Assembly: GCA_963665295.1 (NCBI GenBank) | Contig: OY762209.1 | Span: forward strand, 4,544,001 to 4,608,000 | Direction: 5' to 3' | From: Syntrophorhabdaceae bacterium | Lineage (GTDB): Bacteria > Desulfobacterota > Syntrophorhabdia > Syntrophorhabdales > Syntrophorhabdaceae | Length of the DNA: 64,000 bases | Shown here: in pieces, positions 1 to 64,000 of the stretch | Layout of the letters: the number at the start of each line of letters is the position of its first letter | Numbering within the stretch: the stretch's first letter is position 1 | Made by a program: the position numbers and the translations under genes | Notes under the pieces: generated by a model | Told to the model about the DNA's origin: nothing | Database searches by the model: none | Seen by the model: the letters and a program-made list of their open reading frames with translations, nothing else

Positions 1-24
1 TTCAACGTAGGCTACGCGTTTTAA
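1..24 (+). CDS. Probable 3' end of a gene entering the window (…FNVGYAF*), resembling an outer-membrane beta-barrel C-terminus
   Basis: ttc aac gta ggc tac gcg ttt taa reads FNVGYAF-stop; terminal Y-x-F is typical of the beta-signal. Only 7 codons are visible. Confidence 0.35.
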   Translation, partial: FNVGYAF

Positions 25-25
25 C

Positions 26-1946
26 CCGAAGTTCCCCCTGTGAAATCCCCCCAATATCACTCTATCCCGTTGAAATGACGGGAATAGGGTGATAATCATA
101 TCTTCTACTTGTTGCCATGTAATAGTGCATTATGTACTTGACATGTAGGTAAGCTATTTGCTATATATGTTCCATGTACATCGAAAGCATCCCCAACCGC
201 AACTCCCGGCCCGCCATCCTCTTGAGGGAGGCATGGAGGGAAGGCAAAAAGATAAAGAAGAAGACAGTCGCAAACCTCACTGATTGGCCGGAAGAGAAGA
301 TCGAGCTCTTGAGGCGTGTATTGAAAGGGGAGTCTCTCGTCTCTCCGAAGGAAGCCTTTAAGGTTGAGCAGTCTCTCCCCCACGGCCATGTGGAGGCCAT
401 ACTCGGGACAATAAAGAAGCTTGGCCTTGATACGGTCATTGCCTCGAAGCCTGGAAGGGAGAGAGACCTCGTAATCGCCATGATCGTGGAACGCCTCATC
501 CACCCCTCATCGAAATTAGCAACTACGAGGCTCTGGCATACTACTTCGGTGGCGGAGGAACTCTCGGTTGCAGATGCCGATGAGGACGAACTCTATGATG
601 CCCTGGACTGGCTTTTGGCAAGACAGGAGCGGATCGAGAAGAAGCTGGCGAATAAGCACCTTACCGAGGGCTCGCTCGTGCTCTACGATGTGACGAGCAG
701 TTACTACGAGGGCCACACCTGTCCCCTTGCGCAGTTCGGCCATGACCGGGATGAAAAGGGAAAGAGGATCATCGTCTATGGAGTACTCACCGATCACGAA
801 GGCCGACCTGTTGCAGTTACCGTCTATCCGGGGAATACGGGCGATCCCTCTACCATTCCCGACCAGACGGCAAAGCTCAAAGAAAGATTCGGTCTCGATC
901 ACCTCGTCCTCGTGGGCGACAGGGGCATGCTTACGGAGACACAGATTACAAAGATAAAGGAGATGCCCGGCATAGGGTGGATATCGGCCCTCAGGTCTTC
1001 CGCCATACGCGAGCTTGTGGGACAGGGGAGCATCCAGATGTCCCTCTTCGATACCCAGGACTTTGCGGAAATCACCTCTCCCGAGTATCCGGGGGAAAGG
1101 CTCATCGCTTGCTTCAACCCCCTTCTTGCCGAAGAGAGAAAGAGGAAAAGAAACGCGCTCCTCGATGTGACGGAAAAGAAGTTGTCCTCCATTGTACGGG
1201 CGGTCGGGAGAAGGACAAGGACGCCTCTTTCCGCAGCGGAGATAGGGAAGAAAGTCGGCGCGGTAGTCAACGATCACAAGATGGCGAAGCACTTTATCCT
1301 TACCATCGGAGACGGGTCCTTCTCATTCGCCCGGAACGAGGAGTCAATCACCGAAGAAGAAGCCCTCGACGGGATCTATGTGATCCGTACGAGTGAACCA
1401 GCCCTTCCTCCCGCCGATGTGGTACGGAACTACAAGAACCTTGCCCGGGTAGAGCGGGCCTTCAGGACCTTGAAGGGCATCGATCTTCTCGTCCGTCCCA
1501 TTCACCACCGTACCGAGGATCACGTGCGAGCCCACATCTTTCTCTGCACCCTCGCCTATTACGTAGAGTGGCATATGAGGGAGGCCCTTACGCCGCTGCT
1601 CTTCGACGATGAGGAGCTTCCCCTCTCACGAACGACGAGAGACCCGGTAAAGCCCGCGGAGTCATCTTCTTCCGCAAAGAAAAAGAAGACCACCAAGCTC
1701 ACCCCTGACGGCCTTCCCGTCCAGAGCTTCCGTACCCTCCTTGCCGCACTGGGGACCCGATGCAAAAACCGGTGCAGGATGGTTTTGGACTCCATGGCCC
1801 CGGCCTTCACCCTTCTTACTGATCCGACACCTCTCCAGGCCCGCGCCCTTGCCCTCCTCGGACTGTAGCCAGTAACGGGAAATCAATTTCTGCCATAATC
1901 ATTGGAATATCAAGGTGATGGGTTAATATTGGGCGGGGAACTTCAG
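26..1946 (+). mobile_element. IS1634-family insertion sequence, complete
   Basis: IRL CCGAAGTTCCCC (26-37) vs reverse complement of IRR CTGAAGTTCCCC (1935-1946), 11/12 match; 6-bp direct repeat TTTAAC at 20-25 and 1947-1952. Confidence 0.93.
174..1868 (+). CDS. IS1634-family DDE transposase
   Basis: 564 aa; N-terminal LLREAWREGKKIKKKTVANLT, LYDVTSSYYEG, VGDRGM, YKNLARVERAFRTLK motifs. Confidence 0.95.
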   Translation: MYIESIPNRNSRPAILLREAWREGKKIKKKTVANLTDWPEEKIELLRRVLKGESLVSPKEAFKVEQSLPHGHVEAILGTIKKLGLDTVIASKPGRERDLVIAMIVERLIHPSSKLATTRLWHTTSVAEELSVADADEDELYDALDWLLARQERIEKKLANKHLTEGSLVLYDVTSSYYEGHTCPLAQFGHDRDEKGKRIIVYGVLTDHEGRPVAVTVYPGNTGDPSTIPDQTAKLKERFGLDHLVLVGDRGMLTETQITKIKEMPGIGWISALRSSAIRELVGQGSIQMSLFDTQDFAEITSPEYPGERLIACFNPLLAEERKRKRNALLDVTEKKLSSIVRAVGRRTRTPLSAAEIGKKVGAVVNDHKMAKHFILTIGDGSFSFARNEESITEEEALDGIYVIRTSEPALPPADVVRNYKNLARVERAFRTLKGIDLLVRPIHHRTEDHVRAHIFLCTLAYYVEWHMREALTPLLFDDEELPLSRTTRDPVKPAESSSSAKKKKTTKLTPDGLPVQSFRTLLAALGTRCKNRCRMVLDSMAPAFTLLTDPTPLQARALALLGL

Positions 1947-1968
1947 TTTAACAGGCAGTCCACACGAT

Positions 1969-1999
1969 AAAAAAGTGGAGCGGGTCAAACCCGCTCCAC
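1969..1999 (-). terminator. Intrinsic terminator of the hbd-crt-thiolase-DUF35 operon
   Basis: 11-bp stem GTGGAGCGGGT/ACCCGCTCCAC preceded on + by an A6 tract (U-tract on the minus strand). Confidence 0.8.
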
Positions 2000-2028
2000 C
2001 GGATGTTCGCGTATCTGTTGAGTCTCGC

Positions 2029-2526
2029 CTACTTTACAGGTTCGAAGGCAAAGAATACTCTTTCAGACATGATCGTACCTGCTCTTCCCTTCTCGATCGG
2101 GAATGCGGGAACCTCAAATACTGCGAGCTTTACTTCCGAGCCCTGTTTCAGGAAACCAACTTCGCAGTTGATGATCCTGGTAAGCAGTCTTCTCACCGGG
2201 TCTACGCCCAGGTCGACTACTGCGTGGATAAGAGGAGACTGGAATCCCAGGGGGACTCCCTTTACCTCTTCGGAGAAAACGACTACCTTACCCACTGTGG
2301 GAAGGTCTACGTACTCCAGTTCTTCGGAGTAGCACTCCGGGCAGATCACCCCTCTGGGGGGATACGCCACGTGGCCGCACTTTTTGCACTTCGTTGTGGT
2401 AAATCTGCCCTGTCTCAGGTTCTCATAGAACGGATATACCTTGTTGAACTCTTTTGCCTCTATGGGCCACATATCCATTGTTACGGGATATAGGTCTTCA
2501 AGTATTGGGATTCCTAATACAGACAT
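2029..2526 (-). CDS. Zn-ribbon/OB-fold (DUF35) acyl-CoA-binding protein
   Basis: CKKC…CPEC zinc ribbon followed by an OB-fold-like region; directly downstream of a thiolase. Confidence 0.9.
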   Translation of the reverse strand: MSVLGIPILEDLYPVTMDMWPIEAKEFNKVYPFYENLRQGRFTTTKCKKCGHVAYPPRGVICPECYSEELEYVDLPTVGKVVVFSEEVKGVPLGFQSPLIHAVVDLGVDPVRRLLTRIINCEVGFLKQGSEVKLAVFEVPAFPIEKGRAGTIMSERVFFAFEPVK

Positions 2527-2536
2527 GTTATCCTCC

Positions 2537-3724
2537 TTATTTTACTGGCGTTTTACCATAGATTACGATGGTATGTTCCGCATTCGCTCCGCTCAGGTTA
2601 TGAGTAAGCCCGATGTCGGCATCCTTAACCTGGTGACGTGCCCTGCCCTGAAGCTGTCTCATGATTTCAACGCCCTGCCTGATGCCTGTTGCACCGAAAG
2701 GATGACCGACAGCGAGGAGTCCACCGTCAGTATTTACAGGAACCTTTCCGCCGATTTCTATCTGCTTGGAGCTGCAGAACGCTCCGCCCTCACCCTTGGC
2801 ACAGAAGCCGAGCTCTTCCACTTCGATAACTTCGGAAATGGTGAAGCAGTCATGGGTCTGGGCAACTTTAACGTCGTTAGGCGTTACTTTCGCTCTTGCA
2901 TATGCCTTCTCCGCTGCCATTCTGGTGTGTTTCCAGTCACCATAGTGGGCGCCAGGGAAGTTGGCCGATACGCTGCCCAAACAAACCTGCGCAGTACCTC
3001 TGAGATAAACCAGAGGTCTCTCGGGGACGAGCCGTTTCGCGATCTCTTCCGTGGTGATGATACATGCCGCGGCGCCATCCGTGATCGGGCAGCAATCATA
3101 AAGTGTAAGGGGCGGCACAACGATAGGTGCGCCCATCGCTTCTTCAAGAGTGAGAGGCTTGTTCATCTGGGCTACGGGGTTCGTGGCAGCGTAGTTGTAG
3201 TTTGCCACTGAAACCGCAGCGAGATCCTCTTTCTTGGTGCCATAGTGCATCATGTGCTCCTGAGCCGTCAATGCGAAAAATGGTGGCGGGAGACCCATAC
3301 CGTGGACGCCGTCCCAATCGTGATCGACTGATGCGAGTTCGCTGTAGAAAACTTCCCATTTCTGGGGAGTATACAGCTTCTCACCGCCGGTCACCATCAC
3401 GATGTCCGCGTTTCCCGACTCAACGAGGCCTTTTGCCAGCACGATACCCGTGCTGCCGCCGGCGCACAATACGTCGATTCTTACGCAGATTGAGGTGGGT
3501 TTCAGACCGCATCTCTCTGCGATAACCGGAGCCGTGTTTACCTGGAAGGAACATCTTCCTGCATACGAAGAAGCAACAATGAGGCCGTCGATGTCTTTCG
3601 GCTTAAGGGCCGGAATCTCATCCATACAGGCCTTAGCTGCTTCCTGGAACAGGTCGACTATGTGGGCCTCACGTACGCCCCACTTACTCTGACCGCCTGC
3701 AACTATGCATGCATTTCTTGCCAT
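2537..3724 (-). CDS. Thiolase, SCP2/archaeal type (acetyl-CoA acyltransferase)
   Basis: N-terminal catalytic Cys region VLCAGGS; HDCF and GHPFGATG motifs. Confidence 0.9.
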   Translation of the reverse strand: MARNACIVAGGQSKWGVREAHIVDLFQEAAKACMDEIPALKPKDIDGLIVASSYAGRCSFQVNTAPVIAERCGLKPTSICVRIDVLCAGGSTGIVLAKGLVESGNADIVMVTGGEKLYTPQKWEVFYSELASVDHDWDGVHGMGLPPPFFALTAQEHMMHYGTKKEDLAAVSVANYNYAATNPVAQMNKPLTLEEAMGAPIVVPPLTLYDCCPITDGAAACIITTEEIAKRLVPERPLVYLRGTAQVCLGSVSANFPGAHYGDWKHTRMAAEKAYARAKVTPNDVKVAQTHDCFTISEVIEVEELGFCAKGEGGAFCSSKQIEIGGKVPVNTDGGLLAVGHPFGATGIRQGVEIMRQLQGRARHQVKDADIGLTHNLSGANAEHTIVIYGKTPVK

Positions 3725-3754
3725 ACAATCCTCCTTAACATTAGTTAAATCACT

Positions 3755-4537
3755 TTATTTGCCTTTGTAGACAGGCTTTCTTTTCTCCGAAAAAGCATTC
3801 ACCCCTTCTCTGCCGTCCTCCGAAGTGAAGGCTATGGCAAAACAGTCCATCTCCAACGTCAAGCCGGAACTGAGATCCATATTAAGCCCGTTATCCACGC
3901 ACTTCTTTATCAGTGCCATGCCCACTTTCGGTTTGGCTGCCAGTTTCTTGGCGAATGCCTTTGCTTCTTCCATCAGTTTATCCTTGGGGACTACCTTGTT
4001 CACGAGACCGACGCGGTAGGCTTCCTGGGCGTTTATGTTGTCGCCCGTAAGGAGCATCTCTTTCGCTTTCGCGACTCCGATAAGTCTCGGAAGTCTCTGG
4101 GTTGCGCCCGAACCCGGCATGATACCGAGATTGATCTCCGGCAAGCCGAAGATTGCGTCTTCGGAGGCAATTCTAAAATCACAACAGATTGCCACCTCGC
4201 ATCCGCCCCCAAGGGCAAGTCCGAAAACAGCCGCCACTGTCGGTTTCTCCACACCCGTCAGTTTGTCGAAGGTTTTTCGCGGACCTGTCCAAAGAAAACC
4301 GAGGGTTTCCACCGCCGACTTACCCATTACGTCCTTCACGTCGAGTCCTGCGGCGAAGGCTTTGTCTCCTCCGCCCGTTATGATGATGGCGCCAACCTCT
4401 GCGTCACTGTCAAGTTCACTTACCGCCTCGTAGAGTTCCAGGTAGGATTTGACGCTCAGAGGGTTGACCGGGGGTCTGTTCAGTTTGATAATCCCCAGGT
4501 TGTTTTCTCTCTCAACTATTAAAGTCTCATAGCCCAT
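3755..4537 (-). CDS. crt: Enoyl-CoA hydratase (crotonase)
   Basis: AFAAGLD, ALGGGCE, FGLPEINLGIMPG crotonase motifs; in operon with hbd. Confidence 0.88.
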   Translation of the reverse strand: MGYETLIVERENNLGIIKLNRPPVNPLSVKSYLELYEAVSELDSDAEVGAIIITGGGDKAFAAGLDVKDVMGKSAVETLGFLWTGPRKTFDKLTGVEKPTVAAVFGLALGGGCEVAICCDFRIASEDAIFGLPEINLGIMPGSGATQRLPRLIGVAKAKEMLLTGDNINAQEAYRVGLVNKVVPKDKLMEEAKAFAKKLAAKPKVGMALIKKCVDNGLNMDLSSGLTLEMDCFAIAFTSEDGREGVNAFSEKRKPVYKGK

Positions 4538-4560
4538 GTATGCCTCCTGCCCGTCAACTC

Positions 4561-5421
4561 TTACTTGGAGTAATCGTACCAGCCCTTACCCGTTTTTCTA
4601 CCAAGGAGACCTGCTCTTACCATGTTCTTGATGGCAAGTGGGGGATCCCATTTGTTCTCTTTCGGCAGTTCCTTGTAGAAGTAGTCCATAACGTGATAGT
4701 TGATGTCGATGCCGGTGAGGTCCATAAGCTCGAAGGGACCCATCGGGTAGTTAAGTCCGAGTTTGGCCGCTTTGTCGATGTCCTCTTTTGAAGCGATGCC
4801 CTGCTCAAACAACTTGATGGCTTCGATTGCGTTTGCGATCATAAGTCTGTTGGCAAGAAAACCCGGGACGTCAACTCTGACTTCGACAGGCTCTTTGCCC
4901 AGTTTCTTCGCGAGGTCCAAGGTTACTGCCGCTGTCTCGTCACTGGTGCTGACCCCTCTGATAACCTCAACAAGCTTCATGAGTGGAACGGGGTTGAAGA
5001 AGTGCATACCCACGACCTTGTCCGGTCTCTTGGTGGCAGCCGCGATCTCGGTGATCGACATGGAGGAGGTATTAGAGGAAAGAATGACCTCAGGTTTCAC
5101 GATCCCGTCGAGCTCTGCAAAAACCTTCTTCTTCACATCCATGACTTCGATAATGACTTCAACGATAAAATCGGCATCCTTCATCGCTCCGATGTCGGTG
5201 GTGCCTACGATCTTGCCCATGATGCCGTTCTTCTGGTCGGCGCTCATCTTGCCCTTCTCCACCGACTTGGAGAGGAACTTATCGATATTCTTGATGCCGC
5301 CCTGTACGAACCTGTCTTCGATATCTCTCATGATGACGTTATACCCGGCCTGAGCTGCGACCTGGGCAATTCCGTTCCCCATCACACCCGCACCCAATAC
5401 TCCGATAGTTTTAATCTCCAT
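4561..5421 (-). CDS. hbd: 3-hydroxybutyryl-CoA / 3-hydroxyacyl-CoA dehydrogenase
   Basis: GAGVMGNGIA NAD-binding motif, SNTSS, GMHFFNP, YPMGPFEL. Confidence 0.92.
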   Translation of the reverse strand: MEIKTIGVLGAGVMGNGIAQVAAQAGYNVIMRDIEDRFVQGGIKNIDKFLSKSVEKGKMSADQKNGIMGKIVGTTDIGAMKDADFIVEVIIEVMDVKKKVFAELDGIVKPEVILSSNTSSMSITEIAAATKRPDKVVGMHFFNPVPLMKLVEVIRGVSTSDETAAVTLDLAKKLGKEPVEVRVDVPGFLANRLMIANAIEAIKLFEQGIASKEDIDKAAKLGLNYPMGPFELMDLTGIDINYHVMDYFYKELPKENKWDPPLAIKNMVRAGLLGRKTGKGWYDYSK

Positions 5422-5537
5422 CTAAGCCCTCCCGATTAATGTATTTTTTTTGCAGTCAAAAAAAATTCGTATGCACACAAAAAACTATGAGCGTTTATTT
5501 TATACAACAGGCCCCACGGAATAATCAAGCACATTTA

Positions 5538-6503
5538 CTACAATAATTGGTCAATTTCACTGCTGTTTGCGGTAGGTTGCGCCTGTGCCGACCCTCTTGC
5601 CCGCCTCCCCGCCAGGTGGGCAACTCTGACTTTCAGGTTGAGGAGATATGCCTGTTCCGCCTGTTTGATACCCGGGTTCGTGTCGTACTCTTTTGCTTTC
5701 ATAATCGCCGCCACGCGATCAACCGACCCGTCTTCTCCGTCAAGCAGCTCCTCAACCTCGGATTTGAAGCGGAGAGCCGCCTCGGCGGAACGCTCAAAAA
5801 ACTCCTTCACCTGGTCTCCCAGGAATACGAAGTGGTGCCCCTGGCAAAATATCCTGACATCAAGGGCCGCAAGTCGATTCATGGACGCCATGTAATCATC
5901 GAAGTCGACAAGGAACTCGGTGCCGATCCGGCCGTTTTGCCAAAGAACACCCGCCGCCTCGGTTGCCACGAGAATCTTTTCTTCGGGGATATAGTAACTC
6001 AGGAGGTCTGAAGTGTGACCCGGACTCGAAAAGACCCGGATCGCCGACTCTTCCCCCGGGAACAGCGTCTGCCCGTCCTCGAGGACCGATTCCACTTCGA
6101 AGGGCTCAAAGGCTTCCTTTATTAAAAGGTTATGGTCGATGCCGTCAATAGCCTCGACAAGGGGGATAACCTCGCCGCTCAGTCTTTCCATCAATTTCAC
6201 TGCGTTCGGCCGCTTCATGATGGCGGCCGCCTTTCGTGACGCAGCAATCTTCATACCGGGAAAAATCCGTTTGAGGTGCGCCGAGGCTCCACAGTGGTCC
6301 CAGTGAACATGGCTGAGAAAGAGCATTTCCGGCTGCCGGGAACCCAGCACCCCCTTTATGTCCCTCTCGTAGAACTTCCCCATGCAATGGAAACCTGCTT
6401 CAAAGAGGACGGGTCTCTCACCGGCAAAAAGATAGGAAGGAGACCATGGCAGGCCCGTCACATAAAGCCTGTCGCTTACGGGACCTGTTTTCCTGAAAAT
6501 CAA
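5538..6503 (-). CDS. Metallo-beta-lactamase-fold hydrolase
   Basis: SHVHWDH (HxHxDH), SPGHT and GH motifs. Confidence 0.85.
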   Translation of the reverse strand: MIFRKTGPVSDRLYVTGLPWSPSYLFAGERPVLFEAGFHCMGKFYERDIKGVLGSRQPEMLFLSHVHWDHCGASAHLKRIFPGMKIAASRKAAAIMKRPNAVKLMERLSGEVIPLVEAIDGIDHNLLIKEAFEPFEVESVLEDGQTLFPGEESAIRVFSSPGHTSDLLSYYIPEEKILVATEAAGVLWQNGRIGTEFLVDFDDYMASMNRLAALDVRIFCQGHHFVFLGDQVKEFFERSAEAALRFKSEVEELLDGEDGSVDRVAAIMKAKEYDTNPGIKQAEQAYLLNLKVRVAHLAGRRARGSAQAQPTANSSEIDQLL

Positions 6504-6811
6504 TCTTCACTCCTTTGGAACCAGATCTGTCTTTTCAGATAGGAGACGACTCACGGGTTGTCATAATTGTATACTTATCCATGACATTATATCCGACACT
6601 GCGCGAGCCCTCAAGATAAAACTGCAACCCCCGCGCCCTGTGCCATCGGAAGGTCTGGTACAACATGGTTCATCCCCTATATAATAAAGGAGAAAACAGC
6701 CTTTCCGCGGGCAGGCGACACCCGTCTTTCGCTCCATGGATATACGTGAACACCCGTACTGTATCCAGTCGCAATTTCCCGCCCCCTGATTTTCGGACCG
6801 CTAAAAATAAC

Positions 6812-6840
6812 TTGACATGAAAAATATGCTTTGCTAAGAT
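6812..6840 (+). promoter_or_regulatory. Sigma70-type promoter of the acyl-CoA dehydrogenase operon
   Basis: TTGACA (6812-6817), 17 bp, TAAGAT (6835-6840) with extended TG. Confidence 0.7.
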
Positions 6841-6890
6841 ACTTTGTTAATAGTTTCACATTCTTATTAAATTAAAGGGGAGGAATACTT

Positions 6891-8051
6891 ATGAATTTCA
6901 AGTGGTCCGACGAATTGGAATCAATGCGCAAAATGGCGTATGATTTTGCAGTAAAGAATGTCAAACCCACGATGGAGGAGGATGAGAAAGAGCACAAATT
7001 TCGTCCGGAAATAATGAAAAAAATGGGCGACCAGGGCATGTTTGCATGTCTTGCCCCGGAACAGTACGGCGGACTAGGACTGGAAGAGGGCCACATGGCC
7101 GCTACCCTGATGGCGACTGAATTTGCAAGAGTCAGCCCGTCCTGGGGCCTCCCCTTCAACCTTCAGATGAACGGACCGCAGAATGTTCTCCTTAAGTTCG
7201 CAAGCGACGAGTTGAAAGAAAAATTTCTGCCCGGCCTCATCGCAGGAACCGATCAGGGTTGTTTCGCCATCACCGAGCCGAACTCCGGTTCCGACGTGGC
7301 GAGCATGAAGACCACGGCGACGGAAGTTGACGACGGCTACATCCTCAACGGCACCAAGACATGGATATCGGGCGTCCCCTTTGTCAGCGCAGGCGTAGTG
7401 TATGCCATGACGGACAAGGCAGCCAAGCACAAAGGCATGTCCGCTTTCTTCGTCGATTTCAAGAACACCCCGGGGATCACCCAGAGAGCCATCACCACAA
7501 AACTCGGTCTCCACTGCTCACCTACCGGCGAGATTTTCTTCGAGGAAGCAAAGATTCCCAAAAGCGCACTCGTAGGCAAGCTCGGCCAGGGCTTCCAGAT
7601 CTGTATGACCATGCTCAACTTCACAAGGTTAAGCTCAGCGGCGAGAGCCATAGGCGTTTCGACGGCATGTATCGAAGAAGCTTGCAAGTATGCAAATGAG
7701 AGAGAGCAGTTCGGCCAGCCCATCAGCCAGTTCCAGATGATCCAGGAGCAGATCGGCAGAATGTCCGTAGAGCACGATGCAGCAAAACTCCTCGTCTGGA
7801 GAGCTGCATGGCAGAAAGACCAGGGTCTCAACAACACCCTTGAAACCTCTATGGCCAAGTACTACGCCGCGGAGTCCGCGAACTTCTGCGCTAATGAAGC
7901 AGTCAAGATCTTCGGCTCCTACGGCTTCTCTTCCGAGTACCCCGTAGAAAGGTACCTGAGAGACGCGAAATCCTATCAGATTGTTGAAGGTACCTCGAAC
8001 GTTCAGAAAATGATTATCGCCCAGTTCGCTCTGGGTTTCAGAAAAGCGTAA
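6891..8051 (+). CDS. Acyl-CoA dehydrogenase, likely non-decarboxylating glutaryl-CoA dehydrogenase
   Basis: FAITEPNSGSD, RxQFG, C-terminal IVEGTSN with Val before the catalytic Glu; followed by a biotin carrier gene. Confidence 0.8.
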   Translation: MNFKWSDELESMRKMAYDFAVKNVKPTMEEDEKEHKFRPEIMKKMGDQGMFACLAPEQYGGLGLEEGHMAATLMATEFARVSPSWGLPFNLQMNGPQNVLLKFASDELKEKFLPGLIAGTDQGCFAITEPNSGSDVASMKTTATEVDDGYILNGTKTWISGVPFVSAGVVYAMTDKAAKHKGMSAFFVDFKNTPGITQRAITTKLGLHCSPTGEIFFEEAKIPKSALVGKLGQGFQICMTMLNFTRLSSAARAIGVSTACIEEACKYANEREQFGQPISQFQMIQEQIGRMSVEHDAAKLLVWRAAWQKDQGLNNTLETSMAKYYAAESANFCANEAVKIFGSYGFSSEYPVERYLRDAKSYQIVEGTSNVQKMIIAQFALGFRKA

Positions 8052-8078
8052 GAAAGCAAATATTCTAAGGAGGCTCAT

Positions 8079-8294
8079 ATGGCTACAGAAGTTACGGTTC
8101 CAATGGTAGGGAAGATAATAAACGTGCTTGTAAAGGTCGGCGACAAGGTAGCAGAGGATGATGCAATTGCTACCCTCGAAGCAATGAAGATGGAGATGCC
8201 CGTAGTGGCGCCTTCCGCAGGAGTAGTAAAGGAGATACTTGTGTCGGCCGGTAAAGAAGTTGAGGCGGATACGGTTATCGCTATCCTCGAGTAA
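8079..8294 (+). CDS. Stand-alone biotin carboxyl carrier protein (glutaconyl-CoA decarboxylase gamma-like)
   Basis: 71 aa, LEAMKME biotinylation motif; RBS aggagg. Confidence 0.9.
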   Translation: MATEVTVPMVGKIINVLVKVGDKVAEDDAIATLEAMKMEMPVVAPSAGVVKEILVSAGKEVEADTVIAILE

Positions 8295-8306
8295 AGGAAG
8301 TGCCAC

Positions 8307-9086
8307 GTGCTGGTTGCAGGCATTGATATAGGCTCCATTACAACGGAAGCCCTTCTGTTTGACGACAAGAAGGGAATTGTCGGGTACAAGATACTTCAGA
8401 CGGGAGCAGATTCCAGAAAAGCGGCTGAAAGTGCCCTCGAGAGAGTCCTCGTTGATCCCGGAAAATCCATGTCCGATCTGGCGTACATAGTGTCGACCGG
8501 ATGTGGAAGGAAAAGGGCGTCTTTTGCCCAACAGGCAATCACCGAAATCACATGCATTGCAAAAGGCGTCAATTTTCTGTACCCCGATGCGAGAACCATC
8601 ATCGACATCGGAGGACAGGATACCAAAGTGATACGGGTCGATGGAAACGGTCATGTGGTAGAGTTCGAAATGAATGACAAGTGCGCTGCAGGAACGGGAA
8701 GGTTCATCGAGGTAATGGCAAAGGCGCTTGATGTAGACTTGGACAAGGTGGGTGAGATTTCCCTCGGCCACAAAAAAGAGTTGACCATCAGCAGCATCTG
8801 CACCGTCTTTGCCGAGTCGGAGGTCATTTCCCTCGTGAGTGAAGGCGAGGAGCTCGAGGATATTCTTTATGGGATCCATCGCGCTATCGCCGACAGGACC
8901 ATGGGTTTGATCACCCGCACCGGCGGCGTCGAAAAGGAAGTGGTAATGGCCGGCGGTGTGGCGAAGAATTCAGGAGTCGTTAAAGCCCTGGAAACAGTTC
9001 TCGGCACACCTCTCAGGATATATGTGGAGCCGCAGATAGTCGGCGCCCTCGGGGCTGCCGTGCTTGCCCTTGAAAAGACCGTATAA
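8307..9086 (+). CDS. ATP-dependent acyl-CoA dehydratase activase (HgdC/BcrAD-like ASKHA family)
   Basis: GIDIGS, EITC, DIGGQDTK, MNDKCAAGTG, CTVFAESE motifs. Confidence 0.92.
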   Translation: MLVAGIDIGSITTEALLFDDKKGIVGYKILQTGADSRKAAESALERVLVDPGKSMSDLAYIVSTGCGRKRASFAQQAITEITCIAKGVNFLYPDARTIIDIGGQDTKVIRVDGNGHVVEFEMNDKCAAGTGRFIEVMAKALDVDLDKVGEISLGHKKELTISSICTVFAESEVISLVSEGEELEDILYGIHRAIADRTMGLITRTGGVEKEVVMAGGVAKNSGVVKALETVLGTPLRIYVEPQIVGALGAAVLALEKTV

Positions 9087-9108
9087 CGAAACGTTTACCT
9101 AGTTTGCT

Positions 9109-9142
9109 AAGGGCCAGGGGAATCCTGGCCCTTTTCTTTTTT
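9109..9142 (+). terminator. Intrinsic terminator
   Basis: AAGGGCCAGG/CCTGGCCCTT stem followed by a T-rich tract. Confidence 0.85.
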
Positions 9143-9320
9143 CCGCCCCTGAAGGGCGCCCGCGCCGCCCGGCCCCGGCAGGTCACGCCCCTTTCTCTGT
9201 CTCTTCGATATCATGACCATTGTCCCGTAGTGCTCCCGTACCGGCCTTCCAAGGCTGCTTGATTTTCCGTGAGCAGGCGGGTCCGTGAGCCGGTTATTAT
9301 TACCGTCACGCCATGATCCG

Positions 9321-9349
9321 TTGACAACGGGGTCCTATAACTGTATCAT
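9321..9349 (+). promoter_or_regulatory. Sigma70-type promoter of the TerC gene
   Basis: TTGACA, 17 bp, TATCAT. Confidence 0.65.
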
Positions 9350-9393
9350 ATTACGAACAGATTGCTTCACCAGCCAACACACCGGAGGTAGTT

Positions 9394-10101
9394 ATGGATT
9401 TGGGAAACACCTTAAACGGCGCGTTCTTTTTCGGACTCCTCAACATCATCTTCATCAACATCATTCTTTCCGGAGATAACGCAGTGGTAATCGCAATGGC
9501 AGTTCGCTCCCTCGCCCCCAAGCAGCGACAGTGGGGTATCATGTTGGGAACCGCGGGAGCGGTGGTGCTCAGGATTATTCTTACCTTTGTAGCTGCCAAA
9601 CTTCTTGAGGTACCCTTCGTCAAGCTCGCGGGCGGCCTCCTCATCCTCTGGATCGCCTTCAAGCTCCTCCTTCCTGAAGCGGAGGACGAGAGTGTGAAAG
9701 AGGTGAATGGACTTCGTCAGGCCATTATCACCATCCTCATGGCCGACCTCGTGATGAGCCTCGACAATGTGCTGGGAGTCGCGGGAGCAGCGAACGGAAA
9801 TCTCCTGCTTCTCTTTATCGGTCTTGCCACAAGCATCCCCATAGTGGTCTTCGCAAGCAACATCATTACAAAACTGATGGATCGCTTCCCGGTGATCGTG
9901 CTCCTGGGAGCTGCCATCCTGGGAAGGGTGGCGGGAGAGATGGTTATGAGCGATCCCTGGATGGTCCGTTCCGTCTTCCACGGTCATCCCAGCCGCTTGC
10001 TCGACTATGCGGTTCAGCTCGTCCTCGCTGTCGGCGTCGTAGTGGCCGCCAAGGTGTGGGTGAAATGGCGTGTCGCAAAGACCAACCCTGCGGTAGACTG
10101 A
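9394..10101 (+). CDS. TerC-family (YjbE-like) membrane protein
   Basis: LSGDNAVVIA and ADLVMSLDNVL repeated motifs; multiple TM helices. Confidence 0.92.
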   Translation: MDLGNTLNGAFFFGLLNIIFINIILSGDNAVVIAMAVRSLAPKQRQWGIMLGTAGAVVLRIILTFVAAKLLEVPFVKLAGGLLILWIAFKLLLPEAEDESVKEVNGLRQAIITILMADLVMSLDNVLGVAGAANGNLLLLFIGLATSIPIVVFASNIITKLMDRFPVIVLLGAAILGRVAGEMVMSDPWMVRSVFHGHPSRLLDYAVQLVLAVGVVVAAKVWVKWRVAKTNPAVD

Positions 10102-10351
10102 GCACATTCCTTACCGGTGTCCCGCAGGCAAGGTTTCGGACACCGTAGTTTATCGACGTAATTTCCTAGGGACGGCTTGTCCGTCCCTAATTATTGCTCT
10201 ACTTGAATTTTGCAGGTTCACGCCCGGCCGGATACGGCTCACCTCAGCAGTGTAAGCACATATTCACTTCATTTTTTGTCCCTTGAGTCCTTGAATCTCT
10301 TGTTTTCTGAACTATATTTCTATAAAAGACTGAATGATCAAGGAGGCTGCC

Positions 10352-10534
10352 ATGACAAACTTCGAGCTGAATGACGAGGAATCAAAACTGTTGTTGAATG
10401 TACTGGAAAATTACCTCCTCCACCTGGAAGTGGAGATCAACCGCACTCACAGGAGGGAATTCAGGGACGCCCTCAAGGAGAGGGAAAAGTCACTAAAGGC
10501 CGTTATCGACCGGCTGCGTCAGTTATCCAAATAG
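10352..10534 (+). CDS. Small helical hypothetical protein
   Basis: RBS aggagg before ATG 10352; 60 aa with amphipathic helical pattern. Confidence 0.7.
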   Translation: MTNFELNDEESKLLLNVLENYLLHLEVEINRTHRREFRDALKEREKSLKAVIDRLRQLSK

Positions 10535-10647
10535 ACGGCTCCGGGCACATTCACGGTCGGGCTTCTAAAGAGTCGGGTGCCGCTCTTTCTGGTGGCCCCT
10601 CCGGGCAGGGTTTACAGGCACGGATAGAGGATAAGAGGTAGAAGTCT

Positions 10648-11394
10648 TTACTCAGCCTGTTCCGACCACCCCGCAAGGGCCATCACATTCTTTGACAGAA
10701 CGAACTCCTTGTCCTTGTCGGAAATGGGAAGTGCGAGAACCTTGGAGATCTCTCCCTTCATCGTCCCGAAGGGTACATCCGACCCGAAGAGGACCCTTTC
10801 GGGTCCTATGGTTTCAACAAACTTCAATATGGTATCTCTTGATGCAAGGGCGGTATCGAAATAGACCGACCCCCTGTTCTTGAAACATGCGAGGAAATCC
10901 AGTGGGTTGCCGCCAAGCATGCCGAGATGGGGGATAATGAGGGTCATTCCCTCTGCCATATCCACGAACCTCTCCGTAAAGGAAAGCTCCTCCTCGAAAA
11001 TTACGGGCTTTCCCGCCTTATTCAGTTTCCGCACCAGCGCCGGGAGGTTCTTGTCCGCAAGCACATCATAGTTCGAGGCGGAATCCTGCCATCCCCTCAT
11101 CCAGTGCCATTTACCGCCAAAAAAACCGGGGGGCATGGGATTGAACCCCTCGCGATCAAAATCCTCCCTCACATAATGATAGGGTATGAACGTCCCGTCC
11201 TTCGATGCTTCCGCAAGAAGCAGGGTGTTGATCCGGTTGTCCGCTATGGCGGTGGACGGGAAAGGCATTATGACGGTATGGGTCACCCCGGACTCCCTCT
11301 GCTGTCTTTTTAACTCACCTGTCGTCACCACGGAACCGAGAGTGAGGGAAGGTCCCCAATGGGTGTGACTGTCTACTATGCGCTCGAAATCCAT
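10648..11394 (-). CDS. Amidohydrolase-family TIM-barrel protein
   Basis: DSHTH near the N-terminus, IIPHLG, LFGSDVP; start uncertain. Confidence 0.85.
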
Positions 11395-11447
11395 ACTTGA
11401 AAAATCAATATCATAAATGGTATAGAATTGCAAACAGACGCTTTTTT

Positions 11448-11864
11448 ATGACGGATCTTAAAACACCCCTTCTCACCGTGGACGTCATCATCCAATACCA
11501 GGGAGGTATTGTGCTTATAGAACGGAAGAACCACCCTCCGGGCTGGGCGTTGCCGGGAGGGTTTGTCGAGATCGGTGAATCCGTCGAACAAGCGGCGGTT
11601 CGGGAGGCAAAAGAAGAGACCTCCCTCGATGTGAGCCTCTTCGGACAGTTCCATGTCTATTCCGATCCCGGGCGTGACCCAAGGTTTCACACGGTCACCG
11701 TCGTTTTTACGGGGACCGGTGAAGGCTCCCTGAAAGGCCGCGATGACGCGAGACAGGCGGCGGTCTTCACAAAGGAGCACCTCCCTGCCCTTATCGCCTT
11801 TGACCACAGGGAAATACTCTCCGACTACTTTGAATCCCTTGCCGGCGGCAAGAGATCTCTTTAA
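11448..11864 (+). CDS. NUDIX hydrolase
   Basis: Nudix box [33 protein letters not shown]. Confidence 0.92.
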
Positions 11865-12085
11865 GGGGCCCCGTGTCTCACCGGCTCTACAGGGTTTTCA
11901 GGCAGAGTGTCAGGGATTTTTCCGCGTCTCGCCGCCATCGGTGTCACAAGAGACCGGCCTTCGCGGACAAAATAAAGATTGACATAGTTTGTCCGATATC
12001 AATATATTTTATGCTATACAGTCAGGAGTCGGCGGTTTATTCTTCAATACAATGTGTGAGGCGAATGCAATAAGGCAGGGTACTG

Positions 12086-13732
12086 ATGGCGTCTGTAAAG
12101 CTTGGAGACATCTTAATAGAAAAGGGGCTTATCACCCAGAAACAGCTCAATATCGCTCTGATCCAACAGAGGGTGACCGGGGACCTTCTCGGCGATGTCC
12201 TTGTGAAACTCGGGTTCATATCCTCCAAGGAAAGAACCCAGATACTGGCCGAACAGACAGGCATAGAGTTCTACGACCTGGGGCATCGTCTCGTTGCGGA
12301 AGATGCTCTAAAGGCCGTGCCCAAGGCAGTTGCGGAAAAGAACGAATTCATACCCATTGAAGAAGAGAACGGGAGATTGAGCATAGGCATCACCAACCCG
12401 GGAAACATCCTCGCCATAGACACGGTATCCCGGATTACCAAGAACCAGCCGAAAGTCTACCTGGTTGACAGCGACGCGTACAACGAGGCTGCCGACAGGT
12501 CCTATTTCTTTCTCGAAAATCCCGTGCAAAACAGGATCGACAGCGTCATTCGGGAGGCCCAGACCACGGGTACCATCGGGGGCAACAGCGTGGTCTCCCT
12601 GACCGATACCATCCTTATGGATGGAATACGGCGGAACGCCACTGATATCCACATCAACCCCGCTCAGGATGTGGTCCAGATCTTTTTCAGGATAGACGGC
12701 GTCCTCCAGTTTGCCCACTGTCTCCCCAAGGTTGTCCAGACAGGGGTCGTCTCCCGGATAAAGATCATCTCCCAACTTAACATCGCGGAGACAAGATTGC
12801 CCCAGGACGGCGCGTTTACCTACAACTTCCTGAGCAGGGGTTATGATATACGCGTCTCCACAGCGCCCACCATTTACGGTGAAAATGTAGTAATGAGGAT
12901 ACTCACGGGAAGGGCGTCCTTCCTGCGACTCGAGAAACTCGGTTTTGACTCTCAGAACACCGAAAAGGTGAAGGCACTTTTTCAGAAGCCCTTTGGTATC
13001 ATCCTTGTCACCGGCCCCACGGGAAGCGGAAAGACGACAACCCTCTATGCCGCCCTGAGAGAGGTCAATATCCTCGAAAGAAATGTTCTCACCGTAGAGG
13101 ACCCTGTGGAATACAAGTTGAGCTTCGTGAAGCAGACGCAGGTGAACGAGAAGGCCGGATATGATTTTGCCCTGGCGGGAAGGACTTTTATGAGACAGGA
13201 CCCCGACGTGATCCTCCTGGGCGAGATCCGGGACGAAGAGACTGCGAGGCTCGCCGTGAGGGCCTCCGTCACGGGTCACCTTGTCATAAGCACCCTTCAT
13301 ACCAATGATGCGCTCACGGCGGTCCCCCGCCTTGTGGACCTGGGCGTGGACCGGTTCATGCTCTCCGCCTCCCTTCTCGCCATCATTGCCCAGAGGCTCA
13401 TAAGAAAGACGTGCACCTACTGTAAGACGGAATATGATCTCAGCGACAACGAGATTGCAGCGCTCAGGGAGTATGGAATCGAATCAACCAAAGGCTTTAG
13501 GGGGAAGGGCTGTCCGAAGTGTCAAATGACGGGCTATTCAGGGAGGATAGTCATCGGCGAGATACTCACCGTCACCGACGAAATGAGGGAGTTAATCTAT
13601 TCGTCGGCCTCCACCACGGTAATGAAAGAATGCGCTATAAGAGGGGGAATGCGCCAACTGAAGGAAGACGCATTGATCAAAGCTGCCCAGGGAATCACGA
13701 CGGTCGAGGAGGCCATGAGGGTCGCAGGTTGA
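12086..13732 (+). CDS. GspE/PilB-family secretion/pilus assembly ATPase
   Basis: N-terminal KLGDILIEKGLIT (MshEN-like), Walker A GPTGSGKT, EDPVE, RQDPDVILLGEIRD, GHLVISTLH, tetra-Cys motif. Confidence 0.93.
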   Translation: MASVKLGDILIEKGLITQKQLNIALIQQRVTGDLLGDVLVKLGFISSKERTQILAEQTGIEFYDLGHRLVAEDALKAVPKAVAEKNEFIPIEEENGRLSIGITNPGNILAIDTVSRITKNQPKVYLVDSDAYNEAADRSYFFLENPVQNRIDSVIREAQTTGTIGGNSVVSLTDTILMDGIRRNATDIHINPAQDVVQIFFRIDGVLQFAHCLPKVVQTGVVSRIKIISQLNIAETRLPQDGAFTYNFLSRGYDIRVSTAPTIYGENVVMRILTGRASFLRLEKLGFDSQNTEKVKALFQKPFGIILVTGPTGSGKTTTLYAALREVNILERNVLTVEDPVEYKLSFVKQTQVNEKAGYDFALAGRTFMRQDPDVILLGEIRDEETARLAVRASVTGHLVISTLHTNDALTAVPRLVDLGVDRFMLSASLLAIIAQRLIRKTCTYCKTEYDLSDNEIAALREYGIESTKGFRGKGCPKCQMTGYSGRIVIGEILTVTDEMRELIYSSASTTVMKECAIRGGMRQLKEDALIKAAQGITTVEEAMRVAG

Positions 13733-13786
13733 TTAGATCCGGCACCCCCCTTTTACTGTGAGGACCGGTTGAACGGAATTACCGCG

Positions 13787-14848
13787 TTACTGCAGGAGAA
13801 GGGTTTCGATATATCCGGGCTTCCCGGAAGAATGATCAATTATTTCCTGTATATCCACTAATCCTTTCTTGTACAAAGACAGGAACACCTCGTTCATGGT
13901 GACCATACCCTCCTTACGGAGGTCTTCCATCGCCATGGGTATCTGGTTAAGTTTGTCCTCTCTTATGAGGTTCTGTATCACATTGTTCACTTTCAATATC
14001 TCGCACGCGCATATGAACCCGCTTCTGTCGGCCCTTCTCAGGAGTCTCTGAGAAATCACTGCTTTGAGGGTGTGCGAAATCTGAATCCTCACCTGCTTGC
14101 GCTCACTTTCCGAAAAGTAATCGGCCAGCTTGTTTATGCTCTGCACCACATTCCACGCCCTCAGGGTACAGAAGACCAGGTATCCCGTCTCGGCCGCTTC
14201 GAGGATCATCTTGACCGAGTCCTTGTCTTTCACTCCGTCAACCACCACCACGCCGGGGGTCTGTCTCAGCATGTGCTTCAGGGCATCGGCGACGGAATTG
14301 GTATCCTCCTTTACTTCGCGCTGTGAAATAATGCATTTCTGGGGTTTGTACACGTATTCGATGGGGTCCTCGATAGTCACCACGTGGAGAGGGCGTTCCT
14401 GGTTGATCTGATCCACCATAGACGCCACGGACGTCGATTTTCCACTCTTCGCAGGACCGATAACCAGAACGAGTCCACTCCTCATCCTGGTGAATTCCCT
14501 GAGTTCTTCCGGCAACCCCAACTCCTCCATTCCCGGGATTTTCAAGGGGATCATCCGTATCGAGAAGGCCACGGAATTTCTCTGGAAATAGGCATTGATT
14601 CTGAAACGCGCCTTTGCTTCCAGTTCATAGGCAAAATCAAGCTCTTTTTCGGCGACAAATTTCTGCTTCCTGCCCGTATCCTCCACTACCTCGTCAAGGA
14701 AACTCCTCAATTCGTTTCTGGTCAGAGGCTTATCGTCGAAGAAATGGAGGGCACCGTTGATAATGAAGGAGGGAGGGTTTCCCTCTATGAGATGGAGGTC
14801 GGATGCGTTTCTCTCAATCATGGCATTGAGTATGTCTTTGACGTTCAT
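13787..14848 (-). CDS. PilT/PilU-family retraction ATPase-like protein with degenerate motifs
   Basis: ASDLHL, RFRINAY, TIEDPIE, QREV are conserved; Walker A, Walker B and His-box are altered. Confidence 0.85.
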   Translation of the reverse strand: MNVKDILNAMIERNASDLHLIEGNPPSFIINGALHFFDDKPLTRNELRSFLDEVVEDTGRKQKFVAEKELDFAYELEAKARFRINAYFQRNSVAFSIRMIPLKIPGMEELGLPEELREFTRMRSGLVLVIGPAKSGKSTSVASMVDQINQERPLHVVTIEDPIEYVYKPQKCIISQREVKEDTNSVADALKHMLRQTPGVVVVDGVKDKDSVKMILEAAETGYLVFCTLRAWNVVQSINKLADYFSESERKQVRIQISHTLKAVISQRLLRRADRSGFICACEILKVNNVIQNLIREDKLNQIPMAMEDLRKEGMVTMNEVFLSLYKKGLVDIQEIIDHSSGKPGYIETLLLQ

Positions 14849-14995
14849 TTCTTACCCCGCCTCCTATGCCCAGACATGGCGAATGCGCATATTTTGGTCT
14901 ATTGTGTGCATGAGTTGAGGACGAAAACTCACCCTTTTATAATATGAAAGTATAAAAGAAGCAATTTGGTTTGTCAAAGATTATGTTGCACCAGG

Positions 14996-15023
14996 AAAAA
15001 GGGCATCTCCTTCCGGAGTGCCC
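14996..15023 (-). terminator. Intrinsic terminator after aspC
   Basis: GGGCA-CTCC…GGAG-TGCCC stem with A5 upstream on + (U-tract on minus). Confidence 0.7.
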
Positions 15024-15078
15024 CTGAATATTCCCTTTCAATTTCTCTCAACCGTTCGTTTTTACGGGCAACCCCGCA

Positions 15079-16269
15079 TTAGCTTAACGTACTCAGGGCC
15101 TCTTTGATTCTCTTGAATCCCTTCTCAATCACCTCCATGGAGGTGGCAAATGAGAGCCTGAGATATCCTTCCTTGCCGAATTCAACCCCCGGCACCACGG
15201 CGGTGTGGAATTCCTCAAGAAGAAGGGCGGTCAAGGCTGTGGAGGTCTCTATCTTTTTGCCCTTATAGGTTTTTCCAAGCACCGCGTTGAAGTTCGGGAA
15301 TACATAAAACGCCCCTGCGGGATTGTAGCAACTGATTCCTTCCAGGCTCCTGAAACCCGACACGAGGAAATCCCTTCTCTTCTTGAACTGCTCGAGCATC
15401 ATCCCGATACTGTCCTGCGGCCCGCTAAGCGCCGCTACGGCGGCCTTCTGCGAGATGGAGGTAGGATTGGATGTACTCTGGCTCTGTATGTTCGACATGG
15501 CGCTGATAATCTCTCTCGACCCTGCAGTGAACCCTATGCGCCATCCTGTCATGGAGTACGTTTTTGACACCCCGTGAGCGATGATAGTCCTGTCCTTGAA
15601 CGATTTGTCCAGAGACGCGATGCTCGTGTGCACATATTCGTCGTAGGCAAGTTTCTCATATATCTCGTCCGATATTATGTAGAATCCTTTCTCTACCGCC
15701 AACTTCCCTATTTCCTCAAGGTTCTTGAGGTCATAGATGGATCCGACCGGATTCGACGGGTAGTTGAGGATGATCGCCTTGGTCTTCGGGGTTATGTGAC
15801 GCTTCAGCAACTCCCCCGTCACCTGATAGTTCTCTGCTTCCTCGGTCTCCACGAATACCGGCGTGGCCCCGGCGAGTTCAACCATAGAGGGATAAGAGAC
15901 CCAGTAAGGAACCGGGATCAACACCTCGTCTCCTTCCTGAAAGATAGCCTGGAAAAGGTTATAGAGGGAGTGCTTCCCCCCGCAGGAGACCATGACCTCT
16001 TCCCGTCCATAGTCGAGGCCGTTATCCCTCCTGAACTTCTCGATTATGGCGTCCTTCAGCTGGTCGATGCCGCCTACCGGTGTATATTTCGTGAAACCCT
16101 GGTTGATCGCGTCGATGGCAGCCTTTTTGATGTGCTCCGGTGTATCGAAGTCGGGTTCGCCCGCCCCGAATCCCGCGATATCGATCCCCTGGGCTTTCAA
16201 AGCCTTTTCCTTGGCGCTGATGGCAAGTGTCGGGGAAGGTTTCAATGCCTGGGCTCTCTTTGATAGCAT
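15079..16269 (-). CDS. aspC: Aspartate aminotransferase (class I PLP-dependent)
   Basis: GAGEPDFDTP, PSNPVG, SDEIY, SKTYSMTGWRIG. Confidence 0.92.
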   Translation of the reverse strand: MLSKRAQALKPSPTLAISAKEKALKAQGIDIAGFGAGEPDFDTPEHIKKAAIDAINQGFTKYTPVGGIDQLKDAIIEKFRRDNGLDYGREEVMVSCGGKHSLYNLFQAIFQEGDEVLIPVPYWVSYPSMVELAGATPVFVETEEAENYQVTGELLKRHITPKTKAIILNYPSNPVGSIYDLKNLEEIGKLAVEKGFYIISDEIYEKLAYDEYVHTSIASLDKSFKDRTIIAHGVSKTYSMTGWRIGFTAGSREIISAMSNIQSQSTSNPTSISQKAAVAALSGPQDSIGMMLEQFKKRRDFLVSGFRSLEGISCYNPAGAFYVFPNFNAVLGKTYKGKKIETSTALTALLLEEFHTAVVPGVEFGKEGYLRLSFATSMEVIEKGFKRIKEALSTLS

Positions 16270-16309
16270 ATTAAAACTCCTTTGTTTTAATTGATGGTCT
16301 CTTTCACTG

Positions 16310-16500
16310 TTGTCCTGGAGAATCGGCTCGAAAAGACTCCCCTACAGGGGGTTTCGGCGCCCTCTCCGCATTCTCCTATGCCTCGCTCTCGCGGCAGATA
16401 CTTCTGTCCCGCTTGTATGGCCCCACAGTCTATCTACGGAGGTTCCGTTTCTGCTGTTATTTGATCCGATCCTGTCTCCGACAATCCGGATTAGCCGAGG
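16310..16500 (-). promoter_or_regulatory. Structured 5' leader of aspC, possibly a pan-type cis-regulatory RNA
   Basis: Minus strand forms two hairpins, each with GACAG in the 3' arm, and a long GGAGAAU…AUUCUCC stem; resemblance to the pan motif is from recall. Confidence 0.45.
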
Positions 16501-16634
16501 ATATTCTTTACAATATCAGGTGATCTGTTGTCAATCAAAATGTGTGAATGGTTGACAGCCTCCCGGAAGACGTTTCCTCGGCCATGGGGGCCGGTTCGGA
16601 GCCGGCAAACAGAACTGGTTGAGATTACAAACTC

Positions 16635-18020
16635 TTAGGATGATATGGGGTTTGCATATACCGCAATTCGCCGGGTTGTCTCTCCGGTCGCTTTATACCG
16701 GTCGTCGATCCTGTGACCGATTACCCATATAATATCGTTGCCTGACATGAGCAACGGGATGTGTCTCCTTTCTTCTCTCGGTATCTTGCGGGAGATAAAA
16801 AAATCCTTCAACTTTACCGACGCCCTCATGCCGAGGGGGACGAATCTGTCCCCTTCACGAAAAATCCTCACGCTGAGTGTCCCGATCTTCTCTTCGTCAA
16901 AAAAGGCCGAGTCGGGACCCGGGGCGAGTGCCGGACCATCACACGCGCCCGGCGACGACACTACCTGGAGATTCAGACAAAATTCCTCCAGCCTGTTCGT
17001 TCCCCGGGAAACAGGGAAGGTCTCCAGGGAAGGAGCACGAGGGGATTTCTCCGTGACTGTAAGGATCCCATAGGTTTTCCTGATTCTCAGGCCATGGGGC
17101 AGCGCCGTGGACAAATTCGGCCTCGCCCCTCCTATCACATTGTCGATCTGGCGCATATGCTCCCTGAGCGGAATAAATCCCGGCTCCACGCGGCCGAGGA
17201 TGCCGGCCATCACCCTGAAGCGCGTCTCGTCATCGAGAACCTTCAGTTCTTTGACAGGAAGAGATGCATCACCCCTTTCCCACTTCACGAAAGCGCCCGC
17301 AAAATCCTCCGCTTTGGCATCGAATACCCGGTTTACCGCCGTAAGGTCCTTAAGGAGCAGTAATATCTTCTCCCTGAAGGCGGGGTTCAGCTTCTCCATC
17401 CATGGGGTTATCTGTTTTCTGATAAAATTTCTCTCGTACACTATCTTTTCATTGGACGAGTCATTTACGAAGGGAATGGACTGAATGCGCGCATGTTCCT
17501 CTATGTCGGTTCTCCTGACGCCGAGAAAGGGCCTCACAATGTTATCCCTCTTTACGGGGATTGCCGACAGCCCCCTCATGCCTGTACCCTTCAACATGCG
17601 CAGGATAAAGGTTTCCACCTGGTCATCGAGGATATGGGCAACCCCTATTTTCTGGAAGCCATGGCGGGTTGCGGTCTCCCTGAAAAACCCGTACCTCACA
17701 TCCCTGCCCGCGTGTTGCAAAGATTTACCCGAATCACGGGCCTCTTTTCTCACGTCCACCCTTGCAACATAACAGGGCAAGGCAAAGGTCCGGCCCAGGC
17801 TCCTCACAAACTCCTCGTCTCTCTCGGACTCTTCGCCTCTCAGAAGGTGATTGATATGGGCTATGCCCACGTCGAAGGAAAGCGCGGTCCTGAGATCACA
17901 CAGCACGTGGAGCAGCACCGTTGAGTCTATCCCGCCCGACAGGCCGAGCAGTATCCTCTCGGACGGCTCGATCAGCCTTTCCTGCTCTATGACGTCCCTG
18001 ATCCTGGAAACGAAATTCAT
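16635..18020 (-). CDS. tilS: tRNA(Ile)-lysidine synthetase
   Basis: LSGGIDS PP-loop, HINHLLRG, DQVETF, ERNFIR, C-terminal TilS domain; real start judged to be MNFVSR at 18020. Confidence 0.93.
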   Translation of the reverse strand: MNFVSRIRDVIEQERLIEPSERILLGLSGGIDSTVLLHVLCDLRTALSFDVGIAHINHLLRGEESERDEEFVRSLGRTFALPCYVARVDVRKEARDSGKSLQHAGRDVRYGFFRETATRHGFQKIGVAHILDDQVETFILRMLKGTGMRGLSAIPVKRDNIVRPFLGVRRTDIEEHARIQSIPFVNDSSNEKIVYERNFIRKQITPWMEKLNPAFREKILLLLKDLTAVNRVFDAKAEDFAGAFVKWERGDASLPVKELKVLDDETRFRVMAGILGRVEPGFIPLREHMRQIDNVIGGARPNLSTALPHGLRIRKTYGILTVTEKSPRAPSLETFPVSRGTNRLEEFCLNLQVVSSPGACDGPALAPGPDSAFFDEEKIGTLSVRIFREGDRFVPLGMRASVKLKDFFISRKIPREERRHIPLLMSGNDIIWVIGHRIDDRYKATGETTRRIAVYANPISS

Positions 18021-18093
18021 GGGAAAAACACGAGGCCGGCGGATATGACGGAAGCGGTCTCCATCCGTCCCTACCTTGACCGTAAGGCTTTCA

Positions 18094-18315
18094 TTATGAA
18101 CAGGACGAACAATTCGACGAACCGCAACCGGCGCAGCCAGACCCGGAGCTCGGTCCGGACGATTTTGATTTGTATCCCGTGGAAAACCCGAAGGTGGACA
18201 TCTTTCTTGTGGGCTCCTTATCTCCGCAAGCCGGACACTCCGGCGTATCGTCCCTGAACACGATGAGCTCGAATTCATTCCCACATTTTTCGCATCTATA
18301 CTCATATATGGGCAT
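18094..18315 (-). CDS. FmdB-family zinc-ribbon protein
   Basis: MPIYEYRCEKCG…CPACG and Cys-rich tail. Confidence 0.9.
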   Translation of the reverse strand: MPIYEYRCEKCGNEFELIVFRDDTPECPACGDKEPTRKMSTFGFSTGYKSKSSGPSSGSGCAGCGSSNCSSCS

Positions 18316-19213
18316 TATTACCCTCCCTGCGTTTGCGCACTACCTTCATCTCCTTTGAAAGATCCTGTATCAGGTCGTTCAATGATTCCCTGTAATTCGC
18401 CCCGTCACTGTCGCCGACCGCCGCGAGCGCCTTCTCGGCATACTCCTCGGCTCTGGACAGGCGGTTCTTGAAATAGAAATAATAGGCAGACGTGTAGAGA
18501 TACAGGAATAGGGCCAATTTGTTGTTACCGTCGAGACGGCCTACCCTCTGAAACAACGTCCGGGCGAGACTGTAATACTCGCTTTCGAGATAACTCTGGG
18601 CCGCCTTGAACATGAGCAATGACCGCCCGTCCCTGTACATATCCGCCAGAAGCCCGTCAAGCCCCTTTTTCCCGAATATCCGCACAAGGGTCTTCTCGTT
18701 CTCGAAAATAAACCGGGGAATAAGATAATTGGTCTTATAGAGCTTTATGAGGTCTTTCAATTGTTCCGCAAGCTCTCCGGACAGGATCTTTATCTCCCTC
18801 AAACCCTCATTCATTCTCTTTTCGGCTTTGTTGATCAGGACACCGATCTCATGGACAATCTTCTTTTCAAGGCTGGTAAGCTCGTGAGAGCCCAGATCGT
18901 GCTTGGGTTTGTAATACTCTATCTGATAAAGGTTCTCTCTCAGCTTCATGCCTTCATGAAAGATATACCCTACCGTTATGTCATAAAGCTTCTCCTTGTA
19001 ACTCGCGTCGCTGGAGCTTCTAAAAAGGTCGTGACACATCTCTTTCAGCCTGAAAAGGCAGCTCTTGCCCCTGTCATCGACAAAGTCCTCGATATTCGCG
19101 AAACACAGTTCCCTTGCCCTGAAAAGGTCGCGGCATTCCTCACATTTCAAAAATACGCAGATAGACTCCTTGATGAGGTCAATCTGTCGTTTCTCTAAGT
19201 TTGTTCTGTTCAT
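18302..19213 (-). CDS. Hypothetical protein with helical-repeat (TPR-like) C-terminus
   Basis: 303-aa ORF overlapping ftsH and the FmdB-family gene; RBS aaggag. Confidence 0.75.
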   Translation of the reverse strand: MNRTNLEKRQIDLIKESICVFLKCEECRDLFRARELCFANIEDFVDDRGKSCLFRLKEMCHDLFRSSSDASYKEKLYDITVGYIFHEGMKLRENLYQIEYYKPKHDLGSHELTSLEKKIVHEIGVLINKAEKRMNEGLREIKILSGELAEQLKDLIKLYKTNYLIPRFIFENEKTLVRIFGKKGLDGLLADMYRDGRSLLMFKAAQSYLESEYYSLARTLFQRVGRLDGNNKLALFLYLYTSAYYFYFKNRLSRAEEYAEKALAAVGDSDGANYRESLNDLIQDLSKEMKVVRKRREGNNAHI

Positions 19214-21110
19214 TCTCTCCTTCGTGTCCCTTTATCAATTGTCTCAGTTCTTCGCCCTCTATGGTCTCCTTTTCAAGAAGCACCCTCGCCACCTTCACCA
19301 GAAGCTCCTTCTTCTCGCTCAACATGCCCTTCACCTTCCGGTAGCAATCTTCCACGATCTTTCTCACTTCGTTGTCTATTTCCCGGGCGGTCGCCTCACT
19401 GTAATCATGCGAACCGGCGCCGGGGGAGATATCCAGGAACAGGGGTTTTCGCTCCGGCTCGAAAGTAACATGTCCGAGGTTCTCGCTCATGGCATATTCC
19501 TTTACCATTGATTTCGCGATATCGGTGGCACGGACAAGGTCGTTCTGTGCCCCGGTGGATACCTCTCCATAGACCGTTTCCTCCGCAACCCTGCCTCCAA
19601 GAAGTACGCACAGCCTGTCGACAAGCTCCCTTCTGGTCATGAGGTACCTGTCTTCAGTGGGAAGCTGAAGTGTGTATCCCAGGGCGGTTATGCCCCGCGG
19701 TATTATCGAAATCTTATGCACCGGATCGGTCGTATCAAGCAACTCCGCCATCAGGGCATGCCCGGTCTCGTGATGGGCGACGATCTCTTTTTCCTTCTTG
19801 CTCATCACGCGTTGTTTCTTCTCGAGGCCTGCGACTACCCTGTCGATGGATTCCTCGAACTCCGGCATTCCCACCGCTGATTTTCCCTTCCTTGCTGCAA
19901 GAAGGGCGGCTTCGTTCACAAGGTTGGCGAGGTCCGCTCCCACAAATCCGGGCGTCCTTGCCGCCACGACCTTGAGGTCTACGTCTTTTCCGAGTTTCAC
20001 ATCTCTTATGTGAACCCTCAGTATCTCTTCCCTGCCTTTGATGTCAGGCCTGTCAACAAGGATATGTCTGTCGAACCTGCCGGGCCGCAGCAAGGCGGGG
20101 TCAAGAATCTCGGGCCTGTTCGTAGCGCCCATGATGATCACGCCTGCCTTCGTGTCGAACCCGTCCATCTCGGCAAGCAGTTGGTTCAAGGTCTGTTCTC
20201 TTTCATCGTGAGATGAAAGGGGATTCATGCCCCGGGCTTTCCCGAGGGCGTCAAGCTCATCGATGAAGATGATGCACGGCGCCTTTTCCTGCGCCTGGGC
20301 AAAAAGGTCTCTTACTCTCGACGCGCCCACCCCCACAAACATCTCGACAAAGTCCGAGCCGCTCATGCTGAAAAAGGGCACCTTCGCCTCTCCCGCCACT
20401 GCCTTTGCAAGAAGCGTCTTTCCTGTCCCGGGCGGACCCACAAGAAGTATGCCTTTAGGTATCTTCCCTCCAAGGTTGGTAAATTTCTGTGGAGTCTGCA
20501 GGAATTCGATGATCTCCTCAAGCTCCTGTTTGGCTTCATCCACACCCGCCACATCGCCGAAGGTAATCTTTATCTCGTCCTCACCGTAAATCCTTCCCCT
20601 GCTCTTTCCAAAATTGAGCACGCTCGAAGGCGCGCCTCCCCCCATCTTCCTCATAAGGAGGTTCCAGATCAGTATCATGATGGCAAAGGGCAGGACCCAG
20701 GAGATGATGCCTTTAAGTATCTTGTTTTCGTAAAAACCCGCGTACTTGATGCCGTATTTCTGCAGGTCCCTCACCAGGTCCGGGTCATCCACCCTGCTCG
20801 TGAGAAACCGTGTCTTCTTTCCGTCCTCAAGAGTGAGATCGCCCTGCACCGTTTCGGAATCTATGACCGCGTCGCTTATCTTGCCTTTGCCGATAAGGTC
20901 CTTGAACTCACTATAGGGGATGGTCTTTACTTCGCTCTTAAAAAAGTAGCTGTTAATGGCTATGATACCCACGAGGGCGATAATGAAATAGATAAATGTG
21001 AAGTTCCGGGCACCCGAGCTCGGGCTCTTCATTTTGGCCTTGTCTTTGATTTCAAGGAAGATGTTGGTTTGCTTTTTCTTGCGCCTTGGTTTCCTTTTAT
21101 TCGTCGGCAT
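19179..21110 (-). CDS. ftsH: ATP-dependent zinc metalloprotease FtsH
   Basis: Two TM helices, [32 protein letters not shown] zinc motif. Confidence 0.95.
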
Positions 21111-21115
21111 GGTAA

Positions 21116-21144
21116 ATTTTAACAGAAAACTACCCGTTTTGAAA
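21116..21144 (-). promoter_or_regulatory. Sigma70-type promoter of ftsH (probably leaderless)
   Basis: TTTCAA, 17 bp, TAAAAT with extended TG, ending 5 nt before ATG 21110. Confidence 0.55.
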
Positions 21145-21310
21145 GACGTTTTTCTTGCACGGCCCCGCCGTGGGCAAGGGACAAACCGAACGTAAACCCT
21201 TTGACGCCTGCTTTTGAAGAGATGATCCGCCCCCTGGGACGCCGTGTCCATGAAGCCCGACAGGGCGAGGGCGTGACGACACGCCCTGAAAAACCCGGAA
21301 AGGCCGGCTA

Positions 21311-22933
21311 TTAGAGGTCTAAGACTTTAGCCTCGATCATGCCGTCTATGGCCTTGATATCGCTGAGAACTTCGCTCATTATGGGATTATCCACAGAGAC
21401 AAAGGCGACTTCCTCGCCGCTGATAGGCCGCGACACCCCAAGTCCCGCGATGTTTATGTCGTACTTTCCAAGTATGGTGCCGACCTTCCCTATGATACCA
21501 GGTCTATCGGCAATCCTGAACTGGAGGAAAGTCCCCTCGGGCACGATGTCCAAGTGGAAGCCGTTCATAAGCACTATCCGCCCCAGTTTGTCCGCAAACA
21601 CGGTTCCCGCGATGCTGACCTCCTCCGCGTCCGTCTTGAGCATAAAAAGGATCAGGTCATTGAATTTGTCGAACTGCTCGGTCTTGGCCTCTATCACTAC
21701 GATACCCCGGTCTTTGGCAAGGTAAGGTGCATTGATGAAAGTAACCGACTCCTTGAGGCTCACATCGAGAAACCCTTTGAGGGCCCCTATGGTGAAGGGT
21801 TGATAGCTGAAGGGCACATCGAATTTCCTCTCGCAGAGGTCCTCTTCGAAGTTCTTGCCCACCATCACGATCTTGATCTCCTCCGGCCTGCCCTTGGCAA
21901 CCTGGGCGGCAAGCTTTCCCATCTTTTCCACGAGGCTGAAATAGAGCTGAACATGCTCGGGCAGGAGCGACTGCATGAACGGGATGTTTACCCCGTTAAG
22001 GTACGGCCTTCCATGGAGAGCGTTTACTACCTGTTCCGCTATGATGACGGAGACTGCCTTCTGCCCTTCCTTCGTATTGGCCCCTATGTGCGGGGTGGCG
22101 ATCACGTTTTCAAGCTCAAGGAGCTTGCTGCCGTGGGGAGGCTCTTTTTCGAATACATCGATCCCCGCGGCAAGTATTTTACCTGAATTTAGCCCCTCAT
22201 AGAGGTCGTTCTCGTTTACAATCCCGCCCCTCGCACAATTGACCAGGATAACGTTGTCCTTCATCAGGGCAATTTCTCTCGCGGTAATCATGTTCCTGGT
22301 AAGGGACGTAAGGGGCGTGTGAAAAGTTATGACATCCACTTGTTTCAGCAGGTCGGCAAGGTTGTCGCAGAGTGCGACGCCTATACAGTCCGCCTTGCCT
22401 TTCTTTATGAAGGGGTCGTATGCGACAACTTTCATACCGAAGCTTTTCGCCCTTGTCGCCACGTTGGTTCCGATCCGACCCAGACCGACAACGCCGAGAA
22501 CCTTGTTGTGGAGCTCCACTCCCATGAACTTCTTTCTGTCCCACTTGCCCGCTTTCAGGGAATCATTGGCAAGGGCTATCTTGCGTGCCGCGGCAAGCAT
22601 GACCCCCATGGTGAGTTCCGTGGCGGCGAGGGTGTTGCCCGTAGGCGCATTCATCACGATAATGCCCTTTTTACTTGCTGCTTCGATATTTATGTTATCC
22701 ACCCCGACTCCGGCGCGTCCGATAATCCGTAATTTTCCCGGGTTTTCAATGAGGTCCGCAGTAACTGTCGTACCGCTTCTCGTTACTATCGCGTCATAAT
22801 CCCCGATTATCTTTTTCAGATCGTCATTCTTGATTCCGACCTTGACGTCAACGTCTATTTCTCCGTCTCTCTCCAGGATATTGACCCCTTCCTGGGCGAT
22901 ATTATCAGTAACGAGTACTCTGAACTGTTTCAT
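21311..22933 (-). CDS. serA: D-3-phosphoglycerate dehydrogenase (long form with ACT domain)
   Basis: GRAGVGVDN, GLGRIG, NCARGG, TPHIGA, C-terminal DRPGIIG ACT domain. Confidence 0.95.
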   Translation of the reverse strand: MKQFRVLVTDNIAQEGVNILERDGEIDVDVKVGIKNDDLKKIIGDYDAIVTRSGTTVTADLIENPGKLRIIGRAGVGVDNINIEAASKKGIIVMNAPTGNTLAATELTMGVMLAAARKIALANDSLKAGKWDRKKFMGVELHNKVLGVVGLGRIGTNVATRAKSFGMKVVAYDPFIKKGKADCIGVALCDNLADLLKQVDVITFHTPLTSLTRNMITAREIALMKDNVILVNCARGGIVNENDLYEGLNSGKILAAGIDVFEKEPPHGSKLLELENVIATPHIGANTKEGQKAVSVIIAEQVVNALHGRPYLNGVNIPFMQSLLPEHVQLYFSLVEKMGKLAAQVAKGRPEEIKIVMVGKNFEEDLCERKFDVPFSYQPFTIGALKGFLDVSLKESVTFINAPYLAKDRGIVVIEAKTEQFDKFNDLILFMLKTDAEEVSIAGTVFADKLGRIVLMNGFHLDIVPEGTFLQFRIADRPGIIGKVGTILGKYDINIAGLGVSRPISGEEVAFVSVDNPIMSEVLSDIKAIDGMIEAKVLDL

Positions 22934-23117
22934 GGCTTTCCCTCTTTTCGTTGGTCTGAAATATTCAAAATATGCGTGAATATCTTTACTTCAGAAGAAT
23001 TTATAACAAAGATACCACGCAGGGTACTTAAAATCAACATTATCCTTATGTTCCGGGGAAGTGTCGTTTTTTCCCTTGACACCCGGAGGACCGTCCTTCT
23101 ATAGTTTTTCACAGGTT

Positions 23118-24830
23118 ATGAAAACAGACGATCCCCATACCCGATTCATTCCGCCCAGACGCTGGACTTCCCATAGCCGATACCTTCTGCTGGGCCTCGC
23201 CGTGGTGAGTGCCGCCCTTTTCCTTTCCGGTCTCTCCATAAGGGTCCTTTGGGGCTCCGAAGGACGATGGGCGGTTGTGGTGAGGGAGATGATCTCCTCC
23301 GGCAACTACTTCCTTCCCACCATTAACGGGGAAATATACTTTGATAAACCCCTGCTGAGCTACTGGCTCATCGCCCCCTTCGCCCTCGCGGGGGGAATGA
23401 GCGAAGGGGCTGCGCGTATGCCGAGTGCCCTCGCGGGTATAGGATGCGTTCTCCTTATCTTCACGATGGGAAGGAGACTCTTCGGTGAAAGGGCAGGCCT
23501 GGTTTCGGCGGGATTCCTTCTCACTACTGTCATGTTCATATTCTGGAGCAGGACCGCCTCTGCGGAAATCCTCAACGTGCTGAGCGTCTGGCTCATGCTC
23601 TGGGCGTTCATTACCGGGGGAATCGATGGGCAACTCAAAAAGCTCATTTTCTTATACGCCCTCGCTGCAACATCTGCCTTTTTGAAAGGACCCGTGGCGC
23701 CTGCCGTCGGTTTTTCCGCCATAGGGTTTTACAGCCTCGTAAGGTGCGTGACGGACCTTCGTACGGGCAGGCCTTCCAGGGAGACCGTAAAAAAGGCGTT
23801 CTTCTCCCATTTCAAATGGGTGGCGTCAGGGCCGGGGCTTCTTTCCATCGGCGTCGCCTTCCTCGTCTTTGCAGCTCTCTTCCTTATGCCCGTAATGGCC
23901 ACGGGCTCATGGCAGTCGGCGGAACTCATGTGGAGAGAGAACGTGCTCCGCTTCGTCAAGCCTTTCGACCATGTCGAACCCCCCTATGCGTACCTCAAGC
24001 ATACCCTGGTCTTCTTCGCCCCCTGGTCCCTGATACTGCTCGGTTCCCTATGGGCAGCGAGGACGTGGCCCGCCAACTGGGCACACCGGTGGACGTTGCT
24101 CATGGGTCTTGCCATATTCCTGTTCTTTACCGCCTCCGGCTCCAGAAGAAGTTACTATATCCTCCCCCTCGTGCCGGCCCTTGCCCTCATCGCAGGCAAG
24201 GCCCTGTCCGACTGGCTCGCGAAGCCGGGCGCAGGCGGCGGCCGAAGCCTGAAGGTCGCAATTCACCTGACCGCCACACTGCCCGGTCTTGCGGGCATCG
24301 CGCTGGTCTCGTCCTATTTCATCAGGGACCTTCCTCATCACCCGGTCCAGATCCTTCTCGGCGTCATCTCCATAGCCGGGAGCATCATCGCCAACATGCT
24401 TCTCCTCAGAGGAAGTAGACAGTCCGGGGCGCTCCTCGTCTTTTCCCTTGTCTTCGTCTTGGAGGTCTGGGGCTTTACAGGCGGCATGGCCGCAATGGAG
24501 GAGATGCGCTCGTTCCGGTCCTTCTGCAGGGAGGCGGTGGTGCAACTCCAGGGTGTAGAGGACGGCAAGATCGCCCTCCTCCCCGGCGGAGACTCATCGC
24601 TCGTTTTCTACCTGGACAGAGGGCCTTTGAAGACCCTGGCCGACCCCCGCGAGGCCGCCCTGTTCTGGAGGGAACACCCCGACGGCGTGGTGATCGCCGA
24701 ATCATCTTCTTTGGAGCGGCTCTCGGCGGACCCCGCGTTCAGGAATACCGTCGCGACCCTTGTCCAGACCAAGGGTCCGCGGGAAAAGAACGGCAATCGG
24801 CTGGCGATCTTCAGGCTCCGACCGCAATAG
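23118..24830 (+). CDS. ArnT/PMT-family (GT-C) membrane glycosyltransferase
   Basis: EGRWA…REM, DKPLL, KGP and YILP motifs; many TM helices. Confidence 0.85.
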   Translation: MKTDDPHTRFIPPRRWTSHSRYLLLGLAVVSAALFLSGLSIRVLWGSEGRWAVVVREMISSGNYFLPTINGEIYFDKPLLSYWLIAPFALAGGMSEGAARMPSALAGIGCVLLIFTMGRRLFGERAGLVSAGFLLTTVMFIFWSRTASAEILNVLSVWLMLWAFITGGIDGQLKKLIFLYALAATSAFLKGPVAPAVGFSAIGFYSLVRCVTDLRTGRPSRETVKKAFFSHFKWVASGPGLLSIGVAFLVFAALFLMPVMATGSWQSAELMWRENVLRFVKPFDHVEPPYAYLKHTLVFFAPWSLILLGSLWAARTWPANWAHRWTLLMGLAIFLFFTASGSRRSYYILPLVPALALIAGKALSDWLAKPGAGGGRSLKVAIHLTATLPGLAGIALVSSYFIRDLPHHPVQILLGVISIAGSIIANMLLLRGSRQSGALLVFSLVFVLEVWGFTGGMAAMEEMRSFRSFCREAVVQLQGVEDGKIALLPGGDSSLVFYLDRGPLKTLADPREAALFWREHPDGVVIAESSSLERLSADPAFRNTVATLVQTKGPREKNGNRLAIFRLRPQ

Positions 24831-24889
24831 ACCTCAAAGGTAACGATTTTACTTGATTTTTGAGCCAATATTCATTTAACTATCCTGTT

Positions 24890-25105
24890 ATGGATAACAG
24901 TAATAAGATCATATCCGCTACCCTGGCGGACATCTATCTTGAACAAGGCTGCCTTGACAAAGCTATAGAGATATACGAAAAGCTTGTTCGAAAAGAGCCC
25001 AATAACAGCTTCTACAAACAGCGGCTTTCATCACTCAAAAAAGACCTCAAGGAAAAGCAAAAAGGTCCTTCCTTCAAAAGACTTCTGAAAAAGAAACTGT
25101 GGTAA
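24890..25105 (+). CDS. Small TPR protein
   Basis: TLADIYLEQG…KAIEIYEKL single TPR pattern. Confidence 0.75.
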   Translation: MDNSNKIISATLADIYLEQGCLDKAIEIYEKLVRKEPNNSFYKQRLSSLKKDLKEKQKGPSFKRLLKKKLW

Positions 25106-25110
25106 ATACA

Positions 25111-26184
25111 ATGAGAGAAAAGAGAATAGCCGGAGTTGTGGAAATAATCAGGGAAATGGGGCTCGACGCCTGCATTCTGAAGGGTATGGACAACATATTC
25201 TACCTGACCGGGTTCAGGGGTTCCGAAGGCTCCCTTGTGGTTACCCGCGGAGACGTGCTGCTCCTCACCGACTCCAGGTATGTGACCCATGCCCTGGAGG
25301 TGGCACGGGGTATAAGGGTCCTTGAAGTGAGCCGGAAAGTAAATACCCTTTCGGAAATATGCGAAAGATACGGTATCCGCAAGATGGGATTCGACAGCGT
25401 CCACACTACCTACGACATGTATGCGAAATGGAAGGAAAATCTCAAGGACGTCGACATTGTACCGCTCACGAACAAAATCGAGAACATAAGAAGTATCAAG
25501 GAGCCGGCTGAGATTCAGGCAATTAAAAAGGCGATCCGCATCGCAACGGATGCATTCAACGAAATCTTCGATACGATACGCCCGGGGAAGACCGAGAAAG
25601 AGATTGCAAATGACCTCGATTCCTCCATGAGGCGTCATGGGGCCGACTGTCCTTCCTTCAGCACCATTGTGGCGTCCGGTCCAAGGGCTGCGCTGCCCCA
25701 CGCCGAACCCTCCGACAAGAAGATTCAGGAAGGCGAGGTGGTAATCATCGACTTCGGCGCCCAGGTTGACGGCTATTGCAGCGATGAAACGTGCTCCATC
25801 GCCATGGGGGACGTAAATGACAAGATCCACGAAATTTTCACTATCGTAAAAGATGCGAAGGATCTGGGCCTCGCCCGCATCAGGGTGGGGATGCCCGTGC
25901 AGGAGCTTGATATGATAGTGAGAGGTTTCATCGAGGAAAAGGGCTATGGCGATTTCTTCCGGCACGGCGTAGGGCACGGGGTGGGAGTGGCGGTTCACGA
26001 AGCGCCTTCCGTCACCACGGCGTCGGAGGGACTCATCGAACCGAACATGATCTTCACCGTCGAACCCGGTATATATATACCTCATTTAGGTGGCGTAAGA
26101 CTCGAGGATATGGTACTTATAGAAGAGAATAGGACAACCGTTCTCACTCACATACGAAAAGATATGCTTAACATCGCAGTGTAG
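25111..26184 (+). CDS. Xaa-Pro aminopeptidase (M24B)
   Basis: YLTGF, DFGA…GYCSD, HGVGHGVG…HE, TVEPGIY, GVRLED; adjacent to efp. Confidence 0.93.
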   Translation: MREKRIAGVVEIIREMGLDACILKGMDNIFYLTGFRGSEGSLVVTRGDVLLLTDSRYVTHALEVARGIRVLEVSRKVNTLSEICERYGIRKMGFDSVHTTYDMYAKWKENLKDVDIVPLTNKIENIRSIKEPAEIQAIKKAIRIATDAFNEIFDTIRPGKTEKEIANDLDSSMRRHGADCPSFSTIVASGPRAALPHAEPSDKKIQEGEVVIIDFGAQVDGYCSDETCSIAMGDVNDKIHEIFTIVKDAKDLGLARIRVGMPVQELDMIVRGFIEEKGYGDFFRHGVGHGVGVAVHEAPSVTTASEGLIEPNMIFTVEPGIYIPHLGGVRLEDMVLIEENRTTVLTHIRKDMLNIAV

Positions 26185-26231
26185 AAGGCGCTCGGACCGC
26201 TATTCAGTCATATTTTATTGAGGAGGAAGTA

Positions 26232-26795
26232 ATGATAGTTTCCACATCGGAGTTTAGAAAAGGCTTGAGGATACTCGTGGACAACGAACCCTTTGTAATA
26301 GTCGAGTTCCAGCATGTCAAGCCCGGCAAGGGAGGAGCATTCGTGAGAACGCGGCTCAAAAGCCTTGTAAGCGGCAATGTCCTTGACCGGACCTACCGGT
26401 CAGGCGACAAGGCGGAAGTCCCGGAGCTTGAAGAAAGAGACATGCAGTACCTTTACAAAGAAGGGGACCATTATTTCTTCATGGACCAGAACACCTACGA
26501 TCAATTGTTCATCGTTGAAGACCAGTTGGGAGATGCAAAAAACTATCTCAAAGACGGTCTGGTCATACAGGTGCTCATTTATCAGGGAAAAACCATAGGT
26601 GTGGAAGTGCCTAATTTCGTCAACCTCGTCATTGCACAGACAGAACCGGGCATCAGGGGCGACACAGCCCAGAACGCCTCAAAACCCGCTTTACTTGAGA
26701 CGGGTTACACCATTCAGGTACCCCTTTTCGTCGAGCAGGGCGAAATGGTAAGGATTGACACAAGGACCGGTCAATACCTGGAAAGGGTCAAGTAG
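26232..26795 (+). CDS. efp: Elongation factor P
   Basis: HVKPGKGGAFVR and PGIRGDT motifs. Confidence 0.97.
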   Translation: MIVSTSEFRKGLRILVDNEPFVIVEFQHVKPGKGGAFVRTRLKSLVSGNVLDRTYRSGDKAEVPELEERDMQYLYKEGDHYFFMDQNTYDQLFIVEDQLGDAKNYLKDGLVIQVLIYQGKTIGVEVPNFVNLVIAQTEPGIRGDTAQNASKPALLETGYTIQVPLFVEQGEMVRIDTRTGQYLERVK

Positions 26796-26803
26796 GAGCG
26801 CGT

Positions 26804-27424
26804 ATGCTGATCACTTTCGAAGGAATAGAAGGAAGCGGCAAATCCACACAGGTAGCACTTTTGTACGATTATCTTCAGGAGAAGGAGTACTCCGTCGTGA
26901 GGACGAGGGAGCCGGGTGGGACACTTTTCGGGGAAGCTCTGAGAAAGGTGCTCCTTCACAGGGACATGCACATCTTTCCCCTCTCGGAACTCCTTGTCTT
27001 CATGGCCATGAGGGCGCAGCACGTGGAACAGGTCATCATGCCCGCTCTTCAGGAAGGCAAGATCGTACTTTGCGACAGGTTCGTGGACGCCACCTATGCA
27101 TATCAGGGTTACGGCAGGAGTATCGATCTGGGGATCATCGAAACATTGAACAGACTCGTGACAAAAGGCATAAGACCCAACCTTACGGTCCTGCTCGACG
27201 TGAGCGTTGAGACCGGTCTCACAAGGAAGGCCGAGTCGGCGCCCATGGACCGTTTCGAGATAGAGGACCTCTCCTTTCACAAGAGGATAAGGGATGCATA
27301 CGTGAAGCTTTCAGAGGAGGATCCCAAGAGGTTCTTCGTGATAGACGGGTCAAAAGAACAGGCGGTTATTCAGGGCATTATCAGGGAACAGGCAGAAACC
27401 CTTCTCAAAGGTTATGGGATTTAA
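26804..27424 (+). CDS. tmk: Thymidylate kinase
   Basis: FEGIEGSGKST, TREPGG, DRF…AYQG. Confidence 0.96.
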   Translation: MLITFEGIEGSGKSTQVALLYDYLQEKEYSVVRTREPGGTLFGEALRKVLLHRDMHIFPLSELLVFMAMRAQHVEQVIMPALQEGKIVLCDRFVDATYAYQGYGRSIDLGIIETLNRLVTKGIRPNLTVLLDVSVETGLTRKAESAPMDRFEIEDLSFHKRIRDAYVKLSEEDPKRFFVIDGSKEQAVIQGIIREQAETLLKGYGI

Positions 27425-28370
27425 CGACATCATCGGCCATGACAAGCAGAAAGAATTTCTCCTGTCGCTCCAGCGCAAGGAGCGCCTGCCCCACGCATTC
27501 CTTTTTTGCGGTCAGGAAGGCATAGGGAAACGGAAGCTCGCCTCGGAATTCATAAAGCACATTCTCTGCGATGAAGGCACGGGCTGCAATTCATGTCGTC
27601 CCTGCCTGAAACTTGACCACGGCACTCATCCCGACCTGTTGATCGTGGAAGGGGAGGAATCCATAGGCATCGCCCAGTCCAAAATGATCAGCAAAGAGGT
27701 TTCGGAGCATCCGTACGAAGGAAAGAAAAGGGCCGTCATTATAGACAGGGCCGACATCATGACGAGGGAGGCAAGCAATGCCCTTTTGAAAACCCTCGAG
27801 GAGCCGCCGCCCTTCAACATTTTCTTTCTCATTACCTCTTCCGAAAGGGATGTACCTCTCACCATAAGGTCCCGTTGCGCGAGGGTGGCTTTCAGCCCTC
27901 TTCGACGAAACGACGTGGAAGACTACTTCGTGAGAGTAGTCAAAATGGATAAGGAAAAGGCGCGGCTCATCTCTCATCAGTCATATGGAAGTATCGGATG
28001 GGGCCTCTTCTGGGCGGAGAAGGACAACCTCCTTATGAGACGGAAACTGGGCGAACTGATTACAGGCAGGAAAAGGGGCTTTCTCACTTCGACCATAATA
28101 TCGGAGAGAATCTCAAAGGCGGACAGGGGGATCGGACCGTATCTTTCCTTTCTTCTTTCTTTTTTCCGTGATCTTTATCTTGCACGATATGAGAAGGAGA
28201 ACGCTCAACTCGTCAACAGGGATCTGAGGGACCTTATCGAGGGAGAAGCGGCCGACGCCGGTTGGATAGACAGCTCCCTGAAAAAGATACAGGAAACTAT
28301 CCTCAATATGCGGTATAATGTGAACAAGTGGTTGCTTTTTGAAAATCTGCTGCTCCACATCACGAGGTAG
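27414..28370 (+). CDS. holB: DNA polymerase III delta' subunit
   Basis: HAFLF, Cys cluster, HPD, NALLKTLEEP, TIRSRC; tmk-holB synteny. Confidence 0.92.
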   Translation: MGFNDIIGHDKQKEFLLSLQRKERLPHAFLFCGQEGIGKRKLASEFIKHILCDEGTGCNSCRPCLKLDHGTHPDLLIVEGEESIGIAQSKMISKEVSEHPYEGKKRAVIIDRADIMTREASNALLKTLEEPPPFNIFFLITSSERDVPLTIRSRCARVAFSPLRRNDVEDYFVRVVKMDKEKARLISHQSYGSIGWGLFWAEKDNLLMRRKLGELITGRKRGFLTSTIISERISKADRGIGPYLSFLLSFFRDLYLARYEKENAQLVNRDLRDLIEGEAADAGWIDSSLKKIQETILNMRYNVNKWLLFENLLLHITR

Positions 28371-28372
28371 CT

Positions 28373-29155
28373 ATGAAGAGTTGTTATGTAAGAATTGACA
28401 GACTGACAGGCATGATCGAAATGGAAGCGCCTGAGGACATAAGGGTGGGAGATCACGTAATAGCCGAAATGGAGAAGGGTCTTTGTCTCGGCACCGTCAT
28501 CACCGAACCTGCGGAGTCAACCAGGGAAGGGCTGAAAAAGATATCGGCAAAGGCAACGGATGGGGAAGTCACCCAGTATCGGGCCTTGAAAGAGAAAGAA
28601 GGATACGCCTTTAACCTGTGCCGGCAGAAGATCAAGGATATGAACCTTCCCATGAAGCTTCTCTGGGCGGAGTATCTTTTCGGGGGGACCAAACTCCTTT
28701 TCTATTTCGTTTCCGAGAACAGAGTGGACTTTCGGGAACTCGTAAAGGAACTCGCCAAAGAATTCAAGATCAGGATAGAACTGCGGCAGGTGGGCGTCAG
28801 AGACGAAGCGAAGATCATCGGAGGGCTCGGAAACTGCGGGAATGTGTGTTGCTGCAAGAGGTTCCTCAGCAATTTCTCGATAGTCTCCATAAAGATGGTC
28901 AAAGAACAGAGTCTCGCCCTGAATCCCAACAAGATATCGGGGATCTGTGGAAGACTCATGTGCTGCTTGTCTTACGAATACGAGATGTATGCGGGATACA
29001 AAAAGAATTTCCCCAAACTGGGAAAGAGAATCACGGTCGCCCAGGGCGAGGGCAAGGTAATAAAACATAACACCCTGAATGCCACCTTTACCGTCGAACT
29101 GGATGGCGGAAAAGAAGTCACCCTGACCGTAAAAGACATATTGAAACCAGCGTAA
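28373..29155 (+). CDS. ricT: PSP1-domain protein (RicT/YaaT, stage 0 sporulation family)
   Basis: RVDFRELVK, RIELRQVGVRDEA, CG…CC, ISGICGRLMCCL. Confidence 0.9.
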   Translation: MKSCYVRIDRLTGMIEMEAPEDIRVGDHVIAEMEKGLCLGTVITEPAESTREGLKKISAKATDGEVTQYRALKEKEGYAFNLCRQKIKDMNLPMKLLWAEYLFGGTKLLFYFVSENRVDFRELVKELAKEFKIRIELRQVGVRDEAKIIGGLGNCGNVCCCKRFLSNFSIVSIKMVKEQSLALNPNKISGICGRLMCCLSYEYEMYAGYKKNFPKLGKRITVAQGEGKVIKHNTLNATFTVELDGGKEVTLTVKDILKPA

Positions 29156-29273
29156 CGCGGGCGAATCCTGAAGCAGCAGGGTCATCCCGGAACCCTCCGG
29201 CTTAAGGGGCGAGACGAGCCCCGGCGACAAGAGCGAGAAGCGCGCGACCCGGTATCACGAATGGAGAGCAAGA

Positions 29274-30800
29274 ATGAGCGCAAACTACTATGTGACCACA
29301 CCCATATATTACATCAATGACGTGCCCCATATCGGACACGCCTATACGACCATAGCCGCGGACGTCATTGCCCGTTACAAGCGCATCTGCGGGTATAACG
29401 TCTACTTTCTTACCGGAACGGATGAACACGGTCAGAAGGTGGAAAAAGCTGCCGAGTTGCAGGGCATTCACCCCCAGGAACTCGCGGACCGCATGGTCGT
29501 CAGGTTTACCGACCTCTGGAAGACGCTCAACATCACGAACAGCAGTCACATCAGGACCACCGAGGAAAGGCACAAAAAGGTGGTGCGGTATATGTTTGAA
29601 AAGGCATATGAAAAAGGAGACATATACCTCGGGGCTTACGAAGACTGGTATTGCGTGCCCTGTGAAAGCTATTTTACGGAGCTTCAATTAAAGGAAGGGA
29701 AATGCCCGGACTGCGGAAGACCGCCTGAGAAGCTGAAAGAAGAGAGCTATTTCTTCCGCCTTTCCAATTATACGGATCGGCTCCTGACCCTCCTCGAGGA
29801 ACACAAGGATTTCGTGTTGCCCGACGTGCGCTACAACGAGGTCCTGAGTTTCGTAAAGGGTGGCCTCAGGGACCTGAGCGTGAGCAGAACCAGCTTCAAG
29901 TGGGGGATTCCCACGCCCATGAACCCGGACCACGTGGTCTATGTCTGGTTCGATGCCCTTACCAACTATATCTCGGGCATCGGCTTTCTTGATGATCCGG
30001 AGACTTTCAAAGAGTTCTGGCCCTGCGACGCCCATCTCATGGGCAAAGACATATTGAGGTTTCACGCGGTATACTGGCCGAGCTTCCTCATGTCCCTGGG
30101 TATCGAGCCTCCCAAGAGGGTCTTTGCCCACGGGTGGTGGACGATAGACGGTCAGAAGATGTCGAAATCCCTCGGCAATGTGGTCGATCCCAATGAAGTG
30201 GTCCAACAGTACGGTGTGGATGAATTCCGCTTCTTCCTCTTCCGGGAGGTGCCCTTCGGTCTCGACGGGGATTTTTCGAAAACCGCCATCGAGCACAGAA
30301 TAAACGGGGACCTGGCGAACGACATCGGCAACCTCACGAGCAGAAGCGTCACCATGATAGGTAAATTCCTGAAAGGCAAGATAGAGAAACCGGAAAAGAA
30401 GGGTGGTATGGACGAGTACGTGGAGGAGCAGGTAAGGAAGCTCACGGAAGAGTACCGCAAAGAGATGGATCTCTTCGGGTACCACAAAGCCCTTGCTGCG
30501 GCCTTCGAGATCATCTCGATACTGAACAAATACATCGATGCGGAAGCTCCCTGGAAGCTCGCGAAAGAAGGCGATGTACGGATCAAGACAGTGCTCTATA
30601 ACATCTGGAACAGCATCCGGGTGACGGCAATGCTTCTCTATCCCTTTATGCCGCAGAAATCAAACCTCATCTGGAAGGCGCTCGGGATCGGAAAGCTGAT
30701 CGAAAACGCGTTCTTCGATGACGAAACAGTCTTTTATTGCCCCGACGATATCAGCCCCATCGATAAGATCGCGCCCATATTCCCCCGCATAGAGACTTGA
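29274..30800 (+). CDS. metG: Methionine--tRNA ligase (short form)
   Basis: HIGH motif, GTDEHG, YVWFDAL, KMSKS; no C-terminal tRNA-binding appendix. Confidence 0.97.
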   Translation: MSANYYVTTPIYYINDVPHIGHAYTTIAADVIARYKRICGYNVYFLTGTDEHGQKVEKAAELQGIHPQELADRMVVRFTDLWKTLNITNSSHIRTTEERHKKVVRYMFEKAYEKGDIYLGAYEDWYCVPCESYFTELQLKEGKCPDCGRPPEKLKEESYFFRLSNYTDRLLTLLEEHKDFVLPDVRYNEVLSFVKGGLRDLSVSRTSFKWGIPTPMNPDHVVYVWFDALTNYISGIGFLDDPETFKEFWPCDAHLMGKDILRFHAVYWPSFLMSLGIEPPKRVFAHGWWTIDGQKMSKSLGNVVDPNEVVQQYGVDEFRFFLFREVPFGLDGDFSKTAIEHRINGDLANDIGNLTSRSVTMIGKFLKGKIEKPEKKGGMDEYVEEQVRKLTEEYRKEMDLFGYHKALAAAFEIISILNKYIDAEAPWKLAKEGDVRIKTVLYNIWNSIRVTAMLLYPFMPQKSNLIWKALGIGKLIENAFFDDETVFYCPDDISPIDKIAPIFPRIET

Positions 30801-30803
30801 GAG

Positions 30804-31100
30804 ATGGGTTTTTCCACTGTTCGCGGCGTCGTTGAAAAGATTCTCAAGAAATACCGGCTTAATGGCGACCTCGACGCGTACAGGGTCTTCGAGGTTTGGG
30901 ACGACCTCGTGGGGGACAGGATTGCGAACCACACAAGGCCCATAAAGATTGACGGTTATTTTCTCCTTGTGGAGGTCGATGACCCCCTCTGGCTTACCCA
31001 ACTCAAGTACATGAAGACGGATATACTGGACAAGATCGGTGTAACCATCAAGAAAGGGGTGTTGAAGGACCTGAGGTTCACCCTCAAGAAGACGGACTGA
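30804..31100 (+). CDS. DUF721/DciA-family protein
   Basis: W..LVG..IA.HT.P…L.V.V….W..QL pattern. Confidence 0.8.
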   Translation: MGFSTVRGVVEKILKKYRLNGDLDAYRVFEVWDDLVGDRIANHTRPIKIDGYFLLVEVDDPLWLTQLKYMKTDILDKIGVTIKKGVLKDLRFTLKKTD

Positions 31101-31193
31101 CCTTCCCGTCTCGTCCTCCGGCACACACGACCCTATTCGGGTCGTGCACGGATCTCCTTGCCTCCCCGCTGCCCCGTACCTATGTTTACAAGT

Positions 31194-32615
31194 ATGGACG
31201 CCTTGCCCGACGGTACCCTCCGTGAGGGAATGAGACTCGAAAGCGACGCATTGGGAAAAATTTGGGTCCCTGCCGATCGTTACTGGGGCGCTCAAACCCA
31301 GCGTTCCCTCATCCACTTCTCCATCGGCGAAGACCTCATGCCCCGAGAACTGATCAACGCCCTCGCAATCGTCAAGAAAGCGGCGGCCCTCGCGAACGCC
31401 GGACTCTCCGCCCTGCCCCGGGACAAGGCGAAGTTGATAATCCGGGCTGCGGAAGAGGTGATCGAGGGCCATCTGGAGGGCAACTTCCCCCTCCACGTCT
31501 GGATGACGGGAAGCGGATCCCAGAGCAATATGAACCTTAATGAAGTCATCTCCAACCGGGCCATCGAGATGGCGGGCGGTACAATGGGCACCAAAACGCC
31601 CCTCCATCCGAACAACGATGTCAATATGTCCCAGTCGTCAAATGACGTCTTTCCCAGCGCCATGCATATCGCCGCGGCAACGGCCGTTCGCGGGCGACTG
31701 ATCCCCGCTATCGAGGAACTCAGGGACGGGCTCGACCAGAAGGCATCGGAGTGGGCCGATATCATAAAGATCGGCCGCACCCACCTGATGGACGCGGTGC
31801 CCATGACGCTCGGCCAGGAGTTTTCGGGCTATGCGGCCATGCTTGACGACGACCTCGGGAGACTTAACACCGTCCTCCCCGGCCTCCTCCGGCTCACCGT
31901 CGGAGGAACAGCGGTGGGCACCGGTCTCAACGCTCCCAGAGATTTCGGGCCTCTCGCCGTCCGATACATAGAGGAAATTACCGCACTTCCCTTTGAACCG
32001 GCGCCGAACAGATTTGCGGCGCAGGGCGCGCATGACTCCATGGTGACGGTAAGCGGCGTCCTGAGGACCATCGCGGTTTCTCTTTACAAAATAGCCAACG
32101 ACATCAGGCTCCTTGGGTCGGGACCACGGTGCGGGTTGCAGGAACTGATCCTCCCCGCCAACGAGCCCGGTTCCTCCATTATGCCGGGCAAGATCAATCC
32201 CACCCAGTGCGAAGCTATGGCCATGGCGGCCGTCCAGGTAATGGGCTATGATGCCGCTGTGGGTTTTGCCGGGGCGGGAGGCAGCCTGGAGATGAATGCT
32301 TACAAGCCCCTTATGGCGTTCAACGTTATTCAGGGCATCCGTCTCATAGCGGACTCATGCCGCAGCTTCTCGGCCTTTCTTGTTAAAGGAATGAAACCCG
32401 ATAGAGACCAGATCAGGGTACATCTCAACCGGTCGCTGATGCTCGTTACCGCGCTGAGTCCGGTCATCGGCTATGACAAGGCGTCAGAGATTGCGCATCT
32501 CGCCCTCAATGAAAACCTTACACTCAGGGAAGCGGCGTTGAAACTCGCCTATCTCTCCCGCGAAGACTTCGACCGGCTGGTAAACGCCGAACGGATGGCC
32601 CGTCCTGACTCCTGA
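31194..32615 (+). CDS. fumC: Class II fumarate hydratase
   Basis: WGAQTQRS, HPNNDVNMSQSSND, GRTHLMDA, GSSIMPGKINP; start uncertain (31158-31230). Confidence 0.95.
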   Translation: MDALPDGTLREGMRLESDALGKIWVPADRYWGAQTQRSLIHFSIGEDLMPRELINALAIVKKAAALANAGLSALPRDKAKLIIRAAEEVIEGHLEGNFPLHVWMTGSGSQSNMNLNEVISNRAIEMAGGTMGTKTPLHPNNDVNMSQSSNDVFPSAMHIAAATAVRGRLIPAIEELRDGLDQKASEWADIIKIGRTHLMDAVPMTLGQEFSGYAAMLDDDLGRLNTVLPGLLRLTVGGTAVGTGLNAPRDFGPLAVRYIEEITALPFEPAPNRFAAQGAHDSMVTVSGVLRTIAVSLYKIANDIRLLGSGPRCGLQELILPANEPGSSIMPGKINPTQCEAMAMAAVQVMGYDAAVGFAGAGGSLEMNAYKPLMAFNVIQGIRLIADSCRSFSAFLVKGMKPDRDQIRVHLNRSLMLVTALSPVIGYDKASEIAHLALNENLTLREAALKLAYLSREDFDRLVNAERMARPDS

Positions 32616-32684
32616 TCTCCAAAACCGGAAGGCGCGGCCGGGTTGGTGGACGTTTCCGTCCCACCCGGCCTGTCGCGCCGATTA

Positions 32685-33332
32685 TCACTTCCTCATTTCG
32701 ATGGTCAGTTCGTCATCGAAGGGGAGTATGCCGTGAGGGTCGAAGGTTCCCTTCACCTTGTAACCCGAGTCCAGGGCAAAGAGGATAATCCCCCCTATCG
32801 CCCCGTACTTTATTGATGCAACCAGAGCGAGGGCTATGTCGCGGGACACACCGATGGATGCCAGTTCAGGATCGGAATAGAAGTTGCGCGCCATCGGCTT
32901 GCCCGACATGCGCATCATCCTGCTGAAGAGTTTCCTCGCGATGGGGCCCCGGCCCGCGAGGTTGAGGTCCTGCTGTTGTTCGATGGTGGTCAGGGTCTTT
33001 CCGCCCCAATTGTTTTCTCCGTGGTAGATCTGAACGACTTCGGGGTCCCCGGCATAGACCGAAAGCTTATACCTGATCTTTCCGAAGGGGTTATACCACC
33101 ACCTGACCCTTATAAACTGATCACCCTTAGCACCCGCCTCCGGGAAAGACTCGATAATGCAGCCGCTCCCCGCGGATGCCACTTCCATGTCAACGGAATA
33201 CCTTGCAAACCTGCTGTCCCTCGGTATGCTGAAGGCATGCGTATCCTTGCCTTGACCGGAGTTCGCGGGGTTCCAATCACCCTCATCGTCCCAATGACTC
33301 TTCGTCTTCTCATAGATTAAAGTCTGTGGCAT
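32685..33332 (-). CDS. Hypothetical protein
   Basis: 215-aa ORF with strong RBS (gaggagg); no family recognised. Confidence 0.7.
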   Translation of the reverse strand: MPQTLIYEKTKSHWDDEGDWNPANSGQGKDTHAFSIPRDSRFARYSVDMEVASAGSGCIIESFPEAGAKGDQFIRVRWWYNPFGKIRYKLSVYAGDPEVVQIYHGENNWGGKTLTTIEQQQDLNLAGRGPIARKLFSRMMRMSGKPMARNFYSDPELASIGVSRDIALALVASIKYGAIGGIILFALDSGYKVKGTFDPHGILPFDDELTIEMRK

Positions 33333-33543
33333 TCCTTATACCTCCTCTGGTATGTATATTTCCCCGGTCCATTGCGTGGATACCGGCCCGCAAAGCCTGC
33401 GCTCTCCCTGCACATGGCAGACGCCCCTTACGCTCTTCATGTATACACTATAAGACATGTTTAAGGCAACTGGTGGCACCGCCCGGTTGACTCATAATTA
33501 AATCTTACCCAAAGGTGGCTGCGGGAGGGCCCACTGATTTTGC

Positions 33544-33572
33544 TTGACGGGGCACGCCAAATGCGGTATGAT
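33544..33572 (+). promoter_or_regulatory. Sigma70 promoter of the riboswitch/P-type ATPase transcript
   Basis: TTGACG, 17 bp, TATGAT directly upstream of the aptamer. Confidence 0.75.
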
Positions 33573-33579
33573 ATTTTTT

Positions 33580-33677
33580 ATAAAGGGGAGTAGCTGATAG
33601 CGTTTGCGTCGTCATTTCGTTCGGCAAAGCCGAACCGGTGCAACGGTCAGATTCAGGTTGACCAGCAAGACCTTTGT
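33580..33677 (+). promoter_or_regulatory. yybP-ykoY (Mn2+) riboswitch aptamer
   Basis: AAAGGGGAGTAGC…GTCGTCAT…CCGG…GCAAGACCTTT hallmark segments; upstream of a cation P-type ATPase. Confidence 0.9.
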
Positions 33678-33705
33678 CGGATAAGTCCGGCAAAGGTCTT
33701 TTTTT
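33667..33705 (+). terminator. Riboswitch-controlled intrinsic terminator
   Basis: AAGACCTTTGTCGGA-taag-TCCGGCAAAGGTCTT plus T tract; the 5' arm overlaps the aptamer P1 strand. Confidence 0.88.
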
Positions 33706-33905
33706 GTGGCTCAAAACATCGGTTGCGACGCCTTGAAGCCGAGGCGTCGCGCCACCCGGAGGGGTTGAACATGACCGACTGTTAAGAAAAATATCAACTC
33801 TGGTACATGGGGCCGGAGTGAGGTGGCGCCGCAGGATGCTTAAGTTCCATAGAAGGACCGCCGCCTGCAAGGGCCCCCGCAAAGTCTGACAGGGAGGATA
33901 TATCC

Positions 33906-36764
33906 ATGATCAAAAACACGAATCACACGCTTTCCTTGAAAGAAATAATCGCAGGGTTCGGGACGGACCCCGTTTTGGGCCTGAGCGATGGCGAAGCGCG
34001 CCTGCGCCTCGAAAAACATGGAAGGAACGAACTCCACGAGAAAGAGAAACCAGGGTTTCTTTCCATGCTCCTGAGACAATTCGCCAATTTTCTTGTCATC
34101 ATCCTCATCGTCGCAGCCGCTATCTCGTTCTTCCTCGGGGAATGGATCGATGCGACGGCCATCATTGTAATAGTCATACTCAATGCGGTAGTAGGTGTCG
34201 TTCAGGAATCAAAAGCGGAGGAAGCCCTCGCGGCCTTAAAGAAGATGGCCGCTCCCAATGTCCAGGTCATCCGGGCGGGACATCAGGTTACCCTGCCTTC
34301 GGCGGAACTTGTCCCTGGAGACCTGGTGGCGCTGGAAGCGGGCAACTATGTGCCCGCCGACATGCGCCTTACGGAGGCGGTCAACCTTAAGGTCGAGGAG
34401 GCGTCCCTTACCGGAGAATCAGTGCCCGTCGAAAAGGATGCTCACCTTGTCCTCGATAAGGAGGTCTCACTCGGCGACCTGAGGAACTGCGCGTTCATGG
34501 GGACCCTGATCTCCTACGGCCGAGGCAAGGGGATTGTCACCGGCACGGGCATGAACACCGAGATGGGCCGGATAGCGGAGATGATCCAATCATACAAGGA
34601 GGAGCCCACGCCCCTGCAGGTCAAACTGGATCAACTCGCGAAATGGCTCGGGATAGCATGTCTCGTCATATGCGGATTCCTCTTCCTCTATGGTCTCGCA
34701 CGGAATACCTCACCGGAGATGATCTTCAGCGCCGGTCCTCTGGCCTACCTGGCGGCTGAGAAGGCCGCCATCATCGGGCTTTTTATGGCCGCCATCAGTC
34801 TCGCCATAGCCGCCGTGCCTGAAGGGTTGCCCGCGGTCGTAACCATCTGCCTGGCCCTCGGTATGCAGAGGATGATCCGCCGCCATGCCCTCATCAGAAA
34901 GCTGCCCGCAGTGGAGACCCTCGGCTGTGCTACCGTGATATGTACGGACAAGACAGGGACCCTCACTCAAAATGAGATGACCGTGGTCGAGGGGTGGACG
35001 GACGGCAGGCTGTTTAACGTGAACGGCCTCGGGTATTCCCCCGTGGGAAAATTTCTATTCGACGACGCTTCTTTCGATCCTCTAAAGGACTCCTCCACAT
35101 CGCTTCTTCTCCACGGGGGCCTGCTTTGCAATGATGCGAAGCTCGAACAGTATGACGAGGACGGATCCAGGGGATGGCGTATCGTCGGCGATCCCACTGA
35201 AGCGTCGCTTCTGGTGGCAGCGGCCAAGGCGGGTCTGTGGAGACAGGAACTTGAAAAGACCATGCCCCGCGTAATGGAGGTCCCTTTCGATTCCGAAAGA
35301 AAACGCATGATCACTGTCCATGAATGGCCGAAGGGGTCCCGAAACGGTCCGGCGGGTCACGAGCCCTATATCGCCTATGTCAAAGGCGCACCCGATATCG
35401 TCCTGAATCTCACGGACAAGATCATGGTCAACGGCGAGCCTGTTGCGCTCACCGGGGAGGGGCGGGAGGAAGTCTTTTCCATCAACCGGCAAATGGCGGG
35501 TCAGGCCCTTCGTGTGCTCGGCATCGCGTGCAAGCCCATGAGCCGTCTGCCGGAAGGCCGAGCCGTTGACACGATCGAGGAGGGACTCACCTTCGTGGGA
35601 TTGCTCGCCATGATCGACCCTCCGCGCCCGGAGGTGAAAGAAGCGGTCAAAACAGCCCACGAGGCAGGATTGAAAATAGTGATGGTCACGGGCGACCATA
35701 AGGACACGGCCGTGGCGATCGCGGGAAAGATAGGCCTCCTCACGCAGGGCGGACTGGTCCTCACAGGGGAGGAACTCGACCGGATGAGTGATAGTGACCT
35801 TACCGGGAAGATCGACAGACTGGATGCATGCTGCCGCGTCTCTCCCCAGCACAAGACAAGGATCGTGGACGCCTTCAAGGCGAAGGGTCACGTAGTCGCC
35901 ATGACAGGGGACGGCGTGAACGATGCGCCTGCCCTCAAACGCTCCAATATAGGCGTTGCCATGGGCATCACCGGTACGGACGTTTCCAAGGAGACGGCCG
36001 ACATGGTGCTCACCGATGACAACTTCGCGAGCATCGTCTCCGCCGTCGAGGAGGGGCGGGTAATCTACTCGAACATCCGCAAGTTCGTCTTCTATCTCAT
36101 TTCGTGTAACATGGGAGAGATTCTGATCATCTTTTTCGCCATGCTTTTCGGCATACCGGTGCCCTTAAAGCCGGTCCAATTGCTCATGCTCAACCTTGTC
36201 ACGGATGGGGCTCCCGCCCTCGCCCTCGGTCTTGAAAAGGGGGAACCGGACCTGATGAAACAGCCCCCCAGGCCCACGAAAGAGCCCGTGATAAACAGGG
36301 AGATGAGGATTTCCGCGGTAATACAGGCCATCGTCATGACCGGGTCGGTGCTGTCCGCCTTCTACTTGGCCCTCAACCGCTACCCCGGCAATATCGAGGC
36401 CGCCCAGACGGTGGCTTTCGTAACCCTCTCCATGTCGGAACTTCTTCGGGCCTTCACCGCACGTTCACAACGTTATTCCGTCTTCTCCATAGGCATCCTT
36501 TCCAACCGGTGGATGGTGTGGGCTGCCGGAGGCTCCGGCGCCCTGATCCTTCTCGCCGTGTATGTCCCCTTCCTGAGGCCGTTTCTCAATACAGTGGCCC
36601 TCGGGGCCGACGACTGGCTTATGATGACCCCTTTCATATTCAGCAACGCCATAGCCGCGGAACTCACCAAGGCAGGTATCAGATGGAATGCCCGTCGTGT
36701 TGCAGCCGGGAGGAAAGGCAGCGCCTCAACACTTCGTCCCGAAGGGCGGGAGACTCTCGACTGA
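33906..36764 (+). CDS. Cation-translocating P-type ATPase, P2A (Ca2+/Mn2+-type)
   Basis: TGES, VPEGLP, DKTGTLT, KGAPD, TGD, GDGVNDAPAL, NLVTDG. Confidence 0.95.
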   Translation: MIKNTNHTLSLKEIIAGFGTDPVLGLSDGEARLRLEKHGRNELHEKEKPGFLSMLLRQFANFLVIILIVAAAISFFLGEWIDATAIIVIVILNAVVGVVQESKAEEALAALKKMAAPNVQVIRAGHQVTLPSAELVPGDLVALEAGNYVPADMRLTEAVNLKVEEASLTGESVPVEKDAHLVLDKEVSLGDLRNCAFMGTLISYGRGKGIVTGTGMNTEMGRIAEMIQSYKEEPTPLQVKLDQLAKWLGIACLVICGFLFLYGLARNTSPEMIFSAGPLAYLAAEKAAIIGLFMAAISLAIAAVPEGLPAVVTICLALGMQRMIRRHALIRKLPAVETLGCATVICTDKTGTLTQNEMTVVEGWTDGRLFNVNGLGYSPVGKFLFDDASFDPLKDSSTSLLLHGGLLCNDAKLEQYDEDGSRGWRIVGDPTEASLLVAAAKAGLWRQELEKTMPRVMEVPFDSERKRMITVHEWPKGSRNGPAGHEPYIAYVKGAPDIVLNLTDKIMVNGEPVALTGEGREEVFSINRQMAGQALRVLGIACKPMSRLPEGRAVDTIEEGLTFVGLLAMIDPPRPEVKEAVKTAHEAGLKIVMVTGDHKDTAVAIAGKIGLLTQGGLVLTGEELDRMSDSDLTGKIDRLDACCRVSPQHKTRIVDAFKAKGHVVAMTGDGVNDAPALKRSNIGVAMGITGTDVSKETADMVLTDDNFASIVSAVEEGRVIYSNIRKFVFYLISCNMGEILIIFFAMLFGIPVPLKPVQLLMLNLVTDGAPALALGLEKGEPDLMKQPPRPTKEPVINREMRISAVIQAIVMTGSVLSAFYLALNRYPGNIEAAQTVAFVTLSMSELLRAFTARSQRYSVFSIGILSNRWMVWAAGGSGALILLAVYVPFLRPFLNTVALGADDWLMMTPFIFSNAIAAELTKAGIRWNARRVAAGRKGSASTLRPEGRETLD

Positions 36765-37029
36765 CCGGCATTGCCCGTCACGACAGGGAGAACAAGAGGG
36801 AGGGAAAGAAAGAGCGCAAAGGGGCCATAGAGGAACCGCATGAGGTGCAAGGGGGTATTGTTATGGAATGGCACCTGATATTATTGGCTGTTTCTGAGGC
36901 GGCGGACTGTTTCATCCTCGCCGCCATGGCAGTGACACTCCCCTACGCAATCGGCGGCCTCTTTGCCAAATGAAAATAAGGGGCCGCCGCCGATTGACAA
37001 GTCACCGTGGGAATGCATACGATTCTGTC

Positions 37030-37665
37030 ATGAGAATTCGCAGACAGGCACACCGGGCATCCGCAGTGGTAATCCTTTGCTTGCTTTTGTGCGCAATCAT
37101 GGGGTTCCAGGCCCCGGCGGCATCCGGGGAGAACAAACAGGCGACAGGGACCACGCTTGGCCGATATGCGTCCGAGACTAGGGGGAGCGGAATGAAAAGT
37201 ACACACACGGGCAACTGGAGGGAGTTCACGAGGCCTGACGACGCAAGTTTAAAGAAGACACTGACGCCCATGCAGTACAAGGTGACCAGGAAGAAGGGTA
37301 CCGAGCCCGCTTTCAAGAACGAATACGCCGATAATCACCGGGAAGGTATCTATGTGGATGTCGTCTCTGGAGAGCCCCTGTTCAGTTCCGTTGATAAATT
37401 CGACTCCGGCACAGGATGGCCGAGCTTCACAAGACCCCTTGAACCGGACAACATTGTGGAAAAAGAGGATAAAAGCTTCTTCATGAAACGTGTCGAGGTG
37501 CGGAGCAAGCGGGGCGATTCCCACCTGGGGCATGTATTCAACGACGGCCCGCCGCCCACGGGTCTCAGATACTGTATGAACTCCGCCGCCTTGCGGTTCA
37601 TCCCCAAAGAAGATCTGGAAAAAGAGGGTTACGGGGAGTACCTTCGGCTTTTCAACAGGAAGTAA
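37030..37665 (+). CDS. msrB: Peptide-methionine (R)-S-oxide reductase, possibly with a signal peptide
   Basis: [33 protein letters not shown]; start at 37030 or 37192. Confidence 0.93.
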
Positions 37666-37690
37666 CATTCACGCTCGCCCGGAGGTGGCT

Positions 37691-38758
37691 TCACTTGAGG
37701 GCGATGGCTTTCTCCGGACATACCTCCTGGCAACAGAAACAGGCAATACACCGGTCGGCATCCACCTCCGGGACAGGTCCATTCATGGACAGGGCCGAGA
37801 CCGGACACTGATCCACGCAGGTGCCGCAACCCGTGCACCACTCCGGGTCGGCTTCCGGCCGGGACATGGTCCTGTTCCGGATCATCCCTTGCATGACCTC
37901 GTTGCGGAGGACCGCTTCGCCCGACATAGGCGGCAACTTGAAATCGGGCAGGCGCGCCAATCGGCCTACAATTTCTATTTGCCCCAGGTCGTAGTCACCC
38001 AGGCCTGCGGCCTTTGCCTTCCGGAGAAACCCCAGTTGACCCGGTTCGCATCCCATCATGAAGGCAATCACCCCATCCATGGCCACCGCGTTGTCGGAGG
38101 CGAGGATGAGACCGATGTGCCGGAGATCGGGTGAAGCGGGACCGTTCCCCTCCATGCCCACTACCGCGTCCACGATAAAAAGGTCCGGTACCCGAAGCAG
38201 GAATACATCGACTATCATTTCATGAAACCTCTCGGCCGAACCCGCGGCTTTGTGAAGTCCCGCCTTCTCTGCGCCGGGAAGGAATCCATAGCTGTTCTTG
38301 ATCGCCCCCGTAAGCACGGTCAGGCCGTGGGTTTTAAACTTGGGCAGGCTTATGATGATTTCCGCTTCCCGGACGATGCGGGAGATGCTCACCTCGGGCG
38401 CGAAATCGGGATTGAAGGCGACCCTTGCCGCCTCGTTCCCGATATTCCGGTAATAACCTTTGGCCGCTTCCATAAGACCTGTCTTCCTGAAACTCTCTTC
38501 GTTCGCCCCGTAGCTGAAAACGCCCGGATTGTCGCCCACTACTATGGACGCGGGCGACATGGACTCCACCTTTTCCACAACGGCGCGAAGTACCGCGGGG
38601 TGGGTCACGATGCCCTCGCCCGCCTCCGAGGCCCTGAGCACATTAGGCTTGATCAGGACCTTCTTTCCCCGGATATCCACGGGAAAAAACTCAAAAGCCC
38701 TGTCCACGGCACCCGTGACGTTATCGTAGGTCGCCGGATGAATCATCACTTTCGACAT
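37691..38758 (-). CDS. DUF362-domain protein with C-terminal 2x[4Fe-4S] ferredoxin
   Basis: KVLIKPN, THP, PKFKTH, GAIKN, EGNGP; CTGCGTCVDQCP and CIACFCCQEVCP. Confidence 0.9.
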   Translation of the reverse strand: MSKVMIHPATYDNVTGAVDRAFEFFPVDIRGKKVLIKPNVLRASEAGEGIVTHPAVLRAVVEKVESMSPASIVVGDNPGVFSYGANEESFRKTGLMEAAKGYYRNIGNEAARVAFNPDFAPEVSISRIVREAEIIISLPKFKTHGLTVLTGAIKNSYGFLPGAEKAGLHKAAGSAERFHEMIVDVFLLRVPDLFIVDAVVGMEGNGPASPDLRHIGLILASDNAVAMDGVIAFMMGCEPGQLGFLRKAKAAGLGDYDLGQIEIVGRLARLPDFKLPPMSGEAVLRNEVMQGMIRNRTMSRPEADPEWCTGCGTCVDQCPVSALSMNGPVPEVDADRCIACFCCQEVCPEKAIALK

Positions 38759-38801
38759 GGTCTCTGCCTCCGGTGGTTCCCTACGCGGGAACCTGCCGTT
38801 C

Positions 38802-39785
38802 TCAAACGGGTTTCCGCGCCTCCACAAGGCAATCCATTCTTTCGCCCGTCCTCACAAGTTCTACGCGGGTAAAACCCGCCTGTTCGAGGGAACTCTTCAC
38901 CTCTTGAAAGGTATACGTGTCTCCCCCCGTGGTATTGATCAGCATGTTAAGGGCAAAGAGCGCTCCCGCGGGCGGCTTTGTCCGCGACTCATCCATGATG
39001 TGGTCCCTTATGAGTATCGCTCCCCCCGGTTCCAGAGCCTTAAATACCTTCCGATACAATTCTATGTTCTGTTCCGTGCTGTTCTGGTGGATTATGGCGG
39101 AAAGCAAGGCGAGGTCCGATCCGCGCGGCAGTTCGTCCTTATAGAAATCACCGGCAGCGAAGGTTACCCGGTCGAGAAGGTCCTCCGCCTCCATTCTCTC
39201 CCGCGCATGGGGGATCACAGGTTCGAGGTCGAAGATGATCGCCTTCATGGCAGGGTTCTTTCTCAGGAATGCGGTCGTGTAGGTGCCGGATGCTCCACCC
39301 ACATCGAGGAGACGGGTGAATCGGGACAGATCGTATCCATCGGCAATTTCTACGGACAGTTCCCGTCCGATTACATGCATGGCCCCTATGAAGGCTACCC
39401 TGTCCTCCTCGCCTGTCGCCGTCTTCTCTCTCGTCCGGGTACTCCCTTCCTTGACCGTCTCCGTAAGGTAACTCCAGCCTTTCCAGAGCCCCACAAGGTG
39501 GCGTATCATAGGAAGGATGGTTTCCGGGTGACGGGAAGAGAGAAAAGCCCCTGTTTCCGTGACACGGTAAACGCCGCCATCCTTAACGAGAAGCTCCAGG
39601 GTGACAAGATAATCGAGGGTCCTTGTCAAGGCCCGCGCATCAAGCCCCTGGGAGGCCGCAAGCTCCCCCGCCGCAACGGGGTTCTCATCCAGCTTCGTAA
39701 ACAGGTCAAGTTCCGCCGCAGTGAAAATTACCCGGCTCTTCATGAAATTGAAAGCTTCCGCGGTTATGGTCTCGTATCTTTCCAT
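38802..39785 (-). CDS. SAM-dependent O-methyltransferase with dimerisation domain
   Basis: LLDVGGASG, FDL, AGDF, IIH motifs; N-terminal TAAELDLF. Confidence 0.9.
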   Translation of the reverse strand: MERYETITAEAFNFMKSRVIFTAAELDLFTKLDENPVAAGELAASQGLDARALTRTLDYLVTLELLVKDGGVYRVTETGAFLSSRHPETILPMIRHLVGLWKGWSYLTETVKEGSTRTREKTATGEEDRVAFIGAMHVIGRELSVEIADGYDLSRFTRLLDVGGASGTYTTAFLRKNPAMKAIIFDLEPVIPHARERMEAEDLLDRVTFAAGDFYKDELPRGSDLALLSAIIHQNSTEQNIELYRKVFKALEPGGAILIRDHIMDESRTKPPAGALFALNMLINTTGGDTYTFQEVKSSLEQAGFTRVELVRTGERMDCLVEARKPV

Positions 39786-39854
39786 GTTTGTCTCCTCGGG
39801 ATTGTAGTATCGAAGCGGTAATACCCGGAACCGTGGCCCGGGAACGCCTGATCA

Positions 39855-41411
39855 TCATAAGAACTCCTTCAGGGCACTGATAATATTATGCAGTCTCTCT
39901 TCCGTATTGAGCCTCAGGACACGGTAGTAAGGCAGTTCCTCCGGTTCCTCCATATCCGTGATCTGGCGTTCAAGAATGCCGACATGGGCATCCGACACAT
40001 CCAGACCGTCCTTCATTCTCCTTTCTATCCGCTCTCTGAGCACGTTTTCCCCGGCTATGCAGTGGACGAAGAAAGGGTTGAGCCCTTTATCCATACATGT
40101 TTCATAGAAATTCCGGCGTTGGTTCTTCTTGAGGAAGGTGGCATCCACCACCACCTTCTTCCCTTGCCGGACATTATGCACGGCCTTTTCAAGGAGGTCG
40201 CAATAGAGGTTCCGCGTGAGAGTGTCCGAATATATACCCTCTGCGAAGCCCGTGTACCTGTGTTCCTCCTTTTTCAAGCCTGACATGGCCTTCCTTATCT
40301 CGTCGGACCTCAGAATCAGCCAATCCGATGAAAAATCCCTGGCAATCGTCGATTTCCCCGAACCGGACAACCCCATAAAGACAACGGGGTTGAAGGGTCT
40401 CCTCGAATAGTCGAGGTAGTACTCGGCCAGATGGAAATACTCCCCGGCGTCTCTCAGGCTCTTCGTCTTCTCCGGCCCGTCGATCAATCCCCGGGCGCGA
40501 AATCCTTCCACTTTCCCCCTCACCACCGCACGGTATATCTTGTAGAATCTCAGAAGTTCCTCATCAAAGCTCGACTCATGATGCGCGAAGTAAGCCCTGG
40601 AGAACCTGGAGGATAAATCGAACCTCGCCCGGTATTCCATGTCCATGAAGAGGAAGGCGATATCCTCCAGGACATCTATAATCCTGAAAGACTCGTTGAA
40701 TTCGATGCAGTCGAAAATAATGGGAGGTTTCGTAAGGCATACGTGTTGGGTATGGAGGTCGCCGTGCCCTTCCCTCACGTATCCCGCTTTCTTTCTGGTC
40801 TGGAATCTCGCCCCCTTATCCGAGATGAACTCCTTCGTGTATGCGGCAAGGCGGTCATAAAATGCCGGTTCGATGGTGATGCCCCGAAAAGGCGCGATCT
40901 GTTCGAAATTCTCTTCTGTCGCCTTTCTTATCGTATCGAGGCTGCCCATTTTCGCCCCCCTGTAGACCCGCGCCTCCCTGTGAAAGAGGGCAAGCTTCCG
41001 GCCCACGGGCTCAAGCTCGCCGTAAAGCGGCTTTCCTTGTTCGATAAGGCCATAAAGCAGGCAGTCGAGGGCTATCCTCTTCATCTTCACTGCGTACTCT
41101 GCGATGCGGCTCCCCGGCACCGGGTCAAATGAATATTTGTCGCCTTTTCTGAAGATGGGCAGGACCCCGAGATACGTTTCCCCGGCAAGACGGGAGTTGA
41201 GTATCACTTCCTCCCTGCAAAAATAGTGACGCTTTCTCAAGGTAGTGAAATCCAAAAATCCGAAATCGACGGGCTTCTTGATCTTATACACGAAGCCGTC
41301 GCATAGGAATACGTGGGATATGTGAGTTTCCAGATGGATGACGTCGGGGGAAGGGTCCGGGTAGCTGACCGGATCAAGCATAAACTGGATTAGCCCTGGA
41401 TCGGTTTCCAT
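39855..41411 (-). CDS. Bifunctional aminoglycoside-phosphotransferase-like / P-loop kinase protein
   Basis: ETHIS, YKIKKPV, HGDLH, DCIEFN, then GLSGSGKST and SDA. Confidence 0.9.
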   Translation of the reverse strand: METDPGLIQFMLDPVSYPDPSPDVIHLETHISHVFLCDGFVYKIKKPVDFGFLDFTTLRKRHYFCREEVILNSRLAGETYLGVLPIFRKGDKYSFDPVPGSRIAEYAVKMKRIALDCLLYGLIEQGKPLYGELEPVGRKLALFHREARVYRGAKMGSLDTIRKATEENFEQIAPFRGITIEPAFYDRLAAYTKEFISDKGARFQTRKKAGYVREGHGDLHTQHVCLTKPPIIFDCIEFNESFRIIDVLEDIAFLFMDMEYRARFDLSSRFSRAYFAHHESSFDEELLRFYKIYRAVVRGKVEGFRARGLIDGPEKTKSLRDAGEYFHLAEYYLDYSRRPFNPVVFMGLSGSGKSTIARDFSSDWLILRSDEIRKAMSGLKKEEHRYTGFAEGIYSDTLTRNLYCDLLEKAVHNVRQGKKVVVDATFLKKNQRRNFYETCMDKGLNPFFVHCIAGENVLRERIERRMKDGLDVSDAHVGILERQITDMEEPEELPYYRVLRLNTEERLHNIISALKEFL

Positions 41412-41426
41412 GCCTTGTCTCTGCCT

Positions 41427-41455
41427 ATTATAAGGCTGAATCGTAGCCCAATCAA
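41427..41455 (-). promoter_or_regulatory. Sigma70 promoter
   Basis: TTGATT, 17 bp, TATAAT on the minus strand, 15 nt before ATG 41411. Confidence 0.7.
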
Positions 41456-41505
41456 GAAATCAAGTCCCGAAACCGCCGCCTGCTTTAGATTCTTCCCTTC
41501 GAGGT

Positions 41506-41715
41506 TTAAGAACTTTTCTTGGGCATTCTCTGTATATCCCAAACGCCTTCCGCTGTCAGTTCCTGCTCTTGCATTCTCCGCCGCCTGATAATCTCTTCCT
41601 GCAGGTAATCTATCTCGATATTTCTCTTGAAAAACGAGCAGTGGATGTGTCTCCCTCTATAAAGGCCGCACTCCACGCACTCACCCCCCGAAACGGGACA
41701 CGTAGTTCTTGCCAT
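41506..41715 (-). CDS. Small Cys-rich hypothetical protein
   Basis: RBS gaggt; CPVSGGECVECGLYRGRHIHC. Confidence 0.65.
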   Translation of the reverse strand: MARTTCPVSGGECVECGLYRGRHIHCSFFKRNIEIDYLQEEIIRRRRMQEQELTAEGVWDIQRMPKKSS

Positions 41716-42016
41716 ACCCACCTCTTAATCTTCTTCGAAACCCTTTGCGGTTCCGGTTATTATCCTGTGAGTGAGGGAAGCAGCCCTCCGGGCATCCCCG
41801 GCCGGTTCAGGAACCTGTTCCCACCCGTTTGATCATACCACATTTCCCGCCCAGATCAAAATCATTCCCTTCCGGCCGGCAGCGGATGCCGTTGGTCTGT
41901 CCCGATAAGGTTCGGCCGACAGGCCGTTGACAAGCGCGAATTGGATGCTATTAATATTCATAGGGGTTACGGGTAACGAGCGAGTCCCGACTTCTCTTGA
42001 AAAGGAGGTACCGTCT

Positions 42017-42475
42017 ATGCTGAAGCCCACAAAGATACTTGTACCGACAGACTTTTCCGAGTATTCGGACAAGGCGCTGAAGCAGGCCCTGGATATTGCG
42101 AAGGAGTATAATGCCAAGGTCTACGTCCTGCACGTGCTCGATCAGAAACTGCAAAGCACGATGACCGGTGACCATTCGGAGCTGGTGGTCAACCTTAATG
42201 AGATACAGAGGATGGAAAAGGACCTGATGAACAGGGCCCGGGAAAGGTTACACAAACAGATCGAACAGTTTACGGAGTGCAGGAGCGTTCAGTTGATCCA
42301 GAAAGTGGCAAATGGTATCCCTTACGAAGAAATACTCCGTGAGCAGGAAGACCTCGGCATTGACTTGATTGTGATTGCATCGCTCGGCAGGTCGGCAGTC
42401 GCCAAGTTCCTGATAGGCAGTGTGGCGAACAATGTCCTGAGGGGAGCGAAGTGCCCGGTGCTCCTCACGAAATAG
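42017..42475 (+). CDS. Universal stress protein
   Basis: KILVPTDFS, DLIVIASLGRS, GSVA…CPVL; RBS aaggagg. Confidence 0.93.
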   Translation: MLKPTKILVPTDFSEYSDKALKQALDIAKEYNAKVYVLHVLDQKLQSTMTGDHSELVVNLNEIQRMEKDLMNRARERLHKQIEQFTECRSVQLIQKVANGIPYEEILREQEDLGIDLIVIASLGRSAVAKFLIGSVANNVLRGAKCPVLLTK

Positions 42476-42500
42476 GCGCACCCTCTCCCCCGCGGAATAT

Positions 42501-42695
42501 CCATCCGTAACGGGGAGGTCCGCCCCCTTCGAACTCACGTGCTTCCGGATCGCCCGGGAGGCGCCGACCAATATTGTCCGCCATTCCAATGTAAAGAACG
42601 TGCGTGTAGGCTTGGAAAAGACCGATCGGGAATTCCATCTCAAGATGGAAGATATCCATGCCCGTTTCCCCCTGGAAGTGGCCGGCGACAAATAA
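42501..42695 (+). pseudogene. Remnant of a NarX/UhpB-type histidine kinase ATPase domain
   Basis: Startless frame reads ELTCFRIAREAPTNIVRHSNVKNVRVGLEKTDREFHLKMED|IHARFPL; N-box present, G1/G2 boxes missing. Confidence 0.7.
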
Positions 42696-42794
42696 ATCCC
42701 CTCCATACCGCTTCTTCCGGGGAACCCCTTAAGTCCTGTCACATATGAGCCGACAAAGGCTAGAGGGGACTTTTCCGCTCAAAAGGAGGATATT

Positions 42795-43202
42795 ATGGCA
42801 CTGATCGATTGGAACAGCAGTTTGAGTGTTAACGTGGCGGAAATCGACCTGCAACACCAAAGGCTTGTCGCTATGATCAACGAATTGAACGCCGCCATGA
42901 AACAGGGGAAAGGGAAGGATCTGCTGGGCAGGATTATCAACGACCTCTATAGGTATGCGGGAAACCACTTTCAAACCGAGGAAAAATACTTCGCCCTCTT
43001 CAAGTACCCTGACGCTGCCGGCCATAAGGCCAAGCATGAGGATTTCGTAAAAACGGTTTCCGAGTTCAAAAGCGGCTATGAGAGCGGCAAAGTGGCTTTG
43101 ACCGTGGAAATAATGACTTTCCTGAAGAACTGGCTGAAGGGCCATATCCAGGGAGATGACAGGAAATACGGTCCTTTCTTTAACGAAAAAGGCCTGAAAT
43201 GA
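42795..43202 (+). CDS. Bacteriohemerythrin
   Basis: W…IDLQHQ, HFQTEE, HKAKH, WLKGHIQGDD. Confidence 0.93.
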   Translation: MALIDWNSSLSVNVAEIDLQHQRLVAMINELNAAMKQGKGKDLLGRIINDLYRYAGNHFQTEEKYFALFKYPDAAGHKAKHEDFVKTVSEFKSGYESGKVALTVEIMTFLKNWLKGHIQGDDRKYGPFFNEKGLK

Positions 43203-43226
43203 CGAAGGGGATCACGCCCCGGCGGA

Positions 43227-44132
43227 CTAAAAACCTCCCCAGAGGTAATCCTCCCTGGGATTGGGGTATTCGTCCTCCAACCATCTCCTGACAGCCCGTT
43301 CCATGTATTGGAGTCTCGGCGAGACGATGCACTCCCCGGTCATGACATGGTATTCGAGGGAGCACGATTCTTTCTCTCCATGCCCTGCGGACACCACGAA
43401 TATGTCGCTCTCGTGCTTCATGGACCCCCGAATCCTTCTCACCCTGTCAAAATCCGTGACCTCGCCCCGGATGTGATACGCGGTTTTCCCTTCGTCCCTG
43501 TAAATCGTCCTGATGCAGCATTCAGGCAGGGGTTCGGGTTGAAACCCGGGCAGCATATCTTCTATCTGTTCGATAATCTCCGACCGGCATTGCCGCTCCG
43601 GCGCGGAGCCATCCCGCCATCTGCCTCTTTCCGGTTCGTAGAGGTGGCGTTTTCCATCGAAGAAGACCAGCACCTCGTAGATTTCCGCGTATTCGTCGTA
43701 ATCGTCCGCAAACACGGTAAGTCTCCTGCCCCGGACAAAGGCTGTCGCTTTGTGAGAGTAAAGATAAAAACCCTTTGCCGCCTTCGCCGCCTCATCGAGC
43801 GCCTCCCGGTACTCTCTGAATACCTCCGGCAGTCCGCCTCCCTCGAACATCTGCCCTACGAGGTGCCGACAGAGCCTGCGGGGATCGTCCAACCGATAGC
43901 CCGTCCTGTATCCGGTAAAATCGGGACACGAGCACGTAAGAGATGACCGGGCTTCCCGGTCCGGGGATTTTTGGCGGGAACCCCGTCCCGTCAGGACATA
44001 CAGACTATGGCCCATTCCTGACCAGCCACGCGAAACCCAGCCCTTCCTTGCGCCGGCGGGCAGCCTCCAGTAATCGTAGAGCACCCATACCACAAGGGCT
44101 GCTAAAGATATTACGACTAACGCGCCGCCCAT
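43227..44132 (-). CDS. Membrane-anchored hypothetical protein with a SWIM-like zinc finger
   Basis: N-terminal TM helix; CSCPDF…LCRHL (CxC-xn-CxH). Confidence 0.7.
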   Translation of the reverse strand: MGGALVVISLAALVVWVLYDYWRLPAGARKGWVSRGWSGMGHSLYVLTGRGSRQKSPDREARSSLTCSCPDFTGYRTGYRLDDPRRLCRHLVGQMFEGGGLPEVFREYREALDEAAKAAKGFYLYSHKATAFVRGRRLTVFADDYDEYAEIYEVLVFFDGKRHLYEPERGRWRDGSAPERQCRSEIIEQIEDMLPGFQPEPLPECCIRTIYRDEGKTAYHIRGEVTDFDRVRRIRGSMKHESDIFVVSAGHGEKESCSLEYHVMTGECIVSPRLQYMERAVRRWLEDEYPNPREDYLWGGF

Positions 44133-44458
44133 CTTGCCCCTGCCTCGACGGGCCCGGCGCGTGAATCATCGCGAAGGCTACCGGTCGCCGATTTTTTTGC
44201 GTGGAATAACCATAGTTTGTCTAATGTAAAATTGGATAATCCTATAAGAAAGCAGCGCGACATGCTCTTCTACTCCGCTTGGAGGCTTTACCGCTCTCCA
44301 CCCGCCGTCACTGCCCATGCGGCCTGACCTGGTCCGGAAAACCGGTATTGTCTCTTATAGAATGTTCTCATAAGACCGTGCCTTTGTCAACCCTTTTTGC
44401 CGCGAATAATGTGTTGTAATCCCCATTGATCTGTAATAGAATGACCGTCAATCGTCAT

Positions 44459-46615
44459 ATGGCAACCCACGCCCGCCCGAAGCTCCATAGGAAGAACGTC
44501 ACCAGGAACACGTTGTTTTGGTGTCTGGTCACCCTTTGCGTCGTGAGTTTTTTCCTGTCCCTCACATTCATTGCCGGCCACTTCTCCTATAAGCGCCGCA
44601 TCGCGGAAAATACCAGGAATCAGGCGATCTTTCAAACCGCCAAGGCAGCGGAAAATGTTAACGCCGCATTCGCGCGTCACATGTCAACGGCTAATGAAAT
44701 AGCGAAAGACCTCACCGAAGGCAGACTGTCCCGGGAAGAAGTCATGGCAAAGGTCAGGGATAAGGTAAACCGTAATCCCCACATACACGGCATTGCCATT
44801 GCCTATAAGCCCTATGCCTTCAGTCCGGGAACAAGGCTCCATGCGCCCTATTATTCGAGGAAGCTCGACAAACTCCAACTCATCGGGGTGGAGTCGCTCT
44901 ACGACTATACAAAGCCGGAATGCGATTGGTTCTCCTTGCCCCTTGAACAAGGCGCCTCCTGGATCGAGCCCTATTTCGGACAGGCCGGCGGCGCCCTCAT
45001 GACGACCTATTCCGTCCCTTTTCACAAGACCGACCCTGCGACCAACAGCAAGGTGCCCATCGGCGTGGTTGCCCTTGACATATCCCTCGACGAGGTAAAG
45101 AAGATAGTCGAGTCCATCGATCTGGGGTCCGGCGGATATGGGGCGGTGATATCAAAGAAAGGGATTTACCTGTACCACCCCAGCTACGAGTTCGTAAGGG
45201 ACCGAAAAACGGTCCGGGAAGTGGCGGCAAAATTCAACGATAGAGACCGGGTCCTCGCCGCCGAAAAGGCCCTGACCGGCGAAAGAGGGCTTATCGATCA
45301 CAAGAGCGTCACTACAGGATATTCCTCCTGGCTTGCATTCGAGCCCATACCCTCCACCAATTGGTCGCTTCACGGCACCTTCATCAAGGACGACGTGCCC
45401 GTCGATTTCGATGTTATGCGCCGGCAATTGATGCGCGTAGTCCTTGCATCGATGATCTTCTTCCTATCCCTCCTGTCCCTCGTTCTTAAGATCTACCAGG
45501 GGGATAACGGCAAGCTCTGGAAGGCGTCCGCCATAGGTTCGGCCATATTTCTGGCCGGCATAGGCCTTGTCTGGCAACTCGCCCTCTCCTACGACTCGGA
45601 CGTACAGGTCAAGGGAACAAAGATAGGGGCCCGGATCAACCTTGCCAACTTTGTCCACTCCTACGACAGGAAGTCGGTCGATGCCCAGGGGACTGCCCCT
45701 CTATACGTTCCCACGGGTATTTTCGTGCACTCCATGGAGTTCTCCGGAGTGAACAAACTCATGGTAAACGGGTTTATCTGGCAAAAGTATAACGACACCT
45801 TTACGGGGATCGAAAGAGGGTTCCTTCTCCCCGATGCGGTGGACGAGGCTGCCATCAAACAGGTATATTCCGGCAAGGCGGGTAATGCGACGGTAATCGG
45901 TTGGCATTTCTCCGCGACCCTTTACGAGCATTTTGACTACTCGAGTTACCCCGTAGACCATGAAACCATAAAGATACGCATAGCCCCTAAGGATATGGGC
46001 AAAAACGTGGTGTTCATCCCTGACCTCGATTCATACAAACTCTTGAGCCCCGGCGTTCTTCCCGGCCTGGATAAAGAATTCGTCCTTCCGGACTGGAAGA
46101 TCAAGGGCACCTTCTTCGAACTCAGATCGAGGGCCTATAATACCAATTTCGGGATCAAGAGCCATCTCGGACAGGACAGCTTTCCTATGCTCTACTTCAA
46201 TATCACCATAGTAAGAAACCTCATGGATGCGTTTATCCGCAATATGACGCCCCTCATTATCGTGGTTTTGCTTCTCTTCGCCGTAATGTTCATTTCCACC
46301 GAAGAAAGAATGTCCAAAAAGTTCTCCATGGACATCGGGGAAAATCTCGTCTTCGTAGGGTCGATGTTCTTTGTCCTGGTCTTTACCCATATCAGCACCA
46401 GGGCGAGGATTCCGACCCAGGAGATATTCTACCTTGAATACTTCTATTTCACCATGTATATCGCCCTTTTGTGGGTCCCTATAAGCTCCATCCTGTTCGT
46501 TACGGGCAGCAACATGTTTTATGTGCAATACAAGGATAACCTTATATCGAAGCTGCTGTACTGGCCCTTGATACTGGGCGGGCTCTTTGCCATCAGCTTC
46601 ATCACTTTCTACTGA
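44459..46615 (+). CDS. dCache sensor fused to a pentameric ligand-gated ion channel-like module
   Basis: TM + dCache (DWF…WIEPYF…MTTYSVPF…GVVALDISL), two TMs, then Pro-loop YPVD, PDWKI, pre-M1 IVRN and four TM helices. Confidence 0.8.
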   Translation: MATHARPKLHRKNVTRNTLFWCLVTLCVVSFFLSLTFIAGHFSYKRRIAENTRNQAIFQTAKAAENVNAAFARHMSTANEIAKDLTEGRLSREEVMAKVRDKVNRNPHIHGIAIAYKPYAFSPGTRLHAPYYSRKLDKLQLIGVESLYDYTKPECDWFSLPLEQGASWIEPYFGQAGGALMTTYSVPFHKTDPATNSKVPIGVVALDISLDEVKKIVESIDLGSGGYGAVISKKGIYLYHPSYEFVRDRKTVREVAAKFNDRDRVLAAEKALTGERGLIDHKSVTTGYSSWLAFEPIPSTNWSLHGTFIKDDVPVDFDVMRRQLMRVVLASMIFFLSLLSLVLKIYQGDNGKLWKASAIGSAIFLAGIGLVWQLALSYDSDVQVKGTKIGARINLANFVHSYDRKSVDAQGTAPLYVPTGIFVHSMEFSGVNKLMVNGFIWQKYNDTFTGIERGFLLPDAVDEAAIKQVYSGKAGNATVIGWHFSATLYEHFDYSSYPVDHETIKIRIAPKDMGKNVVFIPDLDSYKLLSPGVLPGLDKEFVLPDWKIKGTFFELRSRAYNTNFGIKSHLGQDSFPMLYFNITIVRNLMDAFIRNMTPLIIVVLLLFAVMFISTEERMSKKFSMDIGENLVFVGSMFFVLVFTHISTRARIPTQEIFYLEYFYFTMYIALLWVPISSILFVTGSNMFYVQYKDNLISKLLYWPLILGGLFAISFITFY

Positions 46616-46724
46616 CGGCACGGCGAAACACGGGCGGGTGCCTTCCCTTTTCCCGCTTTTGTCTCTATATTCACTCAGAGCCATAAGGAAGACAATCACG
46701 GCGTAATGCCCTGAAGGAGGAATC

Positions 46725-46922
46725 ATGAAAACAACGGAACTTACATTACCGGAACTCGCCGTCATAAGCGGCACCCGGGCGATGCTGGGCGCCGGCACGG
46801 CGCTGCTCCTCGGAGACAGTTTGAAGGAGGAGCAGAAGAAAGCGGTGGGGTGGACCCTATTGCTCATCGGCGCGATCAGCACAATCCCCCTCGCAATAGG
46901 CCTCTTTACGAGGAAGAGGTAA
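46725..46922 (+). CDS. Small two-TM hypothetical protein
   Basis: RBS aaggagg; GTRAMLGAG…GWTLLLIGAISTIP. Confidence 0.75.
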   Translation: MKTTELTLPELAVISGTRAMLGAGTALLLGDSLKEEQKKAVGWTLLLIGAISTIPLAIGLFTRKR

Positions 46923-46927
46923 CCACC

Positions 46928-47926
46928 CTATCTCATCGCGCCTCCGGGCGTCCAGAGATAATAGAAGCCGGGTTCAAAGGCGGGCGTGACTTCCGGGAGG
47001 TTCAATTCCACGGAGGATATGGCCGGTCCGTTGTATCCCGAGACTGAAGTGTTGTACACACTGTCGTTCGGATACTTCGCGCGGCGGTATACCACGACCT
47101 TTGCGTCCTTTGGCAATCCGGCCAGTTCCTTGGCTTCCAGGATAGCGTCTTTCACGTACCCTATCCTGTCAATGAGTCTCAATTGCAACGCCTCGTCGGC
47201 GAGGTAAATGCGGGCGCCCGCGATTTCGGTCATGGCCTCGGTACCGGTCTTTCTGTGCTCCGCCACCTTATCCCTGAACTTTTTGCCTAATGCGTCCGTC
47301 AGTCCCTGAAGAATCCGTTGCTCCTCCGGGGTGGACGGACGGAATGGTGACCCTATGTCCTTCTCTCTGCCCGACTTGCTCACTTCAACGGCGAGACCGA
47401 GCTTATCCATAAGGCCCTTCACTTTCGGCACCATGAAGATGACCCCCACCGATCCGGTAATACTGGTGGGGTGGGCCACAATCCGGTCCGCGGGCAGCGC
47501 AACGTAATAGCCCCCGGACGCCGCCACGTCCATGAGAACTGCCACTACCTTCGTTTTGGTCCGGACCTTGTATTCCATGATTTCATGATACAGAATATCG
47601 CTCGCCGTGGCGGAGCCGCCTGGTGAGTTGATTTCGAGGAGCACTGCCTTGATGTCTTCATCCTTCTCGGCAAGCCGGAGCGCCGCAACGATTTCTTCGA
47701 CGACGCTCGAATTGTCGCTCAGGAAACCCTTCCGCGGAGCATCCGAGAGAAAACCCCTCACAGGAATGACAAGGACCTTGCCCGCCCCTCTGCCTTCAAG
47801 GGTGTATTCCTTTAGGGGCTGCTTCTTGGATTCGGCCCCGATATTGACATGGAGACCACCACACCCGGCCCCGAAAAAGACTGTGCCCACTAATAAAAGG
47901 ATCAAAGAAAATCTCCGTTTTTCCAT
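46928..47926 (-). CDS. sppA: Signal peptide peptidase SppA (S49), probable lipoprotein
   Basis: INSPGGS, AASGGYY, TGSVGV, KSGREKD; lipobox-like GAGC. Confidence 0.92.
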   Translation of the reverse strand: MEKRRFSLILLLVGTVFFGAGCGGLHVNIGAESKKQPLKEYTLEGRGAGKVLVIPVRGFLSDAPRKGFLSDNSSVVEEIVAALRLAEKDEDIKAVLLEINSPGGSATASDILYHEIMEYKVRTKTKVVAVLMDVAASGGYYVALPADRIVAHPTSITGSVGVIFMVPKVKGLMDKLGLAVEVSKSGREKDIGSPFRPSTPEEQRILQGLTDALGKKFRDKVAEHRKTGTEAMTEIAGARIYLADEALQLRLIDRIGYVKDAILEAKELAGLPKDAKVVVYRRAKYPNDSVYNTSVSGYNGPAISSVELNLPEVTPAFEPGFYYLWTPGGAMR

Positions 47927-48032
47927 CCTGTCTCCTCCTTGCCCGTCCCCCGGGGTCACACCCTCCCCATCGGGACGCATCTCTAGATTATTTTCGGAGT
48001 GGTAAGCCTGTCAAGAAGAATCGCCGCCACTC

Positions 48033-51000
48033 TCATATTACTTCCGGTGCGAAGCCACGGCGCGCGGTGTTTTCCGTTACCACTCTCGAGTCCATGAAGT
48101 GCAGGAGGTACTCCGGACCACCCGCTTTCGTTCCCAATCCTGAAAGTCTGAAACCTCCGAAGGGCTGGCGCTCGACCAGGGCCCCCGTGATAGGGCGGTT
48201 CAAATAGAGGTTCCCCACTCTGAATCTACGCCCCGCCTCTTCCAGATTTCGCGGGCTTCGACTGTAAACGCCGCCCGTCAGCGCGAATCGGGTCGAGTTG
48301 GCCCACCGGAGGGCCTCGTCAAAAGTCTTCACCTTCATAACGGCAAGGACAGGGCCGAATATCTCCTCTTCGGCAATTACATGCCCGGGGAGAATGTCTC
48401 CTACGATGGTGATGGGCACATAGTTGGCTCCTCCGGGGGTTGCCCCTGAAAAGAGTATCTTTCCTTCCTGCCGGGCGATCCCGATATATTTCATTATCCT
48501 CGCCCGGGACGCGTCATCGGCTACAGGCCCTACGCTGAAAGCGGGGTCGTCGGCGGGTCCAACACCCAGGGCCCTCGCGGCTTCTATCAGCCGCTCCACG
48601 AAGGTATCATAAATGGAGGAAAGGACTATCACGCGGGAGCACGACGAACATTTCTGACCCTGAAATCCGAAAGCCGAAGTGAGGACTCCGGGAATGGCCT
48701 CGTCCAGGTTGGCATCCGCATCGACAATGATGGCGTTCTTGCCGCCCATTTCCGCGATCACCCTCTTTACATACCCTTGCCCCTCAGCGACAACGGCCGC
48801 CTTTTCCACAATGGCGAGACCCACCCGGGTAGACCCCGTGAAGGCGATGGTACTCACCATGGGATGGTCGGTCAAATACTCGGCGATCACCTCCGTCCTG
48901 CCCGGCAGAAAATTGAATACCCCGCGAGGGAGACCCGCCTCGCGGAAGGCATCCGCAAGTTGACGGCCTGTAACCGGAGTCAGAGGGGACGGCTTGTAGA
49001 CCACAGAGTTGCCCGTGACGATGGCCGCCGACACCATACCGCTGCTGATGGCGAGAGGAAAATTCCACGGCGCGATCACTACAGTCACACCCCTGGGCTC
49101 ATAGAAATAATGGTTTGATTCCCCCGGGGGCGACGGGAGACGCCTTGCCGTTCCCAGGCGCACCATCTCGCGGGCGTAGTATTCCATGAAGTCGATCGCC
49201 TCGGCCACGTCCGCCGATGCCTGGTCCCATTGTTTTCCTATCTCCAGGACCTGCCCGGCCGCAAGTTCGTATCTTCTGGAACGCAAGGCCGCCGCCGCCT
49301 TAAGAAGAACGCACGCCCTTTCATCGGCCTTCGTATCCCGCCATGTCTCGAAACTCTCCCCCGCCGCCCGGATGGCGTCCTCAGCCTCCTCTATGCCTGC
49401 CTGACAGACATGTGCGATTACCTCACCGGGATCGGCCGGGTTCAGGGAAGGGACCGTATCGGAAGTCGTCATGTCTTTGCCGTCGATAAAGAGGGGACAA
49501 GTCTTCCCCAGGTTGCGGCGCACCGAAGCCAGGGCTTCTGCAAAGAACTCCCTTTCCTTTTTCTTCGTGAAATCGGAGGGAGGTTGGTTCTTGAAAAGCC
49601 CCATGACGCACGACGTATCACGGGTCCCCTTGTCCCCCTCCTGTGCTCTCGAAGACACACCTCCGGCGGTCTTGCACTGGGCGTCCGATGGGTCCCGGAG
49701 GAGGCTCGCCATGTCGGCCCCCTCGGCAAACATGAGGCGGAGGAAACTCTGGTTGGCCGTATTCTCGAGCAAGCGGCGCACCAGGTACGCTATGCCGGGC
49801 ACAATCGGACCCAAAGGGCAGTAAACCCGTACCCTGCCTCCCGGGCCGACGAGGGTTCTCAGTACAGGCTCGGCCATCCCGTAGAGTACCTGGAACTCGT
49901 AACGGTCCTGGGGAACGCCCATATGGTCCGCCATCTCAAGGACCGCGGCGATGGAACGGATATTGTGTGAACCGCATGCCAGATAGGAGGTCTCATGGTT
50001 CTCGAGGATCAGACGGGCATGCCGCTCAAAAGCGGCATCCGTTTCCGCCTTTCCTGTGTAAACCGGTACCTCCCACCCGTTCTGCCGCGCCCGCATGATC
50101 TCGTAGTCCCAGTACGCGCCTTTGATCAACCTGATGCTGATGGGCAACCCATGTTGCCGCGCCCAGCCAAGAAGGTCCCGGAGGTCCCGGTCCGTATCGG
50201 GGAGATAAGCCTGCATGGCGATGCCCAGGTGCGGGTAATCCGGGTATTCCAGTCGAAGTCTCCTGTAGACCTCCAGGAAGATATCCTTGTCCTGGTATGA
50301 TTCCATATCGATGGTCAACGCCCCTCTTACGCGGATCACCTTCTCATACACCCCCCGAAGGCGTCCAAGAATGCCCGTAACGGATCCCTCGAAATCCAGG
50401 GGCCTCGTCTGAGAGTAAAGAGAGCTTGGCTTGAGGGACACACTGATCCTGGGGGCGTACCCCCAGTCAAGCGTGGTTCCGCGGCCGTTCAGGGATGTCC
50501 AACCCGCCGCGGCCTTTTCCAGCGTGTCAAGGAGGGAGATGTAGAGATCCGCGTACTGTTCGGCCTCTCTTTCACTCAAGACGGCTTCACCGAGTATGTC
50601 AATGGAAAAAGCGCACCCCGAACGCCTTATCCGCGACAGGCCCTTGAGGCTTTGAGCAGCCGTTCCCCCCACTATGAACTGCTTTCCAAGTTTGTTGATA
50701 CTATAGCGGATGGCGCTACCCAGAAAGGCCGCCCCCACCCAACCCGTCTGTTGGGCAACCCGTGTGCCCAGGCGCAAGGCCACAGGTAACGACGGGTCCT
50801 GATTATCGAAATACTCACCGAGATGGCGGGTAAGCAGACGAGACGTGGTAAGAGAAGGAAAAACATCGACAAAGCGAAGCAGCCTGGTACGGAAGTCGTC
50901 ATGCCTGAGAGACCAGTCCATCATCCGGCCCACCCACCGGCCCGTTTCGAAGACGGAGGGTTTCTTCCCTTCCATAGACTTAAACAGTTCCTCGCCCCGC

Positions 51001-51035
51001 CCTATTATTCTCAGATTCAGTTCGTCCCGGTCCAT
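48033..51035 (-). CDS. putA: Bifunctional proline dehydrogenase / P5C dehydrogenase
   Basis: DILGE, IDME, RLIKGAYWD, YLVRRLLEN; ALDH motifs PWNFP, EMGGKN, QKCS, EEIFGP. Confidence 0.95.
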   Translation of the reverse strand: MDRDELNLRIIGRGEELFKSMEGKKPSVFETGRWVGRMMDWSLRHDDFRTRLLRFVDVFPSLTTSRLLTRHLGEYFDNQDPSLPVALRLGTRVAQQTGWVGAAFLGSAIRYSINKLGKQFIVGGTAAQSLKGLSRIRRSGCAFSIDILGEAVLSEREAEQYADLYISLLDTLEKAAAGWTSLNGRGTTLDWGYAPRISVSLKPSSLYSQTRPLDFEGSVTGILGRLRGVYEKVIRVRGALTIDMESYQDKDIFLEVYRRLRLEYPDYPHLGIAMQAYLPDTDRDLRDLLGWARQHGLPISIRLIKGAYWDYEIMRARQNGWEVPVYTGKAETDAAFERHARLILENHETSYLACGSHNIRSIAAVLEMADHMGVPQDRYEFQVLYGMAEPVLRTLVGPGGRVRVYCPLGPIVPGIAYLVRRLLENTANQSFLRLMFAEGADMASLLRDPSDAQCKTAGGVSSRAQEGDKGTRDTSCVMGLFKNQPPSDFTKKKEREFFAEALASVRRNLGKTCPLFIDGKDMTTSDTVPSLNPADPGEVIAHVCQAGIEEAEDAIRAAGESFETWRDTKADERACVLLKAAAALRSRRYELAAGQVLEIGKQWDQASADVAEAIDFMEYYAREMVRLGTARRLPSPPGESNHYFYEPRGVTVVIAPWNFPLAISSGMVSAAIVTGNSVVYKPSPLTPVTGRQLADAFREAGLPRGVFNFLPGRTEVIAEYLTDHPMVSTIAFTGSTRVGLAIVEKAAVVAEGQGYVKRVIAEMGGKNAIIVDADANLDEAIPGVLTSAFGFQGQKCSSCSRVIVLSSIYDTFVERLIEAARALGVGPADDPAFSVGPVADDASRARIMKYIGIARQEGKILFSGATPGGANYVPITIVGDILPGHVIAEEEIFGPVLAVMKVKTFDEALRWANSTRFALTGGVYSRSPRNLEEAGRRFRVGNLYLNRPITGALVERQPFGGFRLSGLGTKAGGPEYLLHFMDSRVVTENTARRGFAPEVI

Positions 51036-51271
51036 CTTCCTCCTTGAGTTGAGAAATTTTCTTTCCGTCCTATGAATATAAGTCTTGGGAAACAGCGCGT
51101 GCAAGCTCGTGGAAGGGCTTGCGAGCAGCCGGAGTTGCGGCCGGGAGCGACCGCCATGCGCGCTTGATTCCTTATCCTTGACTTTGCCTTCCGTCTGCCG
51201 TAATATCGTCCCATGACGCGCCGCCTGCGGATGGGCAGCACGTACAGGTCATCACGTAACCTGGAGGAGAT

Positions 51272-51928
51272 GTGAGGACAACCTTATTCTTGTCGGATGA
51301 TCACGTTATGGTCAGGGAGGGCCTCCGGTTGTTTCTGGACGGCCAGCCTGGGTTCAACGTCATAGGGCAGGCCTCTGATGGACACGAAACAGTCAGGCAG
51401 GTGCTCAGGCTCAAGCCCGATGTGGTGATTATGGACGTCATGATGCCCGAGCTTAACGGCATCGACGCAACGCGGAAGATTTGCGAGGCAATTCCGTCGG
51501 CAAAGGTGATTATCCTTTCCATGTACGCGAGCAATGAGCACGTTTTTCGCGCCTTCAAGGCGGGGGCGAGCGGGTACGTCCTGAAAGAGATGGCCGGCGA
51601 AGAGCTTGTCCGTGCAATAGAGACGGTTCGCTCGGGAAAACGTTACATTTGTGAAAACATTTCAGGACCCCTCATAGATGACTACATAAAGTACCGGCTG
51701 GCAAACGGAAAACCCGACGATCTCGAACAGTTGAGCGAGAGGGAGCGCGAAGTGCTCCAACTGGTGGCTGAAGGCAATTCGAACAAGCAGATTTCCGGGA
51801 AACTCTCCCTTTCTCCAAGCACGGTGGCAAGCTACCGCTCGCGAATGAAGCAGAAGCTCGGCATAGACGATATATCGGAACTGATCAAATTTGCCATCAG
51901 GCATGGCCTGACATCGGTGAAGGAATAG
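51272..51928 (+). CDS. NarL/LuxR-family response regulator (orphan)
   Basis: DDH…MDVMMP receiver domain and LSEREREVLQL HTH. Confidence 0.93.
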   Translation: MRTTLFLSDDHVMVREGLRLFLDGQPGFNVIGQASDGHETVRQVLRLKPDVVIMDVMMPELNGIDATRKICEAIPSAKVIILSMYASNEHVFRAFKAGASGYVLKEMAGEELVRAIETVRSGKRYICENISGPLIDDYIKYRLANGKPDDLEQLSEREREVLQLVAEGNSNKQISGKLSLSPSTVASYRSRMKQKLGIDDISELIKFAIRHGLTSVKE

Positions 51929-52076
51929 AGACCTCCTCAATAAGGACTCTCGCCACAATCTCTCCCGCATCTATCTTCTTGTACGCGTAAAAGACGTCCC
52001 TGTACGCAAGGACGGTGGCAATCCCTATCTCGCCGTATCCTCCGAGAACCAGGATATTCTTTCCTTTGATCTCCAT
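51897..52076 (-). pseudogene. Collapsed remnant of a Rossmann/SDR-like dehydrogenase gene
   Basis: 59-aa ORF MEIKGKNILVLGGYGEIGIATVLAYRDVFYAYKKIDAGEIVARVLIEE… with strong RBS taaggagg; starts with a GGxGxxG NAD-binding motif but is far too short for the fold. Confidence 0.65.
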
Positions 52077-52087
52077 TGAATTCCTCC

Positions 52088-53845
52088 TTAGTTGTTTTTG
52101 GTGACCCCGGCGGTCCGACTCGCCCTCACCCTATGCAACTTGCTGTGTTTTCTTCCGTACGCCAGGTAACAGCCCAACCCGATGACGAGCCATACAGAGA
52201 AACCAAGCCACGTAGTTCGTCCCAGTTCCGTCATCAAGTAGAGGCATATTTCCAGACCTGCCAGGGGAATGAGTGAAAGCCTTTTCCTGAAACTGACGTA
52301 CGCCAGAAGTGCCGACACAGCCGCGAACCCTATCACGTGGGGATACCTCCACAGGACAGCCGCTTCACGGGGGCTGAAGATGCAGCAGGCCGAAGCGATG
52401 ACAAGGAGGGCGGGGGTGAAGATATACCGGGAATCGATATAGGGGACCTTGAATTTGCCCCGTGACACACTCTTGTCTTCCTCAAGCACCAGAACGCCTC
52501 CACACACAAGGGCAAAGGCAAACAGCGTCCCTATGCTGCAAAGGTCGGTCACGTCGGCGAGATTCATCAGTTGCGACGGGACGATCACCACCGCGCCGGT
52601 AAAGAGCGTTGAGAACCACGGGGTACCGAACCGCGGGTGAATTGCGTGAAATATGGAGGGGAGCAGGCCGTCCCGCCCCATGGACATCATAACCCTGGAC
52701 TGGCTGATGGCCAGAGCGAGAATGACTGTAGCCATGGTTACCACTGCGCTTGCGGCAACGATCCCCGCGATCATCCGGGCGTTGGCGCCATTCCCTGAGA
52801 AGGCGGCCACCAGAGGGTCGCCCACCCGGAGGTCCTTGTAGTTCACGGCCCCTGTCAGCACAAGGGCGAGAGCAACGTACAGAAAGGTACAGATCAACAG
52901 TGAATAGATGATCCCTCGAGGGAGATCACGCTGGGGGTTTCTGCACTCCTCGGCAGTATTTGATATGGCGTCAAATCCTATATATGCGAAGAAGACCCCG
53001 GAAACCCCTTTCAACACGCCGGGCAACCCATTAGGCGCGAAGGGGCTCCAGTTTTCCTGGCGCACGTAAAACGCACCCGCAATAATGACCAGGAGAACTG
53101 TCGCCGTCTTTATGGTGACCAGGCCATTGGTGATGCGCTTTGATTCCCGTATGCCCGTGTAGCTGACCGCAGTGAGGAGGACGACTACACAGAGCGCGGG
53201 AAGGTCGAGGATGGGCCGGATTCCGAAGACAAGGGGTGCCTCGTTCCATGCATGGTATCCGCTCAGGGCGAAGGACATCCCCGGAATCCGGCCGATAGTC
53301 TCCAAGGTGTGACCCTGGCTGAGAAGCTCTCCTATCTTTTGGACGCCTTTCGATGCCGAAAAATAGTCCATGCTCAGGAACCGGGGAAATTCAATGCCGT
53401 AACCCGAGATGAGGCTCGTAAAATAGTCGCTCCATGAAATGGAAACGGCGCTTGCCGCCACGGTATACTCCATAATAAGGTCCCAGCCGATCACCCACGC
53501 GATCACCTCTCCGAAGGCGGCGTAGGAATAGGTGTAGGCTGAACCCGCAATAGGTATGCGTGAAGCGAAGTCCGCGTAGCAAAGGGCGGAACAACCGCAC
53601 GCCAGGCCCATAAAAATACAGAGAAATACAACTGCGGGTCCTCCCCAGTATGCGGCGTTGCCGATAGTGGAAAAGATCCCCGCCCCCACGATTACGGCAA
53701 TGCCGAAGGCCACAAGGTCGGTCAAACCCAGCTCCCGGCGAAGCCCGTCCGCGTCGGATGAACTTCCGCCCGCATGGCAGTCCGCCCTTCCATCGGTAAG
53801 GATCATGGAGAGGTCTTTCTTGCGGAGCAGATCACGGAATTTCAT
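52088..53845 (-). CDS. APC-family amino acid permease (cationic amino acid transporter type)
   Basis: GAGIF, GSAYTY, FFAYIGFD, AEEC.NPQRDLP; RBS aggagg. Confidence 0.93.
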   Translation of the reverse strand: MKFRDLLRKKDLSMILTDGRADCHAGGSSSDADGLRRELGLTDLVAFGIAVIVGAGIFSTIGNAAYWGGPAVVFLCIFMGLACGCSALCYADFASRIPIAGSAYTYSYAAFGEVIAWVIGWDLIMEYTVAASAVSISWSDYFTSLISGYGIEFPRFLSMDYFSASKGVQKIGELLSQGHTLETIGRIPGMSFALSGYHAWNEAPLVFGIRPILDLPALCVVVLLTAVSYTGIRESKRITNGLVTIKTATVLLVIIAGAFYVRQENWSPFAPNGLPGVLKGVSGVFFAYIGFDAISNTAEECRNPQRDLPRGIIYSLLICTFLYVALALVLTGAVNYKDLRVGDPLVAAFSGNGANARMIAGIVAASAVVTMATVILALAISQSRVMMSMGRDGLLPSIFHAIHPRFGTPWFSTLFTGAVVIVPSQLMNLADVTDLCSIGTLFAFALVCGGVLVLEEDKSVSRGKFKVPYIDSRYIFTPALLVIASACCIFSPREAAVLWRYPHVIGFAAVSALLAYVSFRKRLSLIPLAGLEICLYLMTELGRTTWLGFSVWLVIGLGCYLAYGRKHSKLHRVRASRTAGVTKNN

Positions 53846-54168
53846 GGGTTACCTCCTGATGGCGTTTCCTGTAATTCACCGTTCTTACCTCACATAAGCG
53901 GTATGGAAGGTGACTAATAACTAAACCCGGAACGCGGCAATAGTTATGCAGCAAATGTTTGATACTGTGTGCCGAATTAGTTTGCATTCTTTGCATCGGG
54001 TCTCGACCCGGTCGTGTAGCCGCGTCGGCAACCTTGTGATAAAATGCCGCACAAATACGCAAATCAGGGCGGCAGACATGGCACGCCTGTTGGTATACCC
54101 TGTTATCGAGCGACGTTGTCCGGGCCTGGGCGACAAAGAACAGATCAGAATAGATCCCGGAGATGAAC

Positions 54169-54400
54169 ATGGAATGGACTGAAATGGCGACGACCTACCG
54201 GCTTTGCGACGTATTCGTCGACGAGGATTACAGAGGGCGGGACCCGGGCAAAAGACTGGTCGGATTTATTGTCGAGGCCCCCGGGTTAAAGGGATTGTGA
54301 GGAGTTCTCTCAACCGAGGATGCCCACGGGTTGTACGAGAGACACGGGTTCGCCGGGAACTCCGGGAAGGTCATGCTCAAGCCCCACGGGCGGCAACCAT
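54169..54400 (+). pseudogene. GNAT acetyltransferase pseudogene (internal deletion plus in-frame stop)
   Basis: MEWTEM|ATTYRLCDVFVDEDYRGRDPGKRLV…LKGL*GVLSTEDAHGLYERHGF; TGA at 54298-54300; 3' end approximate. Confidence 0.75.
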
Positions 54401-54452
54401 TAAGAATGGGTCCTTCAGAAACAGCAGCGAAGGAGTTGATCTCCCTGTGCCC

Positions 54453-56132
54453 TCAATTCACGTCAGGAATGGAGAGTACCCTTTCGAACCTTGCAGCCAC
54501 GGACTCCTTGTGGGTAATGCAGATGATCGTCTGTTTCTCAAAAATCCTGAACAGGTCGTCGAGGATCTCTTCTTCTACGGCCCCATCCAGGCCCGACGTA
54601 AATTCATCCAACACGAGTACGTGGGGGTCCCTGATAAGGGCGCGGGCAAGGGCGATCCGTTGCTTCTGTCCGCCCGAAAGATTGAATCCCTTCTCCGCGA
54701 AAACGGTTTCGTATTGCTCCGGAAGGCTTTCGATCACGTCGGCGATCCGAACCAGGGCCGCGACCTCCTTGATCCGTTCAAGGGGAACGCCATACCAGCC
54801 CATGGCGATATTTTCCCGGAACGTCTCCCTGAAGAGGTGGGTCTCCTGTCTCACGTAGGCGAAGAAAGTCAAATAAAAAGGCAGGGGATAGGACTCGACG
54901 TCCTTTCCACCGAAAAGAATCTCTCCCGTTTCCGGCTTGAGGAATCTGGTAATCAACTGGGCCAGTGTGCTTTTCCCCGAGCCGCTCGGTCCGACAACTG
55001 CGATCTTTTCACCCGGTTGGATATGAAGATTGACGTTGGTAAGCACGGCCTTGCCGTGGGGATAGGCAAAGGAGACATTACGGAATTCAATATCCGTCCT
55101 TTCCGGCACGCCTTCCAGCGTGAAATCGGCCCGCACCCGTTCTTCGGGAAAATCCATGATCTCCTTCATGCGCTGCAGGGCGGGCAATGCTTGCGCCGAG
55201 TTGATCACTCCCTGGAAAACAAAAAATATCTGGGTGGCAAGTCTGAAGAAAATCACGAAGTACGCCACGAGCATGCCCACGGTAATGTCAGTGCTGCCGC
55301 GACAAATAAGGTATCCCCCCAAAATGAACGGTATGAGCCGAACCGTGACACCCAGGAAATCAAGCCCCGCCGAAGACCAGTCGGACAGAATACGGGTAAT
55401 TATGCTGTGGTCCGCATAACTCTTCGAATCCCTGAAGAACCGGCGTCCGGCCCGTTCCTGCTGCTGGTAAAACCGGATTTCCCTGATTCCGGTCAACATG
55501 TCGAGAAGCGTTTCATTTTGTGCGGCGAGCTTTTCTTTCGAAAGCCTGAAGCTGGTGGCTATAGGTTTGTAAGTCTTCCATGCATATATTTGCAGAAAAG
55601 GGAGCGTGACGAGGAAAGCGAGGCCAAGACGCCAGTTCCAGACAATCAGTCCGGTCACCAGGATCAGGGAAAAGACACAGAAAGCGAGAGACCGCAGCAC
55701 CGTTTGCTGGAAGAAACTGCTGATGAAGTCCAGGTCACTGCTCACCCGGGTCAAAATATCTCCCGAGGGATACTTCGAAAAAAAATCGATCCGCTTCCGC
55801 ATGATGCCGTCCACGAGTGTTTGTCGGAATTGCAGAAACATCCTCTCCGACGCACGTACGGCGAAATTCGAATGGACCGACCAGAATATGAAGGCCACGA
55901 CGTTGGTCAGAAGCAGCAAGGCACTATAGACAAGAAGAAGGTTTGTATCCCTTTCCGGCAGTGCGACGTCGATGATATCTTTAATGATAAAGGGTCCTGC
56001 AAGGGAACCGAAGGTTGAGATGAGGATGAAGAGAGAGGCTGCGGCGAGGTACTTACGCTCCGGCCCGATAGCCGGCCCGAGAAGTTCCCACAAAAGCCCG
56101 AGGACTGATGCTATCTTCTTTTTCTTAACCAA
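54453..56132 (-). CDS. ABC exporter, fused permease + ATPase (MsbA-like)
   Basis: TM domain, GPSGSGKS, LSGGQKQR, LVLDE, ITH; TTG start at 56132 assumed because the longer ORF runs into the IS end. Confidence 0.92.
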   Translation of the reverse strand: MVKKKKIASVLGLLWELLGPAIGPERKYLAAASLFILISTFGSLAGPFIIKDIIDVALPERDTNLLLVYSALLLLTNVVAFIFWSVHSNFAVRASERMFLQFRQTLVDGIMRKRIDFFSKYPSGDILTRVSSDLDFISSFFQQTVLRSLAFCVFSLILVTGLIVWNWRLGLAFLVTLPFLQIYAWKTYKPIATSFRLSKEKLAAQNETLLDMLTGIREIRFYQQQERAGRRFFRDSKSYADHSIITRILSDWSSAGLDFLGVTVRLIPFILGGYLICRGSTDITVGMLVAYFVIFFRLATQIFFVFQGVINSAQALPALQRMKEIMDFPEERVRADFTLEGVPERTDIEFRNVSFAYPHGKAVLTNVNLHIQPGEKIAVVGPSGSGKSTLAQLITRFLKPETGEILFGGKDVESYPLPFYLTFFAYVRQETHLFRETFRENIAMGWYGVPLERIKEVAALVRIADVIESLPEQYETVFAEKGFNLSGGQKQRIALARALIRDPHVLVLDEFTSGLDGAVEEEILDDLFRIFEKQTIICITHKESVAARFERVLSIPDVN

Positions 56133-56301
56133 GGAAGCACCTTTTTCGATTCCCCTTCTCCCATCATGTGACCCTTTGCTAAAGGCTATCACAGGGAGTC
56201 CGGGATACACAAGCGGCATGAGGATTGCCGGGAATTCGAGACTATTATACTTGACATACCCAAACAAATGTTCTATGCTTCTATAAGAAAGGAGATAGAA
56301 C

Positions 56302-57255
56302 ATGAGCCAATCAATAATATCCGCTGCCTACTTCCACAATGAAGATGCCGCTTACGAGTTCGTTGAATCAAGGGTATGGCCCGATGGCCCTGTGTGCCCT
56401 CATTGCGGCGAGCGCGAGCGCATTAGCAAGATGCAGGGCAAGAGCACAAGGATAGGCACTTATAAGTGCTATGCTTGTCGTAATCCTTTCACCGTTAAGA
56501 TCGGGACTATTTTCGAGGGCAGCCATGTTCCTCTGCGCCTATGGCTTCAAGCAATCTATCTAATGTGTGCTTCAAAGAAAGGCATAAGCGCCAACCAGCT
56601 TCACCGGACCTTGGGCGTCACTCTGAAAACTGCGTGGTTTATGGCTCATCGTATTCGTTTGGCAATGGCTCAACCCTCCAAAGAGCCATTCGGGGGGATC
56701 GTTGAAATGGATGAAACATACGTCGGCGGCAAGCTGAAACTTGGTTCTATGGCTGTCAAGCCGGGGGAACGACCTAAAGACAGGCTTTCTCCGGTAGCCA
56801 ACAAGGCTCCTGTGGTATCTCTTGTCCAGCGTAACGGATCGGTCCGGTCTTATCATGTTACCAAGATTACTGCATATAATCTCAGGCCGATAGTCGATGA
56901 GGTTGTAGCGAAGGACGCGCACCTTATGACCGACACTTCAACCATACTCAAAAGCGCCGGGGCGGGCCGTAAACTATCCCAAGTGAACCACGAGCGGGAA
57001 GAGTATGTAAGATACGAGGACGGCGAGTGTATCACCACCAACACGGTTGAAGGCTATTTCAGTATCTTGAAGAGGGGCATTAACGGCGTCTATCATCATT
57101 GCAGTAAACATCATCTTCATAGATACCTTGCGGAGTTTGATTTCAGGTATAATAATAGGGTAGCCAAGGGCGTGAACGATACAGAGCGAGCAGAGAATGC
57201 CCTTAAAGGCATTGTAGGTAAAAGGCTCACCTACAAGAGGCCTGTTAAAGGATAA
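56302..57255 (+). CDS. IS1595-family (ISXO2-like) transposase
   Basis: CPHC…CYAC zinc ribbon, VEMDETYVGG, LMTD, VNH, TNTVEGYFSILKRG, YLAEFDFRYN. Confidence 0.96.
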   Translation: MSQSIISAAYFHNEDAAYEFVESRVWPDGPVCPHCGERERISKMQGKSTRIGTYKCYACRNPFTVKIGTIFEGSHVPLRLWLQAIYLMCASKKGISANQLHRTLGVTLKTAWFMAHRIRLAMAQPSKEPFGGIVEMDETYVGGKLKLGSMAVKPGERPKDRLSPVANKAPVVSLVQRNGSVRSYHVTKITAYNLRPIVDEVVAKDAHLMTDTSTILKSAGAGRKLSQVNHEREEYVRYEDGECITTNTVEGYFSILKRGINGVYHHCSKHHLHRYLAEFDFRYNNRVAKGVNDTERAENALKGIVGKRLTYKRPVKG

Positions 57256-57263
57256 GGAGGACT

Positions 57264-57428
57264 ATGAGGAAAGACGACAAAGGGAACATAAAAAACCACC
57301 ACGATCTGGACGACGAAGAGGAGTCTATAAGATTCGTCGAAAAGGCTAAAGAGACGCAGGCAGAAGGCGCCGATGAACTATTCATGGGGGCCTGTGATTT
57401 AATATTGTCTAAGAAGGCTAAGGACTAG
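57264..57428 (+). CDS. Small IS1595 passenger protein (54 aa)
   Basis: RBS taaggagg right after the transposase; MRKDDKG…EESIRFVEKAKE…ELF; below the ORF-track cutoff. Confidence 0.6.
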   Translation: MRKDDKGNIKNHHDLDDEEESIRFVEKAKETQAEGADELFMGACDLILSKKAKD

Positions 57429-58279
57429 TCTCGTCTTGGTTCTCGCAGTTTTTTGCTAAGGCGCTCTATAAATTTCACTGTGCCGTCTAATATATCTTTC
57501 GCTTCAGTTTCATTATATACAATCCTTGAGTGAGACACATTGTTTCTGTATGCATCCTTGAAATGATCGAACTGGGCCGCTGCGTCCGATACAAAAGTTA
57601 CTTTAGCGGACCACTCTTTGTAGGCCCTATTGCTCATTTGTTTGCGCTTTGGGGCGTCTTTCAGGTAATCTATCGCGTGTTTTATTTTAGAAATTAGTTT
57701 GCCTTGCTCCGCATATTCTATTCCTTTGTATACTTTTGTGATGTTTAGGTGTCTCGCAAAGACCCTTAGGCCGATCTCCACCGCTCTCATTGCGTGGAAC
57801 ACAGAGGCGGTATATTCCCCAAAGACGAAGCATTTGCCGGAATGGTTTAATTCGCTAGAGGCCCCGGGGAACCTTTCTTTTAGTGAGCCGACCACGCCCC
57901 AACTATAGTATTTAGAACGTTCCTGGGGGACATGAAAGAATAAATACCCCCCTATGGCGGAATAAACTACACGTTCCAACATCATGAGTTCGTTCCAAGT
58001 TTTAGGCATGTTCACGGCTAAATATGCCAGCAGATCGGATGCCACTTTGGCGCCTAGGTCGTCACAACATTTAGTCAGGTTCGTTATAAAAAGACGCACA
58101 AATTCTATGTTTTCTTTATCATCTAATGGATGATCCCCAAATGCTTCCAAAACTGCCATCCTAGCCTTAACTTCACCAAACAGTTGGCCAATCTCTATGT
58201 ATTCTTTTGCCGATACTTTAAGCATATCCAATATGCTCCACAGTTTATATGGATTTTCTACCCAAGGTAATAGTTTCAT
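57425..58279 (-). CDS. IS passenger, putative HEPN-domain protein
   Basis: HAMRAVEIGLR helix and C-terminal YRNNVSHS (R-X4-H); RBS aaggagg. Confidence 0.65.
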   Translation of the reverse strand: MKLLPWVENPYKLWSILDMLKVSAKEYIEIGQLFGEVKARMAVLEAFGDHPLDDKENIEFVRLFITNLTKCCDDLGAKVASDLLAYLAVNMPKTWNELMMLERVVYSAIGGYLFFHVPQERSKYYSWGVVGSLKERFPGASSELNHSGKCFVFGEYTASVFHAMRAVEIGLRVFARHLNITKVYKGIEYAEQGKLISKIKHAIDYLKDAPKRKQMSNRAYKEWSAKVTFVSDAAAQFDHFKDAYRNNVSHSRIVYNETEAKDILDGTVKFIERLSKKLREPRRD

Positions 58280-58368
58280 CCTACACCCCTCCTTAAAAAC
58301 CGTCAATATATTGGTTGTATTTTTCCTCCGTAATGGTACAATCGGCTAAAACTTGCGGAGGCTTACCC

Positions 58369-58599
58369 ATGGAAGAGAACATCTATTCTGGAATTACAGA
58401 GGTCATGCAAATAACGCCCGATGACGTGATAAGATGCGCCACCTGTAATTATTTGCCCAACGATTATGCCGACACAATCAATCACTATCTTTCCAACCAC
58501 GGATATAAACTGCTTCACATTGGATCACACTCGTCTTACGATGGCACTCATTATATCAGTGACATCTTTGCTCTGCTCGGCAAGGGGCCTGTTGGGTAG
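58369..58599 (+). CDS. IS passenger, small C2H2-like zinc-finger protein
   Basis: RBS ggagg; CATC-x12-H-x4-H. Confidence 0.55.
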   Translation: MEENIYSGITEVMQITPDDVIRCATCNYLPNDYADTINHYLSNHGYKLLHIGSHSSYDGTHYISDIFALLGKGPVG

Positions 58600-58752
58600 G
58601 GGCATTAGACCCGGAAAACGTTCAAAAAGCAGGTTAATCATTTCTTGGCACTTCTCCTGAAAGTCGGGTTCATCGTCGCTGTGATTTTTTATGTAAAACA
58701 GGGCGTCGATAGCCTGTTTGGGATGTGCCCAATTAGTCATTGTCATTTTCAT
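58525..58752 (-). CDS. IS passenger, small hypothetical protein
   Basis: 75-aa ORF MKMTMTNWAHPK… with a G-rich RBS, just inside the IRR; overlaps the zinc-finger ORF convergently. Confidence 0.45.
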   Translation of the reverse strand: MKMTMTNWAHPKQAIDALFYIKNHSDDEPDFQEKCQEMINLLFERFPGLMPLPNRPLAEQSKDVTDIMSAIVRRV

Positions 58753-58908
58753 TCTATGCCCCCTTATATAGTTCTCCACCGAATAGTAGAACAAGTGTTC
58801 TACTTTGTCAAGTGGGTACGTGAAAGATAATAGTCTCGGGAATTCTCTTGACTCCCTGATAAAAACCTTGTAGAGAGTAGTCAGTAATTCCCCACAGGAG
58901 GTGACGAG

Positions 58909-59889
58909 GTGATAATACTCACTCCAGAGGAAGTGAGAAACAGGTTTGGACGTTTCTTTTACGAAGGGGTAATCACCCTCGTCGATCCCACAAACAACAA
59001 GATCGAAATCGTGGAAACCTTCGGGTTTTTTCCGGGCAGCGGCGAATGGACTGCAATCAACCGATGCAGGGCCGGAGGTATTGTCGAGTATTGCGAGCTT
59101 TACGGCAAGACCACAGTTCTGAGGGCGCGGATCGGGGAGTCCGAAGTGCGGTTCGGGCCGGTTGATCAGGAACAGGGTGGACAAGGCCTGGAAGGCGCTC
59201 TGATAGAAGGCGACACGGTCAGGACGAAGTGGGCGGGGATTGCCGGCGCAGGTCTCAGCGTAGCAGCATCCCTCGCTCAAGCGCCCGGCGTGATATCGGC
59301 GTGTTACCCCACGGAGGAGGATTTGCAGGCCGGGGGACGACACACCAACAGGGTGGAAATAATCACCCCGAGATACGAAAAGATCACCATCGGCATTGAC
59401 GACACCGACGATCCCGAGGGAGGAGCGACATGGTCTCTGGCGTTGAACGCCAGGCATGAAGCCGCCGGACTGGAAGGGGTTGAGCCACTTTTTCTCAGGC
59501 TCGCTCAACTCTATCCCAAGAGCCCTTACAAGACAACCAACTGCACGTCCACCATCATGACGTTTGCGGTGAAACCCGGGATAGAGGATGCGCTCATAAA
59601 GACCGTTGCCGACATCGTCAGATCTCAAACACGGTCAGAGGACACGGGACTCGCGGTCCTCCGGGGCATAGGCGTTCCGGAAAGCCTCTTGGCCTTTGGC
59701 CGTGAAACGAAAAAACGGATGGTCTCTCTGGAAGAGACGGCCATCTTTGAAACCTGGGACAACCTGCGGATAATTGAGATTGGAAAAGGAACAAGGGGCC
59801 GCATCGGGGCTCTCGCGGCTTTGGGGTTGTCCGAGCGGAAAGATGCCGCAATGCTTTATAGTGAGCCCGCATCGCACCTTGTCAGATGA
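58909..59889 (+). CDS. mmp11: Methanogenesis marker protein 11-like (TiaS-related GIDDTD domain)
   Basis: GIAGAG, IGIDDTDDPEGGATW, QLYP…KTTNCTST, GRIGALAA; RBS GGAGGTGA; family call from recalled motifs. Confidence 0.82.
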   Translation: MIILTPEEVRNRFGRFFYEGVITLVDPTNNKIEIVETFGFFPGSGEWTAINRCRAGGIVEYCELYGKTTVLRARIGESEVRFGPVDQEQGGQGLEGALIEGDTVRTKWAGIAGAGLSVAASLAQAPGVISACYPTEEDLQAGGRHTNRVEIITPRYEKITIGIDDTDDPEGGATWSLALNARHEAAGLEGVEPLFLRLAQLYPKSPYKTTNCTSTIMTFAVKPGIEDALIKTVADIVRSQTRSEDTGLAVLRGIGVPESLLAFGRETKKRMVSLEETAIFETWDNLRIIEIGKGTRGRIGALAALGLSERKDAAMLYSEPASHLVR

Positions 59890-59902
59890 TAGCGAGACGA
59901 GC

Positions 59903-60730
59903 ATGATCATAGAGACCATCATGGACAGGGCCCGGACCACCAGGGCAAGGATTGCGGTGGGGGCGGCGTCGGGCCACGAGGAAAAGGTTGTGGAAAGCGC
60001 GGCGAAGGCTGTCGCGCTGGGTTGTGCGGAGGTTGTGATAGTGAGCTCCCGGCCCCTGGATACCCGCTTTGAAAATATCGTGGGCAACGAACCGGAGCAC
60101 AAGCTGATCGAACTCCTCAAGGCAGGAAAGGTGAGCGGGGTCGTGAGGGGCACCCTCGACATAAACCCCATCCTCTCGGCCCTCAGGGAACAATTCGGCG
60201 TCAGGAAGATCTTGAGGCTTGCCCTCCTCAAAACCCCCTCGGGGAACCCGTTCTTCTTCGCCCCGGCCGGTATAGACGACGGCTGGACCGTAAGGGAAAA
60301 GGTCAGGTTCGGTGAGTACGGGGCCGAACTGATAAGAAGGTTGGGCTTCCGTGAAGATATCGGCGTACTCGGCGGAGGCAGATCGGATGACCGCGGACGA
60401 TCCAGAATAACGGACAAGAGCATAGAAGATGCGGAAAAAGTGACGGAAGCATTGAAGAGGAAAGGATACCGGGCCGAATGCCGTTATATACTGATCGAGG
60501 AGGCAGTGAAAAACAACAACTTCATAATCGCTCCGGACGGCATCTCGGGAAACCTCATCTATCGATCCTTATGTCTCGTAGGGGGCGGCAGTGGAATGGG
60601 CGGACCTGTCATAGGGACTGATTTCGTCTATGTCGATACCTCAAGGGCAAGCAGCAGATACGAAAACGCCATATGCCTCGCCTCCGCCCTCGCAAGTTTT
60701 CTACCCCGGCCCCGGAAAGGTGTGCGCTGA
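59903..60730 (+). CDS. mtxX: Methanogenesis marker protein 4 / MtxX-like (phosphate acyltransferase fold)
   Basis: VRGTL, FFFAPAGIDDG, VLGGGR.DD.GR, ILIEEA, IIAPDGISGNLIYRSL, VDTSR; family call from recalled motifs. Confidence 0.85.
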   Translation: MIIETIMDRARTTRARIAVGAASGHEEKVVESAAKAVALGCAEVVIVSSRPLDTRFENIVGNEPEHKLIELLKAGKVSGVVRGTLDINPILSALREQFGVRKILRLALLKTPSGNPFFFAPAGIDDGWTVREKVRFGEYGAELIRRLGFREDIGVLGGGRSDDRGRSRITDKSIEDAEKVTEALKRKGYRAECRYILIEEAVKNNNFIIAPDGISGNLIYRSLCLVGGGSGMGGPVIGTDFVYVDTSRASSRYENAICLASALASFLPRPRKGVR

Positions 60731-60762
60731 TCAGAATACCCGGACAACCGACAACTGTTTTG

Positions 60763-62486
60763 CCCTGATCCACCGCCAAAAATAATTGAAAACCTCGTTG
60801 GCGCTGAATAATCAGCATGATAGAATAAAGGTAGCCAACCAAATCTATCACCAACGAGGTGAATCAATTATGCCACAAGGTCTCCTCGCTTACAAGTATG
60901 AAGAAGACAGAAAGGGTTCGGCCATGACCGCCCTCGCCGGACTCCCCCTCTACCTGGATCTGGCCTTTACCCTTGGCCTACCTGAGAGCATCGGGCATCA
61001 TTTGTCCCTTCGACCGCATCAGGGGTGGACTGACTCCCGGATGATCATGTCTCTTATGCTGCTTGCTCTCGCAGGCGGGGAATGTGTCGACGACCTTAAA
61101 GTGCTGGAAGCCGATAAAGGGTTTTGCCGACTCCTTGAGCGCATGGAACCGACGCTCTCTTTGCGTTTTCGGAGAGAGAAGACGCGCGTTGTTCCCTCTC
61201 CCTCATCCGTATTCCGCTATCTCGCCGCTTTCCACGATACCTCGCTCCTTGACGGCTTTACGCGCATCAACCGCGATCTCGCTGCGTCCTTCCAACGGAG
61301 AAGATCCTCATCTGTTGCGACACTCGACATGGATGCCACCCTCGTGGAGACCGCAAAAAAGAATGCCTTCTTCTCATATGAGGGGTATAAGGCCTACCAG
61401 CCTCTTCAGGTATTCTGGGCGGAACAGGAACTCCTTGTCCATACCGAGTTTCGAAACGGCAATACTCCCGCCAACCATGACCTTCTCAGGGTTTTTAAGG
61501 AAACCCTCGACGGCCTGCCTCAAGGAGTAAAGAAGGTCCGCCTCCGCTCCGACGGTGCGGGCTATGTCCATGATCTTCTCGCATACTGCGACAAAGGAGC
61601 GCATCCGCGATTCGGAAGGGTAGAGTTCGCGATCAGTTGTCCCGTTACCGAGGCGTTCAAGCGCGAGGTCTCTCTTGTACCCGATGAGGAATGGAAGAAT
61701 CTTGACAGTCGCCGCCAGTGGGCGACGGTGGTGTTCGTGCCCAATGCCCTCGCCCATTCAAAAAAGGGACAAACCTACCGCTACTTCGTCATTCGCGAGC
61801 CGCTTCGTCAACCTGTGCTGCCCGGTATGGATCTTCCCTTTGCGACCCTCGATCACAAGGGCGTGCAGTACAAGCTCCGGGGGCTCGTCTCGAACATGGA
61901 GTGGGCAGGGGAGAGACTCATTACCTTCTCCTATGAACGTTGCGGTAAGAGCGAGGAGGCCCACGCCGTCCTAAAAGAGGACCTCGCAGGCGGAAAGCTC
62001 CCGTCGGGGAACTTCGGAGAGAATGCGGCATGGTGGTGGATCATGGTCCTTGCTTTCAATCTTCATGCAGCCATGAAACAACTCGCCCTCGGAGGCTCCT
62101 GGGTGCAAAAGCGGATAAAAGCAATCCGCTTCGGTCTTATCAACCTGCCCGGCCGGATCGTCGACCATGCCCGGCAACTGGTGATCAGGATTGCAAGGTA
62201 CCATCCCTCCTTCGCTCTTCTTGCGGAAGCACGGCAGAAAATCATGAGACTGGCTCTGTCGGGATAGCATGCGTGGGAAAACCCTGAGATGAAGGAGAAG
62301 CATAAGGCGCATTGCAAAAGGAGAGGTGCGCGCCAAAATACCCTTAGGAGGAACATAAACGGTGTCTCCTTAAACGAACGGCAGCGGACGAACCTTTTTT
62401 GATGCCCAAAAAAGGGTGAGTTGATCAAAATTCTGATTCAGGGATCATAAAGCGGGGGATAGGGAAGAGTAGGCGGTGGATTTGGG
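60763..62486 (+). mobile_element. IS1380-family insertion sequence, complete
   Basis: IRL CCCTGATCCACCGCC vs reverse complement of IRR CCCAAATCCACCGCC (13/15); 5-bp direct repeat TTTTG at 60758-60762 and 62487-62491. Confidence 0.92.
60870..62267 (+). CDS. IS1380-family transposase
   Basis: TALAGLP, TLDMDATL, YQPL, EFRNGN, RSDGAGY, RCGKSEEAHAVLK, FGENAAWW. Confidence 0.93.
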   Translation: MPQGLLAYKYEEDRKGSAMTALAGLPLYLDLAFTLGLPESIGHHLSLRPHQGWTDSRMIMSLMLLALAGGECVDDLKVLEADKGFCRLLERMEPTLSLRFRREKTRVVPSPSSVFRYLAAFHDTSLLDGFTRINRDLAASFQRRRSSSVATLDMDATLVETAKKNAFFSYEGYKAYQPLQVFWAEQELLVHTEFRNGNTPANHDLLRVFKETLDGLPQGVKKVRLRSDGAGYVHDLLAYCDKGAHPRFGRVEFAISCPVTEAFKREVSLVPDEEWKNLDSRRQWATVVFVPNALAHSKKGQTYRYFVIREPLRQPVLPGMDLPFATLDHKGVQYKLRGLVSNMEWAGERLITFSYERCGKSEEAHAVLKEDLAGGKLPSGNFGENAAWWWIMVLAFNLHAAMKQLALGGSWVQKRIKAIRFGLINLPGRIVDHARQLVIRIARYHPSFALLAEARQKIMRLALSG

Positions 62487-62500
62487 TTTTGCGGTAACCC

Positions 62501-62529
62501 TTTCAATGGGGCTTTTGATATGATAAAAT
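62501..62529 (+). promoter_or_regulatory. Sigma70 promoter (extended -10) of the fluoride riboswitch transcript
   Basis: TTTCAA, 17 bp, TAAAAT with TG at the extended position. Confidence 0.6.
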
Positions 62530-62536
62530 GCTTCAC

Positions 62537-62589
62537 AAGGTGATGGAGTTCACCTTCCAACCGCCTCTTCGGGGCTGATGACTCCTACC
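62537..62589 (+). promoter_or_regulatory. Fluoride (crcB) riboswitch
   Basis: AAGGTGATGGAGTTCACCTT…AACCGCC…GGCTGATGACTCCTAC; P1 GGTGA/TCACC, pseudoknot GGAGT/ACTCC. Confidence 0.93.
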
Positions 62590-62647
62590 ATTCATGCGCA
62601 GCCGTTTTCGGCAAGAAATATCTGCCGGGGCTGCTGAGGAGGAGCAC

Positions 62648-64000
62648 ATGGCCGACACCGCAGAGAATCATTCCTCCGACATGACTCTTGAGTCCTGCCG
62701 CGACCTGCTCGGCAAGGTTGAGGACGCCTGTCGTAAATTCGATATCATTTCTTTAAGAAGATCGATCGAGGTCTCACGCGGCCTTCTCACGGAACGGCCT
62801 GTGATTGACGTCGCCGTTCTGGGGCAGTTCAAGGCAGGCAAAAGCTCGTTCCTGAACAGTATCATAGGTAGACCCGTTCTTCCGGTAGGCGTCATACCGG
62901 TCACCACTGTCATTACCCGCCTTCAGTACGGGGACAAGGAACGAGCGGTAGTCACGACCTTCGACGGCAGCCGGTGGGAAACCGGTATCGAAGGACTCGA
63001 GGAGTTCATATCCGAGGCAAGAAATCCCGCGAATGAAAAGAACGTGGAGGCGGTGGATATAGACCTCCCGTCCCTTAGACCCTATGTGGGCCTAAGGGTT
63101 GTTGACACGCCCGGCCTCGGCAGCGCCTTCACCTACAACACCGAGACCTCCCGCGAATGGCTGCCCCGGGTAGGCACCGCCATCGTCGCAATAAGCGCAG
63201 ACAGACCTCTGGCGGAAAGCGACATCGATCTTATCAGGAATCTGATGGGACACACACCGAAGGTTGTCCTCCTTCTCACCAAAGCCGACCTGCTCTCCGA
63301 AGGGGAGCGGAAAGAGGTAATGCAGTTTTTCAAGACTACCTTGAAGAGAGTGCTTGGTCTGGAGTTACCCATGTTCATGTATTCGACGACCCGCGAAACG
63401 GACGCCTTCAAAAGGAAGATCGATCACGTACTGCTCGGCCTGTCACGTCACCGGGACCTGGAGTTTCAGAACATTCTCGAATACAAGGTGGGAGCCCTCG
63501 CAAAGGGCTGCGCCGGTTACCTGGAAATAGCGCTCAGGACCGCCACGGAAGCCAACGTGGACAGGCGGAACCTCAGAGAGCTAATTATTAACGAGAAGGT
63601 CGAATATGAGGCCATAGAGCCCGAACTCTCCCTTATGGCAAGAGAAAACATGCTTCAGACAAGAACAATTATCGCCGCCCGGCTGGAAATGATAAGATCC
63701 GGTTTCACGACGCGCCTGGTGCAAAGGCTCACCGGGGCGCTTCCTTCCTGGAAGGGAAACCTCTGGCAACTCACCCGCACGTATGAAGAGTGGCTTGAGC
63801 AGAATCTGGTGCGGGAGGTCGAGGCCATATCGGAAGAAGAGCACATCCATTTTTTTGGAACCCTAAAGAAAACCCGGGAAAGTATCTCCAGAAGCTTGGA
63901 GTTATTCAGACATTATCTCAACTCAAATATAACGAAGGTCCTTGGGGTGACCCTCGAAAAGACCGACTGGAAGATGGAGGTGACCGAACCGTCTCACGCC
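62648..64000 (+). CDS. Bacterial dynamin-like GTPase (runs off the window end)
   Basis: RBS gaggagg; own translation gives VAVLGQFKAGKSSFLNS (G1), PVTT (G2), VDTPG (G3), LTKAD (G4); absent from the ORF track because it has no stop in the window. Confidence 0.92.
   Translation, partial: MADTAENHSSDMTLESCRDLLGKVEDACRKFDIISLRRSIEVSRGLLTERPVIDVAVLGQFKAGKSSFLNSIIGRPVLPVGVIPVTTVITRLQYGDKERAVVTTFDGSRWETGIEGLEEFISEARNPANEKNVEAVDIDLPSLRPYVGLRVVDTPGLGSAFTYNTETSREWLPRVGTAIVAISADRPLAESDIDLIRNLMGHTPKVVLLLTKADLLSEGERKEVMQFFKTTLKRVLGLELPMFMYSTTRETDAFKRKIDHVLLGLSRHRDLEFQNILEYKVGALAKGCAGYLEIALRTATEANVDRRNLRELIINEKVEYEAIEPELSLMARENMLQTRTIIAARLEMIRSGFTTRLVQRLTGALPSWKGNLWQLTRTYEEWLEQNLVREVEAISEEEHIHFFGTLKKTRESISRSLELFRHYLNSNITKVLGVTLEKTDWKMEVTEPSHA

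What the first reader, a model, noticed from the sequence alone, without database searches (positions are those of the whole stretch)
44459..46615. dCache sensor fused to a complete pentameric ligand-gated ion channel (Pro-loop receptor)
Seen: architecture TM - dCache - TM - TM - beta-rich domain - 4 TM. The C-terminal ~310 aa carry pLGIC hallmarks in the right order: DYSSYPVDHETIKIRI (compare GLIC DFRRYPFDSQTLHI, recalled), LPDWKI, pre-M1 Arg (FNITIVRN), M1 with its Pro (NMTPLIIVVLL), M2 ending RARIP, then M3 and M4. Established: prokaryotic pLGICs with extra N-terminal sensor domains, Cache included, have been noted bioinformatically but are poorly characterised. Inference: a seven-TM subunit in which a periplasmic small-molecule sensor gates an ion channel, a direct ligand-to-ion-flux signalling system. 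Automated annotation might call it only a Cache protein.
Basis: partly seen in the sequence, partly recalled or inferred. Interest (0 to 1): 0.8.

Follow-up and report, generated by a model that had tools for sequence, protein, structure and literature searches.

The report
Cache-sensor-fused bacterial pentameric channel subunit
This gene encodes a seven-helix membrane protein that joins a periplasmic Cache chemical sensor to a very divergent bacterial relative of nerve-cell ligand-gated ion channels; the class was predicted in 2004 but has never been tested at the bench.

Summary

The architecture is not new. Tasneem et al. 2004 described MCP-N+Cache+LGIC fusions, including in Methanosarcina, which also carries this family. 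The family is large, with 1237 50%-identity clusters at E<=1e-30, and uncharacterised. Pentamer formation, ion conduction, cation selectivity (Glu at -1') and an amine-type Cache ligand are inferences. Verdict: a new member of a known but untested kind; moderate interest.

The parts
44459..46615 (+). Whole gene: 718-aa dCache-pLGIC fusion protein. An in-frame TTG at 44426 is an alternative start; the stop codon is 46613-46615.
   Evidence: Full-length orthologues of 57-61% identity are present in 3 relatives, and the channel half is also found at contig ends in 2 more.
44516..44572 (+). TM1 (residues 20-38), preceded by a Lys/Arg-rich cytoplasmic tail.
   Evidence: hydropathy; a helix in the AF2 full-length model.
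44573..45436 (+). Periplasmic double-Cache sensor (residues 39-326; Pfam dCache_1 covers 51-306).
   Evidence: E 1.4e-16; 3lic 6.1e-14, 3li8 6.3e-13, 3lib 1.2e-9; Foldseek 3lib TMt 0.80-0.82.
45437..45586 (+). TM2 (327-345), a 12-residue cytoplasmic turn (346-357) and TM3 (358-376). This membrane hairpin returns the chain to the periplasm.
   Evidence: Seven peaks in the same pattern in 39 of 46 homologues. W354 and W372 are invariant in 46 sequences.
45587..46219 (+). pLGIC extracellular domain (residues 377-587): linker, an N-terminal helix (392-408) and the beta-sandwich.
   Evidence: C-terminal model residues 50-356, i.e. protein residues 412-718, on GLIC 12-315.
45947..45958 (+). Pro-loop signature Y497-P498-V499-D500.
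   Evidence: P in 65 of 65, Y 59 plus F 6, D 45 plus E 18 of 65. Aligned to GLIC YPFD. Signature defined in Jaiteh 2016 Table 1.
46136..46156 (+). Loop C, Y560-N-T-N-F-G-I566, highly conserved.
   Evidence: F564 in 59 and G565 in 65 of 65. In the 3-copy model it touches residues 60, 77 and 79 of the neighbouring copy (P0002 numbering); residue 79 is W441.
46214..46216 (+). Pre-M1 arginine R586.
   Evidence: 63 of 65. Aligned to the GLIC pre-M1 Arg.
46220..46300 (+). M1 (588-614) with P598, 12 residues after the pre-M1 Arg, the same spacing as in GLIC (192 to 204).
   Evidence: P598 in 54 of 65.
46301..46333 (+). Extended cytoplasmic M1-M2 loop (615-625) with a short predicted helix. It is about 11 residues longer than in GLIC.
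   Evidence: gap in the GLIC alignment; indel-rich columns.
46334..46408 (+). M2 (626-650), the putative pore-lining helix. Proposed register: G627 = -2', E628 = -1', V631 = 2', S635 = 6', F638 = 9', F642 = 13', I645 = 16', R648 = 19'.
   Evidence: Anchors are I651 = bulky 22' and P652 = 23'. Same-residue contacts between copies fall at 631, 635, 638 and 642. The register is inferred, not read from a superposition.
46430..46504 (+). M3 (658-682), starting with the invariant Y-L-E-Y-F.
   Evidence: Residues 658-662 are identical in 65 of 65.
46541..46609 (+). M4 (695-717), with W702-P703 conserved; the C-terminus is periplasmic.

Best explanation
The gene encodes one subunit of a probably homopentameric Pro-loop (pLGIC) channel of the inner membrane that carries its own Cache sensor.

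Topology. The chain begins with a cytoplasmic tail and TM1. A periplasmic double-Cache domain follows, then TM2, a 12-residue cytoplasmic turn and TM3. The chain then forms the periplasmic beta-sandwich domain and M1-M4, ending outside the cell. Both ligand-binding layers therefore face the periplasm, and each subunit has 7 TM helices (35 per pentamer).

Proposed working. A small molecule binds the membrane-distal pocket of the Cache domain. The pocket looks amine-type rather than amino-acid-type. The resulting movement reaches the channel core through the TM2-TM3 hairpin, through Cache-ECD contacts, or both. It shifts the closed-open equilibrium of an M2-lined pore. For this member the pore is predicted to pass cations, because Glu sits at -1' and Asp at -4'. 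The channel's own intersubunit pocket (loop C YNTNFG against W441) is strongly conserved and may bind a second ligand.

Shown by computation: domain composition, fold, signature residues and modelled pLGIC-like subunit interfaces. Inferred: pentamer, conduction, selectivity, ligand identity, and the route and sign of coupling.
For: - dCache_1 is above the Pfam cut-off. The N-terminal half of the full-length model matches solved dCache sensors (3lib TMt 0.80-0.82).
- The C-terminal model has pLDDT 87.2 and pTM 0.82. Foldseek gives at least 500 hits at E<=1e-3, led by GLIC at 9.9e-13, with ELIC and GABA-A also listed.
- Family profiles hit GLIC: 6 sequences give 1.7e-4, 65 sequences give 5.7e-5.
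- Five of the seven signature residues of Jaiteh 2016 Table 1 are conserved in the family: P498 65/65, Y497 59 plus F 6, D500 45 plus E 18, W546 64/65, R586 63/65. P598 is kept in 54/65.
- The three-copy model scores 0.45, 0.42 and 0.43 in three runs against a best control of 0.00. At least 91% of contacts agree between runs and pLDDT is at least 73. It forms an open arc in which the middle copy uses opposite faces for its two neighbours. Loop C sits on the neighbour's W441, M3(+) lies against M1(-), and M2 meets M2.
- Only one such gene was found in the 98%-complete genome, which favours a homomer.
- The closest sensor structures include 3LIB, which Cerna-Vargas et al. classify as an amine-binding dCache_1AM domain. 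The carboxylate-binding Arg of amino-acid sensors corresponds to C155 here.
Against: - No Pfam Neur_chan family matches, even at E<=10. NCBIfam LGIC_1 gives only 15.6 bits against a cut-off of 500. A single-sequence PDB search finds no channel.
- The M2-M3 loop Pro is kept in only 16 of 65 family members. Positions 9' and 13' are Phe rather than the usual Leu/Val. The -1' position is not conserved (R18 G9 T9 E7 D6 K5 of 65), so selectivity cannot be generalised to the family.
- The complex score only just reaches the mark (0.43 against 0.42). It used three copies and my own alignment, unlike the calibration, and may reflect the model's memory of solved pLGICs.
- A closed pentamer could not be folded.
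- The Cache pocket Asp (D207) is kept in only 27 of 46 homologues. The exact amine motif is defined in a figure that I could not see.
- Cache sensors usually work as dimers, which does not fit a fivefold ring.
- Core-only relatives without Cache exist (L066), so Cache is not needed for the core to exist.
Confidence: 0.72

Rival explanations
1. The Cache domain is only an accessory modulator or ligand-capturing module, like the DeCLIC N-terminal domain. The agonist that opens the pore binds the channel's own intersubunit site in the beta-sandwich domain.
For: The orthosteric-site elements are among the most conserved parts of the family: W441 65/65, Q442 64/65, and loop C F564 59/65 and G565 65/65. 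In the model they face each other across the subunit interface. Core-only relatives exist (L066, 376 aa, with no Cache gene nearby). In DeCLIC the NTD affects gating kinetics rather than acting as the gate (passages). Tasneem et al. proposed that accessory domains pre-concentrate or sense ligands that then bind the LBD.
Against: 126 of the best 150 family representatives keep the long N-terminal extension, so it is under selection. Conservation of loop C could equally reflect assembly or Cache docking. Nothing here separates 'gate' from 'modulator'.
Confidence: 0.3
2. The pLGIC-fold module no longer conducts ions. It serves as a pentameric membrane scaffold or conformational transducer for the Cache sensor.
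For: Bulky Phe sits at the inferred 9' position (58/65) and 13' position (32/65). There is no conserved charged ring at the cytoplasmic mouth, and the M2-M3 Pro is poorly conserved at 16/65. The gene has no operon partner in this genome that would point to an ion-linked function.
Against: The ECD-TMD coupling residues (Pro-loop, pre-M1 Arg, invariant R648 and YLEYF at the M2-M3/M3 junction) are the best-conserved part of the protein, as expected if gating is under selection. Small or polar residues sit at the inferred 2' and 6' positions as in working channels. No cytoplasmic output domain exists to receive a non-ionic signal.
Confidence: 0.08
3. The resemblance to pLGICs is convergent or a modelling artefact, and the C-terminal half is an unrelated beta-rich domain plus a 4-TM bundle.
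For: Curated family models do not detect it. Identity to GLIC is only 15-18%.
Confidence: 0.02

Closest known systems
MCP-N + Cache + ART-LGIC fusion proteins of Methanosarcina, Cytophaga and Microbulbifer (Tasneem, Iyer, Jakobsson & Aravind, Genome Biol 2004/2005; passages and figure legends read)
   Same: The domain order is the same: an N-terminal hydrophobic segment, a Cache-type sensor (MCP-N+Cache is today's dCache_1), then the LBD and a 4-TM channel. Distribution is sporadic across distant phyla and includes Methanosarcina. My family set contains several Methanosarcina loci, and one tested (L056, 699 aa) has dCache_1.
   Different: The text I could read describes the extra domains as lying 'between the signal peptide and the LBD' and does not mention the two TM helices between Cache and LBD; the figure itself is not held. 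I could not check that their exact proteins are in my set. That work was purely computational, as is this one.
GLIC (Gloeobacter violaceus proton-gated pLGIC; e.g. 3eam, 5heh, 6zgk)
   Different: Identity is 15-18%. GLIC has no N-terminal sensor or extra TM helices. Here the M1-M2 loop is about 11 residues longer, the inferred 9' and 13' positions are Phe, and an N-terminal ECD helix (392-408) lies outside the part that aligns with GLIC.
ELIC (Dickeya/Erwinia amine-gated pLGIC; e.g. 8vuw, 6hjx)
   Different: ELIC senses amines at its own ECD site and has no Cache domain. The amine link here is an inference about a different domain.
DeCLIC (Desulfofustis-related calcium-sensitive pLGIC with an N-terminal domain; abstract and passages read)
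   Same: It is a prokaryotic pLGIC with a large periplasmic N-terminal accessory domain of about half the subunit mass, which modulates gating. It is described as the only NTD-bearing pLGIC partially characterised to date.
   Different: The DeCLIC NTD is two jelly-roll beta lobes directly continuous with the ECD. Here the NTD is a dCache fold anchored by its own two TM helices and joined through a third. DeCLIC did not appear among the listed top structural hits.
dCache_1AM amine sensors: Methanosarcina mazei histidine-kinase sensor 3LIB and PctD/PacA (Cerna-Vargas et al., bioRxiv 10.1101/2023.04.06.535858; passages and section 6 read)
   Same: These are the best structural and sequence matches of the sensor half (3lib E 1.2e-9; TMt 0.80-0.82; PctD 7prq and PacA 7psg are also listed). 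The aromatic pair (W157, F158), Y172, M181 and the pocket Asp (D207) are shared in the HMM alignment to 3lib.
   Different: The outputs listed for dCache_1AM in that paper are kinases, chemoreceptors, cyclases and phosphatases; the term 'ion channel' occurs 0 times in its main text. The motif is defined in a figure that I could not see. T183 stands where 3lib has Ser. Membership is therefore untested.

Membership tests
pLGIC / Pro-loop receptor superfamily | [F/Y]-P-x-D at the tip of the beta6-beta7 loop, with the Pro absolutely conserved (Jaiteh 2016, Table 1) | tested here: met
   Y497-P498-V499-D500. In the family: P 65/65, Y 59 plus F 6, D 45 plus E 18 of 65. Aligned to GLIC YPFD by HMM. 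Definition.
pLGIC / Pro-loop receptor superfamily | Pre-M1 arginine (GLIC R192), the salt-bridge partner of the Pro-loop Asp | tested here: met
   R586 in 63/65. Aligned to the GLIC pre-M1 Arg. The salt bridge itself was not examined because no coordinates were available.
pLGIC / Pro-loop receptor superfamily | Buried beta9 aromatic residue (GLIC W160) | tested here: met
   W546 in 64/65. Aligned to the Trp of GLIC LTGW.
pLGIC / Pro-loop receptor superfamily | M1 14' proline (GLIC P204; 77% in the superfamily) | tested here: met
   P598 in 54/65. It lies 12 residues after the pre-M1 Arg, as in GLIC (192 to 204).
pLGIC / Pro-loop receptor superfamily | M2-M3 loop proline (GLIC P247; 88% in the superfamily) | tested here: met
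   P652 is present in the window protein, but only 16 of 65 family members keep Pro (A 23, S 9). The family as a whole departs from the superfamily norm here.
pLGIC / Pro-loop receptor superfamily | Fold: ten-strand beta-sandwich ECD followed by an M1-M4 four-helix bundle | tested here: met
pLGIC / Pro-loop receptor superfamily | Pentameric assembly with a central M2-lined pore | tested here: inconclusive
   The three-copy model scores 0.43 against a best control of 0.00 and shows canonical + and - interfaces and M2-M2 contacts. The pass may be from memory of solved pLGICs.
pLGIC / Pro-loop receptor superfamily | Ligand- or pH-gated ion conduction | not testable with these tools
   Needs electrophysiology or flux assays.
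Pfam Neur_chan_LBD (PF02931) / Neur_chan_memb (PF02932); NCBIfam LGIC_1 (NF033918) | Score above the curated cut-off of the model | tested here: not met
   No Pfam channel family at E<=1 for the whole protein, or at E<=10 for 6 C-terminal sequences. NF033918 gives 15.6 bits against a cut-off of 500. This is a limit of the models' reach, not a biological feature of the superfamily.
dCache_1 (PF02743) double-Cache sensors | Score above the gathering threshold, and a double-PDC fold between two TM helices | tested here: met
   61.3 bits against 45. Foldseek 3lib TMt 0.80-0.82, rmsd 2.4-2.7 A. Flanking TM1 and TM2.
dCache_1AA (universal amino-acid sensor) | The Arg equivalent to PctA R126, which binds the ligand's carboxylate | tested here: not met
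   In the HMM alignment to PctB, the position two residues before the conserved Trp (W157) is C155. In 46 homologues the six commonest residues there are Y15 H7 Q4 E4 T3 C2, and Arg is not among them.
dCache_1AM (amine sensor) | The AM_motif (PctD W155, F188, Y189, M215, S217, D235, plus R103/D133) | tested here: inconclusive
   By alignment to 3lib the window protein has Y132, W157, F158, M181, T183 and D207 at the likely equivalents. The motif is defined only in a figure that I could not see, and single mismatches were reported to abolish binding. D207 is kept in 27 of 46 homologues.
MCP-N+Cache+ART-LGIC clade of Tasneem et al. 2004 | A Cache-type sensor fused N-terminally to the LBD plus 4-TM channel, present in Methanosarcina and distant bacteria | tested here: met
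   Same domain order. Relatives are found in Methanosarcina, Bacteroidota, Gammaproteobacteria and cyanobacteria. dCache was confirmed in 7 of 9 tested relatives, including Methanosarcina L056. Identity with the paper's own accessions was not checked.
DeCLIC-type NTD-bearing pLGICs | An NTD of two jelly-roll lobes directly continuous with the ECD | tested here: not met
   The NTD here is a dCache fold separated from the ECD by two TM helices. DeCLIC architecture.

The most novel reading that the evidence does not exclude
In this family the sensor signal may not travel along the periplasmic surface, as assumed for accessory domains of pLGICs. It may instead pass through the membrane. In this reading, amine binding to a monomeric (non-dimeric) dCache moves TM2. 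The conserved TM2-TM3 hairpin packs against the lipid-facing M1/M3/M4 surface of the channel. The hairpin then acts as a built-in transmembrane lever on a 35-helix pentamer. This would be a protein-encoded equivalent of the lipid and anaesthetic sites that modulate GLIC, ELIC and GABA-A receptors. In relatives that carry a second, plain pLGIC gene directly downstream, sensor-bearing and plain subunits would form bacterial heteropentamers.
Probability: 0.2. Interest if true: 0.7.

Novelty: new member of a known kind. Interest (0 to 1): 0.42.

Why it matters
Pentameric ligand-gated channels are central drug targets, and bacterial members (GLIC, ELIC, DeCLIC) have been the structural workhorses of the field. 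How accessory domains control the pore is still open. By a 2025 paper's own statement, DeCLIC is the only channel with an N-terminal domain that has been partly characterised.

This gene belongs to a large family: 1237 clusters at 50% identity with E<=1e-30. In that family a well-understood sensor fold (dCache) is hard-wired to the channel through a membrane hairpin. Standard annotation misses the channel half entirely, so surveys of Cache output domains and of bacterial channels both under-count it. A member with a tractable ligand would give a defined system for studying allosteric coupling between a sensor and a pLGIC pore. It would also address what fast ionotropic signalling is for in non-motile or syntrophic anaerobes.

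The class itself was predicted 20 years ago, so the value lies in making it testable rather than in surprise.

Tried and rejected
- Single-sequence searches for the channel half found nothing. Pfam gave no channel family, PDB phmmer with the whole protein gave only Cache-type hits, and Pfam on six C-terminal sequences gave only chance-level hits such as DUF6594 and FA_desaturase. The signal appeared only with profiles and structure.
- I looked for model coordinates in the script box to read the pore lining and the Cache-channel contacts directly. None are provided. The M2 register therefore rests on sequence anchors plus the contact list, and the position of the Cache domain and hairpin relative to the channel core could not be examined.
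- Expression: no RNA holder was listed for the stretch. I did not lay reads.
- A second pLGIC subunit in the same genome was not found with P0002 (one match, the gene itself), with the plain pLGIC of L026 or with PF02931. In one search the control rang nowhere, so that result is uninformative.
- The promoter/terminator scan around the gene gave counts within the shuffled expectation (4 against 2.3 and 2 against 2.9). It does not settle the start codon.
- The neighbourhood in the window gives no functional link. The gene is flanked by opposite-strand genes (an unknown 301-aa ORF upstream; SppA-type peptidase and PutA downstream).
- Earlier notes of this scan by place and by sequence returned nothing.
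- A paper search for the four terms 'pentameric ligand-gated ion channel', Cache, prokaryotic and 'N-terminal domain' returned 0 papers. Only one paper held all three of dCache, 'ligand-gated ion channel' and pentameric, a Bacillus subtilis ethanol-chemotaxis paper judged unrelated from its title and abstract. I therefore found no experimental work on Cache-fused pLGICs in the held library. Subscription journals are not covered.
- One search failed on a too-short search term. I read the figure-legend section instead.
Full report
OBSERVATION

The window holds a single long ORF on the + strand from 44426 (TTG) or 44459 (ATG) to the stop at 46613-46615. From the ATG it gives 718 residues (protein P0001).

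A hydropathy scan gives seven TM-like segments at residues 20-38, 327-345, 358-376, 596-614, 629-647, 664-682 and 699-717. The basic N-terminal tail, the 12-residue turn between the second and third segments and the lengths of the other loops fit one topology. The N-terminus is inside the cell, both large domains are periplasmic and the C-terminus is outside.

Pfam places dCache_1 at residues 51-306 (E 1.4e-16, 61.3 bits against a cut-off of 45) and MCP-like_PDC_1 at 99-214.

IS THE C-TERMINAL HALF A pLGIC?

Curated libraries say nothing useful:
- No Pfam channel family matches at E<=1.
- NCBIfam LGIC_1 gives 15.6 bits against a cut-off of 500.
- A single-sequence PDB search returns only Cache-type hits.

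Homologues changed that. A database search with residues 370-718 gave 219 proteins at E<=1e-3 among the 8000 candidates scored. Nearly all are 700-750 aa, carry only Cache Pfam domains, and are named 'hypothetical' or 'cache domain-containing protein'.

A profile of the window's C-terminal 356 aa (P0002) plus five short homologues hit PDB chains with E from 1.7e-4. All 60 listed were GLIC or GLIC chimeras, and the alignment ran from the Pro-loop through M3. A second profile used 65 C-terminal sequences: P0002 plus 64 of the 79 loci. I left out 8 loci with partial or interrupted matches and 7 arbitrarily. It gave 69 sequences at E<=1, and again the best 60 were all GLIC or GLIC chimeras, best 5.7e-5.

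An AlphaFold2 model of P0002 was built from 51 sequences, 50 of them chosen to spread identity among the 120 hits listed. It has mean pLDDT 87.2 and pTM 0.82, and shows beta strands followed by four long helices.
- Foldseek against the PDB found at least 500 matches at E<=1e-3. GLIC led (9.9e-13, TMt 0.70), and ELIC and GABA-A receptors were also listed.

SIGNATURE RESIDUES

Jaiteh et al. 2016 (Table 1, read) list the residues conserved across the superfamily. In the 65-sequence alignment, counts for the window-protein positions are:
- Pro-loop Y497: 59, plus F in 6.
- Pro-loop P498: 65 of 65.
- Pro-loop D500: 45, plus E in 18.
- beta9 W546: 64.
- pre-M1 R586: 63.
- M1 P598: 54. It lies 12 residues after the Arg, exactly as in GLIC (192 to 204).
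- M2-M3 loop P652: present in the window protein, but Pro in only 16 of 65.

Counting along the GLIC sequence printed confirms that the HMM aligns P498, W546 and R586 with GLIC P120, W160 and R192.

The family also has conserved features of its own: R648 (65/65), H644 (61/65), Y-L-E-Y-F at 658-662 (65/65), W441 (65/65), Q442 (64/65), and loop C with F564 (59/65) and G565 (65/65).

ASSEMBLY AND PORE

Three copies of the core (residues 48-356 of P0002, with the 65-row alignment) were folded together. The runs scored 0.45, 0.42 and 0.43; the median is 0.43 and the best control 0.00. The mark was reached by 20 of 30 proteins solved as pairs of one chain and by 1 of 23 proteins solved as single chains. 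Runs agreed in at least 91% of contacts, and the partner's pLDDT was at least 73.

This pass is narrow. The job also differs from the calibration (three copies, my own alignment), and solved pLGIC pentamers could be remembered by the model. It shows likeness, not binding.

The contact list is informative all the same.
- One copy touches its two neighbours with opposite faces, so the three copies form an open arc rather than a closed trimer.
- Loop C (560-566) of one copy lies on residues 60, 77 and 79 of the next copy (P0002 numbering); residue 79 is W441.
- M3 and the M2-M3 loop of the + side meet M1 of the - side.
- Same-residue contacts between copies occur at P0002 residues 269, 273, 276 and 280, which are V631, S635, F638 and F642 of the full protein.

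Suppose P652 is taken as 23' and the bulky I651 as 22'. That GLIC P247 is 23' is my own recollection of GLIC numbering. On that register the four residues are 2', 6', 9' and 13', the classical pore-lining positions, and G627-E628 become -2' and -1'. The sequence anchors and the modelled contacts therefore agree on an M2-lined pore, but this is not a measured superposition.

The family is heterogeneous at -1' (R18 G9 T9 E7 D6 K5). The prediction of cation selectivity applies to this protein only, and it is weak. Phe at 9' (58/65) is unusual and would make a tight hydrophobic gate.

THE SENSOR HALF

The full-length model (46 sequences; pLDDT 85.4, pTM 0.75) matches solved dCache sensors with its N-terminal half (3lib TMt 0.80-0.82) and GLIC with its C-terminal half. 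No listed chain covers both halves.

By sequence the nearest solved sensors are histidine-kinase ectodomains: 3lic (6.1e-14), 3li8 (6.3e-13) and 3lib (1.2e-9). Cerna-Vargas et al. (passages and section 6 read) classify 3LIB as an amine-binding dCache_1AM domain. They state that amine sensors lack the carboxylate-binding Arg (PctA R126) of amino-acid sensors.

In the alignment to PctB, that position is C155 in the window protein. In 46 homologues the six commonest residues there are Y15 H7 Q4 E4 T3 C2, and Arg is not among them. The aromatic pair W157/F158 (42 and 45 of 46 aromatic), Y172, M181 and D207 are present in the window protein. However, D207 is kept in only 27 of 46 homologues, and the formal motif is in a figure I could not see. 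An amine-type ligand is therefore a lead, not a finding.

THE FAMILY

A scan of one genome per prokaryotic species found 264 relatives among 514 pattern matches. The 79 loci kept span MAGs labelled Syntrophus or Syntrophorhabdaceae (57-65% identity), Acidobacteriota, Methanosarcina and relatives, cyanobacteria (Crocosphaera, Oscillatoria), Prolixibacteraceae, Halomonas, Nitrosomonas and others.

Of the 73 ORFs not cut by a contig end, the median length is 710 aa. dCache-type domains were confirmed in 7 of 9 relatives tested, including a 699-aa Methanosarcina protein. The two without were a 376-aa Roseovarius protein and a 453-aa Gemmatimonadota ORF.

An exhaustive profile search of 1.84 billion cluster representatives gave 2509 proteins at E<=1e-3, 1649 at 1e-10 and 1237 at 1e-30. 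Of the best 150, 126 are at least 640 aa. The seven-segment pattern recurs in 39 of 46 aligned homologues.

Among 30 relatives' genomes, 15 have a match to the protein, but only 5 have matches that cover the channel half. The rest match only the Cache part, in roughly 570-690-aa proteins. The gene is therefore patchily distributed.

In the window's own genome (one 5.5-Mb contig, 98% complete) it is single-copy, and no other pLGIC was found.

CONTEXT

The gene is flanked by opposite-strand genes: a 301-aa ORF without Pfam hits upstream, and an S49 (SppA-type) peptidase and PutA downstream. It is therefore probably monocistronic. Nothing nearby suggests a partner.

In other genomes the picture differs:
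- 10 of 79 loci have a ~366-aa gene directly downstream. One of them (L026) matches a GLIC-GlyR chimera at 1.8e-5, with much weaker matches to ELIC, GABA-A beta and GLIC (E 0.025 and above), and aligns its own YPLD Pro-loop with that of the window protein. This is a plain pLGIC and hints at heteromers.
- 7 loci have a Peripla_BP_6 binding-protein gene next to the Cache-channel gene.
- The Roseovarius locus encodes a core-only version (TM + ECD + 4 TM) with no Cache gene nearby.

COMPARISON WITH WHAT IS KNOWN

Tasneem et al. (2004; passages, abstract and legends read) described exactly this architectural theme. They found MCP-N plus Cache domains fused N-terminally to the LBD-4TM core in Methanosarcina, Cytophaga and Microbulbifer. 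They proposed multi-ligand allosteric receptors that act in chemotaxis. The text I could read does not mention the membrane hairpin between Cache and LBD.

Fan et al. 2025 state that DeCLIC is the only pLGIC whose N-terminal domain has been partially characterised. The DeCLIC NTD is two jelly-roll lobes without extra TM helices. My paper searches found no experimental study of a Cache-fused pLGIC in the held library.

Earlier notes of this scan report the same family in other genomes and reach the same reading. They are AI notes, not independent evidence.

VERDICT

The protein is a new member of a class that has been known bioinformatically since 2004 but never characterised, and that current annotation does not recognise. 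Still inferred are pentamer formation, ion conduction, selectivity, the ligand, and whether the Cache domain gates or only modulates. Interest is moderate: not surprising to a specialist, but a good and abundant target for working out how an accessory sensor controls a pLGIC pore.

Noticed in passing
L026:7077-8177, L032:7058-8155 and 8 further loci (cluster): In 10 of 79 related loci a ~366-aa gene starts within a few tens of bases after the Cache-channel gene. L026's copy matches a GLIC-GlyR chimera at 1.8e-5, with weaker ELIC, GABA-A beta and GLIC matches at E 0.025 and above. It aligns its YPLD loop with the window protein's Pro-loop. L032's copy gives a weak Neur_chan_LBD hit (4.5e-4). 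This is a plain pLGIC next to the sensor-bearing one and suggests bacterial heteropentamers. It was not found in the window's genome.
   Followed up: partly
L034:3582-4802 and 6 further loci: A Peripla_BP_6 (PBP type I) binding-protein gene lies next to the Cache-channel gene in 7 of 79 loci. This echoes the PBP-channel associations reported by Tasneem et al. It is absent from the window.
   Followed up: partly
L066:5818-6948 (Roseovarius aestuarii): A core-only relative of 376 aa has one N-terminal TM, the ECD and 4 TM, with no Cache domain. It is flanked by trpC/moaC/moeA-like and lexA-like ORFs; those names are my reading of the translations and come from no call.
   Followed up: partly
L020:3229-7050 and L050:3232-7032 (Methanosarcina / Methanobacteriota MAGs): Versions of about 1270 aa have roughly 550 extra N-terminal residues ahead of the dCache. 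MCP-like_PDC_1 matches in two stretches, which suggests tandem sensor modules on one channel subunit.
   Followed up: no
L018:7177-8214 and 6 further loci: A different ~345-aa gene, without Pfam hits and unrelated to the plain pLGIC, lies directly downstream of the Cache-channel gene in 7 loci (Desulfurivibrio / deltaproteobacterial MAGs). Its function is unknown.
   Followed up: partly
window 43227-44132 (-): A 301-aa ORF diverges from the channel gene and has no Pfam family at E<=1e-4. It contains a CxC...CxH pattern reminiscent of a SWIM zinc finger; that is my recollection and was not tested.
   Followed up: no
window 48033-53845: A trifunctional-type PutA (PutA_N + Pro_dh + Aldedh, 1023 aa), a LuxR-family response regulator and an amino-acid permease lie just downstream on mixed strands. 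No link to the channel was shown.
   Followed up: no
window 46301-46333 (residues 615-625): The cytoplasmic M1-M2 loop is about 11 residues longer than in GLIC. It is predicted to hold a short helix and is indel-rich across the family. It sits at the inner mouth of the pore, where charge selectivity is set.
   Followed up: partly

Follow-up and report, generated by a model that had tools for sequence, protein, structure and literature searches.

Two families of methanogenesis markers and two groups of enzymes are the closest known relatives of the locus analyzed here. Mmp11 (TIGR03280), which corresponds to the m17/DUF1743 family of Adam et al. 2022, combines an N-domain with a TiaS-type TCKD domain, and Mmp4/MtxX is represented by the solved structure 9nzy of M. 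thermautotrophicus MTH_231. In the report of an MtxX crystal (PMC12978539, 2026), a conserved basic cleft is described where the active site of Pta lies, and the role of the protein is given as unresolved; its synteny analysis lists uppS, mmp2, mmp12 or mtxAH as neighbors of mtxX, with no Mmp11-like partner for Methanocellales. The transfer of both families from archaea to bacteria had been noted before, in a single sentence of Adam et al. 2022. Among characterized enzymes, the relevant comparisons are TiaS (3amt, 3u02), the tRNA(Ile2) agmatidine synthetase, the phosphate acyltransferases Pta and Ptb, and the Ack-Pta couple. Our literature searches returned nothing on "methanogenesis marker protein 11" or on MtxX together with Syntrophus, and no marker term appeared among the matches listed for Syntrophus, Syntrophaceae and Smithella; the matching papers on coenzyme B mention neither TiaS nor DUF1743, and passages of two of them name neither Mmp11 nor Mmp4. 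The "Mmp11" strings in PMC12584684 are locus tags and not the protein family.

The window, a stretch of 64,000 nucleotides from the genome of a Syntrophorhabdaceae bacterium, contains two intact and co-oriented genes, ORF A and ORF B, in which 13 nt separate the TGA of the first from the ATG of the second; both the coordinates (Table 1) and the translations agree with the initial annotation on this arrangement. ORF A starts with GTG, has AGGAGG 7 nt 5' of the start and encodes 326 aa, and ORF B starts with ATG and encodes 275 aa. The pair is flanked on the left by an ABC exporter gene (559-579 aa, depending on the start chosen) and an IS1595-family transposase gene, and on the right by an IS1380-family transposase gene and a gene for a dynamin-like GTPase, and the window also encodes TilS (16635-18305), FtsH, EF-P, MetRS and beta-oxidation proteins, so that the flanking genes are indeed of bacterial type, as had been described. 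The closest model of the amino-acid permease is BcaP (NF053761), at 465 bits and under its cut-off of 690. Models of defense systems gave no match for ORF A, ORF B or the passenger ORFs of the insertion sequence, and only generic ATPase matches for the ABC gene.

Table 1. Positions in the window of the pair, its neighbors and the surrounding insertion sequences.
Feature	Position	Strand	Evidence
LuxR/NarL-type response regulator	51272..51928	+	Pfam Response_reg + GerE
APC-family amino-acid permease	52088..53845	-	Pfam AA_permease_2 + AA_permease_C
ABC half-transporter exporter, transmembrane + ATPase domains	54453..56192	-	Pfam ABC_membrane + ABC_tran
8-bp target-site duplication GGGAATTC, left copy	56230..56237	.	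read directly
IS1595-type element, 2.6 kb, in ABC/ORF A intergenic region	56238..58837	.	NF033547 + inverted repeats
IS1595-type transposase	56302-57255	+	
Two low-GC passenger ORFs of the IS1595-type element	57425-58306, 58315-58599	-, +	
Sigma-70-like promoter match in right end of IS1595-type element, facing ORF A	58805..58834	+	consensus
8-bp target-site duplication GGGAATTC, right copy	58838..58845	.	sequence read
ORF A, Mmp11-like paralogue	58909..59889	+	HMM scores, AlphaFold2, TiaS structural match, motif alignment
ORF B, Mmp4/MtxX, phosphate acyltransferase fold	59903..60730	+	TIGR03270 + family profile vs 9nzy
5-bp target-site duplication TTTTG, left copy	60758..60762	.	sequence read
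IS1380-family element	60763..62486	.	NF033539 + inverted repeats
IS1380-family transposase	60786-62267	+	
5-bp target-site duplication TTTTG, right copy	62487..62491	.	sequence read

ORF A matches TIGR03280 over model positions 2-289 of 292, which corresponds to the full-length Mmp11 architecture, and shares the GIDDTD, KTTNC and GRIGALAA motifs with canonical Mmp11; TIGIDDTDDPEGGATW and KTTNC, the motifs by which it was first recognized, are both present in its translation. Its score of 206.1 bits lies under the curated equivalog cut-off of 255.8. Canonical members score 305-412 bits, whereas the whole group to which ORF A belongs, Methanocella copies included, scores 175-224, and a long, fully supported branch separates the two groups in the trees. 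ORF A is a member of a sister paralogue, for which we coined the name Mmp11-like, and not a canonical Mmp11, which corrects the original assignment. All 22 columns that are invariant among 83 homologues are present in ORF A. An ESM Atlas search yielded archaeal TiaS-like clusters only, and a search of a plasmid collection produced one distant match, restricted to the TCKD, on a small plasmid.

The predicted structure of ORF A (AlphaFold2, pLDDT 92.8) consists of an N-domain (residues 1-155) and a TiaS-type TCKD kinase-like domain (residues 156-318). The C-terminal half of this model aligns with TiaS 3amt_A with a Z of 21.2 and an rmsd of 1.9 over 154 residues, the kinase domain matches TiaS in Foldseek at E 3e-8, and the Pfam TiaS_TCKD model is passed with 40.4 bits (cut-off 27). 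In addition, GIDDTD aligns with the DDTD motif of TiaS and T174 with TiaS Thr18. The likeness to TiaS lies in this fold and motif, but ORF A scores 41.7 bits against NF040849 (cut-off 600) and 17.9 bits against FLD (cut-off 21), is about 100 residues shorter than the TiaS chains of 417-420 aa, and carries an extra N-domain of 155 residues. This domain, folded separately, reaches a pLDDT of 90.3; Foldseek found no match for it among solved structures at E <= 0.001, and the best VIA-align result has a Z of only 7.1 over 50 residues, with a common beta-beta-alpha-beta-beta arrangement.

ORF B passes the curated cut-off of TIGR03270 (190) with 210.2 bits in the direct check and 211.3 bits in a scan of the genome; its identification as Mmp4/MtxX stands, and the motifs first reported for it, APAGIDDG, GGGRSDDRGR, APDGISGNL and VDTSR, are all found in the translation. 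A profile of 65 homologues, whose 30 invariant columns are all present in ORF B, matches the solved MtxX chain 9nzy_A at E 9.2e-55, followed by Ptb and Pta chains. GGR..D.GR, PDGI.GNL and VDTSR align with 9nzy, and PDGISGNL and TSR align with the motifs of Pta/Ptb. ORF B differs from the described MtxX proteins in residing in a bacterium, 3' of an Mmp11-like gene and linked to an ABC exporter. With Pta/Ptb it shares the fold and the PD..GN / SR motifs, but it scores only 16.5 bits against TIGR02706 (cut-off 410.5) and 17.1 bits against NF004472 (cut-off 399); the match to Pfam PTA_PTB (25.5 bits, cut-off 24) lies on residues 44-93 of the long reading of ORF B only. The pairing with an ATP-using enzyme recalls the Ack-Pta couple, but the partner is not of the acetate-kinase type. 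A complex prediction for ORF A and ORF B returned a score of 0.00, which weighs neither for nor against.

The order of the two genes is also found in archaea. In Methanocella-type contigs, Mmp4 lies directly 3' of the ORF A homologue in all six informative loci (three further contigs end <=271 nt past the homologue and are uninformative), in the order and at roughly the spacing seen in the bacterium. Because the two genes are already adjacent there, the pair would have entered bacteria as a unit, and the bacterium is not what united exactly these two genes, a correction to the initial reading, since they form an operon in the Methanocella-type contigs as well. Mmp4 adjoins the ORF A homologue in none of 70 Methanomicrobiales-type contigs, as sorted at 49.5% identity (L030 was missorted and is Methanomicrobiales-type by its neighbors). 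There the Mmp11-like gene lies directly 5' of canonical Mmp11, in tandem in 58 of 60 informative loci, and belongs to a conserved operon of Ftr / Mmp11-like / Mmp11 / variant radical SAM / TPP enzyme / AksA-like / HacA-like genes. It is linked, in these contigs, to coenzyme B-type genes.

Among bacteria, the pair is rare and not widespread, a point on which the initial annotation had proposed a search of related genomes: among 96 genomes from the order, 4 carry ORF A and 5 carry ORF B, and ORF A occurs in none of 400 other genomes sampled from the phylum. A scan of genome contigs with a single protein found two loci only. In two bacterial loci (L011 and L013) the ORF A homologue has no adjoining Mmp4, and in one genome (G026) the ORF A and ORF B homologues are about 23 kb apart. 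Named sources place the recipient bacteria in Syntrophus, Syntrophaceae and Syntrophorhabdaceae.

The orthologue of the ABC exporter was found in exactly the four genomes of the order that carry ORF A, with 14 first-look candidates scored per genome; these counts are not independent, because they rest on three related genomes of one genus. Orthologues with 54-70% identity adjoin the ORF A homologue in seven bacterial loci (L009, L010 with two copies, L011, L013, L020 and G015) and in none of 79 archaeal loci, and the nearest named homologues of the exporter are all bacterial. Furthermore, orthologues of the response regulator (50-59% identity) and of the permease (53-75% identity) are located near the pair in L020, L013 and L012, and an MFS organic-acid carrier of the aromatic-acid/H+ symporter family is also conserved near the pair in bacteria. 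In the recipient lineage, the pair would have become associated with a bacterial ABC exporter, in many cases joined by an amino-acid permease, an MFS organic-acid carrier and a two-component regulator.

The host genome is a single closed contig of 5.5 Mb with 98% completeness. A genome-wide search for mmp, mcr and CoM genes, suggested at the outset, recovered no McrA and no ComA, and for Mmp2 only generic matches below the cut-off, as in all 14 control genomes; tblastn found no canonical Mmp11, variant radical SAM (at E <= 1e-5) or Ftr. Since the host has neither McrA nor ComA, the reaction of the pair would not require methyl-coenzyme M reductase.

The two proteins probably act in one small-molecule pathway. 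By analogy with known enzymes, the phosphoryl activation and acyl transfer first suggested for them is plausible: the TiaS-type kinase domain of ORF A would spend ATP on activating an oxygen atom in a small acidic metabolite, in the simplest case converting a carboxylate into an acyl phosphate, and ORF B would pass the acyl group to an acceptor, for example an amino acid, at its amino group, or a thiol, while the neighboring transporters would bring substrates in and carry the product out. This specific chemistry, an acyl phosphate followed by acyl transfer, is put forward tentatively and we regard it as rather doubtful; the phosphate-acyltransferase fold is not known to transfer acyl groups to amines.

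The pair could alternatively operate in reverse and conserve energy in the manner of Pta and acetate kinase, with ORF B turning phosphate and an activated acyl compound into an acyl phosphate, from which ORF A would make ATP. Syntrophs depend on unusual substrate-level phosphorylation, and both the Pta-type fold and motifs of ORF B and the kinase-type domain of ORF A would fit such a module. We nevertheless consider it unlikely, given that it leaves the neighboring exporter, permease and regulator unexplained, that the kinase domain of TiaS is a consumer of ATP, and that the Methanomicrobiales-type paralogue is part of an operon that looks biosynthetic rather than catabolic. A role of ORF A in nucleic acid modification, as in TiaS and with ORF B unconnected, is very unlikely: ORF A lacks the tRNA-holding parts of TiaS, the corresponding tRNA task is covered by TilS in the bacterium, the pairing of ORF A with ORF B is kept in two domains of life and the neighbors are transporters, all of which stands against the close resemblance of its C-terminal half to the TiaS kinase domain (the Z of 21.2 given above).

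As for the origin of the pair, both proteins have their nearest homologues in bacterial MAGs (60-69% identity), and Methanocella proteins come next (50-57%). In the careful tree of ORF A (43 rows, rooted on canonical Mmp11), the bacterial clade (100/100, bootstrap/SH-aLRT) and the Methanocella clade (96/90) join at 100/99, and the Methanomicrobiales-type rows come next (94/82). In that of ORF B (38 rows), the corresponding clades have support of 100/99 and 99/97 and are united by a node of moderate support (87/61); the input was 120 hits without Methanomicrobiales Mmp4, and P0146, a long-branch Mmp4 row that was basal to the bacterial clade in the quick tree, was excluded. The careful trees of both proteins are in agreement with quick ones built from 115 and 86 rows. 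Most group labels were assigned in this analysis, and in the ORF A tree a source name goes with only 3 of the 13 rows labeled "bacterial" and 6 of the 13 labeled "Methanocella".

The bacterial copies of both genes nest among archaeal rows, in agreement with the archaeon-to-bacterium transfer that had been proposed from the window; the likening of the N-terminus to Methanomassiliicoccales versions is contradicted by homologue searches and trees alike, in which the closest archaeal relatives are from Methanocella. An archaeal origin with co-transfer of the two genes is very probable, and we propose a single acquisition of the pair as a whole, by an ancestor of a small group of syntrophs, from a Methanocellales relative. 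The GC3 values of the two genes (0.636 and 0.685) are close to the host background (0.663 +/- 0.041, n=31). Because of this host-like composition and the 60-69% identity among bacterial copies, the transfer is, on the sequence evidence, old and common to the bacterial clade, and a recent pick-up by the present strain is contradicted. No empty site was found elsewhere in the genus, whose other three genomes lack synteny of the flanking genes.

The two insertion sequences around the pair were each assigned to a family by transposase, inverted repeats and target duplication. The transposase of the IS1595-type element scores 194.6 bits against NF033547 (cut-off 75), its terminal inverted repeats are GAGACTATTAT.../...ATAATAGTCTC, and GGGAATTC is present on both sides, with the 8 bp that are usual for target duplications of this family; the element occurs once in the genome and has a GC content of 43-50% against a host mean of 54%. 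The IS1380 element (1724 bp) scores about 214 bits against NF033539 (cut-off 180), has inverted repeats of 15 nt, CCCTGATCCACCGCC / GGCGGTGGATTTGGG, that match at 13 of 15 positions, and is bordered on both sides by TTTTG. Elsewhere in the genome there is one more identical copy, which is interrupted in turn, together with six related ends, and the contig depth is doubled at the element. The matching target-site duplications claimed for both elements are thus real (8 bp and 5 bp), and since each element has its own intact duplication, each is a simple insertion. A composite transposon carrying the pair was considered and rejected, as the families differ and the duplications are separate, with no shared outer one.

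Neither insertion sequence delivered the pair; both came later, entering an ABC-pair locus that already existed and that other bacteria also conserve. The IS1595-type element would have landed in the space that separates the ABC gene from the operon, and the IS1380 element just 3' of the operon. Without the former, the spacing between the ABC gene and ORF A is about that of L009 (167 nt). The insertion of this element, about 63 nt 5' of ORF A, could have pushed the native promoter away; the sigma-70-like sequence in its right end, TTGTCA-18-AATAGT (9 of 12 positions), is a consensus match only.

We therefore give very little likelihood to a recent capture from a methanogen partner in which the pair traveled as cargo of a composite transposon. 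Its position between two transposase genes and the contact of syntrophs with methanogens would suit such an event, but the different families with their own duplications, the host-like composition of the pair, the spacing shared with L009 once the element is removed, and an identity of only 50-57% to Methanocella versus 60-69% to other bacterial copies all oppose it. It is also extremely improbable that the genes are ordinary, vertically inherited bacterial TiaS-like and Pta/Ptb enzymes, even though the Pfam TiaS_TCKD and PTA_PTB models are matched and several sources annotate homologues as TiaS or phosphotransacetylase: the scores against NF040849 (41.7 versus 600 bits) and the Ptb models (16-17 versus about 400) are far too low, ORF A is shorter than TiaS and has no FLD above the cut-off, the family turns up in 4-5 of the 96 genomes from the order and in none of the 400 others from the phylum, and archaeal rows enclose the bacterial clade.

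The initial annotation had raised the contiguity and coverage of the locus as a point to check, and two studies supply single short-read contigs, 51 kb and 34.6 kb long, that cover positions 54000-60876 with 0 differences and at flank-level depth, leading from the ABC gene across the IS1595-type element and ORF A + ORF B into IS1380. An assembly chimera or contamination by a segment from a co-cultured methanogen, to which archaeal-type genes with insertion sequences on both sides (typical places of misjoins) might point, has next to no likelihood in view of these bridging contigs, the closed 5.5-Mb assembly, the matching target duplications, the host-like GC3 and the same ABC-pair arrangement in other bacterial genomes and contigs. 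Taken as a whole, and with the mechanism regarded as a proposal, an ancient acquisition of the pair from a Methanocellales relative is the explanation that we consider probable.

On the basis of the Ftr/AksA-like/HacA-like operon of Methanomicrobiales-type contigs and the permease, MFS and ABC neighbors in bacteria, the pair might be read as an ATP-dependent acid-amino acid ligase system, a speculative and rather improbable reading. If it were true, the system would serve in methanogens in a late step of coenzyme B formation, either the joining of 7-mercaptoheptanoate and threonine or a phosphorylation, and in syntrophs it would join an imported organic acid to an imported amino acid to give a compound of the N-acyl amino acid type, destined for export by the ABC transporter and possibly serving the methanogenic partner as a metabolite or signal.

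The Mmp4/MtxX and Mmp11 families belong to the last few methanogenesis markers that lack a function. A bacterial lineage that has neither methyl-coenzyme M reductase nor coenzyme M synthesis keeps both genes intact and with all invariant residues, which indicates that the reaction is portable, and the presence of a pair of archaeal origin beside bacterial transporters in a syntroph implies that both enzymes work, and can be studied, outside methane metabolism. The bacterial neighbors (permease, organic-acid carrier, exporter and regulator) and the archaeal ones (2-oxoacid elongation genes and radical SAM) narrow the candidate substrates and permit a concrete biochemical test, for which the proteins should express well in E. 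coli. Finally, the "Mmp11" matches in Methanocellales, Methanomicrobiales and bacteria represent a distinct paralogue, and this matters for the use of the family as a marker of methanogens in metagenomes.

The two open reading frames, 13 nt apart, carry in their translations all of the motifs quoted in the initial annotation, and the feature is real and intact. That annotation had proposed a pair of Mmp11 and Mmp4/MtxX genes. The second assignment stood, as ORF B scored 210.2 bits against the Mmp4/MtxX model TIGR03270, above the curated cut-off of 190. The first did not: ORF A matched the whole length of TIGR03280, the model of methanogenesis marker protein 11, but its 206.1 bits lie below the curated cut-off of 255.8, and it also matched Pfam TiaS_TCKD (40.4 bits, cut-off 27). 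In the ORF A tree, every tested member of a large ingroup of bacterial, Methanocella and Methanomicrobiales-type proteins scored 175-224 bits on TIGR03280, below the cut-off, and the outgroup rows (Methanobrevibacter, Geoglobus, Methermicoccaceae and others) reached 305-412 bits. In addition, Methanomicrobiales-type contigs carry canonical Mmp11 as a second gene directly downstream of the Mmp11-like one (328 bits on TIGR03280 in contig L044). Because the ingroup falls below the cut-off and canonical Mmp11 occurs as a separate downstream gene, we assign ORF A to a sister family of Mmp11, whose members carry the label 'imperfect marker 11' or TiaS in several sources. The window's genome also encodes a second, stand-alone protein of 242 aa (G000:C1, ~5417-6145, equal to L002:1243-1971 on the minus strand), whose N-terminus weakly resembles the TiaS kinase (41.6 bits on TIGR03280; 19.6 bits on Pfam TCKD, under the cut-off). 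A gene for a hybrid histidine kinase lies on one side of it and a metallophosphoesterase gene on the other.

Features of the operon and its surroundings, in window coordinates
Feature	Position	Strand	Details
DDE_Tnp_1 transposase gene	174-1868	+	at window start
ABC exporter gene	54453-56192		divergent from ORF A
IS1595-type element	56238-58837		2.6 kb, left of ORF A; terminal inverted repeats; transposase NF033547, 194.6 bits
IS1595-type passenger ORF	57425-58306	-	293 aa; GC of the two passengers 43-45%
IS1595-type passenger ORF	58315-58599	+	94 aa
ORF A (Mmp11-like)	58909-59889	+	326 aa; GTG start; AGGAGG upstream
ORF B (Mmp4/MtxX)	59903-60730	+	275 aa; ATG start
IS1380 element	60763-62486		1724 bp, right of ORF B
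Dynamin-like GTPase gene	62594-64000	+	starts 103 nt past the IS1380 target duplication; runs off window end

The source genome is a closed single contig of 5,508,164 bp (98% complete), of which the window takes up positions 4,544,001-4,608,000. The window is otherwise plainly bacterial, with genes for TilS, FtsH, EF-P, MetRS, the DNA polymerase III delta' subunit, PutA, type II/IV secretion ATPases, thiolase, enoyl-CoA hydratase and 3-hydroxyacyl-CoA dehydrogenase. Contigs from four public short-read runs were aligned to window positions 54000-63500. A single contig spans 54000-60876 with 0 differences in each of runs X1 (51,235 bp) and X2 (34,574 bp). The two runs come from two studies and are of limited independence, as the assembly may derive from one of them. 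The depths of these contigs (23.2 and 7.3) come near the values on the right flank (26.2 and 9.2), and both contigs break only within IS1380, where depth doubles, as a repeat would give. In GC3, ORF A (0.636) and ORF B (0.685) both fall inside the host background of 0.663 +/- 0.041 (31 window genes). The pair at this locus is not an assembly artefact. A genome-wide search for methanogenesis genes found no McrA and no ComA, and for Mmp2 only generic sub-threshold matches, of the same kind as in all 14 control genomes. Since the host has no methyl-coenzyme M reductase, the pair would work without it.

The region is rich in IS elements, and the matching target-site duplications reported at both flanking elements were confirmed: the 8-bp direct repeat GGGAATTC lies on both sides of the IS1595-type element, and TTTTG on either side of IS1380. 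Given that the elements belong to different families and that each has its own duplication, they represent two simple insertions, and a composite transposon was ruled out. The IS1595-type element has one copy in the genome, and its passenger ORFs gave no match in Pfam, NCBIfam or PADLOC. Six related ends of IS1380 were found elsewhere in the genome, together with a second, interrupted copy (G000:C1:1351090-1354086) that is 100% identical and split by ~1.27 kb, an insertion within an insertion. Without the IS1595-type element, ORF A would adjoin the ABC exporter gene, as it does in the bacterial locus L009 (spacer 167 nt). The right end of this element holds a promoter-like site, by consensus match, that faces ORF A.

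The search with ORF A found 122 proteins. Among the best 120 of these, the closest (60-68% identity) have as named sources a Syntrophus sp., a Syntrophaceae bacterium and a Syntrophorhabdaceae bacterium, followed by Methanocella proteins (50-57%) and Methanomicrobiales-type ones (41-48%); the suggested likeness to Methanomassiliicoccales-type versions was thus replaced by Methanocella as the nearest archaeal relatives. For ORF B, the best 120 of 735 matches comprised bacterial (63-69%) and Methanocella (52-56%) proteins, with Methanoperedens, Methanosarcinaceae and others at <=48%. The pair is rare in related bacteria. Within the order Syntrophorhabdales, ORF A homologues occur in 4/96 genomes (the window's own and 3/20 of another genus, with 0/3 in the other genomes of its own genus) and ORF B homologues in 5/96, the fifth being a fragment at a contig end; at E <= 1e-15, ORF A had no homologue in 400 other sampled genomes of the phylum Desulfobacterota.

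Quick trees were built for ORF A (115 rows, after 3 of the 118 protein matches P0001-P0118 shorter than 290 aa were removed) and ORF B (86 rows: all up to P0160, then alternate matches and named ones, with one fragment dropped). In both, the window's protein and all bacterially named rows form a single clade that neighbours the Methanocella rows. For chosen subsets of 43 and 38 rows, careful trees gave the following bootstrap/SH-aLRT support: for ORF A, bacteria 100/100, Methanocella 96/90, both joined 100/99 and Methanomicrobiales-type next 94/82; for ORF B, bacteria 100/99, Methanocella 99/97 and both joined 87/61. As most rows are unnamed metagenome proteins, group labels past the named rows are a reading of the tree. 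Because the bacterial clade of each tree sits within a set of archaeal groups, the direction of transfer is from archaea to bacteria, supporting the archaeal origin that the initial annotation had suspected for both genes. The bacterial sequences branch as sister to the sampled Methanocella rows, outside them, and therefore the donor may have been a stem or unsampled relative.

To compare gene order in archaea, 80 metagenome contigs with ORF A homologues were retrieved. In the Methanocella-type contigs (L021-L029, 50-55% identity), Mmp4 directly follows the ORF A homologue in 6/9, with a spacing of ~10-12 nt in five and ~145 nt in L021, and the other three contigs end within 271 nt. Around it lie unrelated genes (PKD/VWA surface proteins, Na/Ca exchanger, NAD synthase, EamA), which makes the pair a self-contained operon in these contigs. 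Mmp4 was absent from all 70 Methanomicrobiales-type contigs, where the order is Ftr, Mmp11-like, canonical Mmp11, variant radical SAM, TPP enzyme, AksA-like and HacA-like (seen across L031-L099, e.g. L044:7031-14368). Counts were taken on the 69 contigs below 49.5% identity; L030, just above, has the same neighbours. In informative loci, Ftr lies upstream of the Mmp11-like gene in 45/49, canonical Mmp11 is present in 58/60, the radical SAM protein (kin to the MSMEG_0568 and LipS2 families) in 46/49, and the TPP enzyme (IOR alpha subunit-like), AksA-like homocitrate/isopropylmalate synthase and HacA-like dehydratase in 36/38 each, often with HdrB and HdrC further upstream. The genes of this operon are candidates for late steps of coenzyme B synthesis.

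Among bacteria, the two genes adjoin each other in the window, in loci L009, L010 and L020, and in genomes G028 (L012) and G015 (L006). The ORF A homologue stands alone at L011 in G028, which has the full pair elsewhere, and at L013 in G026, where Mmp4 lies ~23 kb off on the same contig. In L009, L010, L011, L013, L020 and G015, the ORF A homologue has as its neighbour an ABC half-transporter (two copies in L010) with 54-70% identity to that of the window. At E <= 1e-120 its orthologue occurs in exactly the 4/96 genomes of the order with ORF A, a co-occurrence scored per genome among 14 first-look candidates and with three of the four genomes close kin. It was found in 0/79 archaeal contigs, and its nearest named homologues are all bacterial. 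Other conserved bacterial neighbours include a BcaP-like APC permease and a response regulator of LuxR type accompanied by a HisKA_3 kinase, although in the window no such kinase was found close to the pair. In both G015 and G028, Mmp4 is directly followed by an MFS carrier that belongs to the aromatic-acid/H+ symporter family. In place of Mmp4, a gene that fuses an RsbW-like anti-sigma kinase domain (HATPase_c_2) to a GNAT acetyltransferase comes after the ORF A homologue in G026 (L013:10727-12232, plus strand), and another GNAT gene lies nearby along with an MFS carrier.

AlphaFold2 modelled ORF A with confidence (pLDDT 92.8), and its residues 156-318 superpose on the TiaS kinase domain 3amt_A (Z 21.2, rmsd 1.9, 154 residues; Foldseek E 3e-8). 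By profile alignment, its GIDDTD falls on that of TiaS, and the nearly invariant T174 aligns with TiaS Thr18, the autophosphorylated residue; structure comparisons of the N-domain found no clear solved relative. The ORF B family profile best matched solved MtxX (9nzy, E 9.2e-55), then Ptb and Pta chains, PDGISGNL aligning with their PD..GN and TSR with their Ser-Arg, which is catalytic in Pta. We propose that ORF A would use ATP to activate an oxygen of a small acid, the simplest product being an acyl phosphate, that ORF B would pass the acyl group to an acceptor, and that the adjoining carriers would bring in an organic acid as well as an amino acid and take the product out. The pair probably acts in one small-molecule pathway; the specific chemistry of acyl phosphate formation and acyl transfer is put forward tentatively. 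A reverse, ATP-forming module of Pta-kinase type, which would draw on the same likenesses, is unlikely. A nucleic-acid enzyme, as the TiaS fold might suggest, is highly improbable, with the tRNA-holding parts of TiaS missing from ORF A.

MtxX is described as dimeric, with a conserved cleft, basic for the most part, where the Pta active site sits, and the consulted part of the structure paper (PMC12978539) calls its function unresolved and does not mention mtxX-holding bacteria. The bare fact of archaea-to-bacteria transfer of both families is already known (Adam et al. 2022); in the portion of that supplementary text consulted, the recipient bacteria are not specified, and neither the pair travelling as an operon nor a transporter link is mentioned. 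A survey of full-text literature returned nothing further. The points that appear to be new are the placing of ORF A in a paralogue, the origin of the pair from an operon of Methanocellales type, the transporter module in bacteria, and the contrast to the Aks/radical-SAM operon found in Methanomicrobiales. It is a long shot that the family carries out late coenzyme B steps in archaea and, in syntrophs, produces an exported compound of N-acyl amino acid type. Taken together, the new points make the function of two families, both long unassigned, testable.
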